The notes under the pieces: generated by a model
Told to the model about the DNA's origin: nothing
What the model saw: the letters and a program-made list of their open reading frames with translations, nothing else
Database searches by the model: none
DNA from: Takakia lepidozioides
Lineage: Eukaryota > Plantae > Bryophyta
Reading direction: 5' to 3'
NCBI GenBank assembly: GCA_030704615.1
Contig: CM060731.1
Span: forward strand, 75,268,001-75,332,000
DNA: 64,000 nucleotides
In this document: one piece after another, positions 1 to 64,000 of the stretch
Numbering within the stretch: the stretch's first letter is position 1
How the letters are laid out: each line of letters opens with the position of its first letter
Position numbers and translations under genes: made by a program

Positions 1-744
1 GTGGACCGGCAGGCAAGAAGTACCGGCCACTACGGGTCTTGTTGGACTCGGGAGCTCAGCCACTGATGTTGGGCAGAGCTGCTATTGCAGGTTTGGGCCT
101 CATGGAGGCGGATATGGAGCCTTGTCCTTTCAGATACAGACATCTCTGGGAGGATCAGAGCAGGCTCGGGGCATGACACGGCATCAGTTGGCCATTAGAC
201 TGCAGCCGGATCATCCTATCGATGGCTCAGTAATGCGAGCCAAGGCCATTATGACAGACGCGGTCTCTTACGATGTCCTTGTTGGTGGGGCAGTGTTATA
301 CCCCATGGGCTTCACACTGGACTTTTGGGAGGAGTCAGCATTCTACAGGCCGGATGGCAATCAGGGGATGGTAGTCGTGCACAGCTCCTTGTGACATTCA
401 TTGGGGGTATTGCGGCTGCCCAACGGGGCAAGATGCCAACACTAGCCGCCTTTACAGCTGCAGTTAGTTGGCTGGAGAGTTGCTGGAAGGCAATGCCCAT
501 GCAGAGGATGTGCCACCTCCAGCAGAGCAGGATGACATGCATGGTATGGCGGATTTGCCTGCCATGTTGCTCACACTCCATTGTGGGGTACGAGCAAGGA
601 TTGGCAGCAGGTTGCTGATCGACGGGTGAACAAGCCTGGGTAGAGGCTTTTTGTACCGTCAGGAGAGGAGGAGAGTGCGGGTATTGCACCTGGGACACCT
701 CAGTTGTCACATTGGATACCACACCTATTATGTGGCAGTATCGG

Positions 745-1650
745 ATGAAGGCATTTGCCTTCTGGACTTGTTTGGCGGGATCAGCGGCTGGCTGCTGATT
801 GGCGCTGGGGGACAGGCAGGTGTGCGGGTAAGGCGTTACCTGTATGTGGAGAGGGATGAGACTGACGACAGCGCGATTTTTCTCACTGCCATGTTGCTCA
901 GTTGGTACAAGCAATACCCTGCTTTGCTTTGCGCAGTTTAGGCAGTCGATTGATCTGGTAGTGGCAGGTTGGCCCTGCCAAGGGCATTCATCAGCCGGGC
1001 ATGGCAATGGATTGCGAGACTCGAGGATGGGTCTGTTTGGGAGATGGTGCGGGTTTTGTGCCACTTGCAGCTTCATCAAGCTGTATCTCCAGCAACATCT
1101 TGGAGAATGTGCCACTGATGGGTGATTCTCGGGCCAGGGGGTGATGGCCAGTGTGCATCAAGTCCGGTCGTGGCTTGGGTCAGCAGTGTTGCTGGATACC
1201 GTGCAGTGGGGACGGGCTCTATAGTCATGACTTTGGTGGACTAACTTGATGCCAACCCGCACTGCTCAAGCATGCATTGATGGGGTGCAGCGGCCAGCAC
1301 ACCTCACCGTGGATGGCATTTTGGAACACAGCGAGGCAGAGTCTCAACGTGTGAGACACGATGACCGTTCGCCTTTGGCAGTGGTCAACAGGGTGGGTGG
1401 GTAAACCACGAGCAAACATTACCTACACTGCTCAGCTTCCCAGGATCCCATGCTTTTCGGGATGTGGACCTGGCCTCTGGGGATGCTCAGTGCAGCAAGT
1501 TAGTGGAGCCTAATGCCGACGAGGCGAGAGCGGGCTATGGGTTTTCCACTGGACCACGGCGGTGTGCCTTCTCTTTCTGAGGCATCACGTAGTCAGGTGT
1601 GGGGCAAGCATGGATCTCAATTGCTTGACCTGGATTATCAGCTTGGCTAT
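745..1650 (+). pseudogene. Retrotransposon-embedded C5 cytosine DNA methyltransferase domain (DNMT3-like), frameshifted
   Basis: Motifs in canonical order across frames: I ICLLDLFGGIS (~750-785); II RYLYVERDE; IV IDLVVAGWPCQGHS (~948-993); V-like GLRDSR.GLF; VI ILENV (~1097-1111); VIII-like LLD...LWWTNL (~1190-1250); IX EPNADE.ERAMGF (~1506-1546); X-like GQAMDLNCL (~1602-1627). Confidence 0.88.
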
Positions 1651-4600
1651 GGGCTGAGCAACGGAGAGTGCGGAGTGCACTTCCCTTGACGATCTCTCGC
1701 CTAACGAGAGGTACAGGCATCGAGTGGGGGCGAGCGGTGAGGACCAGGGGGTGTAGACATCCATGGCAAAGTGGAGGGTGCTCGAGGGTCAGAGGGAGTG
1801 GCAGCCAAGGAAGCGTGTGATGGATGAGGTTGGGGATTCTTCTCGGGATGAGGGAGGTTTCTCAATGATGAGATGATGGGGCAGGATGAGGCCATTGTCA
1901 TTGAATGAGCAAGAAGGGAGTACTGTCAAGGGTTGTAGCATAGCAACCACGGGACGCGTCCTTCCTCTAAGCCCACTGGACTTAAGGTTACAGTTACGGA
2001 GGACAATTGGGGAGCCTGATATTGGACCCATTGTCACCGGAGAGGGAGAGAGACGAACGTATACCGGCGGTTCCTGAGGGCTTACAGGAATGCTTTGCCT
2101 TCAGTTTGAAGGACTTGGGAGCACTGAAGGGTCAAGAGATCCGTATTGAGTGGCCACTGACACGACCAATCTTCAGGGACCCTATAGTACAGTGACATAG
2201 AGAGGTCTTTGATTCAATGAGGACTCAAGATCTCGGGGAGGCAGGTTGGTGGAGCTCTCTGGTGGAGAGTATGCTTCAGCCACAGTGATGCCAGCAAGAA
2301 GGATGTCTATGGCAATTGGACGGAGAGACGTATGTGCGGTGATTACGGCCTGTAAAATCGTCAGACCAAGTCGATAGGTATGCAATGCCGACACCAGAGG
2401 AGATCTTTGATGCCATGGGCATTCCAAGGGCTTTAGCACGTTGGATTTACGATCCGGATATCACCAGTTGCGGATCAAGGAGGCGATAAATAAGCAAAAG
2501 ACGGCATTCTGGGGGATTCAATGAGAACGGGAAGGATTGCCTATACAGTGGCGGTTCTTACCATTTGGGCTTTTAAAAAACGCTCCGCTGAGTTTCAAAG
2601 AGTCATGCAGGAAAGGATTCTAGCAGGGGTGGAGTTTGCTCAGTGACTACATAGATGACATCATCATTTTAGTGCTACGGGGAGGAGCATGAGAGACACC
2701 TTTAGGGGGTATTTGAGCGCTTGAGGGCGCACGGATTGAAGTTAGATAGTTACCTCCGGGAGGAAAGTGCAAGTTTTTCCACAACCAGATTGAGTTATCT
2801 GGGTCAAATGATATATCTGGAGGATGGGGGTACAGCAGCTAAGGTAGAGTCATTGCACAGGTTCCACGCCCCACGGATGTGAGCCGAGTAGAGGAGTTCG
2901 AGCTTTCATGGGGTTAGCAAACTATTACAGACGGTTTGTTAAGGGATTTAGTGCCATTGCAAAGGCTCTAACCAAGCTGACCAAGGTGGACCAGGAAGAT
3001 AGAGTGAGTGCAGTGGGAAAGATGAGAAAGAAAAGCTTTTCAAGAGCTCAAGGCGAGGTTGACCTCGGCGCCCATCTTGAGACGACCTATCAGGGGGTGT
3101 CCTTTTCAGCTGCATACAGATTGAAGCATGCTGGGGCTTGGAGCGGTGCTCACACAGGTGGATGATGAGGGAAGAGAGTTCGTAGTGGCTTATGTTAGCC
3201 GCTCGAACAATGCTGCAGAGTCTAAGTATAGCTCATATGAGGGAGAATGCTTAGCTGCAGTGTGGGCCGTGGCACACTTCAGTGCTATCTATACGGCAAT
3301 CTCTTCACCCTTGTCACGGATCACCAACCACTCAAGTGGTTGATGGAGTCAGACAAGCTTACGGTGAAGCTTGCACGGTGGGCACTCATCCTTCAAGTAT
3401 GACTTTCAGGTGGTGCATCGACCGGGTTTGGTCAATCGCAATGCAGATGGGTTGAGCCGCAATCCATGCACGAGCCAGTAGGATGACACTGGAACTCGGT
3501 GGCATGGTGAGACGGACGAGGAGATGGTGCCCGGATGGCATGCATCTGCATTTCTGTGTATCTTGGCAGCGGAAGGCCAGGTTGGACCTGCAACAGGGAT
3601 GACTGTAGATCAAGTGTCTGAGGACCCTGAGGCCAGCAATGAGCAAGGTGGTGGCCAAAGATATACATGAGGATTCAGTTGTGTTGGACTACCTCCGCAC
3701 TGGAGACACTACAGCCACTGTGACTGCCAAGGAGAGGGATCGGATCCTACAACGAGCCAAGAGGTTCAAGTGGGAGGGGACACACCTACTCCGAGTGTGG
3801 GAGGATGGTCGAGTGAGGATTGTGCCTCACCCAACATAGCGGACACGGTTAGTGCGGCATGCCCATGAGGAGTTGGGGCATTTTGGGGTGCGACGCACTC
3901 ATAGTCTACTGCAGGGGCAGTATTGGTGGCGTGGTATGCACACAGAGGTGCAACAATTTGTGGCTAGGTGCATGGTGGTGTGACAGGGTGCGTGCTTCAT
4001 TCAACGCCCCTACTCCACAATTGCACCCTCTTCCGATCATGGGATTGGGCTACAGGTGGAGACTTGACTTCGCAGGGCCGTTGCCACTGACCATGCGCCA
4101 CAACAAGTACGTGTTGGTGATGGTGGAGCACTTCTCCAAGTGGATTGAATTGGTTCCATTGCCTGATAAGGCTAGTGAGGGAGCTGCGTATGCATTCTTG
4201 GATTGTGTGCTTAGCCGATTCGGTGCTCCAGCTGAGGTACTCACGGACCAAGGGAGAGAGTTCTTGGGGGAGTTTTCAGGTTTTGTGTGACAAGGCCTTG
4301 ATAGACCACCGCACCACTTCTCGGGATCATCCTGAAGCCGATGGCTTGGCAGAGAGAGTTGTTCAGACAGTAAAGAGAGGTTTGCGCAAGTATGGCTTGC
4401 AGAAGGGACATCTAGGAGATTGGGACCTTCAGTTACCCTGGTTAGCCATGGGCTACAGGTTCAGCAAGCAAGCATCACTTGCCTCCTTCTCACCATACTT
4501 TCTTCTCTTTGGCCGAGAGCCGGATTTACCTACATCCATTCGCAGAGAAGCTGCTACAGTTCTTAACCCTTGACGATCCGGATGTGTGGGCACATGCATG

Positions 4601-4959
4601 TGAGCAGCGTGCAGAGTTGTTCAAGAAGTCATGCCAATGGCTTTTGAGAACCTTGCCATTGCACAACACCGTGATACGTTGAGGTATGCTACCATACGTG
4701 GTGGGGGCTATCGTCCTGGGGTTTGGAGATTCAACCCTGGTGACTACTTCTATTTGCAGCAGACTGCTCCTATGACCTTGGATGTGACTACAGGACGTGT
4801 TATTTTGAGGGTTCGAGAGGTCTTGCCCTCAGGCATCTTGGTCTTGGAGGGCCGGGATGGCATAACTTGGAAGGACCATGTGCGTAATTGTGCGCCATGT
4901 CACCTTCCGAATGTCGATGGCAGGATAGACCCAAACTTGGCAGTGGTATCTGCAGTTTG

Positions 4960-5105
4960 AGGTGCATGTTGTGGGGGTCTGCTAGAGGGGCAGCCACCAT
5001 GCTGGTGGTGATCGATGCTCTAGAGGTTGGCATATGGGATGCTTGACTCCACCTCTTGAGATGGTTCCGGATGGGGAGTGGTTATGTCCACATTGCATTG
5101 GATAG
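4960..5105 (+). pseudogene. PHD finger at the C-terminus of the integrase
   Basis: Reads RCMLWGSARGAATMLV/DRCSRGWHMGCLTPPLEMVPDGEWLCPHC*, a degenerate C4-H-C3 PHD pattern with the typical GWH..CL.PPL..VP.G.W.CP.C. Confidence 0.88.
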
Positions 5106-5354
5106 TGGGAGTGGATACAACCATGGAAGGCTAACAAGAAACGCAAGGCCAAGCTACTAGGGGACCTTGAACACACGAGGTCTTGACTCAAGTTCATAGA
5201 TTGCAAGACGACGACTAATGATGGGGCTACTCTTGTACCCGGCCTCTTGGTCTATAGAGTTTGAGTACAACAGGGACAGTGATAGAGGACTTAGTACGGC
5301 TGTGGCTATTACATCTTGTAGCTATCTGGAGTTAGAGGGACCTATCCACCAGCT

Positions 5355-5731
5355 AGGGGGGCGATTGTGGCAGACTACTTTATTGTGCATATATGTGTGG
5401 TGTGGTTTGGACAGCGATGTAGTTGTGTAGCGATATGTATGCGCACGACAGCTGTCAAGTCAAATAAGCACAGTGTGAAAACAACTAGAATAAAGCTAGT
5501 TATTTGTATTTAACACTTGGATTTAGGTCAAGTGTTAAATCAAGTGTCAAGTTTAGTTTGACACCTTAACCGCCTTATCTTCACGAGAGCGGCAGTCGCG
5601 TAGCTCATCTCTCTCGAGTTGAGCTTGCGCGACCGAGCTCCTTCATGCGTTTAGATCTGAGTGTGCTTATGATGGGAGTGTAGGTTGTTGTGGGGTGGAG
5701 TCCCCATAGCGTGGGGTGCCCCTGGCTCGAC
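5355..5731 (+). repeat. Polypurine tract and 3' LTR of the DNMT-carrying element
   Basis: AGGGGGGCGA immediately precedes TGTGGCAGAC at 5366. The right end (~5731) is only approximate. Confidence 0.65.
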
Positions 5732-5792
5732 TTCTATTTTAAAGAGTAATAGCGATGGATTTCAATATTCTTGTGTTGAGAATGTGTGTCCT

Positions 5793-5880
5793 TGTAGCAG
5801 ACTACTTTATTGTGCATATATGTGTGGTGTGGTTTGGACAGCGATGTAGTTGTGTAGCGATATGTATGCGCACGACAGCT
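5793..5880 (+). repeat. 88-bp second copy of the LTR 5' end (matches 5366-5453)
   Basis: Near-identical direct repeat, TGT(G/A)GCAGACTACTTTATTG...CGCACGACAGCT. Confidence 0.9.
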
Positions 5881-6007
5881 TTTTATTGTAAGTTCTAGCT
5901 TAACCCCTAAACGCCAACAGCTTAATTCACAAAAGTCTGCAGAATCCAATCCTGGGGCCACCTTCTTACTTATAACTAAGACTTTGCTCAGTTTACAGAA
6001 GTTCATT

Positions 6008-6732
6008 GTTTTTTTTTGTTTTTTTTTTTTAATTATAAAGGGAAACACCTGGGAGCTACATCTCACAAATCAGGCCCCTTGATAGAGAGAGGAGAAAATA
6101 ACCTCAGGTCCACACGGCAAAAATCTGTCCATCCCATCCGGACGTGTCGGCTGCAGCGGGTGTGGCCGGGGTCCACCCTTGAGGAACGCGACGGCGAGGA
6201 AGGGACGGACGGCCTGGCCACTGTAGGTACTTCCCGCTGTCCGTCACTGCCCGTCCCATCCCTCATTCCTTCTCCCTGGCTATCATGGCTAAAACATGTG
6301 TGTAGGGTTTAGCCGGAGGGCTCTTTACGAGAGCTTCTCTTGCTAAACTTATATGTTGCGTCACGTGTGTACTCCTTGGCTATAATGGCTAAAACATGTG
6401 TGTAGGGTTTAGCCGGAGGGCTCTTTATGAGAGCTTCTCTTGCTAAACTTATATGTTTGCGTCACACATGTGTACTATCGCGTGTGAACATGTTGCACCG
6501 TCAGTCCCGTCCGTCCCCCTCCACACGTGTGGAGGGCCCACCACTATGGCTAGATGGGATGGACGGATTTTTGCTGTGTGAACCTGCCTTCAGTAACCTA
6601 GCCGTAAGGCTTTCTGATGCGACATTGCGCAAAGGAGGGGGAGAAGAGCGTACCACACCCGTCAAGTAGCAGGATTTGACCCAGGGTCATCCGGATGGCA
6701 CTCAGTGTACTTTACCAACTGAGCTACTGACT
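6008..6732 (-). mobile_element. tRNA-derived SINE, interrupted by a MITE
   Basis: Minus-strand head AGTCAGTAGCTCAGTTGG (A box) ... GGGTCAAATCC (B box). Body is homologous to ~39005-39215. A T-run at 6008-6030 is the A-rich tail. Confidence 0.75.
6105..6586. mobile_element. MITE with ~33-bp imperfect TIRs and 3-bp TSD (CCT)
   Basis: Left end CAGGTCCACACGGCAAAAATCTGTCCATCCCATC; right end GATGGGATGGACGGATTTTTGCTGTGTGAACCTG; CCT on both flanks. Internal ~100-bp tandem duplication (6278-6478). The SINE copy near 39080 shows the empty site. Confidence 0.85.
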
Positions 6733-7599
6733 ATTGGTTAGTTTAACCCTTAAGTGCCAAAACTCACTAGGGCTTCGCGTTGCTCCGCACTACTAGCGAC
6801 GAATTCTGAGAACTACGTTCAATTTTTCATAAAAAAAAAAGGGGTGGTCATCCCAGTGTTACATGCAGAGATCCCGTGTTTGGTTTTTTCTGGAATAAAA
6901 ATGGCGGATCTGCATTTCAATGTTCAATTTTCACAAGCTGCATCAATCAATAACAACATACCCAAGTACCCTTACATTCACTATATGAACTTTCAAGCAG
7001 CCACCATGGGATTGGATCTTGGTGGGTTAAGGCTAGCTTTTGACAATATTCATGTAAGTTCATCAAGGGCTCCATCCAAAGCCACACCATGAGAAATAAA
7101 CAAACATGTCCAAATTTAAGATGTTGAAGAAACTTGTGCACAGTGCTGCCTCTCTCATCAAACTCATTAAAATTCGTATTCACTTCCATCTTCAAGCTTT
7201 GGAGAAGCTACACCACCCAAACCCAGAATTAGGATAGCACTCTGATTTCCATCCACTATCACCAGAATCAGTCAAAAATCACCCCTTCAGTCAAGTGCAA
7301 TTGTGGGCTGACTTCCTACCTATGCCGGTAGACCCCACTATCAGGAAATGGTGGATGGTCTGAGTAGCTACACAGATCAATGAATGAAGCAAGACAAGTA
7401 TGAGAACCAAGCCTGCACTTGCCCAAAGCTCTTGTCAGAAATTTAGCCGGGGGCGGAAAGAGGAGGAGGACATGTTGGTGGAGTTGGCTCATGAAAGAAA
7501 AAAAGGAAGTCCATGTAAGGGAGACCCAAAGCCTATGGACACAAACAAGAAAAGATAGAGAGATAAGGAAAATATCCTAGCTTCATTGCACTACTTAAT

Positions 7600-10210
7600 G
7601 AGTTGTTATGGTAAATGGAACTTTGCTTTGCTCTTCCTCCTTCAAGTGCTTATAAGTCATCAGCTAGCGCAATGGAGGCTATCCATATCTTCATATCCTC
7701 TCACAGCAACTCAGTAAAAGACAAAGGGTTCCATGCACCTCTTTGCTTTTTCAGCCAGACTGTTGAAAACTCCCTTCGCATCCTTCATGCACCCACATTG
7801 GCAAACAGGTCAACCAGGGCAGTGACATCTGTACAATCCAGCTTTGACGATGTCACCATGGACCTCCTTCCCCTTTTCCAGAGCTTCTTTCATTGTCAGC
7901 TGCTAGCAGCAAGGCAAGGACCTATGCATGATTTGTTCTAGGAAACACCCAACTCAACTATTCACACTATTCTACAACAAAATGTATGCATCTGGTTGTC
8001 CACCTCAATACAGCAGTGAGACCTGGCTCCTTTCTGAGACCTCTGTCCCTCATCATTTTTTACACCTTCGCAGTATCGCCCCCCCTGCCAGCCTTGAAAG
8101 TAACACGTAAATAGCAGCATCCTGTGGATCCCATTTAGAAAGGCATTTTGCTGCACTTTCTGCCACCTCCACATTGCCATGAATTCTGCAAGCACCAAGC
8201 AAGGTCTGCCACACTGAAGCAGCTGGTTCGATTGGCATTTTGTTCATGAAGTCCTCTGCCACCTCCACTCAACCTGCGTGGCCAAAAAGGTCCACAATGC
8301 AGCCAAAATGCTCCATTGTAGGAGCGAGGCCATGATTTTGACTCACGGAATCAAACCATGCTGGGCATATCCTGCAATCATCGCATTCCACGACACCACA
8401 TTTCATTCAGCCATATTGTCAAATACTCCCTTTGCATCCTTCATGCACCCACATTTTGCATACATGTCCACCAGGGCAGTGTCCAGAATGACATTTGGTA
8501 CAATTCCAGCTTTGACGATGCAAGCATGGACCTCTTTGCCCTTTTCTAGAGCTGCCAGGCTTGCACACACACTGCAAACACACACAAACGTGATGTAGTC
8601 GAGCTTCGCCCCTTCGCACATCATTTGCTCATAGGTGTCCAAAGCCTCCATCCCGCGTCCGTCCTGTGCATACCCTGTGTTGGGCAGTGTTCAGAATGAC
8701 ATCTGGTACAATTCCAGATTTGACGATGTCACCATGGACCTCTGTCCACTTTTCCAGGGCTGCCAGGCTTGCACACACACTGCAAATGCAAACAAACGTG
8801 CCTTTAGTTGACCATCTACCAATGCAGGTTTCTTGTACTTATTTATCCACAAGGAATCATAGGTAATCTGGAGCTTGAAGTCCAGTCCCCTTGGATGAAT
8901 CTGGACCCACACTCTATCCCTGCTCCTTCAGCTATCCATGCCTCTGCACAAATCATGCATACATCCTTGTCTTGCTGCTAGCAGTTGACAATGACAACCT
9001 GCTCAACAAAGTTCTCTGGAATACAGCTATGCCCTTCGTAAGTAGGTTAAACTTATTAGCTTATCAAGGGAGCTACATGGGCATAGGACTATAAGATAAA
9101 ACCAAAACAGGGAGATGCTATGACAAAGACCACAAAAAGCACGGGAATAGACATACTCAAATTGGGCCGATTAAGACAATGTAAATAATGTCACAATGCC
9201 CAGATTGTCTTGATCAAGGGAGCAAGGCTTGCCGTATCCTTATGCGCCCTCACAAGAGCAAGTTGCAAAGACCCCAAGCTCTCTTTGCGGATACAAAAAA
9301 CTTGAACCAAATGTTGTTCTTGACAGGTGCAAGCATGAGGTGTTCATCTTGCATCTCAAGGCAGAATTGTCTATCTCGAAATTCTCAAGTTGTGGTGCTC
9401 AGGGAACTGACAGCGAGCAGTCGCCTGGATGTTGTTCCAAGCTCACGAGATTACTGTCTCCATTTTGAACCAACCTTTTGGTAACCCAAAGCTTGAGTAG
9501 CATATTTCAATCTGGAAGCTACAAAGACTTTTATGGAACTGCTACTGAATATTGTGGCTTCTCCTCATCTCTGTTACCTCCAACAGGCATTCACCTTTTT
9601 GCCTCGATTGTCCCACCATTGACGGGGGTCAGAAAAGTATTCATTCCATAGCTTCTCCTCGTCTCTGTTACCTATTTCTGGATACTTTCCTGTTGTCACA
9701 CTGGCAGTATCATGTCAAAGTCACTCCAAACTATCAAAGCTTCACTCAACCAGCTAACTTGCAGAGTTCTACATGAAAATTTAGGGCCGATTCTGATAAG
9801 AGGGGAAAACAGGGTGAAATGTGTTGAAGAAGGTGCCTGCATTAGCAGTGCCTCGTTCTATCAATTGTACCGCTGCCGCTGCTATTTCCAATTGACTGCG
9901 ATCGGAAAAGTGTTCACTCCAAAGTTTCTCCTCATCTCTACTATCTGTTTTTGGATATTTTCCTGCTGCCACATCGGCAGTAACTTGTCAAAGTCACTCC
10001 AAACCACCACAGATCCACCCAACGAGCTAACTTATAAAATTCAATATACATCTCAGGGCCGAGTCTGATGCAAGGGCACAACAGGCTGAAATAGGTCGAA
10101 GAAGAAGGTGCGCTTACCACATTGTCCATGACCTTGTGTCATCATCTAGCAAGATTTGGCCGACCATCACCCCAAAAAAACCTCTTGTGTGTGCTGCTTG
10201 TGTCTGTAGA
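7600..10210 (-). pseudogene. Rearranged PLS/E-class PPR plus OSB-type PDF-motif pseudogene fragments
   Basis: PPR motifs ALEKGKEVHACIVKAG..DTALVDMYAKCGCMKDAKGVFDNM (8403-8651). E domain MPIEPAASVWQTLLGACRIHGNVEVAESAA (8053-8268). PDF halves EEKLWNEYFSDPRQWWDNRGKKVN (~9590-9665) and HPRGLDFKLQITYDSLWINKYKKP (~8810-8900). Confidence 0.85.
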
Positions 10211-13059
10211 CGGGTAATGTCGGTTGGTCTGTGAGAACCACCAAGGTGCAGCTGAGTAGGTAGAGATTGAAAAAGGGCCTGCTAAGACCAAGCTGCGGAG
10301 AGGAGCCGATTGATTTGGAGGCAGAGTGGGAAGACCTGTACAACTATCGCAATCTGGCCGTGGAGATGGTGGTTAGGGGAGACGTGGCAGTCGCCCACCC
10401 AAAACAGTTTTTGTTTACTGTTGGAGATCCTGCCAGTCGCTGTTTTTTGTATTATAAACAGTTGGAAGATAGACTGGAGGCATTTCGACAATCTCATCTC
10501 CGGGATAGGCACTGGAATCGAGTACATGCTTGTGGTTTTCTCTCTGCTATTCCAAGGCTAGATGACAAACTGTTGTCGAGGTACCTAGATATGGTGCAAC
10601 CTCTGGTGATATTCTCATAAAGAAACTGCGCCACAACTTTGGCCGTATCGGTGCGAGAGACCATAGCTTCAGCCCACTTAGTGACATATTCAATTGCAAC
10701 AAGAATATATCGTTTCTGACCATTGCAAGAAGCAGAGGTGATAGGTCCAACAAAATCGATACCCCACTTCTCAAAAGGTGCCTGTGCAAGGATGGGAACC
10801 AGGGGCATAGAATTCGATCGCGCAGGTCGGCCAATACGTTGGCATGCATCACAATGACGCACATAAGCAAAAGCATCTTTAAATAGGGTAGGCCACCAAT
10901 AACCTGCCAATAATACCTTCCGTCCGGTGGCATCCCCTGCAAAATGACCACCACAAGAATCGGCATGACACCCCTCAAGTATCGTTGGAACCTCAGCTTC
11001 CAAGATGCAACGGCGCAATACACCATCATTCCCTAGCTTGTATAATGTGTCGCCAATAATTGTATAAGGCGCAGTCTTCTCTATCAGCCGACGCTTCTGC
11101 TTCTCAGTATAACCCTCTCGAAATTGTTGTAACGATAGGTAATTAAAAATAAGAGCATACTCTCCTGTCAGCACATCAACCACAAAAAAAGGCAGCATCT
11201 GGGAGAGAATCATCTATCGGTTCTTCGTCGACTTCCTTCGATAGACGACTTAAATGATCAGCATTGGCATGCTTGCGCCCAGGGCGAACCACAATTTTAA
11301 AAGTAAACTCTTGCAATAAAATAACCCACCGGGCCACTCTGCCACTCAGCTGAGGTTTATTAATGAGATATTTTAGTGCATCATGATCAACATGAAAAAC
11401 AAATGGATAACCCAATAAATAATGGCGATACTTCTGAACCGAATAAATCATGCCCAAACCTTCTCGTTCAGTGGTAGTATAATTTTCTCCGCCACAGCCA
11501 ATTGACGACTCGCAAAATATATCGGATGATCAAACGACTTTTCATCCTTCTCACTCAAAACGCTACCAATAGCATAGTTTGAAGCATCCACATAGACCTG
11601 AAACTCCTTAGTCCAATCGGGGGAAATCAAGATAGGCGCCTTTATCAACCGCCCTTTTAATTCTTGAAAAGAATGCTGACATTCCCTTGTCCACTGTTGC
11701 TCGGCATCATGTTTCAATAATTGTGTCAATGGTAGGGCAATCTTAGCATATCGACGGATAAAACGGCGATAGTACCCCACATGGCCCAGGAAGGCAGCAC
11801 CTCTGACACCGTCGTGGGGGTAGATAATTGGACAATAATCTCAATCTTAGTGGGGTCAGTCGATATCCCTCGAATTGATACAATATGGCCTAAAAGCTTC
11901 CCCTTGGTAACCAGAAATTGACATTTTCCGGCATTCAGAGAGATTCCATACTCCTTACAGTTTTGAAAGCACAGCTCCAACATCTCAGCATGTGTTGCTT
12001 TGCTGCTATAGACACAAAAATCATCCAAGAAGATCTACATAAATAGGCGCAAGTAATCCTGAAAAGCGGCAGTCGTTACTCGTTGAAACGTAGCAGGAGC
12101 ATTGCAAAGTCCGAAGGGCATGACTTTATAGGCATAAGTGCCCCAATCGGTCGTAAAAGTAGTCTTAGGCCAATCCTCTTCTGCGATCGTGATCTGATTA
12201 TAACCAGAAAAACCATCGAGGAAAGAATAACACTCATGGCCCGCTACTGCATCTAGAATAGTATCAGTGAAAGGTAATGGAAAATAATCCTTTCGAGTTA
12301 CAACATTAAGTTTCTGGAAATCCTGGGGGGTGCACTCCAGCCACGTGCGTGCACAGGAGGGGGTATTTTAAACCCCTCCATGTACAACATTATACATATA
12401 GATGGGGATTTATATCACCTTAAATATAATCTTACAGGAGGGGGTTATTGAATTTTAGGAGTAGTCTAGTGGTAAGGGTGTAGAATGTGTCGTGACGCAC
12501 GCGGGGATCAAATCGCGATGCACTGTTGTTTTGCTTTTTTTTTTTCTTTTCTCCCCGCGATCTGTCTCCCGCGGGCTCTCTTTTCCCTCCTCCCCCGCAC
12601 CCCTTCCGTGTCAGCTTGGTCTAGCAGGCCATGTTTCAATCTCTGCTCAATCTCGCCGTGCATGCCAGGGGGCAGTGCAGACAGGCCAGGGCAGTGTTCT
12701 TGAGAAGACCACCTTCATAGAACAAGGTAGCCTAACAAAATGAAGACGAGACACTCCCATGGATATTATGGAGTATATATCTTTATTTCCTTGGTTCGTG
12801 CTTTGGTTTCTAATGCACTACAACTCTTATGGCACGCCATCCATGCACTGAAGCTCGTTGCCTTCTTTCTTCTTTCTTCTTTGTGACCCCCTCTCTTTCT
12901 TGTTTCTTTTTTCCTCTTATCCCATAAGATCTTTGAGCTTCCTGCAGCCATTGTGAAGTACGATTTCATTTCATTGCTTTTCTTTCGTTCTGTTCCTCTG
13001 CGCCTCTCCACCTATCCTAAGCAGCTGATTGACTTTCAGAATTTTTCATCCCGCATGTG

Positions 13060-14000
13060 GAAACCGATATGCAGATGGTCAACTGGAAACAATAGCGGCA
13101 GCAACGCATTGATAGAACAAGGCACTGCTAATGAAGGTACCTTCTTCAACGCATTTCAGCCTGTTTTCCCTGTTAGTAGAGTCGTCCCTATTTTTTCATG
13201 TTGAATTCTGCAAGTTAGCTCGTTGGTGGATCTATGGTGGTTTTGGAGTGATTTTGTGCTCCATGTACCTTCTTCTTCAACCTATTTCAGTCTGTTTTGC
13301 CCTCTCATCATTAGGGTTTAGGGTGTTTGCTGGAAGAACTTCATGCCATCAGTGTCAGCTGCTAGTATCAAGGCTGAGGATGTATTCATGATTTGTCCAC
13401 AGGCAGGGATAGCTGAGGACCAGGGATAGAGGTCCAGATTCATCCAAGAGGGCCGGATTTCAAACACAAGTTTCTTTCTGCTTCCCTGTGGATCAATAGC
13501 TACAAGCAATCGCGCGAGGAGATGGTCAACTGGAAACATCAGCGGCAACAGTGCAATTGATAGAACAAGGCGATGCTAATGAAGGTACATTCTTCAACAC
13601 ATTTCAGCCTGTTTTTCCCTGTTATCATAGTTTTTCCTTGTTTTTGCCTGAAGGAGCAGGGATAGAGTGTGGGTCCAGATTCATCCACGAGGGTTGGACT
13701 TCAAGCTCCAGATTACCTTGATTCCATGTGGGTCAGTAGCTACAAGAAACCTACATGGGTAGATGGTAAACTAAAGGCAGCTATTGCAGCGGCACAGATG
13801 ATAAAATCAGGCACCTCAACCATGACCACAGCTTCTGAAAGAGGATCAAGAGAGGGAGTCCACAATGCCTCTTCTGACATTTCTGGGCATGTGAAGATAC
13901 TTTGTGCGGCAGACAGCCTGACAGAGGCTCTACAGATTCTAAACTAATGAGGCATTTTAGCAGATTCAGATATGTATGTCTGTCTCTTGCTTAAGTGCAT
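13060..14000 (+). pseudogene. PDF-motif/PPR-linker gene fragments (dispersed repeat family)
   Basis: HPRGPDFKHK at ~13441, SYKKPTWVDGKL, GHVKILCAADSLTEAL; homologous to 46200-47120. Confidence 0.8.
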
Positions 14001-14709
14001 CACTGTCACCAACCAGGGCAAAGGTGGGGCCACTCCTTGGATTAAAACGTATAAATATGTTGGCTTCCTTTAGCATGCAAAGGAGAGAAGGAAAAGACAT
14101 AAACAGTTCGGTTTTCCTTCAGACCTATGTTTGATCCAATCTCAGATGTGGGGAGGTTGATATTTTTTAGTGTGCAGTTTACCTTCCACTCTCAAACTTC
14201 TACAACTCAAAATTTGGCATTGGTAGTAATTCATCCCAATAGTGTCGAGTTCAATCTATTCGCAGCAGACTCAGCTGTAACTTTGGGAAATTTCATCAGC
14301 TAGGTTTGACAACCTACGGTGTTGAAGGGATTTGTAGAGGAACTCAGTGTATGGAGGGCTCACTCTGTTTTGGGTGATGGCGGCACGTTTTGCAGTTGGC
14401 TGGGCTTCACTGCTTGCTCACCGAAGACCATGGCGTGTCTCTCATATTGCAGCGGTACTGTTCATTCTCCTCGTCAGCTTGTGCAATCCTTATCTTTGGA
14501 GATGTACTTCAATGAAGGAAGGGCAGAGGGAGGATGGTTTCCAGTGGGCAGCTAGTTAGATTGTACTCATAAGACGTTGTTTGCCGTAGCCTTGTGGACC
14601 TTGACCCCGCGCCCAGTTTGAGCGGGAACAAAAGGGACAGAACCTACCTCTGTCAGGGGCTGACGTTGGTAGTAAGACTTACCTTCATATATAGAATTAA
14701 TCCGGGTTC

Positions 14710-15005
14710 CAATATCAGAGGTACCAATATCAGTTCTGTCGATCAACACATTGGCACACTAGGGGAACAAATTTTTGTCCATTATGATATAGTCCACAAT
14801 GGAACGTTCCCCAGTTTGGGATTTCTCACGAGTCCACTGCACTTGGTCACCTCTTGTCTTGTTATTCTAGGTCAAAAGCTGAAGCTCTTCCAGACAGTTA
14901 ATTAACCGTCTGCCATTAGAATTCAGCTCGTCCTCACCAGAAGACCCAATGATATCGTCCTGATGGAGCCCTTTGCCCACTTGGGCATTGAAGTCACCTT
15001 GCAAT
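14710..15005 (-). mobile_element. LINE ORF2 AP-endonuclease fragment
   Basis: Minus strand reads GDFNAQVG...ELNSNGRRLINCLEELQL and WTR...ERSIVDYII...DIGTSD, matching APE motifs GDFNA, S.IDY and SD(H). Confidence 0.8.
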
Positions 15006-15009
15006 AGCA

Positions 15010-15650
15010 CCACAGACATGAAGAGAAGCTTTGGAATGAGACACTTTTCTGACCCCAGTCAATGGTGGGACAATGTGGGTGGATGGTCAACTGGAAACAG
15101 CAGCGGCAACAACGCAATTGATAGAGCAAGGCATTGCTGATGAAGGTACCTTCTTCAACACATTTCAGCCTGAGGGCACCTTCTGGTTTGACCTGTTTCA
15201 GCCTGTTTTTCCTCTCATCCTCCTCAGCCCTGAAGCATATGTATTGAATTCTGTAAGTTAGCTCGTTGGGTGGATCTGCGGTGCTTTGGAGTGACTTTGC
15301 AAGTTACTGCCGAGGGTGGCAGCATGACAGTACCTAAAAAAAGATAATAGAGATGGAGAGAAGCTTTCAAGGAATGAATACTTCTCTGACCCTAGTCAGT
15401 GGTGGGACAATATGAGTAGATGGTCAACTGGAAATAGCAGCGGCAGCAGCGCAATTGATAGAACAAGGGACTGCTAATGAAGGTACCTTCTTCAACACAT
15501 TTCAGCCTGTTTTTCCTTGTTATCAGAGTCGTCCCTAAATTTCCAGATGGCCGGATTCCAAGCTCCAGATTACCTATGATTCCATGTGGAAGGATAGCTA
15601 CAAGAAACCTGCATGGGTAGATGGTCAACTGGAAGCCATTGTAGCACCTG
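15010..15650 (+). pseudogene. PDF-motif gene fragments (same repeat family)
   Basis: Repeated EKLWN.YFSDPSQWWD, WVDGQLETAAA..QLIEQG and GTFFNTFQPVF segments. Confidence 0.75.
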
Positions 15651-18600
15651 CAAAGGCATGATGTACGCATTGTTAGTGTGGAGGAGGGGTAGCTGTTGAT
15701 GCAGGGAGAGGATCGTGGGTGCAAAATCATCCAAGAGGGCCAGATTTGGAGCAAGGAACAGCGCTGGCAGGAGTTCTATAAATATGATCCACAACGGTGG
15801 GACAATATTGTCAACAGGGTGAGTTTTCTTCATGCAACATCGTAGGGAGTTTGACAGAACTTTGTATTTAAATATGTTAGTGTGGAGGGAGGGCTAGCCG
15901 CTGATGCAAGGATGGACTGTGGGTTCAGGACCACCCAAGAGGGCTACCAGCAGTGGAAGTAGCAGCATTTGGTCAATAGCAGCAGCAAGAATTAGCAACG
16001 TCAAACTCATCAATCAGGTACTTGCTTCTGTATACATTTCATCCTCTTTTCAACGTAGTCCCTGCTTGGACAGCCTATAGGGTTGTATAAAACAGGACTT
16101 TGGAACCTTCCAACCCGGGTGCTTTGTTATTGGTCTATCGAGGTCTGATTTGAAATGTTTTCATTGCATTTTGCAGGTGAACTCATCATGGAAGAAGAGT
16201 TGGAAGTAAAAGTCCTGCTCGTTGGAGGAGATGCATCACCAAACAGGCTTGGTTCTGTGTTCACTATGCAAGGTGTCACATACAAATGCATCTGAGCAGA
16301 AATTCTAGGTGATGAGCTTGTCTCAGCAAAATTTCATTTCCTTTCCATGGGGGGTAGTGTCCTTTCAGCCAAGCAGGAAGAGAGGATGGTTCTGAAAGAG
16401 GATACTGTACACATTAAGATTTCAGACCAAAATGATGGGGACCAAGGATTGAAAAGACCTCTATCTTCCAGTGGTTCTACGATCTTGCGTGGGGACAGAC
16501 CAGGCGAGGACCCGACACCAGGTCTACCAAGATGAGGGATAGACCCTGATACACCCTTTGCTGGCGATGGTGGAAATGAAGACCATGCACATGAGCATGC
16601 ACTTCAGCAGAGATCAAGTAGATTGTGCAGCAAGTTGGCTACATCCAACGATATTCAAAAATGGCAGAAAGAGATTAGAGCCGTTGAAAGGAAAATCTCT
16701 GCAGAAGGACGATGTGACAAGTTTGAGCTGATGACAAAGGATCAACAAGGACAAGCAATGTTCCACATATGGTGTGTTGAGTGTGAGGATGTTTATGCAC
16801 GGTCTGGGAAAAACAAACCATATGATGCATGTGTGCAACTTTATGAGATCTCATTTGAGGAGTGAGGGGCATCGCATAGCCTATGAGAGGCGTCATGGGA
16901 AGGGATCATCACAATGTGTTATCAGCCCTGTAAATGCAGATGAAGCATTAGATGCAAATTGGGTTCGGATTGTGCTGTATTTTTTTTGTTGATGAGGAGA
17001 CTGCGATCCAAACTACAAACAGGAAAGGTAGACCAGGGAAAACCTGCAGAGGAGCAACCAAAGGCACTTGGTATTTGGGCAGGGTTCAAAGAATGCGGAA
17101 GAAAATCAATAAGCGGTTTGTAGAATGTAGGGATTCTGTTGATTTATTGGAGCGTCCTTCTCATATGGAGATTGGGTGAGCAAGGTACCAAAAAATTCGA
17201 GGAGGGGTCTATACGTACGATTTGACGGATAACATGATGGTTGATTTGGATTCCATTATCGCGTTAGCATGTTTAAAGTACAATGTCAAGTCAAACACAT
17301 ATGTTCTTGATGCAAATGATCGAAAAGTCTTTGACAACTTTATCAAAGGCAAATATTTTTTTTAATTAATTTGTTAGATTTTATTATGTTTTAAATGAAT
17401 AAATTTGATATAATATAAAAACATACATATACATATTGGAGGGTTATTTTTAATGATGGAAAATGAGAATATACATACAGAAGGGGGTACTTTCTAAAAA
17501 TTGTAAATTTTTGTATATTTACAGGAGGGGATTTTATAATCTTCAAAAGTATGTACAGAGGGGTATAAATTATCCAAGGACCCGTATACAGGGGGTTTTT
17601 TATTAGGTGACGAACGCACGTGATACGCACAGTTTATAAAGAGTGCACCCCCCGGGCCGGAAATCTTGACAGATTCGTACTTTGCGATTGTTTCATGGGC
17701 ACGACCACTATAGGCAATACCCAATCGCTATAAGGTACAGGATAAATGAATCCAACAGCTAACAATTTGTCCAACTCTTCTTAACCATCAGAGAATATTT
17801 AGGATTCAATCGATGTGGCGTTGTCGTACTGGCATTGCTCCTTCCTCCAATATAATGCGATGCTGACAAATTTATGGGGGCACACCCCGAAGATCAGTAT
17901 AGGTCCATGCAAAAGCCGTACGATGTTTATGGAAAAACTCCTTCCACATAGACAATTCATTGATGGGATTGCCGCAATCATCATTTGATGGGATTGCCGC
18001 AGAAATTATAATGTCATTGGGCTCAGCAGCTGTATTCAAATTCAAGGTTTGATAAGGGTCCTTCTTTATTAATGGAGCACGGTTATCATCAGCCGAATCA
18101 TACCACGCGATATCTTCCGACGTGGTGGCCTCTTCCCACTCAGATTCATGCTGCACCATATAAGAAGATCGGGCTCCCTCCCATCGCAAGATAGCATCAT
18201 CAGAGTCACTATCAAAATCACCATGCCAGGGGTACTCTCCTAGATTAGCACAACGGTAGATCCGCCGGCTCCGTGTATGTTTTAGGTGACAATGGTAGAA
18301 CTTGAAGATCACTATCCGTATCACTGGTCCTCTCGTCAGCTTCAGAGATAAACTCAGATTCGATCTCTTATGTCTCCCTATGATATGCTACTAGGTACAT
18401 TTGCAACACCACCTTTTGTTCTCTTTTTCCCAGAGTCAGAGTGTCTTTCCCCCAATCATTTTTAGCTTTAGATTGGAACAACCATGGTCGTCCTAATAAG
18501 ATGGGGTAAGAATAGGCCGAGACATTTAGTCGGAAGACAACATAATCAATGGAATACTCAATAGCAGCAATTATAGTTGGCACGGCAGTCAGGACGCCCA

Positions 18601-20396
18601 TTGGTTTGACACGGCTTTGATCAGCCATCCGTAACACCAATCGAGTGTTCTGTAAACCACTGAGTCCTAGCTCCTCCATTGTGTTGGAACTCATTAAATT
18701 GACACTAGAACCACCGTCAATTTGAACTCCAGTAATAACAACGTCATCTATTGTCACATCAAGGACGGGGGCACCTGGATCCGGATTGAGTGTGGATATA
18801 CTCACTTCATGAAAGTCGTTTTTCATTGCCTATTTCCGTACTAGAGATGACTGCAACAGTTGCCGCAAAGAAATAGCAGGTTGCAACATGTCCAGGTCTT
18901 TAAGTATATCATAATGAACCAAGCCCTTAGTCAGTGCCATGACCCTTCTCCGCCGAGACCCCTTGGGGTGTCATATCTTGCCATTGCCCATTTTCGGACC
19001 AGTATACTTCCCTCTATTTCTCCGCTGGACTGGCTCCGTTCTAGATTGGGGTATCGCAACTGAGATGACAGGATCCGGGTCGATAGAGTCCACGATAGTG
19101 CAAGGTGGATGGACAACCAAACTAGGCGATATCATCGTTGGTATCGGATGAATATCGGGCATAATGGGCAAAGATCGTTGTACCTCCTCCATTGGCTTGG
19201 AATTCATGCTATCGGGGGTTTTTAAGGCAGAGTTTTCCACGATAGGGTCCATCGGCAATAACTTACGAGCCCTGGTGGTAACCGCTTTAACCATGGGATT
19301 ATCTGTCTCAGCATTAAAATAATAAGATTGGAAAGGGGTATCGGCTGCTTCCATCTTGCCTTTGCCTTTTAAGGTGGCTATCTTATCAGCCAAATTCATA
19401 TCACTCACACATTCTTGCACTGTTACTCGGTTCACAACTCGATTGGTATTAGTATTTCTAAAAGAATGTGACGGCCTTGCAGTTGGTGGTACTGGTCCTG
19501 AACCAGGAAATGTAGGGATTGATGAGGTTTGCTGATGGATGGGATTTTGGGGGTATGGACTCTCACATTGTTCAACAGTATGTCCCTGACCTCCACAACG
19601 CCCACAAAGCGGGATATAATCAACCGGGGCTTTCGGATTAGGGCATTCGCTGGCAATATGTCCCATCTCATGACAACGATAGCAAATCGGATATTGGCCA
19701 TTCCTCAATCGTCGAGCCGGTGGCCGATAAGGAGCATTGGTCTGTTGTGGATACATTTGCTGCTGTTGGCCTCCTCCGCCCCCATAGGTTTGATTGGAGA
19801 ACAGCCGCAATTGGTACTGCCGCCATTGGTACTAGTACAATAGGTGGTACAATAGGTGGTGCAGGGGCTGCAATAGGGGACGCAATAGGTGGTGCCGATG
19901 CAGCTGCCTGTGCGGCTAATAATGCTCGTCGTGCTATCCTGACTGCCAATCGATCAGATCTGGCTTTAGCCTTATGTTCGGCGGTTACGGGAGATTCCCT
20001 CATACCCCATAACCCCTTCTTCTTAATTGACAATACAAGATGATCTCCTCGATTTCTTGCAACAGTCAATTCAAGTGTTCTTAACGTTTCCTCTTGTTCA
20101 GGCAATAGTTGAATCTGCTCCTCCTGCGCTATCGCAAGAGCTAGCATCTCCATTTTTTGTTAACTGAGAACAAGGAGGCTCATCCGTCTCCCACGCCTTC
20201 TTCTGAGTCCAAAAACATTATGAAATCTCTGTCTTTTTATGTTGCTTACATAAACTACAATAAGGACATAGTTTGAAACCAGGTGGGGAAACCTTACTAT
20301 TACGAATGACTTCCCCCGTCATCTCGTAATTCCTCAACAGAAAGTAATTATCTTGAAATTTTAGTAAAGCATCACTATAGCAAACCGCATCGTCTT

Positions 20397-20414
20397 TCCC
20401 CGGCAGCGGCGCCA
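20397..20414 (-). other. Primer-binding site complementary to the tRNA-Asp 3' end
   Basis: Minus strand TGGCGCCGCTGCCGGGGA, one mismatch to the plant tRNA-Asp complement TGGCGCCGTTGCCGGGGA. It lies a few nt after the ...TTCTACA LTR end at 20421. Confidence 0.85.
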
Positions 20415-20559
20415 AAAAGATGTAGAATAAAACTAAGATCAATCCTAAAAGAAAAGATCAATTAGTCTAGAGTTCGTTCGCTGGGGAAAGCACTATACGA
20501 CTAATGCATAACGATGCTAGACTATTCTATCTCTCTCTATCCCTTCTTTGAAACAACTT

Positions 20560-20862
20560 TTACCAACAGTCATCTTCATCTAACACGATCATCATTCTCC
20601 CAGATTCATAAATATTCTCTCCATCTTCTATTAACTCTGCTCCATCGGCTGAAATCAAATACCATTGCTCTATTATGTTTTTCCTCCAATAATCTCTCTG
20701 ATACAAAGCCAACAGCTCTCGATACCATTCTTTACTGACTAACCATAGATTGATTATCTCTTTGTCGCTACATTGTAGTATTTTAAAGATATCTAGAGAC
20801 AAACTATTAGGCAGTCCAGTAATTAGTTCTACAGGATATGCTAGTTGTTCTCTTTCACACAT
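20560..20862 (-). CDS. Small F-box-like protein (100 aa) in presumed LTR
   Basis: ATG-started ORF with ITGLPNSLSLDIFKILQCSDKEIINLWLVSKEWYREL, fitting the F-box pattern LP....IF..L.......L.LVSK.W; paralog of the adjacent ORF. Confidence 0.55.
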   Translation of the reverse strand: MCEREQLAYPVELITGLPNSLSLDIFKILQCSDKEIINLWLVSKEWYRELLALYQRDYWRKNIIEQWYLISADGAELIEDGENIYESGRMMIVLDEDDCW

Positions 20863-20871
20863 CGCTAGTGA

Positions 20872-21186
20872 TCATTCTTCACCACCAATTCTGTTTCTCC
20901 AGTCGCTCCAGGGATTTCCCTCACCAAAATTATGATTCCATTCTCTCATAAGTTCAGGATAGCCTTTAAATGGTCTATACCACTTCTGCAACCAACTATG
21001 TTTCCAATAACAACTCCGGTATAGAATGGATATCTCCCTATACCATCCTTTATTGACCAATTGCAATAAGAATACTTCTTTATCACTACAACAAAACTTC
21101 TGAAAGATTGTTATCGATAAATGGTCTGGTAATTTAGTGATCAACCCTAACACTTCCTTTATTCCCTCACCATTGCTCTCTGTCAT
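20872..21186 (-). CDS. Small F-box-like protein (104 aa) in presumed LTR
   Basis: ATG-started ORF with ITKLPDHLSITIFQKFCCSDKEVFLLQLVNKGWYREI; diverged tandem paralog of 20560-20862. Confidence 0.55.
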   Translation of the reverse strand: MTESNGEGIKEVLGLITKLPDHLSITIFQKFCCSDKEVFLLQLVNKGWYREISILYRSCYWKHSWLQKWYRPFKGYPELMREWNHNFGEGNPWSDWRNRIGGEE

Positions 21187-21850
21187 GCAAATGATTTTAC
21201 TTCACAATTGTACTCATACCCTGAATCCAATTGAAGACTATTTCTATCTTTGTCTCCTTAATCTACTCCTTCTTGAGCTTTGAATATCTCCCTATCGATA
21301 TTTCTCTTGATAGACCAGAAACTAATTCTCACATCGAATTCTTATCTGTTTCATTTATGCGCATTCTCACCATCTTATATAATTATGGTTCTTCACTTCT
21401 TATACACAAAATCACATTCTCATTCCATCACTCCATTCTTCACACATACACAAAGTGAATTGCACTTCCTTTTTCTTCTTCCTCTCATTCATAAATCACA
21501 ACATTGCAAGAACGTAGTACTAAATCTACCATTGTAGAATAACTCTATAGTCTATCTTCTACTCACTCTACTCTCCCTACTCTCGGTCACGGCTCTCTGG
21601 CTCAATTGACACTTTCTGCTTCTCAAGAACGCATTATATAGCAGGGCGCTTCAATAACTGTAATAACCGCTCAAACTCCTTCATCCATCCTTTACAATTA
21701 TTCATCCATTTCTTCTATCATTCAGTCCAAGATAGACTATCGACTGTATACAAGATATCGAAGAACACTGCCCTATCGCAGCAATATCGAAGGTATCGCA
21801 GGCTATATCGATGAGAAAGATATTAAAAAATTCTGAAAATTGTCATTAAG

Positions 21851-22303
21851 TCAGGAATTCCTATTATTCCATCTGCTTCTCTCTGTAGTCCCTTTTTGTC
21901 TCCGTTGGCAGAGACTCATAGCAATATAGGCCGCGTTTTGGGCTCCATGGTGTATCCGGAGAACCTCAAAGTTCCTTTGTGTCGCATGGTTAGCCTTCCA
22001 GTTGTAAGGCAAGCATTGCCAGGGGACATCAATCGACTGAAGCACAACTTCAGAGAGGGGTACAAACGGGGGTCGGCAGCATTCTACGTTTCCATTGAGA
22101 ATGACCAGGGTGATACAAGGGGCCCCACTGCAGAGGAGCTTCAGAATTGGAGCCCCCACTGGCACACTGTAAATGCCGAGTTTGAAGCCTCTCTGAAGAC
22201 TAATCCCACATTCGCACACATGGCAGGGAAGATGTTCTTCGTTTGGGACGGGAACCACAGGATGCTTGCCTGGACAGAGTACATTGCTGAAATGCATTTG
22301 ACC
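21851..22303 (+). pseudogene. ParB/sulfiredoxin-like domain ORF fragment
   Basis: Stop-free frame containing VRQALPGDINRLKHNFREGY and FFVWDGNHRMLAW, the DGxHR signature of the ParB/Srx fold. Truncated at a junction with the PDF-family repeat. Confidence 0.55.
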
Positions 22304-22306
22304 TGA

Positions 22307-22630
22307 CTACACACATAAGCAGCACACACAAGAGGTCATTTTGGGTTGATGGTCGGTCATATCCTCCATGGATCATGACACAACGTCAAGGACAATGTGG
22401 TGAGGGCACCTTCTTCTTCGACCTATCTCAGCCTGTTTTGCCCTCTCATCAGACTCGGTCTTGAGATGCATATTGAATTCTGTAAGTTAGCTCGTTGGGT
22501 GGATCTGTGGTGGTTTGGAGTGACTTTGACAAGTTACTAATGTGGCAGCAAGAAAGTATCCAAAAACAGATAACAGAGATGAGGAGAAGCTTTGGAATGA
22601 ACACTTTTCCGACCCCAGTCAATGGTGGGA
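22307..22630 (+). pseudogene. 5' fragment of the PDF/PPR gene family
   Basis: Homologous to the reverse complement of ~9895-10210; encodes NRDEEKLWNEHFSDPSQWW. Confidence 0.8.
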
Positions 22631-23644
22631 AGCTGCTATGTTCATGTCTCGTGCGCTCATGAGCATACCCGCCACCAGTTTCTTACTTCTATCACCTCTC
22701 TCACCTCCCTCACCCCTCTCACCAGCCTGTCTATTGTCCTGGAGGTTTTACTCCTCCGCAAGCTCCAGCAGGTTCTGATCTCTTGGGAAGTCGTCAAGTC
22801 GCACTACATTGTCGTCCTCTGCTTCTGTCAGCTAAATGAGCCGCCCTTCTGCATATCCGAGGTCTGACATCTCCAGCAGCCTCCACCGCATCCGTGTTTT
22901 CTGAAACTGCCTGCAAACCCAATATCTCTGCTTCCAGTCTCCCAAGTGGTTTTACTGGCTAAGCCATGGGCTCATTTTGCTTCATCAGCTTCCGGACTCT
23001 AGGTGGGCTTTTCTGAGGCGATTTCTGAGGTGTTCTATGAGGAGTCGCCTGCCTCGATGCACTTCCACCTTGCGAGCGCAGCACCCGGGCAGGAGTATCC
23101 AAAGTTGTTTGTGTTGGCTCGCCCCCCTGCGATCCCTCCCCAGCTCCCATGTCAAACAAACAGGAAAACATGACACACTGCACGCAAAAAAAAAGGTGTA
23201 AAAGGAATAGTGCGTACGGAGTGTTTTACATCCGCGAAGCACGAATCTCTCACTGGTGGGCGATCCGAGTCTCCGGATAACGAGGTCTGCATTTCCTGCA
23301 TGAGACGGAGCTTAAATCGTTCCCAAAATCCCGCGTCATCCTTCTCTGCGCCGGAGTCGCCTGACCTTCCACAAACTCTATGCTATCACTATGTTATATA
23401 AGGAGAGGAAACGCAGGAGAACGTCACTGCACAAGGGCAAGGAGCGAGAGAGCGAAGCGGTGGAACATGCAACCACTGTGCACGAGCAGATGCGTAAGCA
23501 GCCACGTCTCCCGAAGCGTTGCCACCGTCCACCACTTTCTGCCGTATGGGTGATGAAGAGATTGTGACCCCTGACACGTTCGCACGGATGAAATCGACTG
23601 GAACACGACGCGTGCCTGTTCAAGCCACCAATAGAAGACGCTTT

Positions 23645-25135
23645 ATCCGAATTGCGGCACCGAAATACCGTTCCGTTCACCGGATGCTGTTCCCGGAGCA
23701 GCCGACATTGAATGAACTATCCGCACATCATGAAACCCAACCGCCATGAAATTCCCCTGCCTACCGACATTCAACAGTCAGGTCGGTACATTTCATCAGC
23801 GGACGGATGAATTTCGGCGTCGAAATTCATCCTATGCAAGTGCTTTCATACACAAACATATGAATTTCGGTGCCGCAATTCATCGCTTCCCCAGTCCTCA
23901 TCCATCATGAGCAAACCTGTCAGTCGGATATCGGAGCTCGAATTAATTCCGGGACAGTGAAGAACGCTGCGCTTAGGCACATTTCATCCATATTTCGGCG
24001 CCGAAATTCATTAAGAATATCTCCGTCCGCGCGTAGACAAGGTGAAATCATCCATATTTCGGCGCCGAAATACATCCAGCGCGAAGACTAAATCGGCACC
24101 ATGCTATGCTTTGCCGCCATCATTGCCCCTCACGGTTGCTGTCCATGCCTGTTGGACTTGCCATGTCTGGACTGTTTAGTATAATTTCGGCGCCGAAATT
24201 ATACTTTATGTGCGGCAACGTCCTGTACGAAAAATGACCACTTAATGGATACTGTCAGTTTCAAATGAAAACAACGGCTAAAATGCAATTAATTTTCCCC
24301 CAACATGAAAAAATAATCCCCTTTCGTCATTGGATAACGGCCTTTTGAAAGACATAAGGGGTTGAATGTGCCGATTTCTCCATTTAATGCAGAATATTCG
24401 TGTTATCTTTGTTTGAATGGGTTATTTGCAACGAATTTCGGAACCTTACATCATCCAGAAGCAAGAAGTAAGTGTCGGGTTCGGACAAATTTCGGCGCCG
24501 AAATTCATCCGTCGCATAGAAAATGTAATATTGGAGTTACCTTTGTGGACAGTAAAGATGAATTTCGGCGCCGAAATTCATCCATTTCAAAGAAAAATAA
24601 ATATTGGAGGGAGGGCATTGGATTAATTTCGGCGCCGAAATCCAGCGCTCAAACCCTTAAAAGAAATTGGAGGGATGACTTCGGATGAATTTCGGCGCCG
24701 AAATTCAGCTGACGCAAGGAAAAAAAATGGAAAGAGGACTTCGGATGAATTTCGGCGCCGAAATTCATCCAACGTCGTCCCTCCATTATTTTTTTTCCCA
24801 TGTGAACGATGAATTTCGGCGCCGAAATTCATCCCTACTGTCGATTCAGGATTACTCTCATTCGGATGTCGGCACCGAAATCCGGACACGTGGTGAATCA
24901 TGACTCTAATCACGAACACATTCATCCGTATTTCGGCTCCGAAATTCATCCCTTATGTGCAGAAATAATTTCATGAAGAATATGTTCATCCGAATTTCGG
25001 CACTGAAATCCATCCGTCGGGTGCTTGCTCAGTTTCATGAGGTGAACAAATTTCGATTTCTGTCGCCGGAATTCATACCGTGGCTTCCAAATCTGTTACA
25101 TGACAGACATGTTCATCCAGATTTCGGTGCCGAAA
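23645..25135. repeat. Array of ~19 palindromic motifs, consensus GATGAATTTCGGCGCCGAAATTCATC, at ~60-70 bp period
   Basis: Best copies at ~23806, 23990, 24053, 24182, 24487, 24557, 24621, 24683, 24743 and 24808; degenerate copies continue to ~25130. Confidence 0.92.
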
Positions 25136-25685
25136 GCAAGCAGGATCCTCAACCTGATCTCCAATAGAGGGTAAGATGATGGCTATGTACAGAGCTCAAA
25201 TGGTGTTGTGACAGGCACTTATTGAATAAGAAATGAAGAGAAACAGCAGAAGAGCATTCATTTTTACTATAGTAAAAGAGCTCTTTATGATGTTCAATGT
25301 TAAGCTCTTGTATAAGATGCAAAAGCTTCATAAGATCAGGGGGCGCACAGCCATATGAAAATCAAGCAGCAGGAAAAGGAGGATGATCCAAGGGGCAAAC
25401 TGAAAAAACCAGAAGCCACGTTTACAAAAAGTACCCAAGGATGGACCTCGCTCTAGATCTAATCTAAACATTGTGATTTACAAGGGCTACTGCAGGCCAC
25501 AAGACCTCAGTGGAGACAGTAAAACCTGAGGGATAACAACACTCCTATAGACTACACACAATTACTCCCATGAGGAAACAAAGATTGCATGGAACAACTA
25601 CAGCCATAGATTGATGGAGGATGCTTCAACCAGAGACAAATGATTGTTCTGTCATCCATAGGTAGGCTGACACACTTGCTGAAGG

Positions 25686-28608
25686 CTACAAGATGGTGCA
25701 TTGAGAATTCCTTTTCAACTCCGTGTCAATTTTCTTCTTAAACTCCTCTCTCTCCTTCTTCGCCTTGGCAAGCTCCTCCCGTAGCCTCTGAATATCTGTA
25801 TCAGCCTGATCCTTGGCCTGTCGAGCACGTTCCTCGGCTGCCTCACGGGCATTCTTCTCAGCATTCAACTTCTCCTCTAACTTTTCTGCACTCAACCGCA
25901 ACTTCTCCTCCACCTACACGCAAGAACAACACTATATCAATTTCAGCTGTCTATATCATTAATCTACTTTCTGGCAAGAACAAAGCCTGTGTGTACTCGG
26001 TATGGTGATCAGCACACAATCCAGAAATAGTGCCCGAAGCGTGACCATTGGTACATACCATGCATGGTATACCACTACCCACCAACAAAATTTCAATTCT
26101 TTGTTGATCTGAGTTCTATGTGGAGACTAGCCCAGGAAATGTGCTTAATATGTAGGCCCTCAGGAAGACCAGAAGCATGCTGAACCAAAAAGATAGACAT
26201 GCATTATTCAACTGCAAAGGCCTCGACAGGATTGGAATAATAAAGAAGATTACCCTCGCCACGAATTGATTCAGCTGCTTCTCATACGCCTCAGCCAGCT
26301 CTTGCTTTATTTCTTTCAGTTCTTGGAAGTGATATCCACTTGCGCTACTACTACGCTGGTCTTGCTCTGATCTTTTTGCCAGGTCCTACAACAGCCGTAG
26401 AGTGTACAACGCCTCAATAGTAAGCCTTTATGGAAAGCATGAGATACTTGGTGATTGCAGTCATAATATCCATTGCCAAGTAACAAGGAGACCCTCTAAA
26501 TCTAACGAAAGAAACCTCCCAGATGTAGACATAAAGTCCAAAGGTTGGTTGCAAGGCAACAGGTTTTTTGAAGGAACAGCAGCAGGAAGTAGAAAAAATT
26601 AGACCTTGAGAAAGGAAAATGATACTGGCAAGCATAATACCTGTACACAGAAGCTCATGGCCGAAACAATGTACACTATTCAAATTGGCTGACAATATCC
26701 ATATGTTGCTGCATAACTGCTCTCCCACTGCCAACAGTGGAAGCAAGAGACGATCAGAGGGCGAAATGAAAACCTGGGCTTCCTGGAGGAGCTCATTGGA
26801 ATAGGGGCTGCCACCGTTGGCCAAAAGCATGTCATCAATGACGTTAAGCAAATTCCCAAGTTGTTTCTCTCTGGTGGATTTGTCTTTGGCCTTGTTATCA
26901 AATACCACCTTTCGGTTTCCGCATCGCTGTAAAAACTCCTGCATCTCCAAATAGTCATAGGATAAGATCTACCAATAGAGTATATGGTCAACATGTAAGC
27001 AAAGTTCAGATGGGAAGCGGAAATAATTGGAAATTCCATACAAAGTGAAGGACTGCCGGAGAGATGTATCAATTCTTTTGTCTTTAAAATCTCCTCTTGA
27101 GTACTCCTTGAATTCTAACCCAGTTGTACAGTATATGCGAGTGCAAACTTTGCTGTAGGGCTCATGCAGAGCTCATAACAATCTGGTTAGAGGGAACTGA
27201 ATAATATTTGATGGTTGTGCTGCCATTGACTTCATACTAAAAATATTAGGTTTACTCCAGCACTGCTGCAGTAGCCTTCTAGCAGGAAAGAGACATGAAA
27301 ATGCAGCTGCAGTTGCACTTCCTGTCACACAAAACCGAGAGAATGTATTCCTGCCGTCCCCTGCAAACGTTGGCTTGCCATAGCCTTACGGCTGCTAACC
27401 CTGCGGGAAACTAACCCTTCCGCCTTTTGTGGGGTTTGCACCTATCAGGGTTTAGCTTATTGCCACAGCTCAGCTGCAGGTCTTAACTTGCTTTCCTGCA
27501 ACTGTCATTAAGGCACTCACAGGCACTTGTGCAAGCAAACTCAACAGCCCCATTGCAGGGTTATTGATTTTAGATTTTAAAGCCTTACACAGAAATGACA
27601 TGCCTGGGGAGGTTGGGAGGCTTCTGCCCGTCACTCTGGGTTGTGTGAAGGGCAAAAAAAACATGGAGAGGGAGAGAGAGAGAGGGAGAGAGAGAGAGTC
27701 TCTTACACGTAGAAACTCAGGACAATCTTCTCCAAGGTATTCTTCTATGGTTTGCTCATTTTCCTCCAGTTCATCGCCCCCAGTAAATACGACCACCATG
27801 TAATTAACCACTTTCTCCCCAAATATAATCTGCAAGCTCTCAACAGCAGCAATTTCTTCTGCAGTGAATCGATTTCTCACAGACAGAACCAACAGCAGCG
27901 CATGAACACCGTCCTTTGCAAGATCCAAGCAATTCATGATCTCCTTGCCTATATACTCATGTGACATCGAAGGGTCAAACAATCCTGTTCAAAATTCACA
28001 TAAAGGAACATATTAGGACGCCAGATCTTCACACAAATTCAGACTGTATAGCTTCGCATCATGTGCCCCGCCATACTAAGAGAGAGGAGGAAATTACGAA
28101 CCCCCAAGCAGCAGAATCAGGGCCAGGGTCCAGAGCGGCACAAGTCTATCAACGCCCTCATAAAACATTCCATCATATGATCGAAATCATGACTCTGAGT
28201 AGGGGAAGACGATCACAACTTTCCGGGTGTAAGACGTACAAAACATTAGTGTGAAAAATCAAAACTAGGAACAGATAACGCAAATGGACCCCGGAGATTG
28301 GTGAGATTGAACATTGTCATAAAATTTCTGAACAAGGAGAGAATTTGGGCACTGTACAGGTTTTCAGGGAGGGTGACATTACCCGGGGTATCAATAACTC
28401 GAAGGCAGCGGCCATCGGGGCGGATGATGGATCGAAGCTCGCATGTGCTGGTGACGGCGGAGGAGCTTGACCTCGAATTGAATTTCCGTGACCCCAATAT
28501 GGAATTCCCTGTTGAACTCTTCCCATTCCCAGTGCGCCCCACCAGCACAAGCGTGGTGGGAACGGTGCTCGCCGCCATCTCCCAGTCTTCATAGTCTGAC
28601 CCCCCCAT
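25686..28608 (-). CDS. AIG1-type / immune-associated nucleotide-binding (IAN, GIMAP-like) GTPase, ~342 aa; exons 28608-28383, 27984-27707, 26938-26774, 26385-26254, 25913-25686
   Basis: G1 LVGRTGNGKSSTGNSILG, G3 VIDTPGLFD, G4 VFTGGDEL, CGNRKVVFDNK, C-terminal coiled coil and CaaX CTIL. All introns are GT-AG and in phase. Confidence 0.95.
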
Positions 28609-29928
28609 GGCCACCCCTCACCAAATCACTCCGAAATCTCCAACCTAACCTTATCAAGGAAGCCCAATCCTCAATTCTGTGTCGCAAGCTTCGCGCATCA
28701 GCAATCTTCGCGCTTTCTTGCACCTATGATCTCAAACGAGCGAAGGACACAGACACAGAGGAGAGAGACGGTGGGTGCAACCGGAGGGTCCGGTCGAGAG
28801 GCGGTCGGGCCTCCACTTCGGCCAAACGGAGGGCGGTTCGCAGTCGTATCCGATAACGTAACGGAGTAGTGATTCGTAACGGAAACCATACTACAGAAAA
28901 ACATTTTTGGAACCCCGTCCGGCTAGTTACAACTCTTCCCAGCAATACAATAAAAAACAATCTCGGTTGGTTCCCGCAAGATTGCCTGTCGATTCCGCAG
29001 CCGCCGGAATAGGGCGTCGGTACCTTTTTGACCTTTGTATGTTACGCCACGCAGTTCGCCCGACTGACACTAGCCGGTCATCACCGCTCCTGCTTCACCG
29101 GTAATGACCCGTCGCCAGTTGCCCTTATCCTCCCGAGCACGAAAATTTCCGCACGTGCGCATGCGGCTGCCCGACAGGCAACTGGCGGTGGCCTGTTTTT
29201 AATTGTTTATCCCGCAGCATATGAAAATAACAAATTGTCATTTTATTATTTATTAGTTATTGTTTAATCATAATAATGTTGATAGTATATTTTATATTAA
29301 TGCGATTATCACTTCATGTCGACCGGAAACGGGCCACGGGCAGTGCCCGCTTTTTCCTCCTTATAGTTTCCCACGAGGTTATCTTTTCCTCGTCCTTTTT
29401 TTCTTTTTCTTTTTTCTAAAAAGAAAAGGCTGGACAGTCCTCTTATTATAGAATTCGCTCCCAGGTTTCCGTTTCTTAAAAAAAAAACAAAAAGAAAAAA
29501 TCGGCCCTTCCATCGGCTTTTTCTCTATTAAAAGAAAAAGAAAAACAAGGAAACGGGCTATAAGAGGTCCGGATGGGATCGTCCTGTTCAACAGAGCCCC
29601 CTTCAGCTGACACAGTCTTCGCTGCGGATATCCTGTGGTGTTAGGGTGCTCGAGGATTGCAGAATCCACGTGCTGTAGAAGCGATTGAATTCAACACATA
29701 TATATACGAGATCTTATATGCTAAAGCCTGCGAGATCTTCTATGAGCGTTAGGAAACCATTCAGCTTGATGATGGATATAGGGGGCGGAATCCAGTAGTC
29801 TAGTCTAGTCTGTGGATTATCAGAGACCATTGTGCAGTTCCGGAGTGGTTCACCTGCCTGGAGAATCGATCAGGAGCAGGATCGTCTCTGAAGAAGTCCA
29901 ATAGGATTTCAGAGTGAAATCTGCATCA

Positions 29929-32900
29929 ATGGAGGAAGGCCCACGGGAGGTGGTGTGTAGCTCCGAGTCCCTGCAAGCACGTCGACCCAACTGTGGTCGA
30001 CGCTCGACCCGGATATCTCGGATGATATCGACAAGCGTTATGGTAGTGATTGCTGTGTGCATGGTTATGGTGATGCCTGCTGTGCATGCAGGTGCGAATG
30101 AGTTTTTCAAGAGTAGTGTGTCTGGCACTGCCAATGTGGATCCTTCTCAAAGCAGATTTTTGAATGAGGATAAAGTCTATGGAGAGTCCAAGTCGATAAA
30201 AGCGTTGAAGCAGCCGTTTCGGACTGGCTTTCACTTCCAGCCTCGCAAGAATTGGATGAACGGTAAGCTTGACTGCAGATACGAGTGGAGAGAGAATATG
30301 ATCAATGCTTTTACAATATTAGCTGATGAAGAGATGCAATTGTTTGAGAGGCTATCGGCCCAAAATCCATACTTTCACAGAACCATAAGTCCTCGAATGC
30401 CTTATGTCTTTGCATCTTCTCGCCTGCTTCTGTCACTTCCATTGCTCCTGCTCACCATTTACGCAATCAGGGTCTTTATGTATTTCTCTCTCTTTCTCTC
30501 TCTCCCTGGGGATTCTCATTCTAACAGAGCACGTGGGTGATGATGGGTGGGCGGGCGATGAACCTGCGACGTACTTCAACATGCAGACCCAAATGGTCAG
30601 TCTCTCTACCATAACTATATGTTTTATTCAACTTCCATTCGCTTCCTGGGAAATTAGTTTCAAAGTTCTGAAGAGAGGGGGCACAAGTGTCAAAACCTCA
30701 CACTTAATGTGTGGCTATTTGCTGCTTGGTCCTTTTCTGAATTGAGAGAGAGAGAGATATTTTCAGTTACAGCTCAATGTAATCACGGAGGCAATGTCCA
30801 CTGTGATTGTCTATCAAATGCAAATAACTTCACTTCCTTAGCTGCATGATGAGAGGTGAAGACAGATCACTTTCATTCTTTCTCTGGCCAGATGTGAGGG
30901 TAAGGTTCCATATTTGTGGTGAAGGAATACTATCCAAAAAAGCTTAGTTTAAGGCCGACAAAGTTTCACAAATGAGAGAACATGTACCAATATCTCTTAA
31001 CAACATTGAAAGTTGACTTCTTTGCAGGCCCAATGTTTTACAAGGGATACTATCACCTCTTTTATCAATACAACCCATATGCAGCAGTGTGGGGCAATAT
31101 AGTCTGGGGTCACGTGGTCTCAAAGGACCTCCTTCACTGGCGTTATCTGAAGCAGGCCCTGAAGGGCGACCAGTGGTACGACATAAAGGGTGTCTGGTCA
31201 GGCTCAGCCACATTTTTGAAAGATGGGTCGCCAGTGTTGCTGTATACAGGCTGGACAAATGCCTCTGCACAAGTCCAGAACATGGCTGTTCCAGCTAACA
31301 AATCTGACCCACTACTGAGACATTGGGTTAAGGTTAGTCTTTGATCCATATCATCCAACACCCATTTGGGGACAGCTCTCTCTCTCTGGGCCTCTTGCGT
31401 GCGTGTATACATTTATTTCTTATTTGTGTTGTGTCATTCTCTCTCTTGTGTGCTAGTATTCTTTCCTGTGACACTATATCACCAAGGGCCAGTTTTGGTG
31501 GTCTTCATAGAGTAACAAACATCAGTTATACCTCCTCTGGCCTCTAAGTCTCAGTTGCTTTTTTGAGACCAGTTAGAATAAACCCGTGGTAATCTGAGAC
31601 CAAAATTTGCTTTATAAAAAATAGAAAAACCAGATGGAGTCTCACTTCAGCTGGTCTCAAATAGTGCTCATAATTCCGTATTTACGTTGCCTCCCCATCA
31701 AACTCTATTAAGTTTGCAGGCTCTGTCCTCTGTACACATCAAGTACAAAACAAGAATAGTTGAAGCAACTTTGAGATCTAGTTTCAGATTTAAACAGCCT
31801 GTCAGGTGTGCATTCTCCCTGTATGAATTGTTTATGCCTGCGATGGGGCTCCAGGTGCTCTCACATGTGAAGGTCAAAGCTTGCATACCTGAATCACAAC
31901 TTGAATCTTGATAAAGTTGACACAATCATGATTCTAGAATGGTTTGATGGATGATATCTTGTATTGAATTATTTGAGCACATCTTAAGTTGCGAAGTCCT
32001 TCTGTGTTTGCTCAGGTTCCGGAGAATCCAATTGCAGTAGCACCCTCTGGATACAACAGCAGCGAATTTCGGGACCCCACAACGGCCTGGCAAGGTCCAG
32101 ATGGGGTATGGAAGATTCTGGTAGGTGCAAACAGGGGTGTTGGTGGGAGCATTGGAACTGCTCTAGTGTACAAGAGTAAGGATTTTCGCACATGGGATTT
32201 GGAGCATCCCTTGCACTCAGTGGCTGGCACTGGAATGTGGGAGTGCCCAGATTTTTATCCAGTGCCAGTTTCCGGGACGCTGGGCTTGGAATCCTCCGTC
32301 CATGGGCCTTCAGTGAAACATGTGCTGAAAATTAGCTCTGATAACAAGAAGCACGACTATTACTCTGTGGGAACATACAATGTAGAAACAGACACATACG
32401 AGCCGGAAAGTCCGAAACTGGACACTGCAATTGGGCTACGTTATGACTATGGAAAGTACTATGCCTCCAAAACATTCTTTGATCAGCACATGAAGCGGCG
32501 CATTCTGTTGGGGTGGGTTAATGAATCGGACAGTGTGCAAGACGACATCAAGAAGGACTGGTCATCTGTCCAGGTACGTGGTAATCTAACCATGATTGAA
32601 GACACAATAGGTCGATTCTGCTTTTCTATTACATAAAATGTAACCATGTTTTGGAAGTTTTGACCTTCTAGGCTTTGGAAACTTTGAAAATAGAGGGAAT
32701 CATGCTTGCTATTCTGACCCAATTCAAGAAAAGAGCTTCTTGAGCCATTATGCTTTGTCAACTCCCATGTCAACTCTCAGTGGGTTGGACGGGATATATA
32801 TTCTTTCTAGCACTGGACCATATTTGAAAATCCCAATCCTAATGTTCTCAGGTATTGAATCGCTTATGGGTGGCAGGCAATACCCAGGAAAGTATGGCTC

Positions 32901-35286
32901 GACAGCAGTACCAGTACTGACCTCATACAGTGGCCGATTGAGGAGGTTGAACGTCTTCGCACCACCAAAGTCTCTATGGAGAAAGTGAAATTGAACTCCG
33001 GGTCAGCGGTGCTACTCAAGCATGTTCATGGTGTTCAGGTAAAGTCTTCATGATCTCTTTGGCTGTCCCTCTTTATCTCTCTTCTCCCCCCGCCTCCTCC
33101 CTTCTGTCTCATTTCAGAGGGCCTTTCTGGCACTCAACAAAGAGTACATGCTGCCTATCTGAGAACTCACGTGGCCCATCTGTGGCAGCTATGATTGTGA
33201 GGATAGTGCATTCTCTGAGGCATCAAGTAATGGGTTGCATCTCAAGGAGGGTCCCTCTTGAAGTAGTGAAACAGTGTGGTGAGCAGATGAAAATCCAATG
33301 CCATTGAGCCTGTGTCTAATGAATCAATGTCAAATATGTTTCTTTTTTGCTGGTCTACAGCTTGATCTGGAGTTGGTTTTTGACCTCCCGGATGTGAGTC
33401 AAGGATCATCGCCGCCAGAATTCATAGCAGAAGAAGGGCAGCTGGCATGTAGCCAAACTGGAGCAGGAACAAAGGGCCTCTATGGGCCCTTTGGAATTTT
33501 AGTGCTGGCAACTGATGACCTGCAGGAGCAGACAGCTGTCTACTTCCACTTAGTCCACTCTAAAAAAGAGGGCTGGAAAACTCTTGTTTGCAGTGACCAA
33601 AGCAGGTATGTATCAATCTCACTGTCTCTGTGCTTTTTCTAGCCAGTCTATCTCGTCTCTGTCATTGACTGGCCGCTGTCATTCTTCATTTGGTTCCCCA
33701 CTTTTCCTCTCTATGGTGAAATATCACTCAATTATACACAAGATGAAGCCTGGCTTGAATCTACTCAGCTTCTCGACAGCTTTTGACAAAGAACTGCAAC
33801 TGACCTAAAATCTAAAACTGTCCCGCCCTGGGCACTAAATGTAACGTTTATTTGTACTTCCACTCGGGTGGGGGGGGCGGGGGCAGGTTCGAGCAATGAG
33901 GACATATCTGCTGCAATGTAATGGCTGTTTTTCTGAACAGGGTGCACCATTGACTGTTTATTTGTACTTCCACTCGGGTGGGGGGGGCGGGGGCAGGTTC
34001 GAGCAATGAGGACATATCTGCTGCAATGTAATGGCTGTTTTTCTGAACAGGGTGCACCATTGACTGCCGGGTAGTTCAGTGAGCATATGTATGGCAGGCT
34101 CTGACATGGGAAGGTGGGCTTGGCCAGGTCCTCGGTGGCATCAGAGTTGGACAAGACCACCTATGGCAGCTATGTCCGTGTACATCGACAGGACAACTTC
34201 CTTTCTTTGCGCGTCTTGGTAAGGTTTCTCTTATCCAGCATACTTGAAACACAAGTAGAACCTGCACATTCTAAACTCAGATTTGAGGGGCGAAGGAGCC
34301 TATGCCTCACATGGGAAAATTCGAAATAGTTTTGTGCACCTTGAGGAAATGTCGGCCATTCATGCGCAAGGAAGCAAGAGACTTAGACATTATGTAACTG
34401 GTAGTCTTTGGTTGCCGTAACCTTGTGTTACCTGCCCCCACACCGAAGGCTCGCTCTTAGTAAGGGGAGACCCTCCTCTAATCTTTGAAATCTCCCTCGG
34501 AAAGCTCTTAACCAATACAGCCACCAGTCTTGATCTTGCTGGATAAACCTGACTTAGAGAGTGTAGTGTCCAAAGCCATGTCTGTTACCAGAAAATTGTC
34601 CGATGAAAATGAAGTTAGGAAGAAAACTTCCCTGAACCTGTTTCCAGCCTGTGACATGGGGAGGACATCATACATGGGGGAGGACATCATGGATGCGCTC
34701 AAGGGTCTATCCCACTCTTGGCACCAGACTAAAATTTAAACTCAGGGCAGGAAGCCTACCTTTGAACAGTAAACAGAAGCAGAGAGGAAAGGGAGAGTGC
34801 AATTGCCCGTTGTGTGGGCAACCTGAAGACAGTATTCATTTTCTGATGTCCGGGAACGACTGTTGCTAAGCAATTTTGCACTTTACACGCAGCAGGAAAG
34901 ATAGTCACAAAGAACGCAACCCATTCTTTCTTGTGAGTTTGTTTTGGGAAAGGTTAGTCGGGGAGTGAGATGATATCATTCAGATCAAGAACAATCAAGT
35001 TCTCGACGCAAACCTGCAGTTCAGAACCAGTAAGACGGACAGGGCTGCAAACATTGTGAATATATCCTTCTAACTTCAATTCTTTTGCTTGGTGCAGGTG
35101 GACCATTCAGTGGTAGAGACCTTTGCTCAAGGGGGTAGAACAGTCATCACTTCAAGAGTCTATCCAGCGCTTGCGATTGGGAATTCCGCTCGTGTCTTTC
35201 TATTCAACAACGGCACTCAAGACATCATCGCGCATAGCGTTACCGTCTGGAATATGCGAACTGCGAAAATCACTTCTTTCGCATGA
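29929..35286 (+). CDS. GH32 acid beta-fructofuranosidase (invertase); exons 29929-30262, 30587-30595, 31028-31332, 32016-32573, 32877-33038, 33361-33605, 34128-34218, 35098-35286
   Basis: [76 protein letters not shown]-terminal hydrophobic segment; GT-AG introns. Confidence 0.96.
30587..30595 (+). other. 9-bp mini-exon (ACCCAAATG) of the invertase NDPN motif
   Basis: CAG|ACCCAAATG|GTCAGT restores WMNDPNG, including the catalytic nucleophile Asp. Confidence 0.93.
33847..34067 (+). repeat. ~110-bp tandem duplication in an invertase intron
   Basis: Two adjacent near-identical copies TTTATTTGTACTTCCACTCGGG...GGTGCACCATTGACTG. Confidence 0.92.
34520..34870 (+). mobile_element. LINE ORF2 3' fragment (Cys/His zinc-binding end) in an invertase intron
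   Basis: [12 protein letters not shown]...[15 protein letters not shown] is typical of LINE ORF2 C-termini. Confidence 0.6.
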
Positions 35287-35719
35287 GATCTGAATGTAAT
35301 AAAAAATAAGTAAAATCGTCTCATCTCTCATCATCTTGCCCTTGTCTGGAACACTGAATACAAAGCAAGTCTGGGAAACCCATCAGGGATTCACCAACCC
35401 CCAGTCTGCGAACCAACTTCAAAGACAGACACGAAAACAGAACAAATCTCTGCAGACTCATCATCAGTCTGTCATCTTCTCCGCGCTTGTCAGCCGCCAC
35501 ACAAACCCCATGTTCATCCATCATACAATCATCCATCAACAGAAATCAGTCCAAAGATGAAAAATTACATCCGTCCAACATCCGTCTATGCCCGTTCTCA
35601 ATCCATACATGAACGAGTTCACACATCCGTCAGCATTCATCCATGTCCACCACGTACTTCTAAAAACTCGGTACTAGCTCACTTTAGTACCTTCACTCGT
35701 AACTTTAGTATCTCGTGGG

Positions 35720-36000
35720 CGGCTCCACGTCACCCATATCCCGGGCTTGTTCGAGTCTCTAGAACGAGTTCCCGTTGTTTCTCGTGAGAGGAACTCTCTC
35801 GGGCCGAGAAGTTCCTAGTGATGGGAATGTAAAGCCGCCACGCGGAATCCCACGCGTTCGGACGCGAGCGCATAGCGTAAATGGGATGCTTTTTGGGCAC
35901 GTGGCCCTTCATATTCCAACCAAATTGTGGGGCTACCGGGAACTCCCGGTTCCCGGTGCCTCTTTTGACCTGGTGGGCGGGAAGCCGACGTGCCACGTTC
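35720..36000 (+). promoter_or_regulatory. ACGT/G-box cluster upstream of the SEP2-like gene
   Basis: CACGTG at 35898-35903 (GGGCACGTGGCCC), CCACGTCA at ~35725, GACGTGCCACGT at ~35987. Confidence 0.35.
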
Positions 36001-36600
36001 TTCAACCCTCGCTGCTGCCACATCGTCTTCCTCCTCGTGCTGGAATCGGCAAGTGAATAATAAGTTGCTGGAGCATCGCTCGATTGCAGATTCGCACTGT
36101 GCACGGTTGCGTCAGTCGGTGTTGAACAATCCCGAGGAGTTGAGTCGCTGGTGTGTAGAGTCTTGTGAATTTAGTTTAGTTTCTGGCTTTTTCTTTCTGG
36201 TGTTTCGATTTGCCAGAGTTTGCTGCTTGCGAACAGATGTTCTGGTTGAGGCGAGGTGGATCCTGTATGTGATATGAGTGACGGTGTTTTTCTTCTCTGA
36301 AGGTTGGAGTTGTTTTCTCGGTGGTTGTTAGTATCCGGTAGATCGCCATCGAGAGAAGGATTTTGGAGTTCCTTACCGTCAGAAGTGAGTGTTGGAGTAT
36401 TTTTGGCGAATTTTTCTTCGTATGAACTAGAGGGTAGGTTTTGAAGGTTGCGGGACAAGTACTGTTGAATTAAGGATTTCTCGCCTCCTCTGTCCCAGGC
36501 TGTATTGGAAATCTATTAGCCTTCTGTAGTTTGTGATCTGGGAGTGAGAGCGCTCATTTATCAGATCTAACGCCTCTGGTAAAGAAAGACGTCATCGGGT

Positions 36601-37431
36601 ATGGAGGCGCTTAGGGCACATAGTGTGGTTGGTATTAGCTTACTGCCGGAGAGGGATGTGTGTCCTTGCTCACGCAGCAGCGTCGTGACAGATCTGTGCA
36701 TCGTACGAGACTATAGTAGCAGGTTGTTGACAAGAAGACTATCTCTGGCCACGGGCTCAAAGAAGTCAAGTAAGATTTTTTTATCAGGTCACAAAGTTCG
36801 AGAGGATAGTCCAAGGTCGAGGATCTCATGCCAAGCAGGAAGCGGAGTTTCGGTTTCGGAAAATGGAGATCCATACAGGTCAGTGCAAGACAGAGTAGGA
36901 GAGATCAAAGCGGAAAGAGAACGGCAAGGCTCAGATCCCGCACACATTACGTTTAGCGCGTCAGATACAGAGATGACAACAACTGCTAAATTCAAGAAGA
37001 TGAGAAACAGCGACAGAGCGATTCTACCTCCGAGGATGTGTACTCTACGGGCGTTCGGGCAGGGGGAAGGAGTGATGACTGGTTTAGAAGGGTCGGTTTA
37101 CGAGCTTCTGGCGGCCAGTATCGAAGCATCTGCCCAATTGCGCAGTTTTGAGATTTTATCAGGGCGCCTTGCCATGATGGCTTTTTTCGTCGCCATAGGA
37201 GTTGAGACGGTTACGGGAAGTAGTGTGTTCAAGGGCATTGACGTGAAGGAGCTTGGGCAGATAGCAGCTCTAAGTGCCCTGGCTGCGGTATCTGCGGCAG
37301 GGTTTGCATTAGCCTGGCGCGCGAAAGCTCACGTAGCCTCCACTCTGTCGACAGGCTGTCTCAATTTGGTCGATACAGCAGTCGACACGGTCATCGATGG
37401 TCTTTTCTACGATGAAGACAGTCTGACATAG
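36601..37431 (+). CDS. SEP2: Stress-enhanced protein 2-like (two-helix LHC-like chloroplast protein)
   Basis: Intact 276-aa ORF with a Ser/Arg-rich transit-peptide-like N-terminus, chlorophyll-binding motif FEILSGRLAMMAFFVAIGVETVTGSSVF, a second hydrophobic helix and a VD.VIDGLFYD C-terminus. Confidence 0.85.
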   Translation: MEALRAHSVVGISLLPERDVCPCSRSSVVTDLCIVRDYSSRLLTRRLSLATGSKKSSKIFLSGHKVREDSPRSRISCQAGSGVSVSENGDPYRSVQDRVGEIKAERERQGSDPAHITFSASDTEMTTTAKFKKMRNSDRAILPPRMCTLRAFGQGEGVMTGLEGSVYELLAASIEASAQLRSFEILSGRLAMMAFFVAIGVETVTGSSVFKGIDVKELGQIAALSALAAVSAAGFALAWRAKAHVASTLSTGCLNLVDTAVDTVIDGLFYDEDSLT

Positions 37432-38239
37432 GGACTAGACCGTCTCTATACTCAAGCAGCAGTCTTTGTGATGCCTTCCAGCGGAGCATGTCCTTTGTTA
37501 CTCCGCTGCTTACGTGCCCATGAGCAGGGTCGTTGGGTTGCGAAATACCTCTTGAGGTATGTACTGGTCGTAAATCATGCCAAAAAGTTGGAATCTTTCC
37601 ATTTAGTTGACGATGGAAGGGGTCTTTACATGCCTTCCAGTTTTGAGCTTCGTGTGAAGCAGTGTAAAAGTGGATTTCCATCTCATGACTTCATCAATGG
37701 AAGGTGGAAGAAGACTCGAATGGGTGAGGCGAAAAGTTTCCAGAAGAGGCGCAAAAGCAGCGATGAACTGAGCATTTCGTTTATGAGATATCGTTCTTCC
37801 CCTCAGGAAATTGGCTCTCTGTACATATTAGAGATACTTACACATTGGTAAGGTTTGATTGCCATTATAGCCGCAATTGGGCCACAATCGTGGCCCTTCA
37901 GCTGATTAACGAGGATTTGACAAATGCAGCTGATCGATTACCCTAAGTGCCTAATCTCAAGTTGACAGTAATTGCACTCGATAGAGGTATAGCTGTCATT
38001 GCAGTGTGCTTAGTAATCTAGTCACTCCGACCCTCCGAATGGCTTCGAGGGAGGGAGGAAGGTAGACAGCGTGTTTGTACTTGTACATAAGATATTGGGT
38101 GTTCAACATGTATTTAGCATAGGGTTGATTTACAAAGCCCTACAAATGCGTCTTCACAGCACATTTATGGCCCACACCCTTACAGCTGTTGCTGGTTTAG
38201 CTCCTCGTTATGGATTCTGAAAATTTGTAACCTTAATGG

Positions 38240-38456
38240 CTTTGTGTTTATTGGCTCTCTTGTAGAGAGAGACTTAGCAACTTGTTCAAGTCAATGGAGA
38301 AAATATGGTCAAAGGAACTTACACCGTGTTGAGGCTCCGATTGGTGTGTTGTGCTGAGTCATGGCCCTTACTCTCACCTTCCTCTTATGTTTTGCCAAAG
38401 CAAGAGAACTCATCTCAGTTTTTTTTCCTTTTTCCAAAATCGCAGGCGGGGCTACA
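38240..38456 (+). repeat. Dispersed repeat (probable LTR remnant), homologous to ~61555-61720 in reverse
   Basis: Shared TTGGCTCTCTTGTAGAGAGAGACTT...TGCTGAGTCATG...TTGCCAAAGCAAGAGA; both copies end in GGCTACA in this orientation. Confidence 0.7.
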
Positions 38457-39004
38457 TGTACCTTGTGCCCATGTGGCGAGACTAACGAGGTGACACGGTT
38501 AGAAAAGTGATTCCATGTGGTACGTTCTAAATGGGTCACCCTGGCAAAATTAGGCTCCTGCTACTCAGCTACTCACTTTTTTGGCGAAATTTTCGGATTT
38601 TACCCCCCAAAATGTTTTGTACTTGTAGCTGACCCATTGTCCAGGTCAAATTCTGACGACATTTTGCCAGCCAAAAAAAAAACACTGGAATCTAAGCATA
38701 CTTTGTCAAAAATATTTCTTATGTAAACATGTAAACCCAATGGTCATCTTATTTTATTTTATTCTATTCTATTAAAAATACTGAACCCCTAAAAGTAAAC
38801 AGCTTTTTTCTAACCTTAACTGCAAAAATTTCCCAGATTTATTCAACATTCAAAATTTTCTCAAAGATATGCATTGCTACATCTGCATTAAAATCTATAC
38901 ACCTTCACCGGTCAATCACGTTCATAATTGTATGGCTTAATTCCACCTCAAATTTCATGATATATTTCAATAAAAGTTGGAATATAATAACCATTTATTT
39001 TTCT

Positions 39005-39215
39005 TTTTTTAAAGGGAAACACCTGGGAGCGACAGCCGGCTCACAAATCAGGAATCAGGCCCCTTAATTATAGTGTGAGGAAAAAATATCCTCTTTCAAA
39101 GTAACCTCGCCCTTAAAGCTTTCGCATGGGACAAAAGCGGGAGAAGAATATACCACAACCATCCATGTAGTAGGATTTGACCTCAGAATCATCTGGGTGA
39201 CAGTGAGGGCACTAC
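39005..39215 (-). mobile_element. tRNA-derived SINE (same family as 6008-6732), head-truncated
   Basis: AAAGGGAAACACCTGGGAGC...CTCACAAATCAGG, TACCACA and AGGATTTGACC are shared with the first copy. Confidence 0.7.
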
Positions 39216-39268
39216 ATGGAAATAATCTGCAACCTTTGCAAAATAGAAAAATAAAGTCACAAATCTTA

Positions 39269-39911
39269 GCCTCTCATTTTTGAATAATTGGGAATTTAAG
39301 GCGCACATGGCGCCCGCGACCACCCGGAGGGTCCGGGTCTGCTCGCAGGTTGGGTCTGTTGGCAGGTCGGGTCTCTTGGCGGGTCTTGGGTCCAACTGAA
39401 TGGTCTGCTTGTCGCGCCGCAGCCCGCCCGCAGGACTTAGAAATTTTTGCGGGAAAACTCGCCCATCAATACACGTGCAACGCCAACCGAAACCATCGTT
39501 AATACACATTTGGCACAACAAGATTTGAACCCACAATCTCATAGGTACCACTCAATGCACCCAACCACCACAGTACCCACTGCTTGCTAATAACCTAACA
39601 TTTTTTTTCTCTCTTAACCTAAAAAACGGCCAGAGTCAGCCCCAACGCCGTCTAGGGTCAAGGGCCTGCGGACCCGACCTCGCGGCAGACCTACCCGAGC
39701 TGAGTGTCAGGGCATGTGGACCCTACCTAGCGGACCCTACCTAGCGGCAGACCCACCCGGGCCGAGTCTCGCGGTAAACCATACCTAGGGCAGACCCACC
39801 CGGGCCGGGTCATGGGTCGCAGCGGGGCCACCCAAGGGCGCCCGACGTCCGTGCGTGGGGCCCGCTGCCTGGCGTGAGCCTTAAACTCCCAATTATTCAA
39901 CAATGAGAAGC
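39269..39911. mobile_element. Non-autonomous Mutator-like element (MULE/MITE)
   Basis: TIRs GCCTCTCATTTTTGAATAATTGGGAATTTAAGGC and GCCTTAAACTCCCAATTATTCAACAATGAGAAGC; perfect 9-bp TSD CAAATCTTA (39260-39268, 39912-39920). Confidence 0.9.
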
Positions 39912-42099
39912 CAAATCTTATGACATTCCCAAATAGTTGTGATCCAACTAAGCCCAGTTCCCATAACAATCCCTCTCGTAATGTTGGACAGTTTCTCCTA
40001 GTTTCTAGATTTTCTAGCCTAGATTTGGATATATCTCCTTTGTAGATTTGGAGGGCAAGCAACACGTTGCACTTCCAGCACTTTGCCACCTTTCTCTTAT
40101 CTTAAGAAAAATTTGGGTTTGTTGTTCAAAAACGGAATGGTCCTAATGTTTTCAATCAAGTCAAAAAGATCCTCACAAATTTTTGATTGATTCCATCCAT
40201 GTAATCCCTAGTAGATGGAGTTTACATCTACATTGACCCATTGTTTCTTAATGCTTATCCAATGCGCCACCCATTCTTGCAAGAAACCCCATTCCACTTT
40301 GCCCTTCTCATGCTCATCTCTGTCACCTGCCAAACTACTGTTGGCATCGGAATAGACACTCCGGTAGAATAGATCTTCCTGCAAATGCTGCATGTTGGAG
40401 CTTTGGTTTCCGTTGAGAAGCCATAGAAAACTTTGCGTTGGAGTGAAACTGCGAGGCCACAAGATGGTCGCGTAGGCGTTTAGGGTTTGAAACAAGAGCC
40501 TTGTCGCACAGCACTTTCCTAGTGGAAGGACAAAATATAATTAAATAAATTAAAATTATTGAATGCAGGCTTAATAATACCATATATGCAATATATGTGA
40601 ACTTAGTGCATTTGTTCAAACGTGAATGGAGAGTCATAAATTGTAGTATTTAGAATTGTAATGTGTGAAAAGAAGTTTTGAATATTTATAGTTATTTGTC
40701 GATATGCCATCATGTTGCAAAATATTTACATCTTTTTACACACTCAGTTTGAATGCACCATTGTACCTTTTGCAGATGAATTACATTTGTTAATTCTGCG
40801 TAATTATGTCATGTCAGTGCTAAAACAGTTTCATGCTCGACCTATCTGAATTTCAATTTTCTTCGACAAATCTTAATGAGTTTTATCTCTTGCTTATAGG
40901 TAATATAAGTTAGTTCCTCACTCACCAAAGAAATTTTATGACATTATGGAACATTTTGATTTTGTACACTTATAATATTGCTTAATGTATGAGAGGACAA
41001 ATATGATTTTTTCAACGGTCAGGATCACGTCTGGAGGTGTAGATACGACACAGTAATAGTTGGCTTCCATGTAAGAATGGCCCTCTATGTACCTGGCCCA
41101 CGAATTAAGGGAGGAAACGGACAAAAATGGCCGGGTACACATATCTCTTCCATGTTTGAGACAGCATGGACCGGTCGCCAAGCTAGCGCGTTTGTAGCGA
41201 ACCCCGATAAAATGGGATGGGAGTTCGACGGATGAGTACAGCGAATTGATTGCAGTGTCCACTTACCTGCATGAGCCGGTTGCAAACCCACCACGACTTG
41301 CTAAAGCCATTTGCAACTTGCTTTGGAACATCCATCTATCGACCAACGATTGTTCTCAAACCTGGAGGAGGTTTCTTCTCCATATTGGAAGTAACCAGAC
41401 CGCAAATGTATTCAAATGTGGAAACAGTGACACAGAAAAAATTATTGAACTAACCAGGATGTCTTTCAAGACAAAATTTGAATATTAATCCCACCATATG
41501 CCTGCAACACTATGACTACAATAATATGATTGCACATATAGCGGCGCCAATTGGCCCCATGGACCATGTGGCAGACATAAAATCCAATGAGAGTCAGATG
41601 CATGACTCCACTAGGATAGTACCATAATAGTACCATGCAGACACGTGTCATTCATATGTCCAAGTATAGTCATATACATGACTGGCAACGCATTACACGT
41701 GCCAGTACATCACTCCACCACATGTGAAATCAACATATCAACACGTGTAGGCTCTGATGCCTCTCATCCACAGTCATATATCACAGTCATAACGTTGTCT
41801 AGAAGACCCTACTGACAAAGGAAACCTGACCCGTGCTCCGACCTACACGTGTAATTGATTTCGACTTGATGTACCATGGGCCAAAATCAACACCAACGGT
41901 TTCTGTCTTTGTTGTCCTTTTTCACAAGAATTGCATATGTCAATTCATCACAGAGGACCAAGAGAGGGAGTCCACAAGAAATGTTCTGGCATCTGTAGGG
42001 ATGTGAGGACACTATGTAATTGGTCAGATATAAGGTACAAACTTTAAAGCAATGAGGCATTTCATCAGATTCAAATGGCTACAATATTTTAGTACAACA

Positions 42100-42305
42100 A
42101 AATTTCAGTATTTCAGTATTTCAATCGAAATTTTCAGCAAGTATTTCAAGATTTCAATATTCAGCAAGTATTTCAAGCAAGTATTTTAATATTTCAGCAA
42201 GTTTCTCAGCAAAGTATTTCAAGCAAGTATTTTAATATTTCAGCTATTTCTTCAGCAAGTATTTCAGTATTCCAGTTAGTATTTCAACAAGCATTTCAAT
42301 ATTTT
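42100..42305. repeat. Low-complexity tandem repeat (TTTCAGCAAGTA-like)
   Basis: Repeated ATTTCAGCAAGT / ATTTCAAG units. Confidence 0.8.
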
Positions 42306-42676
42306 AATAATTAGTAAGCCTGAAGATCAGTGTTGCCATAATATTGTACATCAATATATAATTCATACATCAATAAAGTTCCGTCGGAGCCTTTCTATTT
42401 TATAAATAAAAATATTTTTCCTATATGCAGAACATGTTTAAAATATATTTTGAATATGTGATTATTTTATTTCAATATAACATTTGAAGGAAATTTTCTA
42501 CTTCGAGTCTTAGGGTGGAGCCATTACGCGACTAGCTTGTAGACATGTAGTTGGTCTATATTTTTCGAAATTGACAAAGATCTCGTCAAGTTATGCTTGC
42601 AATTATAAGTTGGCTAGAGGCCCGTTTCGAGCCGCGCGGGCGCTTAGAGAAAACTTGATAAACTCATTTTGGAGGA

Positions 42677-44900
42677 CACTACAACAAATTGCGGTTTTAT
42701 GACTATTTTTTAGTCAGATCATTTGTCATTTATGACTACTGGGGCCTGCTGAGATAAAAGTTTTGTCATGTCTAACATCACACTAAAAAGTCAGAAACTG
42801 ATATCTGTTGTGACTGTCATGTATGACTAGAGTTCTGGCATTACCCGGTATTTTCAGCAGTCTATGTTACTATTATTCGTATGCATATATACTACCTGAA
42901 CAAGACCTGCATATACTGAGGACTGCGCCAGAAAAGGTTGCCTACCAAGGACAAAGACCCCCCCCACATTTTGCATTGGCCTCACAAGAAGACAACACCA
43001 ACAAAGACATGAAATAATGAATGCACAAACGACTGTCATGACTCATTTTTGGGATAAAAAACGGTCCAAAATATGTACGGCAAAAAATCGTATGGATGGG
43101 TAAGTATCAAAACACCAGGGAAACAAATCTGGTGCTAAATGTGCACGTCCTCACAAAGACCCCCTGTGAAGAATTCTACAGGGCCTAGCGATTGTGAAAA
43201 CAAATAACCTTATCCCCTGAGCTTCTCTATCTTTACTAATTTGTCGCTCCATAGTGTATTGTTTCCCAAAGCATCCCCCAACTCTGTATGGGGTGGCCTC
43301 ACATCCACATAATCACCATCTTGTTCCCACAAAGCTTCCCCACGAGACCATCTGGAAAATCCCTATTACTGGCAGCAATATGCACTGACTCACAGAGCAA
43401 TCCATTTAGATAAAAAATTAGTAAGTGCTTATCACCTCGGACCTTCGGCAGAATGTACTCACCGACAATGGATTAGCGAGTGTTGAAAGGGAGGACAATT
43501 TCCCTCCCTTGGCCCTCCCCAGCCCCAACTGACAAGGGAGTGGTCAGAGAGAATAGTGAAGACTAGTCCAGCTAAAATCGGCGTAATTAAGAGCCACTTT
43601 GCCTTGTGACTACTCCCCCCTTAATTCGGGGGTGGGCCCTATAATGGGAGTGGTCACAGTTAAGTCAATGTGAGGCGCATTAGCAAGGTTGCTCTCATTC
43701 AAGTCCCCCCAGTGACTGCAACGATGATCTGTCGGTGGAGGTTCAGGGACGTTACGATGGGGAGCGCATGACCCCTCCATATTCAGCTTGCATGATGTTG
43801 ACGGTGGAGCCACACAAGAATTGTTTGGTGATTATGTATTGCCTGCACATGAGACTGACAATGACTATTTGTCAAACTTTCTTGCTATTGCTTTCTGGTA
43901 GTCCATCATCTGCTTCATAAAACCTCTTAGCTCACATATATCATTGCCATGCGGCATTCTGCCGTTGCCGCATTTCTTCCACTCACCGGACTACTGCTGT
44001 ATATCCAAAACTCCATTCCTGCCCTACAGAGGAACATGATAAATGCCGATGTGCATGCTAACACCATGAATGAAAAAAAGACATGTTTGAACCAGTGTTG
44101 GATTGGTATCGTGTTTTGGAGATACCAGGAGGGTCTTGGTAACTAGTATAAAAATTTAGAGATGTCCCAAACACGGGTACTATGCAATAATAATAATAAA
44201 AACCCAGATTTTGTTACTTGTAGGGTATCGATAATGCCAACATTTCACTTTTGCAGACTTGGTATCAACAAGTGTATGAAAACCTTGATACCCGCTGATA
44301 TCAACTTCGGGTAAAGTATCAAAAATTTACATTTCAGAGAGAAACACACTTTTTTTTTAATATTTAAAAAAAAAAGCTGAAGTGCGCACTTCAGCGGCTG
44401 AAGTGCACCACCTCAGCCGCTGAGTGCACTGAATATTATAACATGCATATGGAAACTTTTGGCCTTGCATTTATAATCATTTTCAGTGCCACTGTTTTTC
44501 TTTCCAACCACAAAGACTAATGCTGAATGCGACAGACACTACTACATATTAACGTTTTTATGACTACGGGTGATATAAACCTTGGTAACCATGACTATAT
44601 ATGTGACTACGAAGTGATGAAGCCCATTGATGGGTGCATTTTAATATATTTTAATCTAATGCAGTCATACATTTTACTACATGACTAGGAGCCACGGTCA
44701 AACATTGTTGACCAAGTACATAGGCTTGGTTTATATAACTAGTAGTCATACGCAACACTACACGTCGGACACGTGTCATATAAGCTTATGACTAAATGAC
44801 TACACCACTACTACACATTGATGACATGCCATAGAAGCTTATGACTATATGACTACAAGAGGTTTCACAGCTCTGTTTATATGACTACATCACCACACGT
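42677..44900 (+). mobile_element. CACTA (En/Spm)-type terminus with TATGACTAC/GTAGTCATA subterminal repeats
   Basis: CACTACAACAAA at 42677. Dense ATGACTA(C) motifs in both orientations at 42700-43045 and 44555-44890 (also 41510-41790). No matching right end was found. Confidence 0.6.
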
Positions 44901-45279
44901 GGCATCTTAAGGTATATACATGAATGGGTTCATCCATTGGATGACCTCATCCATCTATCTTTAATGAAGCACTTGTGTCAATGGAATGACACAAAGTGCA
45001 AAAAGTTAAAAAATTGAAAAAATTGCTTTAGGGTTGCCCACATTTAGCCGCGAACACAGAGGGCTGGGACTTAGCCTCCTTTTGTCTCCCTGCTACCATA
45101 TGTTTTTGTAGTATCGAGCCGAAGTAGCGAGAATGGAATGCGATGATCGCAGGATATGCAATGCAGGGGCGTGGGATTGAGGCTTTGCGACCTATTCTTG
45201 AGCAACTAATGTAGCTTTCTTGAGCTTATTCTTGAGCAAATGATGCATTAAGGGCGAGGATATGCAAGGGGGGTGTGGT

Positions 45280-48200
45280 ATAGAGGCTTCGGAGACGTAT
45301 GAGCAAATAATGCGGGAAGGGGTGAAGCCGGACCGGGTCACGTTCGTTTAAGTTTGCAATGCGTGTGCGAGCCTGGCAGGCCCTGGAGAAGGGTAAAAGG
45401 TCCATGGTGCCATTGTCAATTTGGAATTGTACCCGATGTCTGAACAATACCCTCATGGACATTGAGGATACAAAGGGAGTGTTTGAGAATTTGGCTGAAC
45501 GAAATGTCGTGGGATATTGGCTGTAATTATGTACATGTTCTGTGTATTCTTGGCTGGTGGGTTAATTGGTCCAACAAAGTCTAGTCCCCATTTCTGAAAT
45601 GGTTCCGTAGGCATTGTAGGATGCAAAGCCATCTTCCCAGATCTCTGCAAAGGCCCTAGCCTCTGACATTCATCACAACTCTCATGTTCGCATGAGGAAC
45701 TGGGACCAGGCTCCTTAATTGTAAGTGGGTGGCACTCACTGCAACAAATTCCACAACATTATTAGGAAACAGGTAATGATCAGCAAACATTGGTGACTAT
45801 TCATTGGAAAAGGGCAAAGAGGTCCATGGTGACATTGTCAGAACTGGAATTGTACCCGATGTCATTCTAAACAGTACTCTCATGGACATGTATGCAAAAT
45901 GTGGGTGCATCAAAGATGCAAAGGGAGTGTTAAACATAATGGCTGAACGAGATGTGGTGTCATGGAGTACGATGATTGCAGGCTATGCACAGCAAGGGCG
46001 CGGGATGGAGGCTTTGGAGACCTATGAGCACCTTCTTCAACACATTTCAGACTGTTTCCCCTGTTATCAGAGTCGTCCCTAAATTTTCAGGTTGAATTCT
46101 GCAAAGTTAGCTCTTGGTGCAAAAAGGTGAATGCCTGTTGGAAGCTCAAGTCAGCATATGAACTTGTGTGATAAGTAGGGTTGGGGTGTTTGCTGGAACA
46201 GAGAGGCAGAGATACCTGAAGGAGCAGGGATAGAGAGTGGGTCCAGATTCATCCAAGAGGGCCAAATTTCAAGCACAAGATTACTTATGATTCCCTGTGG
46301 ATCAATAGCTATAAGAAACCTGCATGGGTAGATGGTCGACTGGATGCCGCAACAGCAGCAGCACAACTGATAAAATTAGGCACTAGTAATCAAGGCACCT
46401 TCTTCAACACATTTCACCTTGTTTTTCCCTCTTATCAGAATCGGCCCTAAATTTCCATGTTGAATTCTGCAAGTTAGCTGGTTGAGTGAATGTAGTTTGG
46501 AGTGACTTTGCCATGATACTGCCACTATGACAACAAGAAAGTATCCAAGAACACGTAACAGATATGAGGAGAAACTGTGGAATGAATACTTTTCTGAACC
46601 CAGTCAATGGTGGGACACCGAGGCAAAAAGGTGAATGCCTGTTAGATTACAGGAGAGCAACAGATAGTGTAATAAGCTGAGTTGGGTGTTTCCTAGAACA
46701 AATCTAGGCTGTCATTATCAGCTGCAAGACAAGGATGTATGCATGATTTGTGTAGAGGCATGGATAGCTGAAGGAGCAGGGATAGAGTGTGGGTCCAGAT
46801 TCATCCAAGAGGGCTGGACTTCAAGCTCCAGATTACCTTGATTCCTGGTGGATTAGTAGCTACAAGAAACCTGCATGGGTAGATGGTCAACTAAAGGCAA
46901 CAGCTGCAGCGGCACAATTGATAAAATCAGGCACCTCAACCATGACCACAACTTCTGAAATTAGAGGATCAAGAGAGGGAGTCCACAATGCCTCCTCTGG
47001 CACTTCTGGGCATGTGAAGATACTTTGTGCAGTAGGCAGCCTGACAGAGGCTCTATAGACTCTAAACTAAGGAGGCATGTCAGCAGATTCAGATATGTAT
47101 ATCTGTCTCTTGCTTAAGTGCATCAAGATGGAAGGTCTGGAAGCTGGAAAGCAGGTGCACACTCACATTATCCAAAGTGGATTCACGCCAATTTTTTTGA
47201 TACTCAACACCCTTGTCAACATGTATGTTAAGTGCCGGAGCATCAGGGATGCTCACCAAGTGTTCAACATAATGCCTCCACAATAATTTGCATATTGAGT
47301 TTCTGGACTTGTATGATGAAGCCAGGGTGAGGAGGGTGCAGAACATGATTAAAAGGGCTGCACAGATGGACAGGGGCCTTTTGTGGTGTCCGCACCAGAT
47401 GGACCTATGCCCAGACTAAAGAGCATATTCTTCTTGCACATCAGGTCAGTTCTGTGTGTAAAAAGAATTCCACCCTATATCTGGTCAGATTATGTTGCTT
47501 AAATCTTGTTTGATGTTGAAGTTGATACCTAGCTGCTTCAGGAGAAGCACGAATCATGTGGGACTACATATCCTATTCAGGCCAGTGTTGTTCCACTTCA
47601 TTAGTTCAAACATGCTTCGAGTAACATGAAGATTTTTGGTTTATTGGTGAAGGTTTTACTCAAGTTCGCTCTGTTTTGTGTCTAACTCTTAGCTTGCCGG
47701 GGTTTGGGGTGGGCGCGGCACAAGGTAGGTGGGAGTGCCATCCTTGGTGTGCTTTCTCAATAAAGTGGATGCTGTTGAAGATGAGGAGTTATTGGAACTT
47801 GTTGAGATGGAATTGCGTGGTATAGTAGCTGCAACCCTTTTCCACCTCAGTTGGATACTGTTCAGCATGCCTTTTACCAACACCTTCATATTACAGCTGT
47901 AGGAATCCAAATCTAGTCTACATGACACTTTTATGCAATAGATTTTATGCACTCTTCCCAAGTGACCCTCTAGTTGACTGGGGCGGGTCGCTATGATCAG
48001 GGCTCACTAGGGATCTTGGTCTAGGGTCTAACCCACCAACACAGCCATTTATAGAGCATTCTCCTGCATGTAGGTGGGCCTTGAAGTATTAGTACAATGC
48101 CCAGCTTGTTTGTGTGTGGTAGTTTACTTAACAATGTCCCGATACACTTAAGATGAAAACCACTCTCTATCTGTCACGGTTGATTGCAGAGTTACTGTCA

Positions 48201-48960
48201 TTTTACAAGTTTTCTAGTGACGACATCCCCATAGTGAGAGGATCTGCCCTATCAGCAACATGGGTAGATGGTCACTGGATGCCGCAGCAGAGCGGCTTAA
48301 CTGATAAAATCAGGCACTGGTAATCAAGGCACCTTCTCCAACACATTTCACCCTGTTTTTCCCTCTTATCAGAATTGGCCCTAAATTTCCATGTTGAATT
48401 CTGCAAGTTAGCTGGTCGAGTGAATGTAGTTTGGAGTGACTTTGACATGATACTACCACTGTGACAACAGTAAAATATCCAAAAACACGTAACAGAATGA
48501 GAGAACTGTGGAATGATACTTTTCTGACCCCAGTCAATGGTGGGACACCGAGGCAAAAAGTGAATGCCTGTTAGATTACAGGAGAATAGCAACGCCATTC
48601 AGTATAGAACTAGTGTAATAGCTGAGTTGGGTGTTTCCTAGACTAAATCTAGGCTGTCATTATCAGCTGCAAGGCAGGATGTATGCATGATTTGCGCAGA
48701 GGCATGGATAGCTGAAGGAGCAGGATAGAGTGTGTGTCCAGATTCATCTAAGAGGCCAGATTTCAAAGCTCAATGATTACCTATGATTCCCTGTGGATCA
48801 ATATCTACCAGAAACCTACATGGGTAGATTGTCAACTAAAGGCACAGCTTGCAGCGGCAACAGTTGTATAAACCAGGCACCTCAACCATGACCCACACCT
48901 TCTCAAGAGGAATCAAGAGAGGGAGTCCAAATGCCTCTTCTGGCATTTCTGGGCATTTGA
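45280..48960 (+). pseudogene. Cluster of PDF-motif + PLS-PPR gene fragments
   Basis: PPR EKGKEVHGDIV..NSTLMDMYAKCG..RDVVSWSTMIAGYAQQGRGMEAL (45804-46030). PDF HPRGPNFKHKITYDSLWINSYKKPAWVDGRL (~46250-46340) and EEKLWNEYFSEPSQWWD (~46565-46616). Linker runs into ADSDMYICLLLKC..GKQVHTHII..NTLVNMYVKC (47077-47286). A further copy lies at 48265-48960. Confidence 0.85.
45515..45685 (-). mobile_element. Short Gypsy integrase fragment
   Basis: ECDECQR...PTEPFQKWGLDFVGPINPPAKNTQNMYIITA. Confidence 0.85.
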
Positions 48961-49009
48961 AGAGCATTTCAAGCAGTCATGTAACGTATGTTTGTCTCTT
49001 GTTTAAGTG

Positions 49010-51417
49010 ATTTTGAATGTCGGATGAAGTGATTCGACAAATTTTATCACTGTATTCACATAATGCAGCCAACTCTGTTTGGGATAAGTTATAGATTGGC
49101 GCTGGTGGTTTGGGCTTCTTCTTGTAACTCAATTGCACAGTCATAATGGTCGATGTTCTGGCATATGTCTTTGCATTTTTTTTCTTCTCGAAGACATCCT
49201 TGAAATCTTGATATTGAACAGGTAATGTTGAGGTACCTTTGTCTGTTGTGGTCTTGATCGGAGTCGCATAAAGTGCAAATGACGCATCCTTTTTTGGTAG
49301 CTCTCATGAAAGTTCTAGCTCCAAGGAACAGAGGTTGAATACATTTGATATTTCTACTATTTTTGTCTTGCAGAAAATTTTCGCGATCGCCATTTGATGT
49401 CAAGATTGTGAAGTACGAACTAGGGAAGTCCAAGGATCACATGATTCATTGGAGACTGGATGACGTTGAAAACAATATATGATGCTTGATCTTTAAGCTT
49501 TATTTCAAGTGGTCGAGTTTTCAATGGTCCACATTTCCTTATGCTAACGTTCGTCCATCGATGACTTCAACGGGGGCCGAAAGTTTCTTCTTTACGAGGG
49601 TTAAATTGTGTTGCTTCGCAAAATTTTTGTCCATAAAACAAGCTGAAGCCTCTGAGTCCCAAAGTGCTTATACGGAGATATCTCGATTTTGCACTCTGAT
49701 TTTTTTACCGGGAACTGTGGAAGCAAGGTGCAGGGTCTGGAGGTAGAAAGAGATTTTTTTTCGGTGATGAATTTGTGGTGTCCAGCTGCATGGTCCCTAC
49801 TGTGACTGGATATCTTCGTTTTCCGACCTCCTCCATATCGAAACACTTGAATTGCGCCCCGAGCTTTGAATCTTCTCTTGTTGGGCCGTTTAAATAATGC
49901 TATGTGATCTTTCTTCTCCACAATAAATCATAATCCATTTCGAGCGCCGTCTTTGTTTTTTTTGTTGGGCGTCAATGACTTGAATTGGACAACATCATCT
50001 GCATAGGATCACAACCAGATGTCTGATGGATCGTTGTTTTTAGTGTCGTAGTAGCAGCGGCATGATGCGTCGTCGACCATCCAGATCGCTTCTCTTGATG
50101 TCTTTCGAACAAACGATTATCGTATGCATTGACTTGGACGATGAATTCACTCAGTGTGCTCACGTTTGACATTGTCAGTAACAAATCTTTTACATCCTCT
50201 TTTAGTCCACATCGAAACTGACTAATGAAGTTCTTTCTCATTCAGTTCGAGGTCGCATGCAAAGTTGTCGAAATTCGGCACATAAACAGAAGCAAGACGT
50301 GCTCCCTTGTCGAAGAATTTTGCATCTTTGTTTCTGGCAACTCTCTCTCTATCTTTCTTTCTTCCAAACGTTGCATTGAAACTCGAACATGAATGCTTCA
50401 AAATTATATAGTAAATGCGAATTTTTTTTCTAATAGCGGTGCAAACCAAGATAGGGCAGTGCCTGATAGGATGGTGCCCACGAATCCCACTTGAATACCT
50501 TCATCGGGATAACGTTGTGGATGTAGTCGTAGGAACAGTCGTAGTTGTTGAACAAAACCGCAAAATCTTGATCTCGTCCATCATTTCTCTCAAATTTCTC
50601 GGGCATGCTGATCTTTGGTTCTCTCGTAATCTGTTGAAGATGAACCGTTGCAGTAGGGACTTGTATGGTTGAAGATCCATTGCTCGACTTCTTTAACTCT
50701 GAAATTTGTTGTTCCAAATTGTGGAGAGCGTTGTCAAAATCTTGAAACTGATCAGTTTGCAATTGGGCGGTAGAGGTACGAAGTTCTTACAACAAACTTT
50801 AGTCTCGCTAAATTGTCAGGAACGAGAACATGACTGAACACAAACAAGAGATCAGACTAGAGGTACAAGACTAGACAAGAAGTCAAGGTCGGCGTGGCCG
50901 AATACATGGTGGATAAACATAAATCAAGATGGTCTTTATAACAATGGACAAGAGTACAAGATACTGGAACTCGACTCGAATACTGGAATGCTGGAAACTG
51001 AATTGGGGTACCAGATACTAGAAACTGGACTAGAATACTGGAAGCTGGACTTGAGTACTGGAACTGGGAACAAGAGTAGCTTGAACTTGTGTTGGCGAGA
51101 CTGAAGAGTGTCCAGTCTCGCCTCCTATATATATGGCCTACTAAGAAGTTCCCTAAGAAGCTTCCCCTATAGAGTTTTCTTGATGGAGAAGCTTCCTTAA
51201 ACAAAAGAGGTATAGATGGAGAAGTTTCTCCAAAATGAAGCTTCCTTTGGAAGAAGCTTCCTGAGCAGTTTCCCAAGTTACTCTTGGTAATTTGATAAAC
51301 TTCCGATAACTTGACAACTAATGGTAAATCATGCATGGTAAATCACGGTAAGTCATGATAACTTGATAACTTCTCGTATTTTTTCCTGGTAAGTTCTTCT
51401 GGGTTATTTACGTGATA
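49010..51417 (-). mobile_element. Degenerate Tcn1/Tf1-like Gypsy (chromovirus-like) element: 5' LTR (~51417-50814), gag, protease, start of RT
   Basis: Gag REPKISMPEKF, FISQFRCGLKEDVKDLL, DPMQ. RT start YDCAIELQE..IYNLSQTELAAL. LTR ends ...CCTGACA followed by ATTTAGCGAGACT. TATA GGCCATATATATAGG at ~51125-51138. Confidence 0.8.
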
Positions 51418-52592
51418 GCTGCAATATCATTGCTGTTTCATGTTATTTTGGATCGCATTTGCCTAATGTTTCATAGTTTAGATACAATTAGAGGCGTGCT
51501 TAATGACATTCATTTCCATTTCATTTCCATGTACAGTGAGCAATATAATACCCATTACCAATGGCTCATACATATCTCTAGTAAAGGAATACCAAAGGGT
51601 ATCTTAGAGCAAGGGGGGGAGTTCTTGGGGAGTATTTAGGAGGACACGGGCTTGCAGGGCTGAAAACAAAGTAGTTAGTTGGTCTTGGTAAACATTTCCT
51701 AGCAAGTGGCAAGTACAAATAATAGTGTTGGGTGGTGAACTTGCTTATACGGTGTTTGTGTGGAGACCCGTTTACTATAATAAAGACAGGACTGTAACAT
51801 TTGGTATCAGTTAAGATCAATACCAGTGTTACACATATATTTGATTCAGCCTCAAACCCCCGGCGGATCCCAACCCGGATCTATATATGTGGATCTGCGG
51901 AAGGTCAGAAAATCAAATATCCGCCTCCGTTAAGAACCGCCCGATATGGAGAGATGGGATAACCGAATCTTGTCGAGATCCGGTGGTTTTGTATTTGTTT
52001 TGATTTTAACCCGGTACTAGTGGTTGAAAAGAAATGGGTTATGAACTCATATATTTGACATTTAAAATCGGATATTATAATCCAGATAATAGTAGGTTAT
52101 TGCGTTCACTCAACATAAACGAGGCGGGTCATAGTCATGAGAGTATGACCTATCTTCATTTCATTTGTATTCACGACGTTATGAAGGTGCATGCATATTT
52201 ATAACTTTATATTTTATGATGCATTCCCATTTTCTGAGATTTGAATGGACACTTGCATTTTCTGCATTATCGACAATAGAAAATCTCCTAAGAGCACTCT
52301 CTATGTTATACCCTAATAATTGTAACTATTTTTTTATTAGTATTTTTAAAACATTATATTTTGCAGTTTGGGTTATATATATATATATATTTATTTAAGG
52401 AACAGGGAATAGAGCCCTGGGAACTTTATTACTTTGATTATTGAAGGGAAAAAAAAATTAAAACCCTTAAGCACGGTAGGCCGTGCTGGATAACTCGGGA
52501 ACCATAACGCAAGAGTGGTCACTTGGATAAAACGACACTATCGGCCGACGGAGGCTTGAAGCCTCATCGAATACTATGAAGACCTGATTGCT

Positions 52593-52771
52593 GCATTCAT
52601 CAGCCGGGCATGGCAATGGATTGCGAGACTCGAGGTCGGGTCTGTTTTGGGAGATGATGCGGGTTTTGCGCCACTTGCAGCTTCATCAAGCTGTATCTCC
52701 AGCATACATCTTGGAGAATGTGCCACTGATGGGCGATTCTTGGGCCAGGGTGATGGCCAGTGTGCATCAAG
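52593..52771 (+). pseudogene. Isolated ~180-bp copy of the retrotransposon DNMT domain (matches 984-1162)
   Basis: Open frame HSSAGHGNGLRDSRSGLFWEMMRVLRHLQLHQAVSPAYILENVPLMGDSWARVMASVHQ. Confidence 0.9.
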
Positions 52772-55700
52772 AAAACCTTGACAGGTCAGCAACTAAGCCG
52801 AAGCCATGATTGAGGACCTAAATTGGACAGAACGGAAAACGAGGAACCCCGTTAGGGATGCTGAAGGGTAGCAGGAGGTAGAAGGGAGAAGAGGAGAGTG
52901 TGAGGGGCGGAGCAGATGGGCAGATGGCCTAGTGGTTAAAAATTGAGCAGTAGGAGGAGGACCGACAGTCTATCTATGGAAATGGAGACGAGTTGCTTGA
53001 GGGCCGCACGAACGTGCCTCCAAATGATCTCCGATCTTTCAAATTCCGGGGAGGCTGAAGAGGTATCCCCTGTGCACGTGATAAAATTCCATTCTTTCTT
53101 TTTCTTCCTTTCCCTACTGTCAGCTGTTGCATTTTAGAGGATTCGAGGTGGAGCCCACTCATGCTTTGTAGTGTAATAAATGCTCTACTTCACTTTGGCT
53201 GTCAAATTCCTATGCCAATTTTGCATGGGCTATGCTACATCTGACAGGCTGAATCTTGGTGATCATGGTCTCAAAGATATGCTATGTCAATGTCACAGGG
53301 AACAGCCAATGAGTACATTCTCTTTAGGTAATAGGTATTTGAAGGGATTGTATATGTCCTGAGATTTTCCCAATTTGGGTTAATGAACCTCCCAAGTTAT
53401 AGATCCCATGCATGACATTGGGTATTCATCTCATCATGGTGACATTGTTTCCAGTGTTGCTCCTCTAGCCTTATACCTTGCATCAAATATGACTTGCATT
53501 CTGCCTTTGGGATTTAGTTTTAAAGGTTCACACATTTCAGAGTGACTTGTTCCGTGTCACCTGAGTGTAGATTGAAGAGAGTAGCGTACACACTGGAAGA
53601 TGGCAGGGTCCTGTAGTTTGAATCTGTATTTAACTAATTGATGGCGGGGATGTACTGGGAAATTTCACGAACCTGTTATGCCAATCTGAACTCAACACAT
53701 GGAAAGGGGGATTACTGGGAATGTCAAGGTCCAGTTGTTGAGCCTGTATTCATCTAAATGATAGCTCAGGATGCTGAAATAGGAGGAATAGTATTTCCTA
53801 TTGTTTCCAGACTAGACAGTATATCATTTGAGATGAACTGCCCACCTTTCTGAATTGGTATGCAGTTGGCACCTATAATTGTTGTTGAAACTTGCCCATT
53901 TATGACAACTTGACCATCCGCTTGATTCTTCTCAAGTGATGCTGGCTCCTCCGTTTTACGCCAGGGCGCCAGTGCAGCAAATTAAATCTGCAATTGTCTG
54001 ACATCTCAGTTTCTTTGTATTCTTGAGGGTTGGGGCATTGCTTTCTGCATCCTTGCTTTTTATTCCTTAAGCAAGTAGTCCGGAAGAAAGCAGTCTGCAT
54101 CTGCCAACGGAACATCAAATCAATGAAGACCAATCAATCAACCACCCAGTGGTATGATCCTTCTCAGCGCTATTCTGGTCTCATGAACAGATTCCGTGCT
54201 AGGTCGGGGCCAGCCCAATCTCGACTAATCTGGTTAAAGAGCAAGCTGGCTTGGATGGGTTTCTCAGAATTTTCTATGTTCAGTTTCTAGATGGATGTCA
54301 TTTGATTCCAGACATGTATTCTGATGAATTTGGTTAGATTTACACTTCTTGCAGAGGACTAGTTTCTCTTCTGAATTTTGCTTAGCAATCAGTACCACAA
54401 TGTCAGTTAGGGCAGCTCCTACCCTGGAGATATCTAGCATTGGCTGCCTCCACAAAAGCTGTCTGTCTTGGTAGAAACCCTCAATACTGTGGGGCTGCTC
54501 AGAACTGTTTTTATGTATTTAGTTTGCAGTTATACTCGGTGAGTCTTTGGTTGATATTGAGTAGGGAGTTATGAAGTAAAACTGAGCGCTGGAAATTCCC
54601 CAGCATAGGCATTGGACCGGGATGAGCTGGGAATATGGAGTGTAGAGTTCATTCCTGTCATACTCACAGCCATACATGGAGTCTAGGCAATGCAGAATTT
54701 TTAAGAGACATTTAGGGGCACCAGCTGAAGCAGTACTCTCTCTCTTTTGGGCATTGACAGATTGGTAAGATGATGTCGGATGATAGCGGCAGTATGGATA
54801 AGCAGGTAGTAAGCTGGATTGGAAGCAACGTGGGATACCTGAGATTTACTTTCATTCTGAGAATGGGACTTGAGCGTCTGGAATGAAGAAAGAGAACGCC
54901 CGCAAGTTGGCAAGTAAGTTGTTCTTCCATGTCTCTTTCTGGACGATGTTCTTCTTGTCGTGTATAAGTACATTGTATGACAGTCTGTCTGTCGTGAGGA
55001 GTTACATATAGTCATGTGAACTATTATAGATTCATTCAGCACGGTCCATTGTCATGAACCAATAACTAGAGGTATGGGCAACAACCTAATGTGTGTATTC
55101 ATTGTAGAAAATCATGCCTACGGGCACACCCATGTGGATGATGGTCTATTGGCATTCGACCTGTTTTAGAGCATGGTCTTCAAGGACTGTTACCGTGGGG
55201 ACAGTTATACATGTAGTTTGGATTCTAACATACTTCTAAAGCATGCACAATCAAGACCAGATTTGCAGTTGTACTCCCAAGTTGGGGATAGGGCACAAGG
55301 AGATTGGGGTTAAAAGGAACACTACAAATGCATAGTGGTTAGCCAGAGGCTGGATGTGTTGAGGTGCCAGAATGCGACTGGTGTGGACATTGTGACCCTC
55401 TCCTACTGTTGCAGGTAATCAAATACACTTCTCCCATCCATGTGTTCATGATTTATGGCACAGAAGATTCCTCTTCTGACTTGGAACATAGTCTTCACGA
55501 GTTTAATGTTTCTGGCCTTACCAAATTAATCTGAGTTTACCCTGCACTTAATAGGACGCACCAAGTGGAATGATGGGTTATTATCTGGACATGCATACCT
55601 GCTGTTGTATGCGTTACAACGGCTCAAGATTGTGGACATTTAGCCCCAGTAGCTCAAAGGGACAGTGTCCAATTTCTTTTATCAAACCGTTCCCATGGCC

Positions 55701-57922
55701 TTTTTGAGAAGAGTGTAAAGCTCACAAAGGGCTTCGTGTTTGGCAGATATGTGATGAGCTGTTAGGGCTTCAGCTCTTGGTATTGGAAGAGCTCTTGAGT
55801 GTCTCATGTACTTCCTGCTAAGTGATCTGAATAGGCTTTCCCTGGCTTTCCAACATGATGGCTCCTTCCTATACATGGCAGCAGATTAGGTACTTGACCT
55901 CTTCTTTTGATAATGTCTGTATGCTGCAGGATTGAAGTCGATTGCAAGACACACAGCCCTTAGGTTTCTGAAGTTGGGCTTCTGTTTATGATGAGGGACT
56001 TGCATACATTGGGGGCAGTTGCTGCAACATACGAGAGCTTGATGTTTACAGGTTTGTGTCCACTCTTCCAAGCATCGGCATGGAGGAGACAGATCTTTTT
56101 GTAAATTCCCCTCAGTTTTAAAGTTGTTCCTGAACAGGTGGTTCAGTGTTGAGTATGACAGTATATGGGCAGTGCACAGTATACTGGCTAACACACTTGC
56201 AAGAAGGGCACCGGTGATGGAGTTCTGACAAAGTGGTTGGGTGAACTGGCAGGTCTCAGAACATCGGCAATGCCGGGGTAGCAGCAATGCCCCCGTTTGA
56301 GAGTGATGAACCTTTCCTATTGTAGGCATGTTACAGATGTCAGCATGCACTCACTAGCGCTGAGTGAGGAAAATTAGATCAGGATCAAAAAGGTAGCTTA
56401 CCAAAAGTTGTTTTACTCAGTGAGGGTAACCTTTGCTCTTACAGATTGACCTTGATTGCTTTGGTCATCCATATCAAAAGCTCTCTGTACCAGTTCTGAT
56501 TACTGACAGGGTATGCCCATTCTTGTACTTTACTGTGTACACAGTGCATGACTTTAGTTGTGGGAAGAGGCCACCTTTATACTATTGCACTCTATGACAT
56601 CACCAGTTTTGGCATTGTTATCATCCCATACACACCAGTGTGCTCCCCCCATACCTACATTGTTGCCAAGTGCCTGGAAGTATCACTACTGCCAGAAAAC
56701 CTCGCAATGTTTGCTATGGCACAGACAGCATGTACTGAACAATTAAGAAAGTTTAGCTCAAAACTCTGATAGCAGCATCCTCGTACTAATGCTGTGCAAA
56801 AGGACATCTTTGTGGAGCCAATGTCCAACTAAAACTAAAAGTATTGCTGCAACTGTATGCAGAGAGTCCTGGGTAGTCTAATGGGTTAGTGCTGTGGGGC
56901 TGTGCAACAGAATGTTGAATGAGCAAAGGACATGAGTCAATCTGTTGTCATGTGATCTGTTTATCCGCTCCGCGCACTTCGTCCATTATGAATACATTCG
57001 AGTAGGTTCATTGCAACGTCATCCTTCCCAGCACAACTGACATTAGCGTCCGTCACTAAGACGTGTCCCAACAGCCAAGTTGCCAACTTGAAGTAGAAAG
57101 ATGAATGCTTTTCAGAATCCAACATCAGGCATCTAGCAACACATCCAAGGCTACACACATTCAATACATTTCTACACATTGTCTGTACGGCACATCCCGC
57201 ATATTTCACAAAAAGTCTGTCAGCAACTGAATATCTGTAGTCTGTACTCTGTACTGACCAAGATGCATGCCCTTAGCGGCAGCTGAGAGGTGGTATATCA
57301 CCTTACAGCCAGATAGATACGTACTGTCCATATTCTCTTCAGGACAGTGCCTCGAAAGTTGCAAAGCTTACCCCAATCTCGAGACAGTATACTTTTGTGG
57401 CACTCTGAAATTACTTTGAAAGTCGCATAAGCTAAACTATAAACAGCGTATCGTAACAGCCATTCATAAAGTACTAACCCCAGCACGAGGTCCTTACACC
57501 CGGCTATAACATTCTCAACCCTCATGTACACCTCGAAAACGTAGCATGAAGTGAGCCGTGGAAATTCGGAAATCTAGAAGCCCACGCGGTATCAGAGAAG
57601 TGAATCTTTTCGTGGAGAGGCAGTCGGACACCCAAATAAGAAGATGAACAAGAGCGGAAGATCTATACAAAAAATCGCAGACAGATTTTGCAATGACGAA
57701 GAGAACCCGCTGTCAAATAATCTTCCATATATGAATCACTTGATACACGAGCTCAACCGCTACAGCAAATCAAAACCCATGTTCATCTTCCCACGAATAG
57801 ACTTTGCCCTTTCCCACAAGAAGCGAATTCTAAAACAGCCTTTCGAAAAATGCCAAAAGTCTATCAAAGACCATCAGGCTCCTGGCCCACATAGTTTCTT
57901 GCAATCCCACACGCTAAATGCC

Positions 57923-58083
57923 TCACAGGTAGTGGACAGTGAGACGAAGCGGCATTGACTGCTTTCAGCTTGTCGGCCTTATCGGTGTCGACACACACAG
58001 CGTGTAGAGGTACTTCTTGCACCGCACTTTGAACTTGACCACATCCTTGCTCCTCTTGATCTTCACCGACCGCGCATCCTTCC
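57923..58083 (-). pseudogene. RPL38: 60S ribosomal protein L38 truncated retro-pseudogene
   Basis: [51 protein letters not shown]. Frameshifted, N-terminus missing, no intron. Confidence 0.88.
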
Positions 58084-58834
58084 AGCGGAAAGTAAGTAAG
58101 TATCTAAGTTACTGATCTGCTTCGGCATGGTGCCTGCCCTGAGCTCCAATCTGCGCACGCGCCAGCTATGGTGGCCCAGCACCCACCAGCAAGAAACAGA
58201 ACTAGGATTCTAACAATTTACCAGAAACAACTGGGCACAAGTGAGGTTCCGCACCCAGTGGCATTGGTGACTCGCTCTACCCTGCCGCATCACAAGAGCG
58301 TCATAGAACTTGGCAGATATCTTATCCCCCCAGCGAACCCCTGCACCCTCTACACTCTTCTGTCTGGCTGATTACATCTGCTGCTCAGACCATCAGGCTG
58401 CGACCTTGATTTGCACATCTCTATTACAGAGGTTGGGGTCACGCGATCAGGGTGGGATTCCACAGTCCTGATTCAGATCAGCTTCCACTTTCCTGGCCTA
58501 TGCAATGAATGGACTTATTAATTTGTCCGAGGCCTCATTTGCTCTGCGGTGTTGTTGATCACAGCCTACAGGGCTCTGACAAGTTGGAGGGGTATGCAGA
58601 TCAAGTTGTCTGACATTGGGTTACTGAAGGTCGCAGGTCATGCAGAGCATGAAGCTGGTGCACCTCAAGGCTCAAGCAGGTCAGTAATGACTGCTATGAA
58701 GCTGCCCTTCTTACTGTTGCCTTATTGCCAATTGCACCATCTGCCACAAATTATTCCGAGATCTCATAAACTCCACCTCATTATATTCTGAAACTCCACT
58801 CCACTTCAGACAACTCATTATCAATGTCACCACC

Positions 58835-58932
58835 AGTCGGTAACTCAGTTGGATAGAGCACTGAGTGCCACCCAGGTGACTCTGGGTTCAAATCCTGCTA
58901 CCCTTGTCGGATGTGGTATAATCTTCTCCCCA
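58835..58932 (+). mobile_element. tRNA-derived SINE head (family of 6008-6732)
   Basis: AGTCGGTAACTCAGTTGG (A box) ... GGGTTCAAATCC (B box), then TGTGGTATAATCTTCTCCCC as in the other copies. Confidence 0.75.
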
Positions 58933-59469
58933 TTCACTTCTCCACCTCTCTCCATGCCCCTTTAACATAAACGTTGCAATTATCATTTATCAATCATTAG
59001 TCCTTATTTATTTAACATAGATGTTACAATTATCATTTATCAATAATTAATTATTATTTATTTAACATAAATGTTGCAATTACCATTTATCAATCATTAA
59101 TTCTTATTTATTTATCAACAATCATTATCAATCAATTATCAGGAATCATGACACAAAACTAGTGTGGGTCGTGATCTCACATGGGTGTGTCAATAGGCAT
59201 GATTTTCTATCATGAGTAAGCACATTAGGTTATTGTCCATACCTCCAGTTATTGGTTCATGACAATTCACATGACTATATGTAATTTCTTCCCAGATAAT
59301 GTCATACAATATACTTATACAAAAAGAAAATTGTCCATAAAGAAACATCCAAGAACAACGACAATACACATTAAGGACGTTTTCATCCTTGTAAGATGAA
59401 GTTATTAATGATTTCATCCATTCAAAGGTCTAAAGTCTAAACGCTTGCATTTTCTTCAGGTATGATAAT

Positions 59470-59634
59470 ATTATATATATATATATATATGACGCCTCCG
59501 GAAGGAGGCATAAATTATGGTGTCTCTTGATCCCTAAGGGCAGCATGAAGGTGGACACCATTGTTCACCAATAGGTGGATTGAACCCACAACCACTTCCG
59601 AGGTGGTTTGTGCCCATTACCACTGGGCTACAAC
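59470..59634 (-). mobile_element. Second tRNA-derived SINE-like element with (TA)n tail
   Basis: Minus strand TAGCCCAGTGG (A box) ... GGTTCAATCC (B box); short body ending in (TA)n. Confidence 0.55.
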
Positions 59635-61093
59635 TTGGTTGTTTTAGGTACATATTCACTCCCTCCAATCTCATATGAATGGGGTGTAGAGGCATATCGC
59701 AGTCGTAGTGGAATACAGAATAGTGCATTGCAGATGGAATCTCGAGCAGGAATGTGACCCTTCAATACGGATAGCTTGGCACAACAAGCGGCTTGTATGG
59801 CTCCTCTTTGCGAATAGTGAAATTTATTTTAATCTAGGACAGATATATATATATTTTTCCCCTAGTAATCTACTTTAATCTCCCTGGAAATTCATCCATT
59901 TATTTTTCATAAATTATTCAATAAAAAAGATGTTATCTGAGGGAGGTATTACCTTGAGAAACATATCACGAAGTGGTTTTCAGCAAAGGAGAGGAGGTAA
60001 CACCTAGGGAAGACACAACAGGGGGTTAGCGATTTTTGACATTGATGCCTAGTCTCAGCCTAAAAATATAGGTGGGCAAGAAACTCGTCAGTCCTCGCAT
60101 ACCAACCACATGATACTGCTAAGAAGGTTACATTGAAGACAAATCCACATGTACATTTCAACTTCAAGAGAGAGAGAGAAATAGGTAATGGAGAGGATAA
60201 CCTGAAACATAGCTCGATCCCATGCCGATGGGCCCTTCCCATTGCCTGGTGCATGCCCTGCCCACCTTGCCGCCAACTAATTGACCATCCCTCTCTTCTT
60301 GCACTCCCTCGATCCTATTGGACCCTCCATCTCTTCCCCAGCTCCCTCTTTGGCTTTAGCTTGCCAAATGACCTCGCCACACCTCTAGAACCTCCTCCAA
60401 ACCTTCCATAGCCAATGACATGGCATGCCGGAAGCGGGTCCCTAACAGCGATTTTTTATTGGCGAATTGTCGCCAGATTTGAACCTGGAAAACCAAAAAG
60501 GAATATTCTGTGGAAAATTCCAACTTCACCAAATAAAAAATAAATTATGGATGAACTCGTCAAATACAGATGATATAAATGGATTAAAGTACAAAGGTGG
60601 ATGATTCTATCCTAATTTCAGTGGATGAACAGAATGTATGGCTAGTTTTGGCAAGACTCTGTAGCCACTCGTGCTGTTTTCCAAATTTCTTAAGAAAAAC
60701 GGTGGTCCCAATGGCAGGCGGGTCCGGCAGGAGAGCATAACAGAGGGCAGCAGGGCGGGCCCGCCACACTTCGGAGCAGCCAAGCCACTTGCCCTAGTCA
60801 TATCGAATGCAGTAAGGCGCCTGTACTGACGGGGCACGCTTTATCTGTGGGCGGCTCCTCTTGCCTCGCGGGGCACGCCGTGCAGTCCTCTGTAGCCCAC
60901 GTTGGTCCCCTGCTGCCCTCGCCATTCGTAAAAACCTAGCTACTGTAGTTTTGGTGCGCTTTGAATAGCATCAAATCCCGCTTGTCCTGATCCGCCGTGG
61001 AGCCCATGGGCTCGGGCCTGTAATATCAGATTACGGGCAAATAGGCAAGTAATTTTCTTTTCACACGGTCATAAATGCGGTTTTTACATGAGC

Positions 61094-61203
61094 TAAAGTC
61101 CTGTAACTCGGGCTTTATGGGATTCAAGATTCCCACGCCCTGGGGCTGCCGCCCTGGGGGTGTGCAACCTTGAACCCCGTAAAGCCCTCGTTGCAGGACT
61201 TTA
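61094..61203. repeat. ~110-nt imperfect inverted repeat (hairpin)
   Basis: Arms TAAAGTCCTGTAACTCGGGCTTTATGGGATTCAAG and CTTGAACCCCGTAAAGCCCTCGTTGCAGGACTTTA. Confidence 0.85.
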
Positions 61204-63109
61204 CCTAATACATAGGCCCACCCGTTTTCCTTTCTTATTTTCTTTATTTGTTTGTTCGTTTTTCTCGTTTCAAACTCTGAGAGAGGACAAGAAGATTCTA
61301 ATATCCCATGATATATACCTAGAATATTCTGACTGGCTATGGACTAGGTAGCCGAGACTGGCTAATGGGGTGTAGCCGGACACCAGCAGTGCCAATAGGC
61401 GGTAGCATCGAGGGATTCCCTGGTGTCAAGCTACACCTCGTAGCCGGTCAAGTCTCCGTAGACATAACCGGTTGTCTCCGTTTCAAACCCCTGCGTGCTG
61501 CCTCTCTGTCTGCTTACGGAAACAACACAAAAATAACAAGCCTCAAACAACGACAATGGGCTCTCTTGCTTTGGCAATACATAACAGAGGTAAGGGTGAG
61601 GGGCATGACTCAGCATAACACACCAATGAGAGCCTTGACACGGTGTAAGGTCCTTTGACCACATTTTCTCGGTTGACCTCAACATGATGCAAAGTCTCTC
61701 TCTACAAGAGAGCCAATAAATAATAAAGAAATGCTTGATAAGTGGCGAGCGACATGGCAGGCTACAGACGGCGAGCGGGCTACAGCAGGGCAGCCGGGCG
61801 GACGAAACGCCCGGGAGCAGCCCGGCCACTGCAGTCTGCACTGCACCTAAGGAAAACTCCGAATCTATCCCGGAAGCCCTTGGGGGGCCCACGCCTTAAG
61901 TATCTGTTGCGTAGTTTGTCCGAAGATGAGCTCTGCGCAATAAAGGCGCCTGTGATGAATGCTCTTTCGGTGCTGTGCCTGGCTCGCTCCACTACACAAC
62001 ACAAGCACTCTGGAACCATCCCCGAGATCATTCCGCCTTTCCGAGGCCAGAGCCAAGACGCTGCTGACGAGGCGAAATGGTTCCTACAGCGATCGTTGGG
62101 CCGTTTATTCTCAAATCGTGGCGAAATCTCCTGCACAGAAACTGTAATAGTCAGTAGGGGGCGGATAATACCGGCAAGGGTCTTGTCGAGTAGCACGGTG
62201 GAAGGATGAGTAGGCACTTTAGGATTTCTGTTCACGTACTTACGTGTCAACTCCTGATCGCAACTGAGTAGGCCAGCTACTCACCGTAGCCAGCCACCCG
62301 CCACCCTGCATAAGGTCAAATTTTGGATGACAATTTGGAAAGCGTGGATTGCGTACATTGCTGGCGGAGCAATACTGCGATTGGAACAGGGGGGGGTGGT
62401 GTTGGGAGATGGGAGGGGTAGAAGGTATGGCGTACAAGGTACAATATGTAGGATTTCTTCAGTTTTTGTCATGGCGTCCAACTTTTCTCCCATCCAGCCT
62501 TTTTTTTTCTTTTTTTAATTTTAACAAGGGACGATGGCCCTGGATGAAATTCTATTAAGATTATTTGAAGGGAAAAAAATTAAAACCCTTGAGTGGCACT
62601 TGGCTGCCATAAGGCCTGAATACACGAAATCATGACACATGCTCCGAGGAAGAAGACGAATAGCTGAGCTAAGCAAGGAAAGCCTGGTCTCAAATAAGAC
62701 CTGTATCCTTCAACAAGAACAATTTCAACCTAGTAAAAGCTTCCTAGGGTAGGTGTGCTTCAGACTATGGAACCTAGTCTGAGAATCCTGGAGATTTGAT
62801 GAACGCCTTACAATACAAATACCTTCACTAATTTATGAGCAATACAAATTAGTTTGCATGGGCATGTGATTGCAATTTATTTTTACCTTTTGTATTTGCC
62901 CTCAATATGGTTTTATTTTCAGCTTTGAATACAGTATGATGACTATTGGGGAATACCATATCATTGTACATATTACCCCAGTATGTCATTTGAGTTTTTG
63001 CCATACCCATGCCTAGGACCAGGGTATCTCAAAATTGAAAATACCCATACCCATCCTATAACCTACCCTGGCTTGTCCTAATCTCTACACTAGACCCTAC
63101 CAACAGCCA

Positions 63110-63495
63110 CGTTGGACCTACCAGGACCAGTCTGGTGTGCCAAAATGGACCCAACTGGTACGTTGGACAGCGCAGCGAGTTGGTAGTTGGTATATCCATT
63201 TTGGTATGTCCATTTTGAACTGGTCCTCGTCCTTTGTCCAACTGGCAGTACTCGTATGCATACCAGCCTGGTCCATGCACTGGTCCATGTATCGGTATGT
63301 CCATTTTGAACTGGTCCTCGTCCTTTGTCCAACTGGTAGTACTCCGTATGCATACCAGCCTGGTCCATGCACTGGTCCATGTATTGGTATGTCCATTTTG
63401 GCATACCAGATTGGTCCTGGTAGGTCCGACGTGGACATACCAACTACCAACTCACCGCGACTTGTGTGCCAGTAGCCAGCTGGTCCTCGTCCAAT
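63110..63495. repeat. Tandem/subterminal repeat block with two ~92-bp units and shorter CTGGTCC / GTCCATTTTG motifs
   Basis: GGTATGTCCATTTTGAACTGGTCCTCGTCCTTTGTCCAACTGG repeated at ~63203 and ~63294. Confidence 0.8.
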
Positions 63496-64000
63496 AAAGG
63501 AATCTATAACCGATGTTTGAAGCATGTTGCCTACGTGGCAGAATTTAACTTGTCCTGGACAGGCCTGTCACCCACCGTAGCCCACCACCACCTGGGCCAC
63601 ACAGCCCTGTTGTGCTGTTTATTTGTTTTTTGGAACGAGACTTTGGTTAATTGGAATTTATTTATTGGACTGTATTATATTATAGAATATGAATATCTTA
63701 ACCCTTAAGTTCCCAAGCCCTTTCTTGACTTTTTACCAATTTTGGGTACCCAGCTGCAGTAAATTGCCCCTAGAAACCTACCAAAAATCATCCACAGATT
63801 CCAGCCTTATAGCAATGTGCCCAGCTCATTTATGCATGACATACCAAAAAATGAGCCAAGTCCACCTCGGAAATTGTGAGATTATAGCGTTGGCCCGTAC
63901 CTCAAATATCAGGTCCCAAATAAAAAGTGAGAAAGAAATTGGTTTGACCAAATCAAAACCTAGCTTTATCCAATTTTGCTTGCCCCAAGACCCACCATTT

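Follow-up and report, generated by a model that had tools for sequence, protein, structure and literature searches.

The design of a Gypsy retrotransposon carrying a DNMT3-like cytosine methyltransferase has been reported in print from one alga, Klebsormidium nitens, whose KnitGypsy-Dnmt3 is the closest known system to the element described here (de Mendoza et al., 2018; PMC5890265). As described there, its Dnmt3-like domain is unpermuted, lacks introns and evolves under purifying selection, and its repeats follow the DIRS-like arrangement A1...B1-A2-B2; in all of these respects, as in being a Gypsy element, the family treated below resembles it. The K. nitens enzyme produced no methylation in yeast, a result that its authors call inconclusive (PMC5890265). 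Why a transposon should carry the class of enzyme responsible for its silencing has stood unanswered since 2018, and the sole Gypsy example was inactive in that assay. SymbioDIRS-Dnmt3 of Symbiodinium, for which de novo CG methylation was demonstrated in yeast (PMC5890265), likewise has a Dnmt3-like domain inside a retrotransposon with split repeats; unlike this DIRS-type system, our element encodes a DDE integrase and its relatives are flanked by 4-bp target duplications.

Other systems share single features with this design. The EpiLTRs of Cymbomonas and Euglena are also Gypsy-type elements combining a DNMT with a chromatin reader, but they carry a DNMT4-related enzyme, an adenine methyltransferase and a chromodomain where our family has a DNMT3-like domain and a PHD finger (bioRxiv 10.64898/2026.05.21.726589); the same preprint mentions "streptophytes (Gypsy-DNMT3)" as known. 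A PHD finger is also found in the polyprotein of Gypsy-7a_cRei from Chlamydomonas, whose insertions are skewed towards intergenic DNA; its published description, on which our comparison is based, mentions neither a DNMT nor split ends (PMC9940879). The DNMT3 proteins of plant hosts (PpDNMT3a/b) have a DNMT3-type catalytic domain in common with the element and differ by a C-terminal DUF3444 (PMC6453930), for which Pfam gave no match in 21 relatives of the element and 5 further ones. Host DNMT3 is retained in gymnosperms too (PMC6453930), a small correction to the first-pass annotation of this locus, which had it retained in seed-free plants and lost in angiosperms. Our literature search found no paper on land-plant members of the Gypsy-DNMT3 lineage; the REM1 paper and a 2011 review, to which de Mendoza et al. 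point for earlier DNMT-RT fusions, may cover relatives.

A Broken Copy of a Green-Plant Gypsy Lineage

The window, a stretch of 64,000 nucleotides of Takakia lepidozioides DNA, holds the 3′ part only of a Ty3/Gypsy element (positions 1–5877; all stranded features below lie on the forward strand), which extends beyond position 5105, where the first-pass annotation had ended. Its domains follow in the order protease, C5-methyltransferase, reverse transcriptase (RT), RNase H, integrase and PHD finger, that is, the Ty3/Gypsy order with a DDE integrase, and the Pfam domains bear out the original description of a Gypsy retrotransposon with its own methyltransferase and PHD finger. The aspartic protease (3–367, DSG at 45) is truncated by the window start, gag lying outside the window, and was assigned by a weak Asp_protease_2 match in Pfam (E = 0.038) and by tblastn with a Marchantia protease. 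The linker between protease and methyltransferase (368–746) is collinear in alignment with the Marchantia protein P0008, which protease and linker together match at 49.8% with 5 frameshifts. Farther downstream, Pfam and tblastn, with alignment for the first and last, locate a frameshifted RT (2091–2816, YIDD at 2648; RVT_1, E = 1.9e-6, under the family cut-off), RNase H (3104–3466; E = 5e-15) and an integrase (3849–4927) made up of an H2C2 zinc finger (Integrase_H2C2, E = 4.7e-13), a DDE core (rve, E = 2.5e-11) and a C-terminal part. The copy had been called frameshifted, and indeed about 44 frameshifts and 8 stops run across it: it is a broken member of an abundant Gypsy of moss and liverwort type.

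This copy belongs to a probably old green-plant Gypsy lineage, whose relatives with DNMT3-like and PHD domains range from green algae to bryophytes. The protease-DNMT order is common to Marchantia, Sphagnum, Closterium and K. nitens proteins (knuckle-protease-DNMT in K. nitens P0277), and in Marchantia polymorpha annotated ORFs of the Gag-protease-DNMT type are numerous and spread over several chromosomes. The element is not peculiar to land plants, since K. nitens, Closterium and Tetradesmus records hold related elements. From KnitGypsy-Dnmt3 the window element differs in its land-plant-type host and in a DNMT domain that is 36–38% identical. A DNMT tree built without a host DNMT3 outgroup does not join the bryophyte and K. 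nitens groups as sisters. Distances in the DNMT and RT trees are correlated (Mantel r = 0.68, 75 elements). The occurrence of the lineage in M. polymorpha brings the question of 2018 into a genetic model with mapped methylomes, where the element ORFs also inflate the counts of host DNA methyltransferase and PHD genes.

The Methyltransferase Domain

The C5 cytosine methyltransferase (747–1667), delimited by its motifs, Pfam (DNA_methylase, E = 2.5e-6, 27.6 bits, cut-off 22) and a frameshift-aware alignment with the P0008 domain (63.5% identity, 296 residues), is broken by 12 frameshifts and by stops at 1222 and 1228, both of which fall within motif VIII. Its motifs are LDLFGG at 762 (frame 3), GWPCQ at 967 (frame 1), ENV at 1103 (frame 2), WWTNL at 1234 (frame 1) and ERAMGF at 1528 (frame 1). 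Of the earlier statement that motifs I, IV, VI, VIII, IX and X occur in order, the order holds, but the frames differ and motif X is matched only partially in the window copy.

The damage to this copy is unusual, as 26 other loci together have 14 frameshifts and 82 stops in the domain, and because of this richness in indels the local assembly may contain errors. It is also what favours regarding the methyltransferase as a later insertion into the window copy, or the region as an assembly chimera. Yet intact Marchantia ORFs, 37 metagenome loci and, over 446–5370, a 5009-nt contig under a second organism label are all collinear with the window element; these relatives already refute such an origin, which we reject as having a negligible chance of being right. 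The first-pass annotation had asked whether the segment is missing from other copies, and its presence in collinear relatives shows that the methyltransferase is a domain of the family.

Among profiles of solved structures the best match is DNMT3A (99.5 bits, against 62.5 for DRM and 40.9 for M.HhaI), and a fold comparison agrees (model pLDDT 95, TM 0.74); by profile and modelled fold, the retrotransposon domain is DNMT3-like, as had been proposed. It is unpermuted and has the key residues: across an alignment of 24 sequences, all picked as full-length domains, none departs from the catalytic Cys, from the Glu of motif VI or from the two Arg of motif VIII; the SAM-binding motif is well conserved. 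The dN/dS calculation suggested with the annotation gave 0.15–0.20 for the methyltransferase between subfamilies, over 12 non-independent pairs with dS near saturation (3 pairs saturated) and one member common to the ten main pairs, values that indicate purifying selection. Conserved catalytic residues and SAM-binding motif argue against the domain being kept for binding DNA or RNA (for example in palindromic end recognition or cDNA shielding) or for RNA methylation, with DNA methylation minor, as does the CG methylation by the related SymbioDIRS-Dnmt3 domains (PMC5890265). Such a role would fit the failure of the K. nitens domain to methylate DNA in yeast (PMC5890265), the replacement of GWPCQ by GWECQ at motif IV in 60/150 representatives, and a seemingly unusual integration route that could need an additional DNA-binding factor; on balance we consider it unlikely.

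Viral contigs yielded only distant C5 methyltransferases (24–45% in the best segment, mostly with partial query coverage). The CpG observed/expected ratio is 0.27–0.59 in land-plant-type copies and 0.35–0.97 in algal-type ones, figures that, taken without a same-genome control, say nothing on self-methylation.

A Conserved Stop and the PHD Finger

The first-pass annotation placed all domains in one polyprotein. DNMT and RT are indeed in frame, but ORF1 closes with a conserved stop in CAA context (TAG CAA CCA, 1941–1949). In 36/38 copies from three subfamilies such a stop, in frame and with CAA behind it, lies between the Gag-protease-DNMT and RT-integrase-PHD parts, which makes a single polyprotein doubtful. 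K. nitens P0277, annotated as partial, likewise terminates right after the DNMT, and the stop is absent between DNMT and RT in some intact relatives (P0388, P0228, P0236 and P0336). In its conserved stop the window family differs from KnitGypsy-Dnmt3, whose DNMT the authors place in the ORF of RT and RNase H (PMC5890265). The site is likely a readthrough or reinitiation point and, because an ATG stands in frame two codons past the stop in 32 of the 36 copies, readthrough would not be the sole route. ORF1 would be made in excess, with RT-RNase H-integrase-PHD supplied through readthrough or reinitiation.

The PHD finger that ends the integrase (4957–5102, frameshifted; Pfam and alignment) has a Pfam match at 4983–5099 (E = 9.3e-8, 32.4 bits, cut-off 24), so that both profiles proposed for checking, DNA_methylase and PHD, score above cut-off in the window. 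A PHD finger after the integrase, as annotated, is moreover a family-wide feature, present also in K. nitens P0093. Its top matches are CHD4, PHF12, KDM5, ATXR5 and PHF21A, and a Gly stands two positions before the PHD His in 115/125 sequences; these matches and the Gly position are, we assume, those of the type reading unmodified H3. From its sequence, the finger is predicted to tether the integrase to unmodified histone H3 tails, separately from the DNMT. The word "PHD" is absent from the main text and three supplements of the KnitGypsy-Dnmt3 paper, a figure of which may show one (PMC5890265). Pfam gave no Chromo or Dam match in P0388, P0129 and P0050; with a PHD finger in place of a chromodomain, we rejected membership in the chromoviruses or EpiLTRs.

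Our preferred reading, to which we give a probability of roughly 0.55, is that of a broken copy from an old Gypsy lineage, in which the DNMT3-like enzyme is likely active, would travel with Gag and protease and would act on the cDNA of the element, methylating this extrachromosomal DNA prior to insertion, the PHD finger acting as a separate H3 tether. The annotation had compared the pair with animal DNMT3 and its ADD domain, a comparison from which follows a writer-reader module, in which the PHD finger guides the DNMT to insertion-site chromatin and the new insertion or its flanks become methylated. The conserved stop puts writer and reader into separate ORFs, unlike the neighbouring domains of animal DNMT3, and with RT, RNase H and integrase intervening before a PHD finger at the far integrase end, the analogy is loose. 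PHD fingers are also known from transposons described without a DNMT (Gypsy-7a_cRei, PMC9940879; Ginger1, PMC2836005). The module would gain from the retention of DNMT and PHD together throughout the lineage, from the possible access to the target of a DNMT that stays in the pre-integration complex, and from a second architecture: chlorophyte-type relatives carry the DNMT between RNase H and integrase, and it lies immediately upstream of integrase-PHD in a single ORF in 28/150 representatives and in Tetradesmus P0129. We nevertheless think guidance of this kind improbable for the window element. The two DNMT slots of related elements amount to a natural experiment on whether the enzyme works with Gag or with integrase.

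Split Ends and the Route of Integration

A polypurine-tract-like run (5355–5364), seen in the sequence and also preceding A in relatives, stands right before repeat A (5366–5450, 85 bp, TG...CA), which was delimited by repeat comparison and relatives' contigs; matches to contigs break off at 5450, with varied flanks. The palindrome GACAGCTGTC at the A/B junction (5447–5456) is, from the sequence and relatives, a predicted integrase attachment site. Repeat B (5453–5792, about 340 bp, beginning TGTCA) forms the element 5′ end too in relatives, and repeat A′ (5793–5877), the element 3′ end, differs from A at 1 of 85 bp. In place of two full terminal LTRs as in Ty3/Gypsy elements, the TG...CA ends are kept but split, with B at the 5′ and A-B-A′ at the 3′ end (B...A-B-A′). 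The complete A-B-A′ is present in 4 loci and the window; 5′ ends start at B in 14 of 14 cases (12 distinct), none being preceded by A, an assessment outside which algal-type loci fall, as their contigs loop or end. The A/B palindrome measures 10–16 bp in 6/6 copies, and the B/A′ junctions are variable, some with primer-site or PPT remnants. Both relatives with two ends (L041 and L026) have 4-bp target duplications, a length within the 4–6 bp of Ty3/Gypsy elements; the two do not match the NCGN preference reported for Phygy; the window copy is without its 5′ end.

Split ends, A/B palindrome and the relatives' duplications suggest integration from a circle. In the preferred reading, self-primed reverse transcription would produce an ordinary cDNA with an LTR of A+B, the cDNA ends would be joined, and integrase would cut the palindromic A/B site of the left LTR, giving B...A-B-A′. 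This leaves the polarity without explanation, because a symmetric two-LTR circle should also yield B-A-B...A products, of which there are none among the 12 distinct 5′ ends. The self-priming match exceeds shuffles in 6/13 copies only, all of one subfamily; no tRNA-type primer site follows the 5′ repeat in relatives, and the window contains no tRNA gene. A more elaborate version strikes us as a long shot: in a Gypsy clade of the same age as the green plants, the circle would integrate by a cut at a palindrome of its own LTR, Gag-level DNMT3 methylation of the circle would determine at which of the two palindromes the cut falls and would pre-silence the new copy, and the PHD finger would tether integrase to unmethylated H3K4.

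A tyrosine recombinase and the absence of target duplications mark DIRS/PAT elements. In P0388, P0129 and P0050 no recombinase family was matched by Pfam, and with an rve integrase and 4-bp duplications, DIRS/PAT membership was rejected. The split ends point instead to an integration route that is non-standard for LTR elements, and finders requiring two terminal LTRs plus a duplication (as described in PMC6317226) would probably miss or mis-bound such elements.

Coding Content and Damage of the Element

The element at the start of the window (1-5877), which is the 3′ part of a broken Ty3/Gypsy copy, is real and represents a variant of a known design; it is predicted to work like KnitGypsy-Dnmt3, the Klebsormidium nitens Gypsy element with a Dnmt3-like domain, to whose lineage it probably belongs. 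Published descriptions of KnitGypsy-Dnmt3 include Ka/Ks values lower than 0.2, repeats arranged in a DIRS-like manner, a DNMT located within the RT ORF and a lack of observed activity of this DNMT in yeast, and self-methylation of cDNA was already proposed in the same work (de Mendoza 2018; PMC5890265), later papers restating this for "streptophytes" (PMC12344493; bioRxiv 2026.05.21.726589). The stated sharing of one ORF by DNMT and RT, however, fails for the present element. Among the papers listed by our literature searches, most of them judged from their listing, none dealt with members from land plants or chlorophytes, with the DNMT-PHD pairing, with the stop between DNMT and RT, or with a mechanism for the ends. 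The present analysis adds the range from chlorophytes to bryophytes, two DNMT slots, a stop conserved between copies and a description of how the ends are built.

Five of the methyltransferase motifs named in the first-pass annotation were located, at 762, 967, 1103, 1234 and 1528, distributed across three reading frames, and both domains proposed there, DNA_methylase (E=2.5e-6, above the cut-off) and PHD (E=9.3e-8), were matched by Pfam, as were RNase H, rve and Integrase_H2C2; the RVT_1 match was sub-threshold and that of the protease weak. Frameshift-aware alignment places the methyltransferase domain at 747-1667, with 63.5% identity to the Marchantia DNMT protein P0008 over 296 residues. 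The copy is indeed frameshifted, as had been noted: this domain contains 12 frameshifts plus two stops, both within motif VIII, the protease and linker 5 further frameshifts, and pol 27 frameshifts and 6 stops against the related protein P0050, or 31 and 5 against P0045. As assembled, it is unable to work. Compared with 26 other loci, drawn from the better-scoring ones, whose DNMT domains total 14 frameshifts and 82 stops, and with the two A end repeats of the window, differing at 1 of 85 bases, this damage pattern is odd; part of the indels may be assembly errors. A separate 179-bp piece of this methyltransferase domain lies on its own at 52593-52771; it shares 94% identity with 984-1162 and matches the Marchantia domain in a single frame.

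The Methyltransferase and the PHD Finger Are Family Features

The methyltransferase is part of the element family and not missing from other copies, being present in Marchantia, Sphagnum, K. nitens and Closterium relatives. Searching with the window domain matched 21 proteins, seven of them named Marchantia polymorpha; the Marchantia matches are ORFs of the order Gag-knuckle-protease-DNMT, and one cluster has 18 members, those listed lying on several chromosomes, including V. The protease-DNMT order also occurs in K. nitens P0277 and Closterium P0237, and DNMT-RT in Closterium P0336, the named relatives nearest to the window element being bryophyte. Among 78 metagenome loci, several of which are duplicates, DNMT is followed by RT in 37, and eight with protease-DNMT order extend as far as the PHD. 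Sphagnum fallax P0402 is matched by the main locus family, L003 being 100% identical to it across 141 residues. One run containing the window's family placed 46,038 contigs and covered 30/30 bins, and a 5009-nt contig with a second organism label is collinear with window 446-5370, DNMT included.

The PHD finger after integrase, too, holds as a family feature: among the relatives listed for the integrase tail, 107 of 120 carry it, including Marchantia, Calypogeia, Sphagnum, Coleochaete and K. nitens proteins. Its best solved-structure matches are CHD4, PHF12, KDM5A/B, ATXR5 and PHF21A. Two residues before the His, where readers of methyl-K4 carry a cage Trp, 115 of 125 sequences have Gly. PHD fingers are known from the transposons Gypsy-7a_cRei (PMC9940879) and Ginger1 (PMC2836005), and PHD in transposons is covered by a eukaryote-wide survey (10.1101/2021.11.30.470311).

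DNMT3-Like Character and Selection

A profile of 24 domains scored 99.5 bits against DNMT3A, about 90 against DNMT3B, 62.5 against DRM and 40.9 against M.HhaI, and with a structure model of the domain of metagenome locus L022 (pLDDT 95) all 30 Foldseek rows shown were DNMT3 proteins (A, B or C), the top TM being 0.74 with 21% identity; by profile and model, the domain is DNMT3-like. The catalytic Cys, a Glu and two Arg are invariant among the 24 sequences, and motif IV in 150 representatives reads GWECQ in 60 and GWPCQ in 40, 31 leaving the pattern unmatched. The proposed dN/dS analysis gave 0.15-0.20 in ten pairs, all sharing L022; for two pairs of algal type the values were 0.15 and 0.19, and dS was 1.5-1.9. 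Three pairs were saturated, and six pairs inside one decayed family gave 0.38-0.75. Host plant DNMT3s bear DUF3444 (PMC6453930), which a Pfam search did not find in the element relatives. Since the Marchantia domain is 36-40% identical to those of K. nitens, Closterium or Tetradesmus elements, the sequences suggest an old capture rather than recent acquisition of a gene from a land plant.

Two Architectures

A single ORF of the order RT-RNaseH-DNMT-integrase-PHD occurs in 28 of the best 150 representatives, and a Tetradesmus deserticola transcript product (P0129) has the same design. At L064:1865-11854, one 3329-codon ORF spans a whole algal-type element, with no stop between the gag and pol regions. 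The algal-type Pol proteins P0121, P0086, P0087 and P0094 have a conserved tail beyond the PHD, with PPF/PPL and DP-F/W motifs, which by eye resembles an amino-methyltransferase fold.

In a midpoint-rooted RT+RNase H tree of 57 sequences, comprising all 26 DNMT-before-RT or pol-only sequences and 31 of the 61 with the other architecture, the 26 cluster together (SH-aLRT 96). Distances in DNMT are correlated with those in RT (r=0.68 across 75 elements; 0.57 when only the RT-RNaseH-DNMT-integrase type is considered), as expected from long co-inheritance, such tests being inflated by sequence relatedness. Bryophyte and K. nitens domains are not sisters in the DNMT tree, which lacks a host outgroup, and its topology speaks against a simple evolutionary story.

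A Conserved Stop Between DNMT and RT

The idea of one polyprotein is doubtful: DNMT and RT share a frame in most loci, but in 36 of 38 copies, including that of the window, a TAG (26) or TAA (10) with CAA directly after it lies 129-150 bases upstream of RT, these 36 representing three subfamilies and not independent events; L043 and L046 are the exceptions. Five of six listed Marchantia ORFs end 68-82 residues past DNMT, and the relatives P0388, P0228, P0236 and P0336 have no stop at this boundary. Given the stop, DNMT would likely be made together with Gag, and PHD with integrase. In the window and the L022 family the stop is followed by CAA CCA or CAA CTA, the readthrough context CARYYA; L022, L054 and L055 have no ATG ahead of RT. 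Reinitiation is possible in Sphagnum-type copies, because they have an in-frame ATG two codons beyond the stop (32/36).

Split Ends

Downstream of the PHD, a purine run is followed by repeat A (5366-5450), repeat B (5453-5792) and repeat A′ (5793-5877). Contigs stop matching the window at 5450, with variable flanks beyond. The 5′ end of relatives is B alone (14/14 rows, 12 distinct), while L008, L011 and L020 show no 5′ B; A-B-A′ is complete in L010, L026, L041 and L048, and A stands alone at the end of L016 and L020. Duplications of 4 bp flank L041 and L026. Where A meets B, all 6/6 copies have a palindrome of 10-16 bp, with central GC changed to AT in two. B|A′ junctions vary among copies, that of L032/L033 retaining the first bases found after 5′ B and that of L026 part of the purine run. 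The simplest reading is that the cDNA would carry A+B as an ordinary LTR, its ends would be joined, and the internal palindrome would serve as the site of integration; this scheme does not account for the fixed polarity.

The 16 bases after 5′ B can pair with a complementary site that lies 163-177 bases ahead of the end of B (16/16 in L035 and L041); in six of 13 copies the match outscored 198 or more of 200 shuffles, and in the other seven it did not. This complementarity would be consistent with self-priming, as described for Tcn1 (PMC6317226).

Surroundings of the Element

A MITE-like element at 6105-6586 is bounded by terminal inverted repeats of 34 bp (91%) and contains a 100-bp tandem repeat. 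A short element that looks tRNA-derived by eye, perhaps a SINE, is present in three related copies (75-80%) at 6641-6740, 39141-39213 and 58829-58928; ARAGORN found no tRNA in it. Pieces of another Gypsy element at 10494-12322 (-) and 18368-19831 (-) (integrase, RNase H, RT; zinc knuckle) gave no DNMT match. A dispersed repeat family occupies 13073-15756, 22371-22645 and 46027-48971, many segments being 80-96% identical, and a palindromic repeat, AATTTCGGCGCCGAAATT, is clustered at 23635-25041 in about ten copies spaced roughly 60-70 bp. The neighboring genes include a disrupted PPR gene showing a hint of an E motif (8053-8900, -), with inverted-orientation relatives 37 kb off, near 45277-45997, and host genes for an AIG1-type GTPase (26414-27988, -), a GH32 invertase (29905-32636, +) and a chlorophyll a/b-binding-like protein (36583-37431, +).

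Follow-up and report, generated by a model that had tools for sequence, protein, structure and literature searches.

In the available passages of PMC9412291, the sag/naf ORF of MMTV is located in the LTR's U3 region, has an LTR-internal promoter and likely acts on the host. Small viral proteins with an F-box-like motif were also reported, including P0 of the poleroviruses and enamoviruses and CLINK of the nanoviruses, which bind SKP1 and contain no LRR or WD40 repeats (PMC3588083, in part). The plant LTR retrotransposons carry extra ORFs that are family-wide orphans; these are common in the Athila/Tat elements and are suspected of accessory or anti-silencing roles (excerpts of PMC7264820, PMC6317226 and PMC11728184). 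According to the excerpts of PMC7264820 and PMC11728184, such ORFs occupy the internal region, for the most part the stretch between pol and the 3' LTR, and mostly have no known function. The large survey described in the available part of PMC6317226 counted only ORFs of at least 250 codons, and therefore 100-codon genes within an LTR would be missed; no F-box is mentioned in the available passages or in five of the seven supplements of that paper. The telomeric non-LTR retrotransposons of Drosophila captured host-like fragments (140-235 bp) of the F-box gene CG12520, which are discussed as sources of small RNA in the available part of PMC13534243. A literature search with thin coverage of subscription journals retrieved no report of an LTR retrotransposon that encodes F-box proteins.

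The window analysed here is a stretch of 64,000 nucleotides from Takakia lepidozioides, and all coordinates are positions in it. It contains two tandem F-box-like ORFs within the LTR of a Ty3/gypsy element, and the features are listed below.

20421 to 21871, minus strand: 5' LTR of an Athila-like Ty3/gypsy element, about 1,451 bp, delimited by contig depth and by a loose end at the 5' border
21634 to 21641, minus strand: TATA-like box, candidate LTR promoter, from the sequence
20872 to 21186, minus strand: ORF1, an F-box-like mini-gene of 104 aa, F-box at residues ~16-58 (PF12937 E 0.0048, below the cut-off; ESM Atlas 0.95)
20560 to 20862, minus strand: ORF2, an F-box-like mini-gene of 100 aa, F-box at residues ~15-48 (PF12937 E 7.3e-4, below the cut-off; ESM Atlas 0.94; SKP1 co-fold)
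20397 to 20414, minus strand: primer-binding site (PBS) of 18 nt, tRNA-Asp type by motif match
18971 to 20153, minus strand: broken gag with zinc knuckles, from domain search and sequence reading
18368 to 18826, minus strand: aspartic protease remnant (weak Asp_protease_2 match, E 0.02)
17656 to 17950, minus strand: 5' part of the reverse transcriptase (RT), broken, from frame translations read by eye
12326 to 17655, no strand assigned: later TIR insertion that splits the RT, from its ends and a target duplication of ~10 bp
10600 to 12325, minus strand: 3' part of the RT, RNase H and integrase, broken, from domain search and by eye
26400 to 28608, minus strand: host gene for an AIG1-family GTPase
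~29930 to 31350, plus strand: host gene, GH32 invertase-like
8403 to 8651: PPR fragments

Like the MMTV sag gene, as the excerpts present it, these accessory genes lie wholly within an LTR that has a candidate promoter of its own, and they would act on the host. The host element is here a plant retrotransposon, however, and the genes are two tandem paralogs of ~100 aa with an F-box domain, located downstream of the single TATA box that the copies share. The likeness to P0 and CLINK, so far as the cited part describes them, is that of a small parasite-encoded F-box-like protein without LRR or WD40 repeats, for which SKP1 binding is predicted here. Compared with CLINK the ORFs are about half the size, the F-box is N-terminal, and no sequence relationship was found; homology to P0 was likewise not detected in Pfam, in 1.84 billion proteins or in viral contigs. 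In contrast to the plant extra ORFs of the available literature, the ~100-codon pair is located inside the LTR and not in the internal region. The Drosophila case, from its available passages, is similar in that sequence derived from an F-box gene occurs in a retrotransposon in a setting of host conflict. The ORFs found here, in contrast, are complete and have diverged deeply under selection on the protein.

The two ORFs lie in the LTR and have been under purifying selection, and the reading that we favour, at a little short of an even chance, is that they are mini F-box SCF adaptors owned by the element, which recruit host proteins that limit it. Docking on the host SKP1 would be the task of the N-terminal ~50 residues, and the tails of ~45 residues, which have diverged, would deliver host proteins for ubiquitination in the manner of SCF adaptors; each tail would probably recruit a host protein that restrains the element. 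The tails are short for a substrate-binding domain. That the substrate is a silencing factor is a guess drawn only from the analogy with P0, and a rather doubtful one. The fullest version, in which an LTR-encoded pair of minimal F-box effectors hijacks the SCF to destroy silencing or restriction factors, and every LTR, including solo LTRs, would be a self-contained counter-defence cassette, equivalent in a transposon to the P0 of poleroviruses and laid out like MMTV sag, appears unlikely.

Docking of the ORFs on SKP1 is predicted from a co-fold. Residues 8-80 of ORF2 were co-folded with a plant SKP1 (locus L003), a stand-in from another plant, together with three controls. The pair scored 0.63, compared with 0.04 for the best control; the runs share at least 84% of the contacts, and the partner pLDDT is at least 61. 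Of the microbial pairs, 51 of 78 solved ones attained this co-fold mark, as did 2 of 108 mismatched ones; for eukaryotes the figures are 71 of 105 solved and 2 of 126 unrelated pairs. SKP1 and the F-box are a textbook solved pair, and therefore the co-fold indicates likeness rather than binding. Over residues 13-88, 16 of the 25 residues at the predicted interface are identical between the paralogs, compared with 15 of 51 elsewhere (p 0.006), whereas the enrichment within residues 13-50 alone is not significant (p 0.32).

The concentration of conservation on the predicted SKP1 face might also suggest F-box-only decoys, which would bind SKP1 without a substrate and benefit the element by dampening the host SCF or by being stabilised themselves. 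After the F-box, ORF2 has a conserved aromatic stretch and then an acidic tail; the conserved post-F-box stretch aligns with the helix after the Cdc4 F-box and may be structural, and only three identities lie in residues 69-88, both of which agree with decoys. Two diverged copies have been kept, however, which would be easier to understand with two substrates. Decoys are thus improbable, although not strongly so, and the adaptor reading is preferred because two copies are kept, the SKP1 face is conserved and the tails are divergent.

A contig from the sequencing runs X1 and X2 has an ORF1-like front fused in exact register to an ORF2-like back (joint 20695-21038, net 318 nt). It is either a single-gene LTR variant or a product of unequal crossover, and the letters at its junction depart from ORF1 chiefly at silent positions (by eye). 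The contig indicates that single-gene versions exist, which fits adaptors or decoys. A decayed third paralog, proposed at ~21380-21530, was rejected for want of profile support.

Both ORFs are real coding sequences that diverged under purifying selection, which is old and acted at the level of the family. Their identity is 41% over 76 aa (E 7e-19), and the motifs LP, IF, CSDKE, LV.K.WYRE and YW, which the earlier note listed as retained in the diverged paralogs, were all found in both. Over residues 13-88 the identity by codon position is 0.53/0.64/0.38 and the pN/pS is 0.40 (CI 0.29-0.56; pN 0.38, and pS 0.94 with silent sites saturated); the ratio is 0.31 over residues 13-59. Among the 31 residues identical between the paralogs, 17 are encoded by different codons. 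In neutral simulations to the same nucleotide identity, none of 3000 pairs stayed stop-free, and the mean protein identity was 21%, compared with the 41% observed. Two ORFs of at least 100 codons occurred in 3 of 2000 order-2 Markov resamples of the LTR.

The copy in the window is itself a dead insertion, which decays neutrally like its own pol. It was first argued that the ORFs remain open while pol is broken; as a sign of selection this fails, since the pol lesions (~4 per 1730 nt, by eye) predict ~1.45 lesions in the ORFs, and 1 was found. A comparison between copies gave no clear silent skew either: the 15 best-supported ORF differences between the window copy and the others (14 from 40 of 361 rows, and 1 from a separate comparison) comprise 6 synonymous and 9 replacement changes (p 0.05-0.26 against neutrality). 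The two intact ATG-started paralogs, 9 bp apart, are present in the window as first described; however, a one-base indel at 20914 in ORF1 separates this copy from most copies (7 contigs; in X1, 1616 of a summed depth of 2115), so that the last ~14 codons of ORF1 and the 9-bp spacing probably belong to this copy alone.

The neutral decay of the window copy would also be expected if the ORFs were captured fragments of host F-box genes, selected before the capture and now idle in the LTR. LTR elements are known to carry out transduction (PMC7264820, in part), and the capture of F-box gene fragments by the Drosophila telomeric elements (PMC13534243, in part) is a further precedent. However, the ORFs are equal-sized, intron-less from ATG to stop and a few bases apart, unlike tandem host genes, and no host-like parent was found in the protein searches. 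In base composition they match the element (GC 0.36-0.38 and GC3 0.32-0.38, like the LTR and pol), whereas most host exons have a GC3 of 0.43-0.66. Moreover, the seven distinct family indel events in the LTR all fall outside the ORFs (p 0.02, among 12 of 41 rows; the window-specific 20914, the sole indel row inside an ORF among these, was excluded), and in two pieces of diverged copies, of 24 and 30 letters, most differences from ORF1 fall at silent sites (by eye). An idle origin of this kind is therefore quite unlikely.

The ORFs are best called F-box-like and probably work like F-box proteins. The F-box families were the sole Pfam matches for both ORFs, at 15-20 bits, which is under the curated cut-offs (PF00646/PF12937: 17.6 and 15.2 against 20.5; 19.7 and 17.1 against 24.3). 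The best PDB sequence matches were the F-boxes of Cdc4 (E 0.019, reaching into the next helix) and Skp2; the core LP...IF..L...V.K.W is kept in both paralogs and aligns to these with a 2-residue insertion. In the ESM Atlas an F-box cluster ranked top for both (0.94 for ORF2, and 0.95 for ORF1 in a search of named clusters only), with shared-feature counts of 113 and 125, compared with the 170 typical of same-family matches. An HMMER profile scan of 1.84 billion proteins gave three matches, namely two generic F-box proteins through their F-box domains and one repetitive artefact (P0001), and no true homologue. No candidate for either ORF was found by word-indexed protein searches of near lengths, no related locus by searching the ORF profile against metagenome and viral contigs, and nothing meaningful in NCBIfam. 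The ~45-aa tails matched no recognised domain, and the proteins are thus without a C-terminal substrate-binding domain. The wording 'F-box-like' follows from this and from the failed formal Pfam threshold. An LxCxD word had also been considered for Rb binding; this was dropped, since the word lies within the F-box core; nor does it clearly match LxCxE.

The AlphaFold2 monomer models of both ORFs instead show a three-stranded beta meander (pLDDT 48 and 61), and the same three strands were obtained in two independent runs. Together with the sub-threshold Pfam matches, this might indicate that the ORFs are real accessory proteins of another kind, small beta meanders in which the LP/IF/W pattern mimics the F-box profile. 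However, the models are of low confidence and rest on 1-2 sequences, and nothing at E <= 0.001 was retrieved from the PDB and BFVD in a fold search with the ORF1 model. In 6 of 8 segments the hydrophobic moment at the helix period exceeds that at the strand period, and the co-fold likewise favours helices. The beta models are therefore weighed lightly; four sequence-based sources favour the F-box, and the SKP1 co-fold passes, which leaves a beta-meander identity decidedly unlikely. The F-box-like character proposed in the earlier note is thus supported by the same sources and the co-fold, but is qualified by the Pfam cut-offs and the monomer models.

Both ORFs are located inside the ~1,451-bp LTR of a multicopy Ty3/gypsy family, as the earlier note had claimed from the position of the PBS. 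Public contigs from 6 of 10 sequencing runs were compared with the region; X1, X2 and X4 are from one sample, and X5 is from a second study with thin cover. The summed contig depth, a rough measure and not a copy number, is higher over 20382-21879 than over the interior (17814-20381) by 2.9-fold in X1, X2 and X4 and by 6.4-fold in X5. The ratios of the ORF bins to the interior are 2.67, 2.35 and 2.52 (X1, X2 and X4, one sample) and 5.6 (the thin second study), and all LTR bins lie above all interior bins in 3 of 4 runs. The depth is at single-copy level by 21874-21903, i.e. beyond ~21873. A rough reading gives a family of tens of copies.

At the 5' border, six contigs have a loose end at 21869 and continue into mutually different sequence (agreement 0.58), and the first letters of these loose ends complete a 10-bp inverted repeat with the LTR 3' end. 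The termini are of the TG...CA type with a short inverted repeat; the 5' terminus is read from the loose ends of the six contigs (by eye), and the 3' terminus from the window, whose own first LTR bases are slightly eroded compared with other copies. The 3' end is the ...CTACA at 20421; it is followed by the PBS, which begins 6 nt further (20414-20397), and by gag downstream, in the order first noted. On this side the step in depth begins within the PBS, a sequence common to related families, and the 17 of 190 rows examined contained no loose end at the 3' border. A short LTR with the ORFs in unrelated flanking DNA or another repeat, which the single LTR in the window and the sharing of the last ~80 nt plus the PBS with other families of different upstream sequence (X6/X7 pieces) might suggest, is highly improbable, since the depth is evenly elevated from the PBS across both ORFs to ~21870, where the inverted repeat pairs with the CTACA end and the flanks outside vary.

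The PBS is of a type that we take to be tRNA-Asp from the known motif, and this motif has a single match in the whole window. The coding order of the element (gag zinc knuckle, protease, RT, RNase H, integrase) is that of Ty3/gypsy. No capsid domain was detected by Pfam in the gag region, which was also noted as 18971-20330 (-) with a short CxxC-containing frame after the PBS. The insertion that splits the RT seems to be MULE-like, judging from the ~10-bp target duplication; this 5.3-kb TIR element itself contains fragments of other repeats. Self-BLAST found no second LTR in the window, the element being truncated inside the integrase so that the 3' LTR is absent. Rfam found nothing within the LTR. 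By eye, no additional RNase H (aRH) is located between protease and RT or between RNase H and integrase, and the region after the integrase is missing. A PBS for tRNA-Asp is dominant in Athila (72%) and also occurs in TatII (37%), according to the available supplement of PMC6317226. The Asp PBS and the absence of a visible extra RNase H fit Athila, and the element is called Athila-like on this sequence evidence.

Among the 120 integrase relatives listed, 14 are from Adiantum nelumboides (41-56% identity), and the closest of those listed share 57-72%. By these relatives and the neighbouring PPR, AIG1 and GH32 genes, the host would be placed among the land plants, probably the ferns or other plants without seeds. 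Two further relatives (L121 and L122; 59-61% identity) occur on 2-kb contigs of a cyanobacterial MAG, which are too short to reach an LTR and are probably plant DNA in the bin. An integrase search of viral contigs found no related loci.

The TATA-like box, placed at ~21640 by the earlier note, was located at 21641-21634; a second TATA-like box at 21381 was rejected, since it differs in all other copies compared. From its position ~230 nt into the LTR, the box would drive a transcript across both ORFs. There are 14 short upstream ATGs between the predicted start and ORF1, and therefore translation would need splicing or reinitiation; the candidate splice signals are GTGAGT at 21566, which resembles a donor, and CAG at 21221. 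An intron between the two would take out 13 of the 14 ATGs, and the one left (21217) is altered in most copies. The ORFs might be located in U5 or in a long R, or alternatively in a U3 cassette with its own promoter, and solo LTRs could express them as well. Two runs guessed to be RNA gave three contigs, which cover 20322-20500 with none over the ORFs and are no evidence either way. One of these contigs runs on for ~340 nt into a different LTR sequence, which hints, weakly at most, that related families have long R/U5 regions.

The surroundings of the element are rich in other repeats. The segment 21906-22306 (+), together with 22632-24000, is part of a repeat that is far more abundant (~50,000 in summed depth in X1); in the other copies 21906 adjoins 22632, with the two on opposite strands, and the segment is therefore inverted here. 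Its ORF (21947-22306) contains DGNHR, presumably a ParB/Srx-like motif, and has no Pfam or NCBIfam match. A very abundant dispersed repeat of shuffled modules is located at 22301-22630, 8800-10215, 13070-15740 and 46030-48970, with a summed depth of up to ~900,000 (X1). In addition, ~10 short palindromic repeats of families D3, D6 and D13 lie at 23630-25050 with ~60-70-bp spacing.

In the available part of PMC7264820, the function of the extra ORFs in plant LTR retrotransposons is an open question, mostly for want of a recognisable domain. The recognisable domain found here offers a direct test, first of SKP1 binding and then of substrate capture. If the reading is real, retrotransposons would share the ubiquitin-ligase mimicry of viruses, and genes could hide in LTRs that are annotated as non-coding. 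Moreover, knowing the substrate would point to a host factor that holds retrotransposons in check, in a plant lineage that has been little studied.
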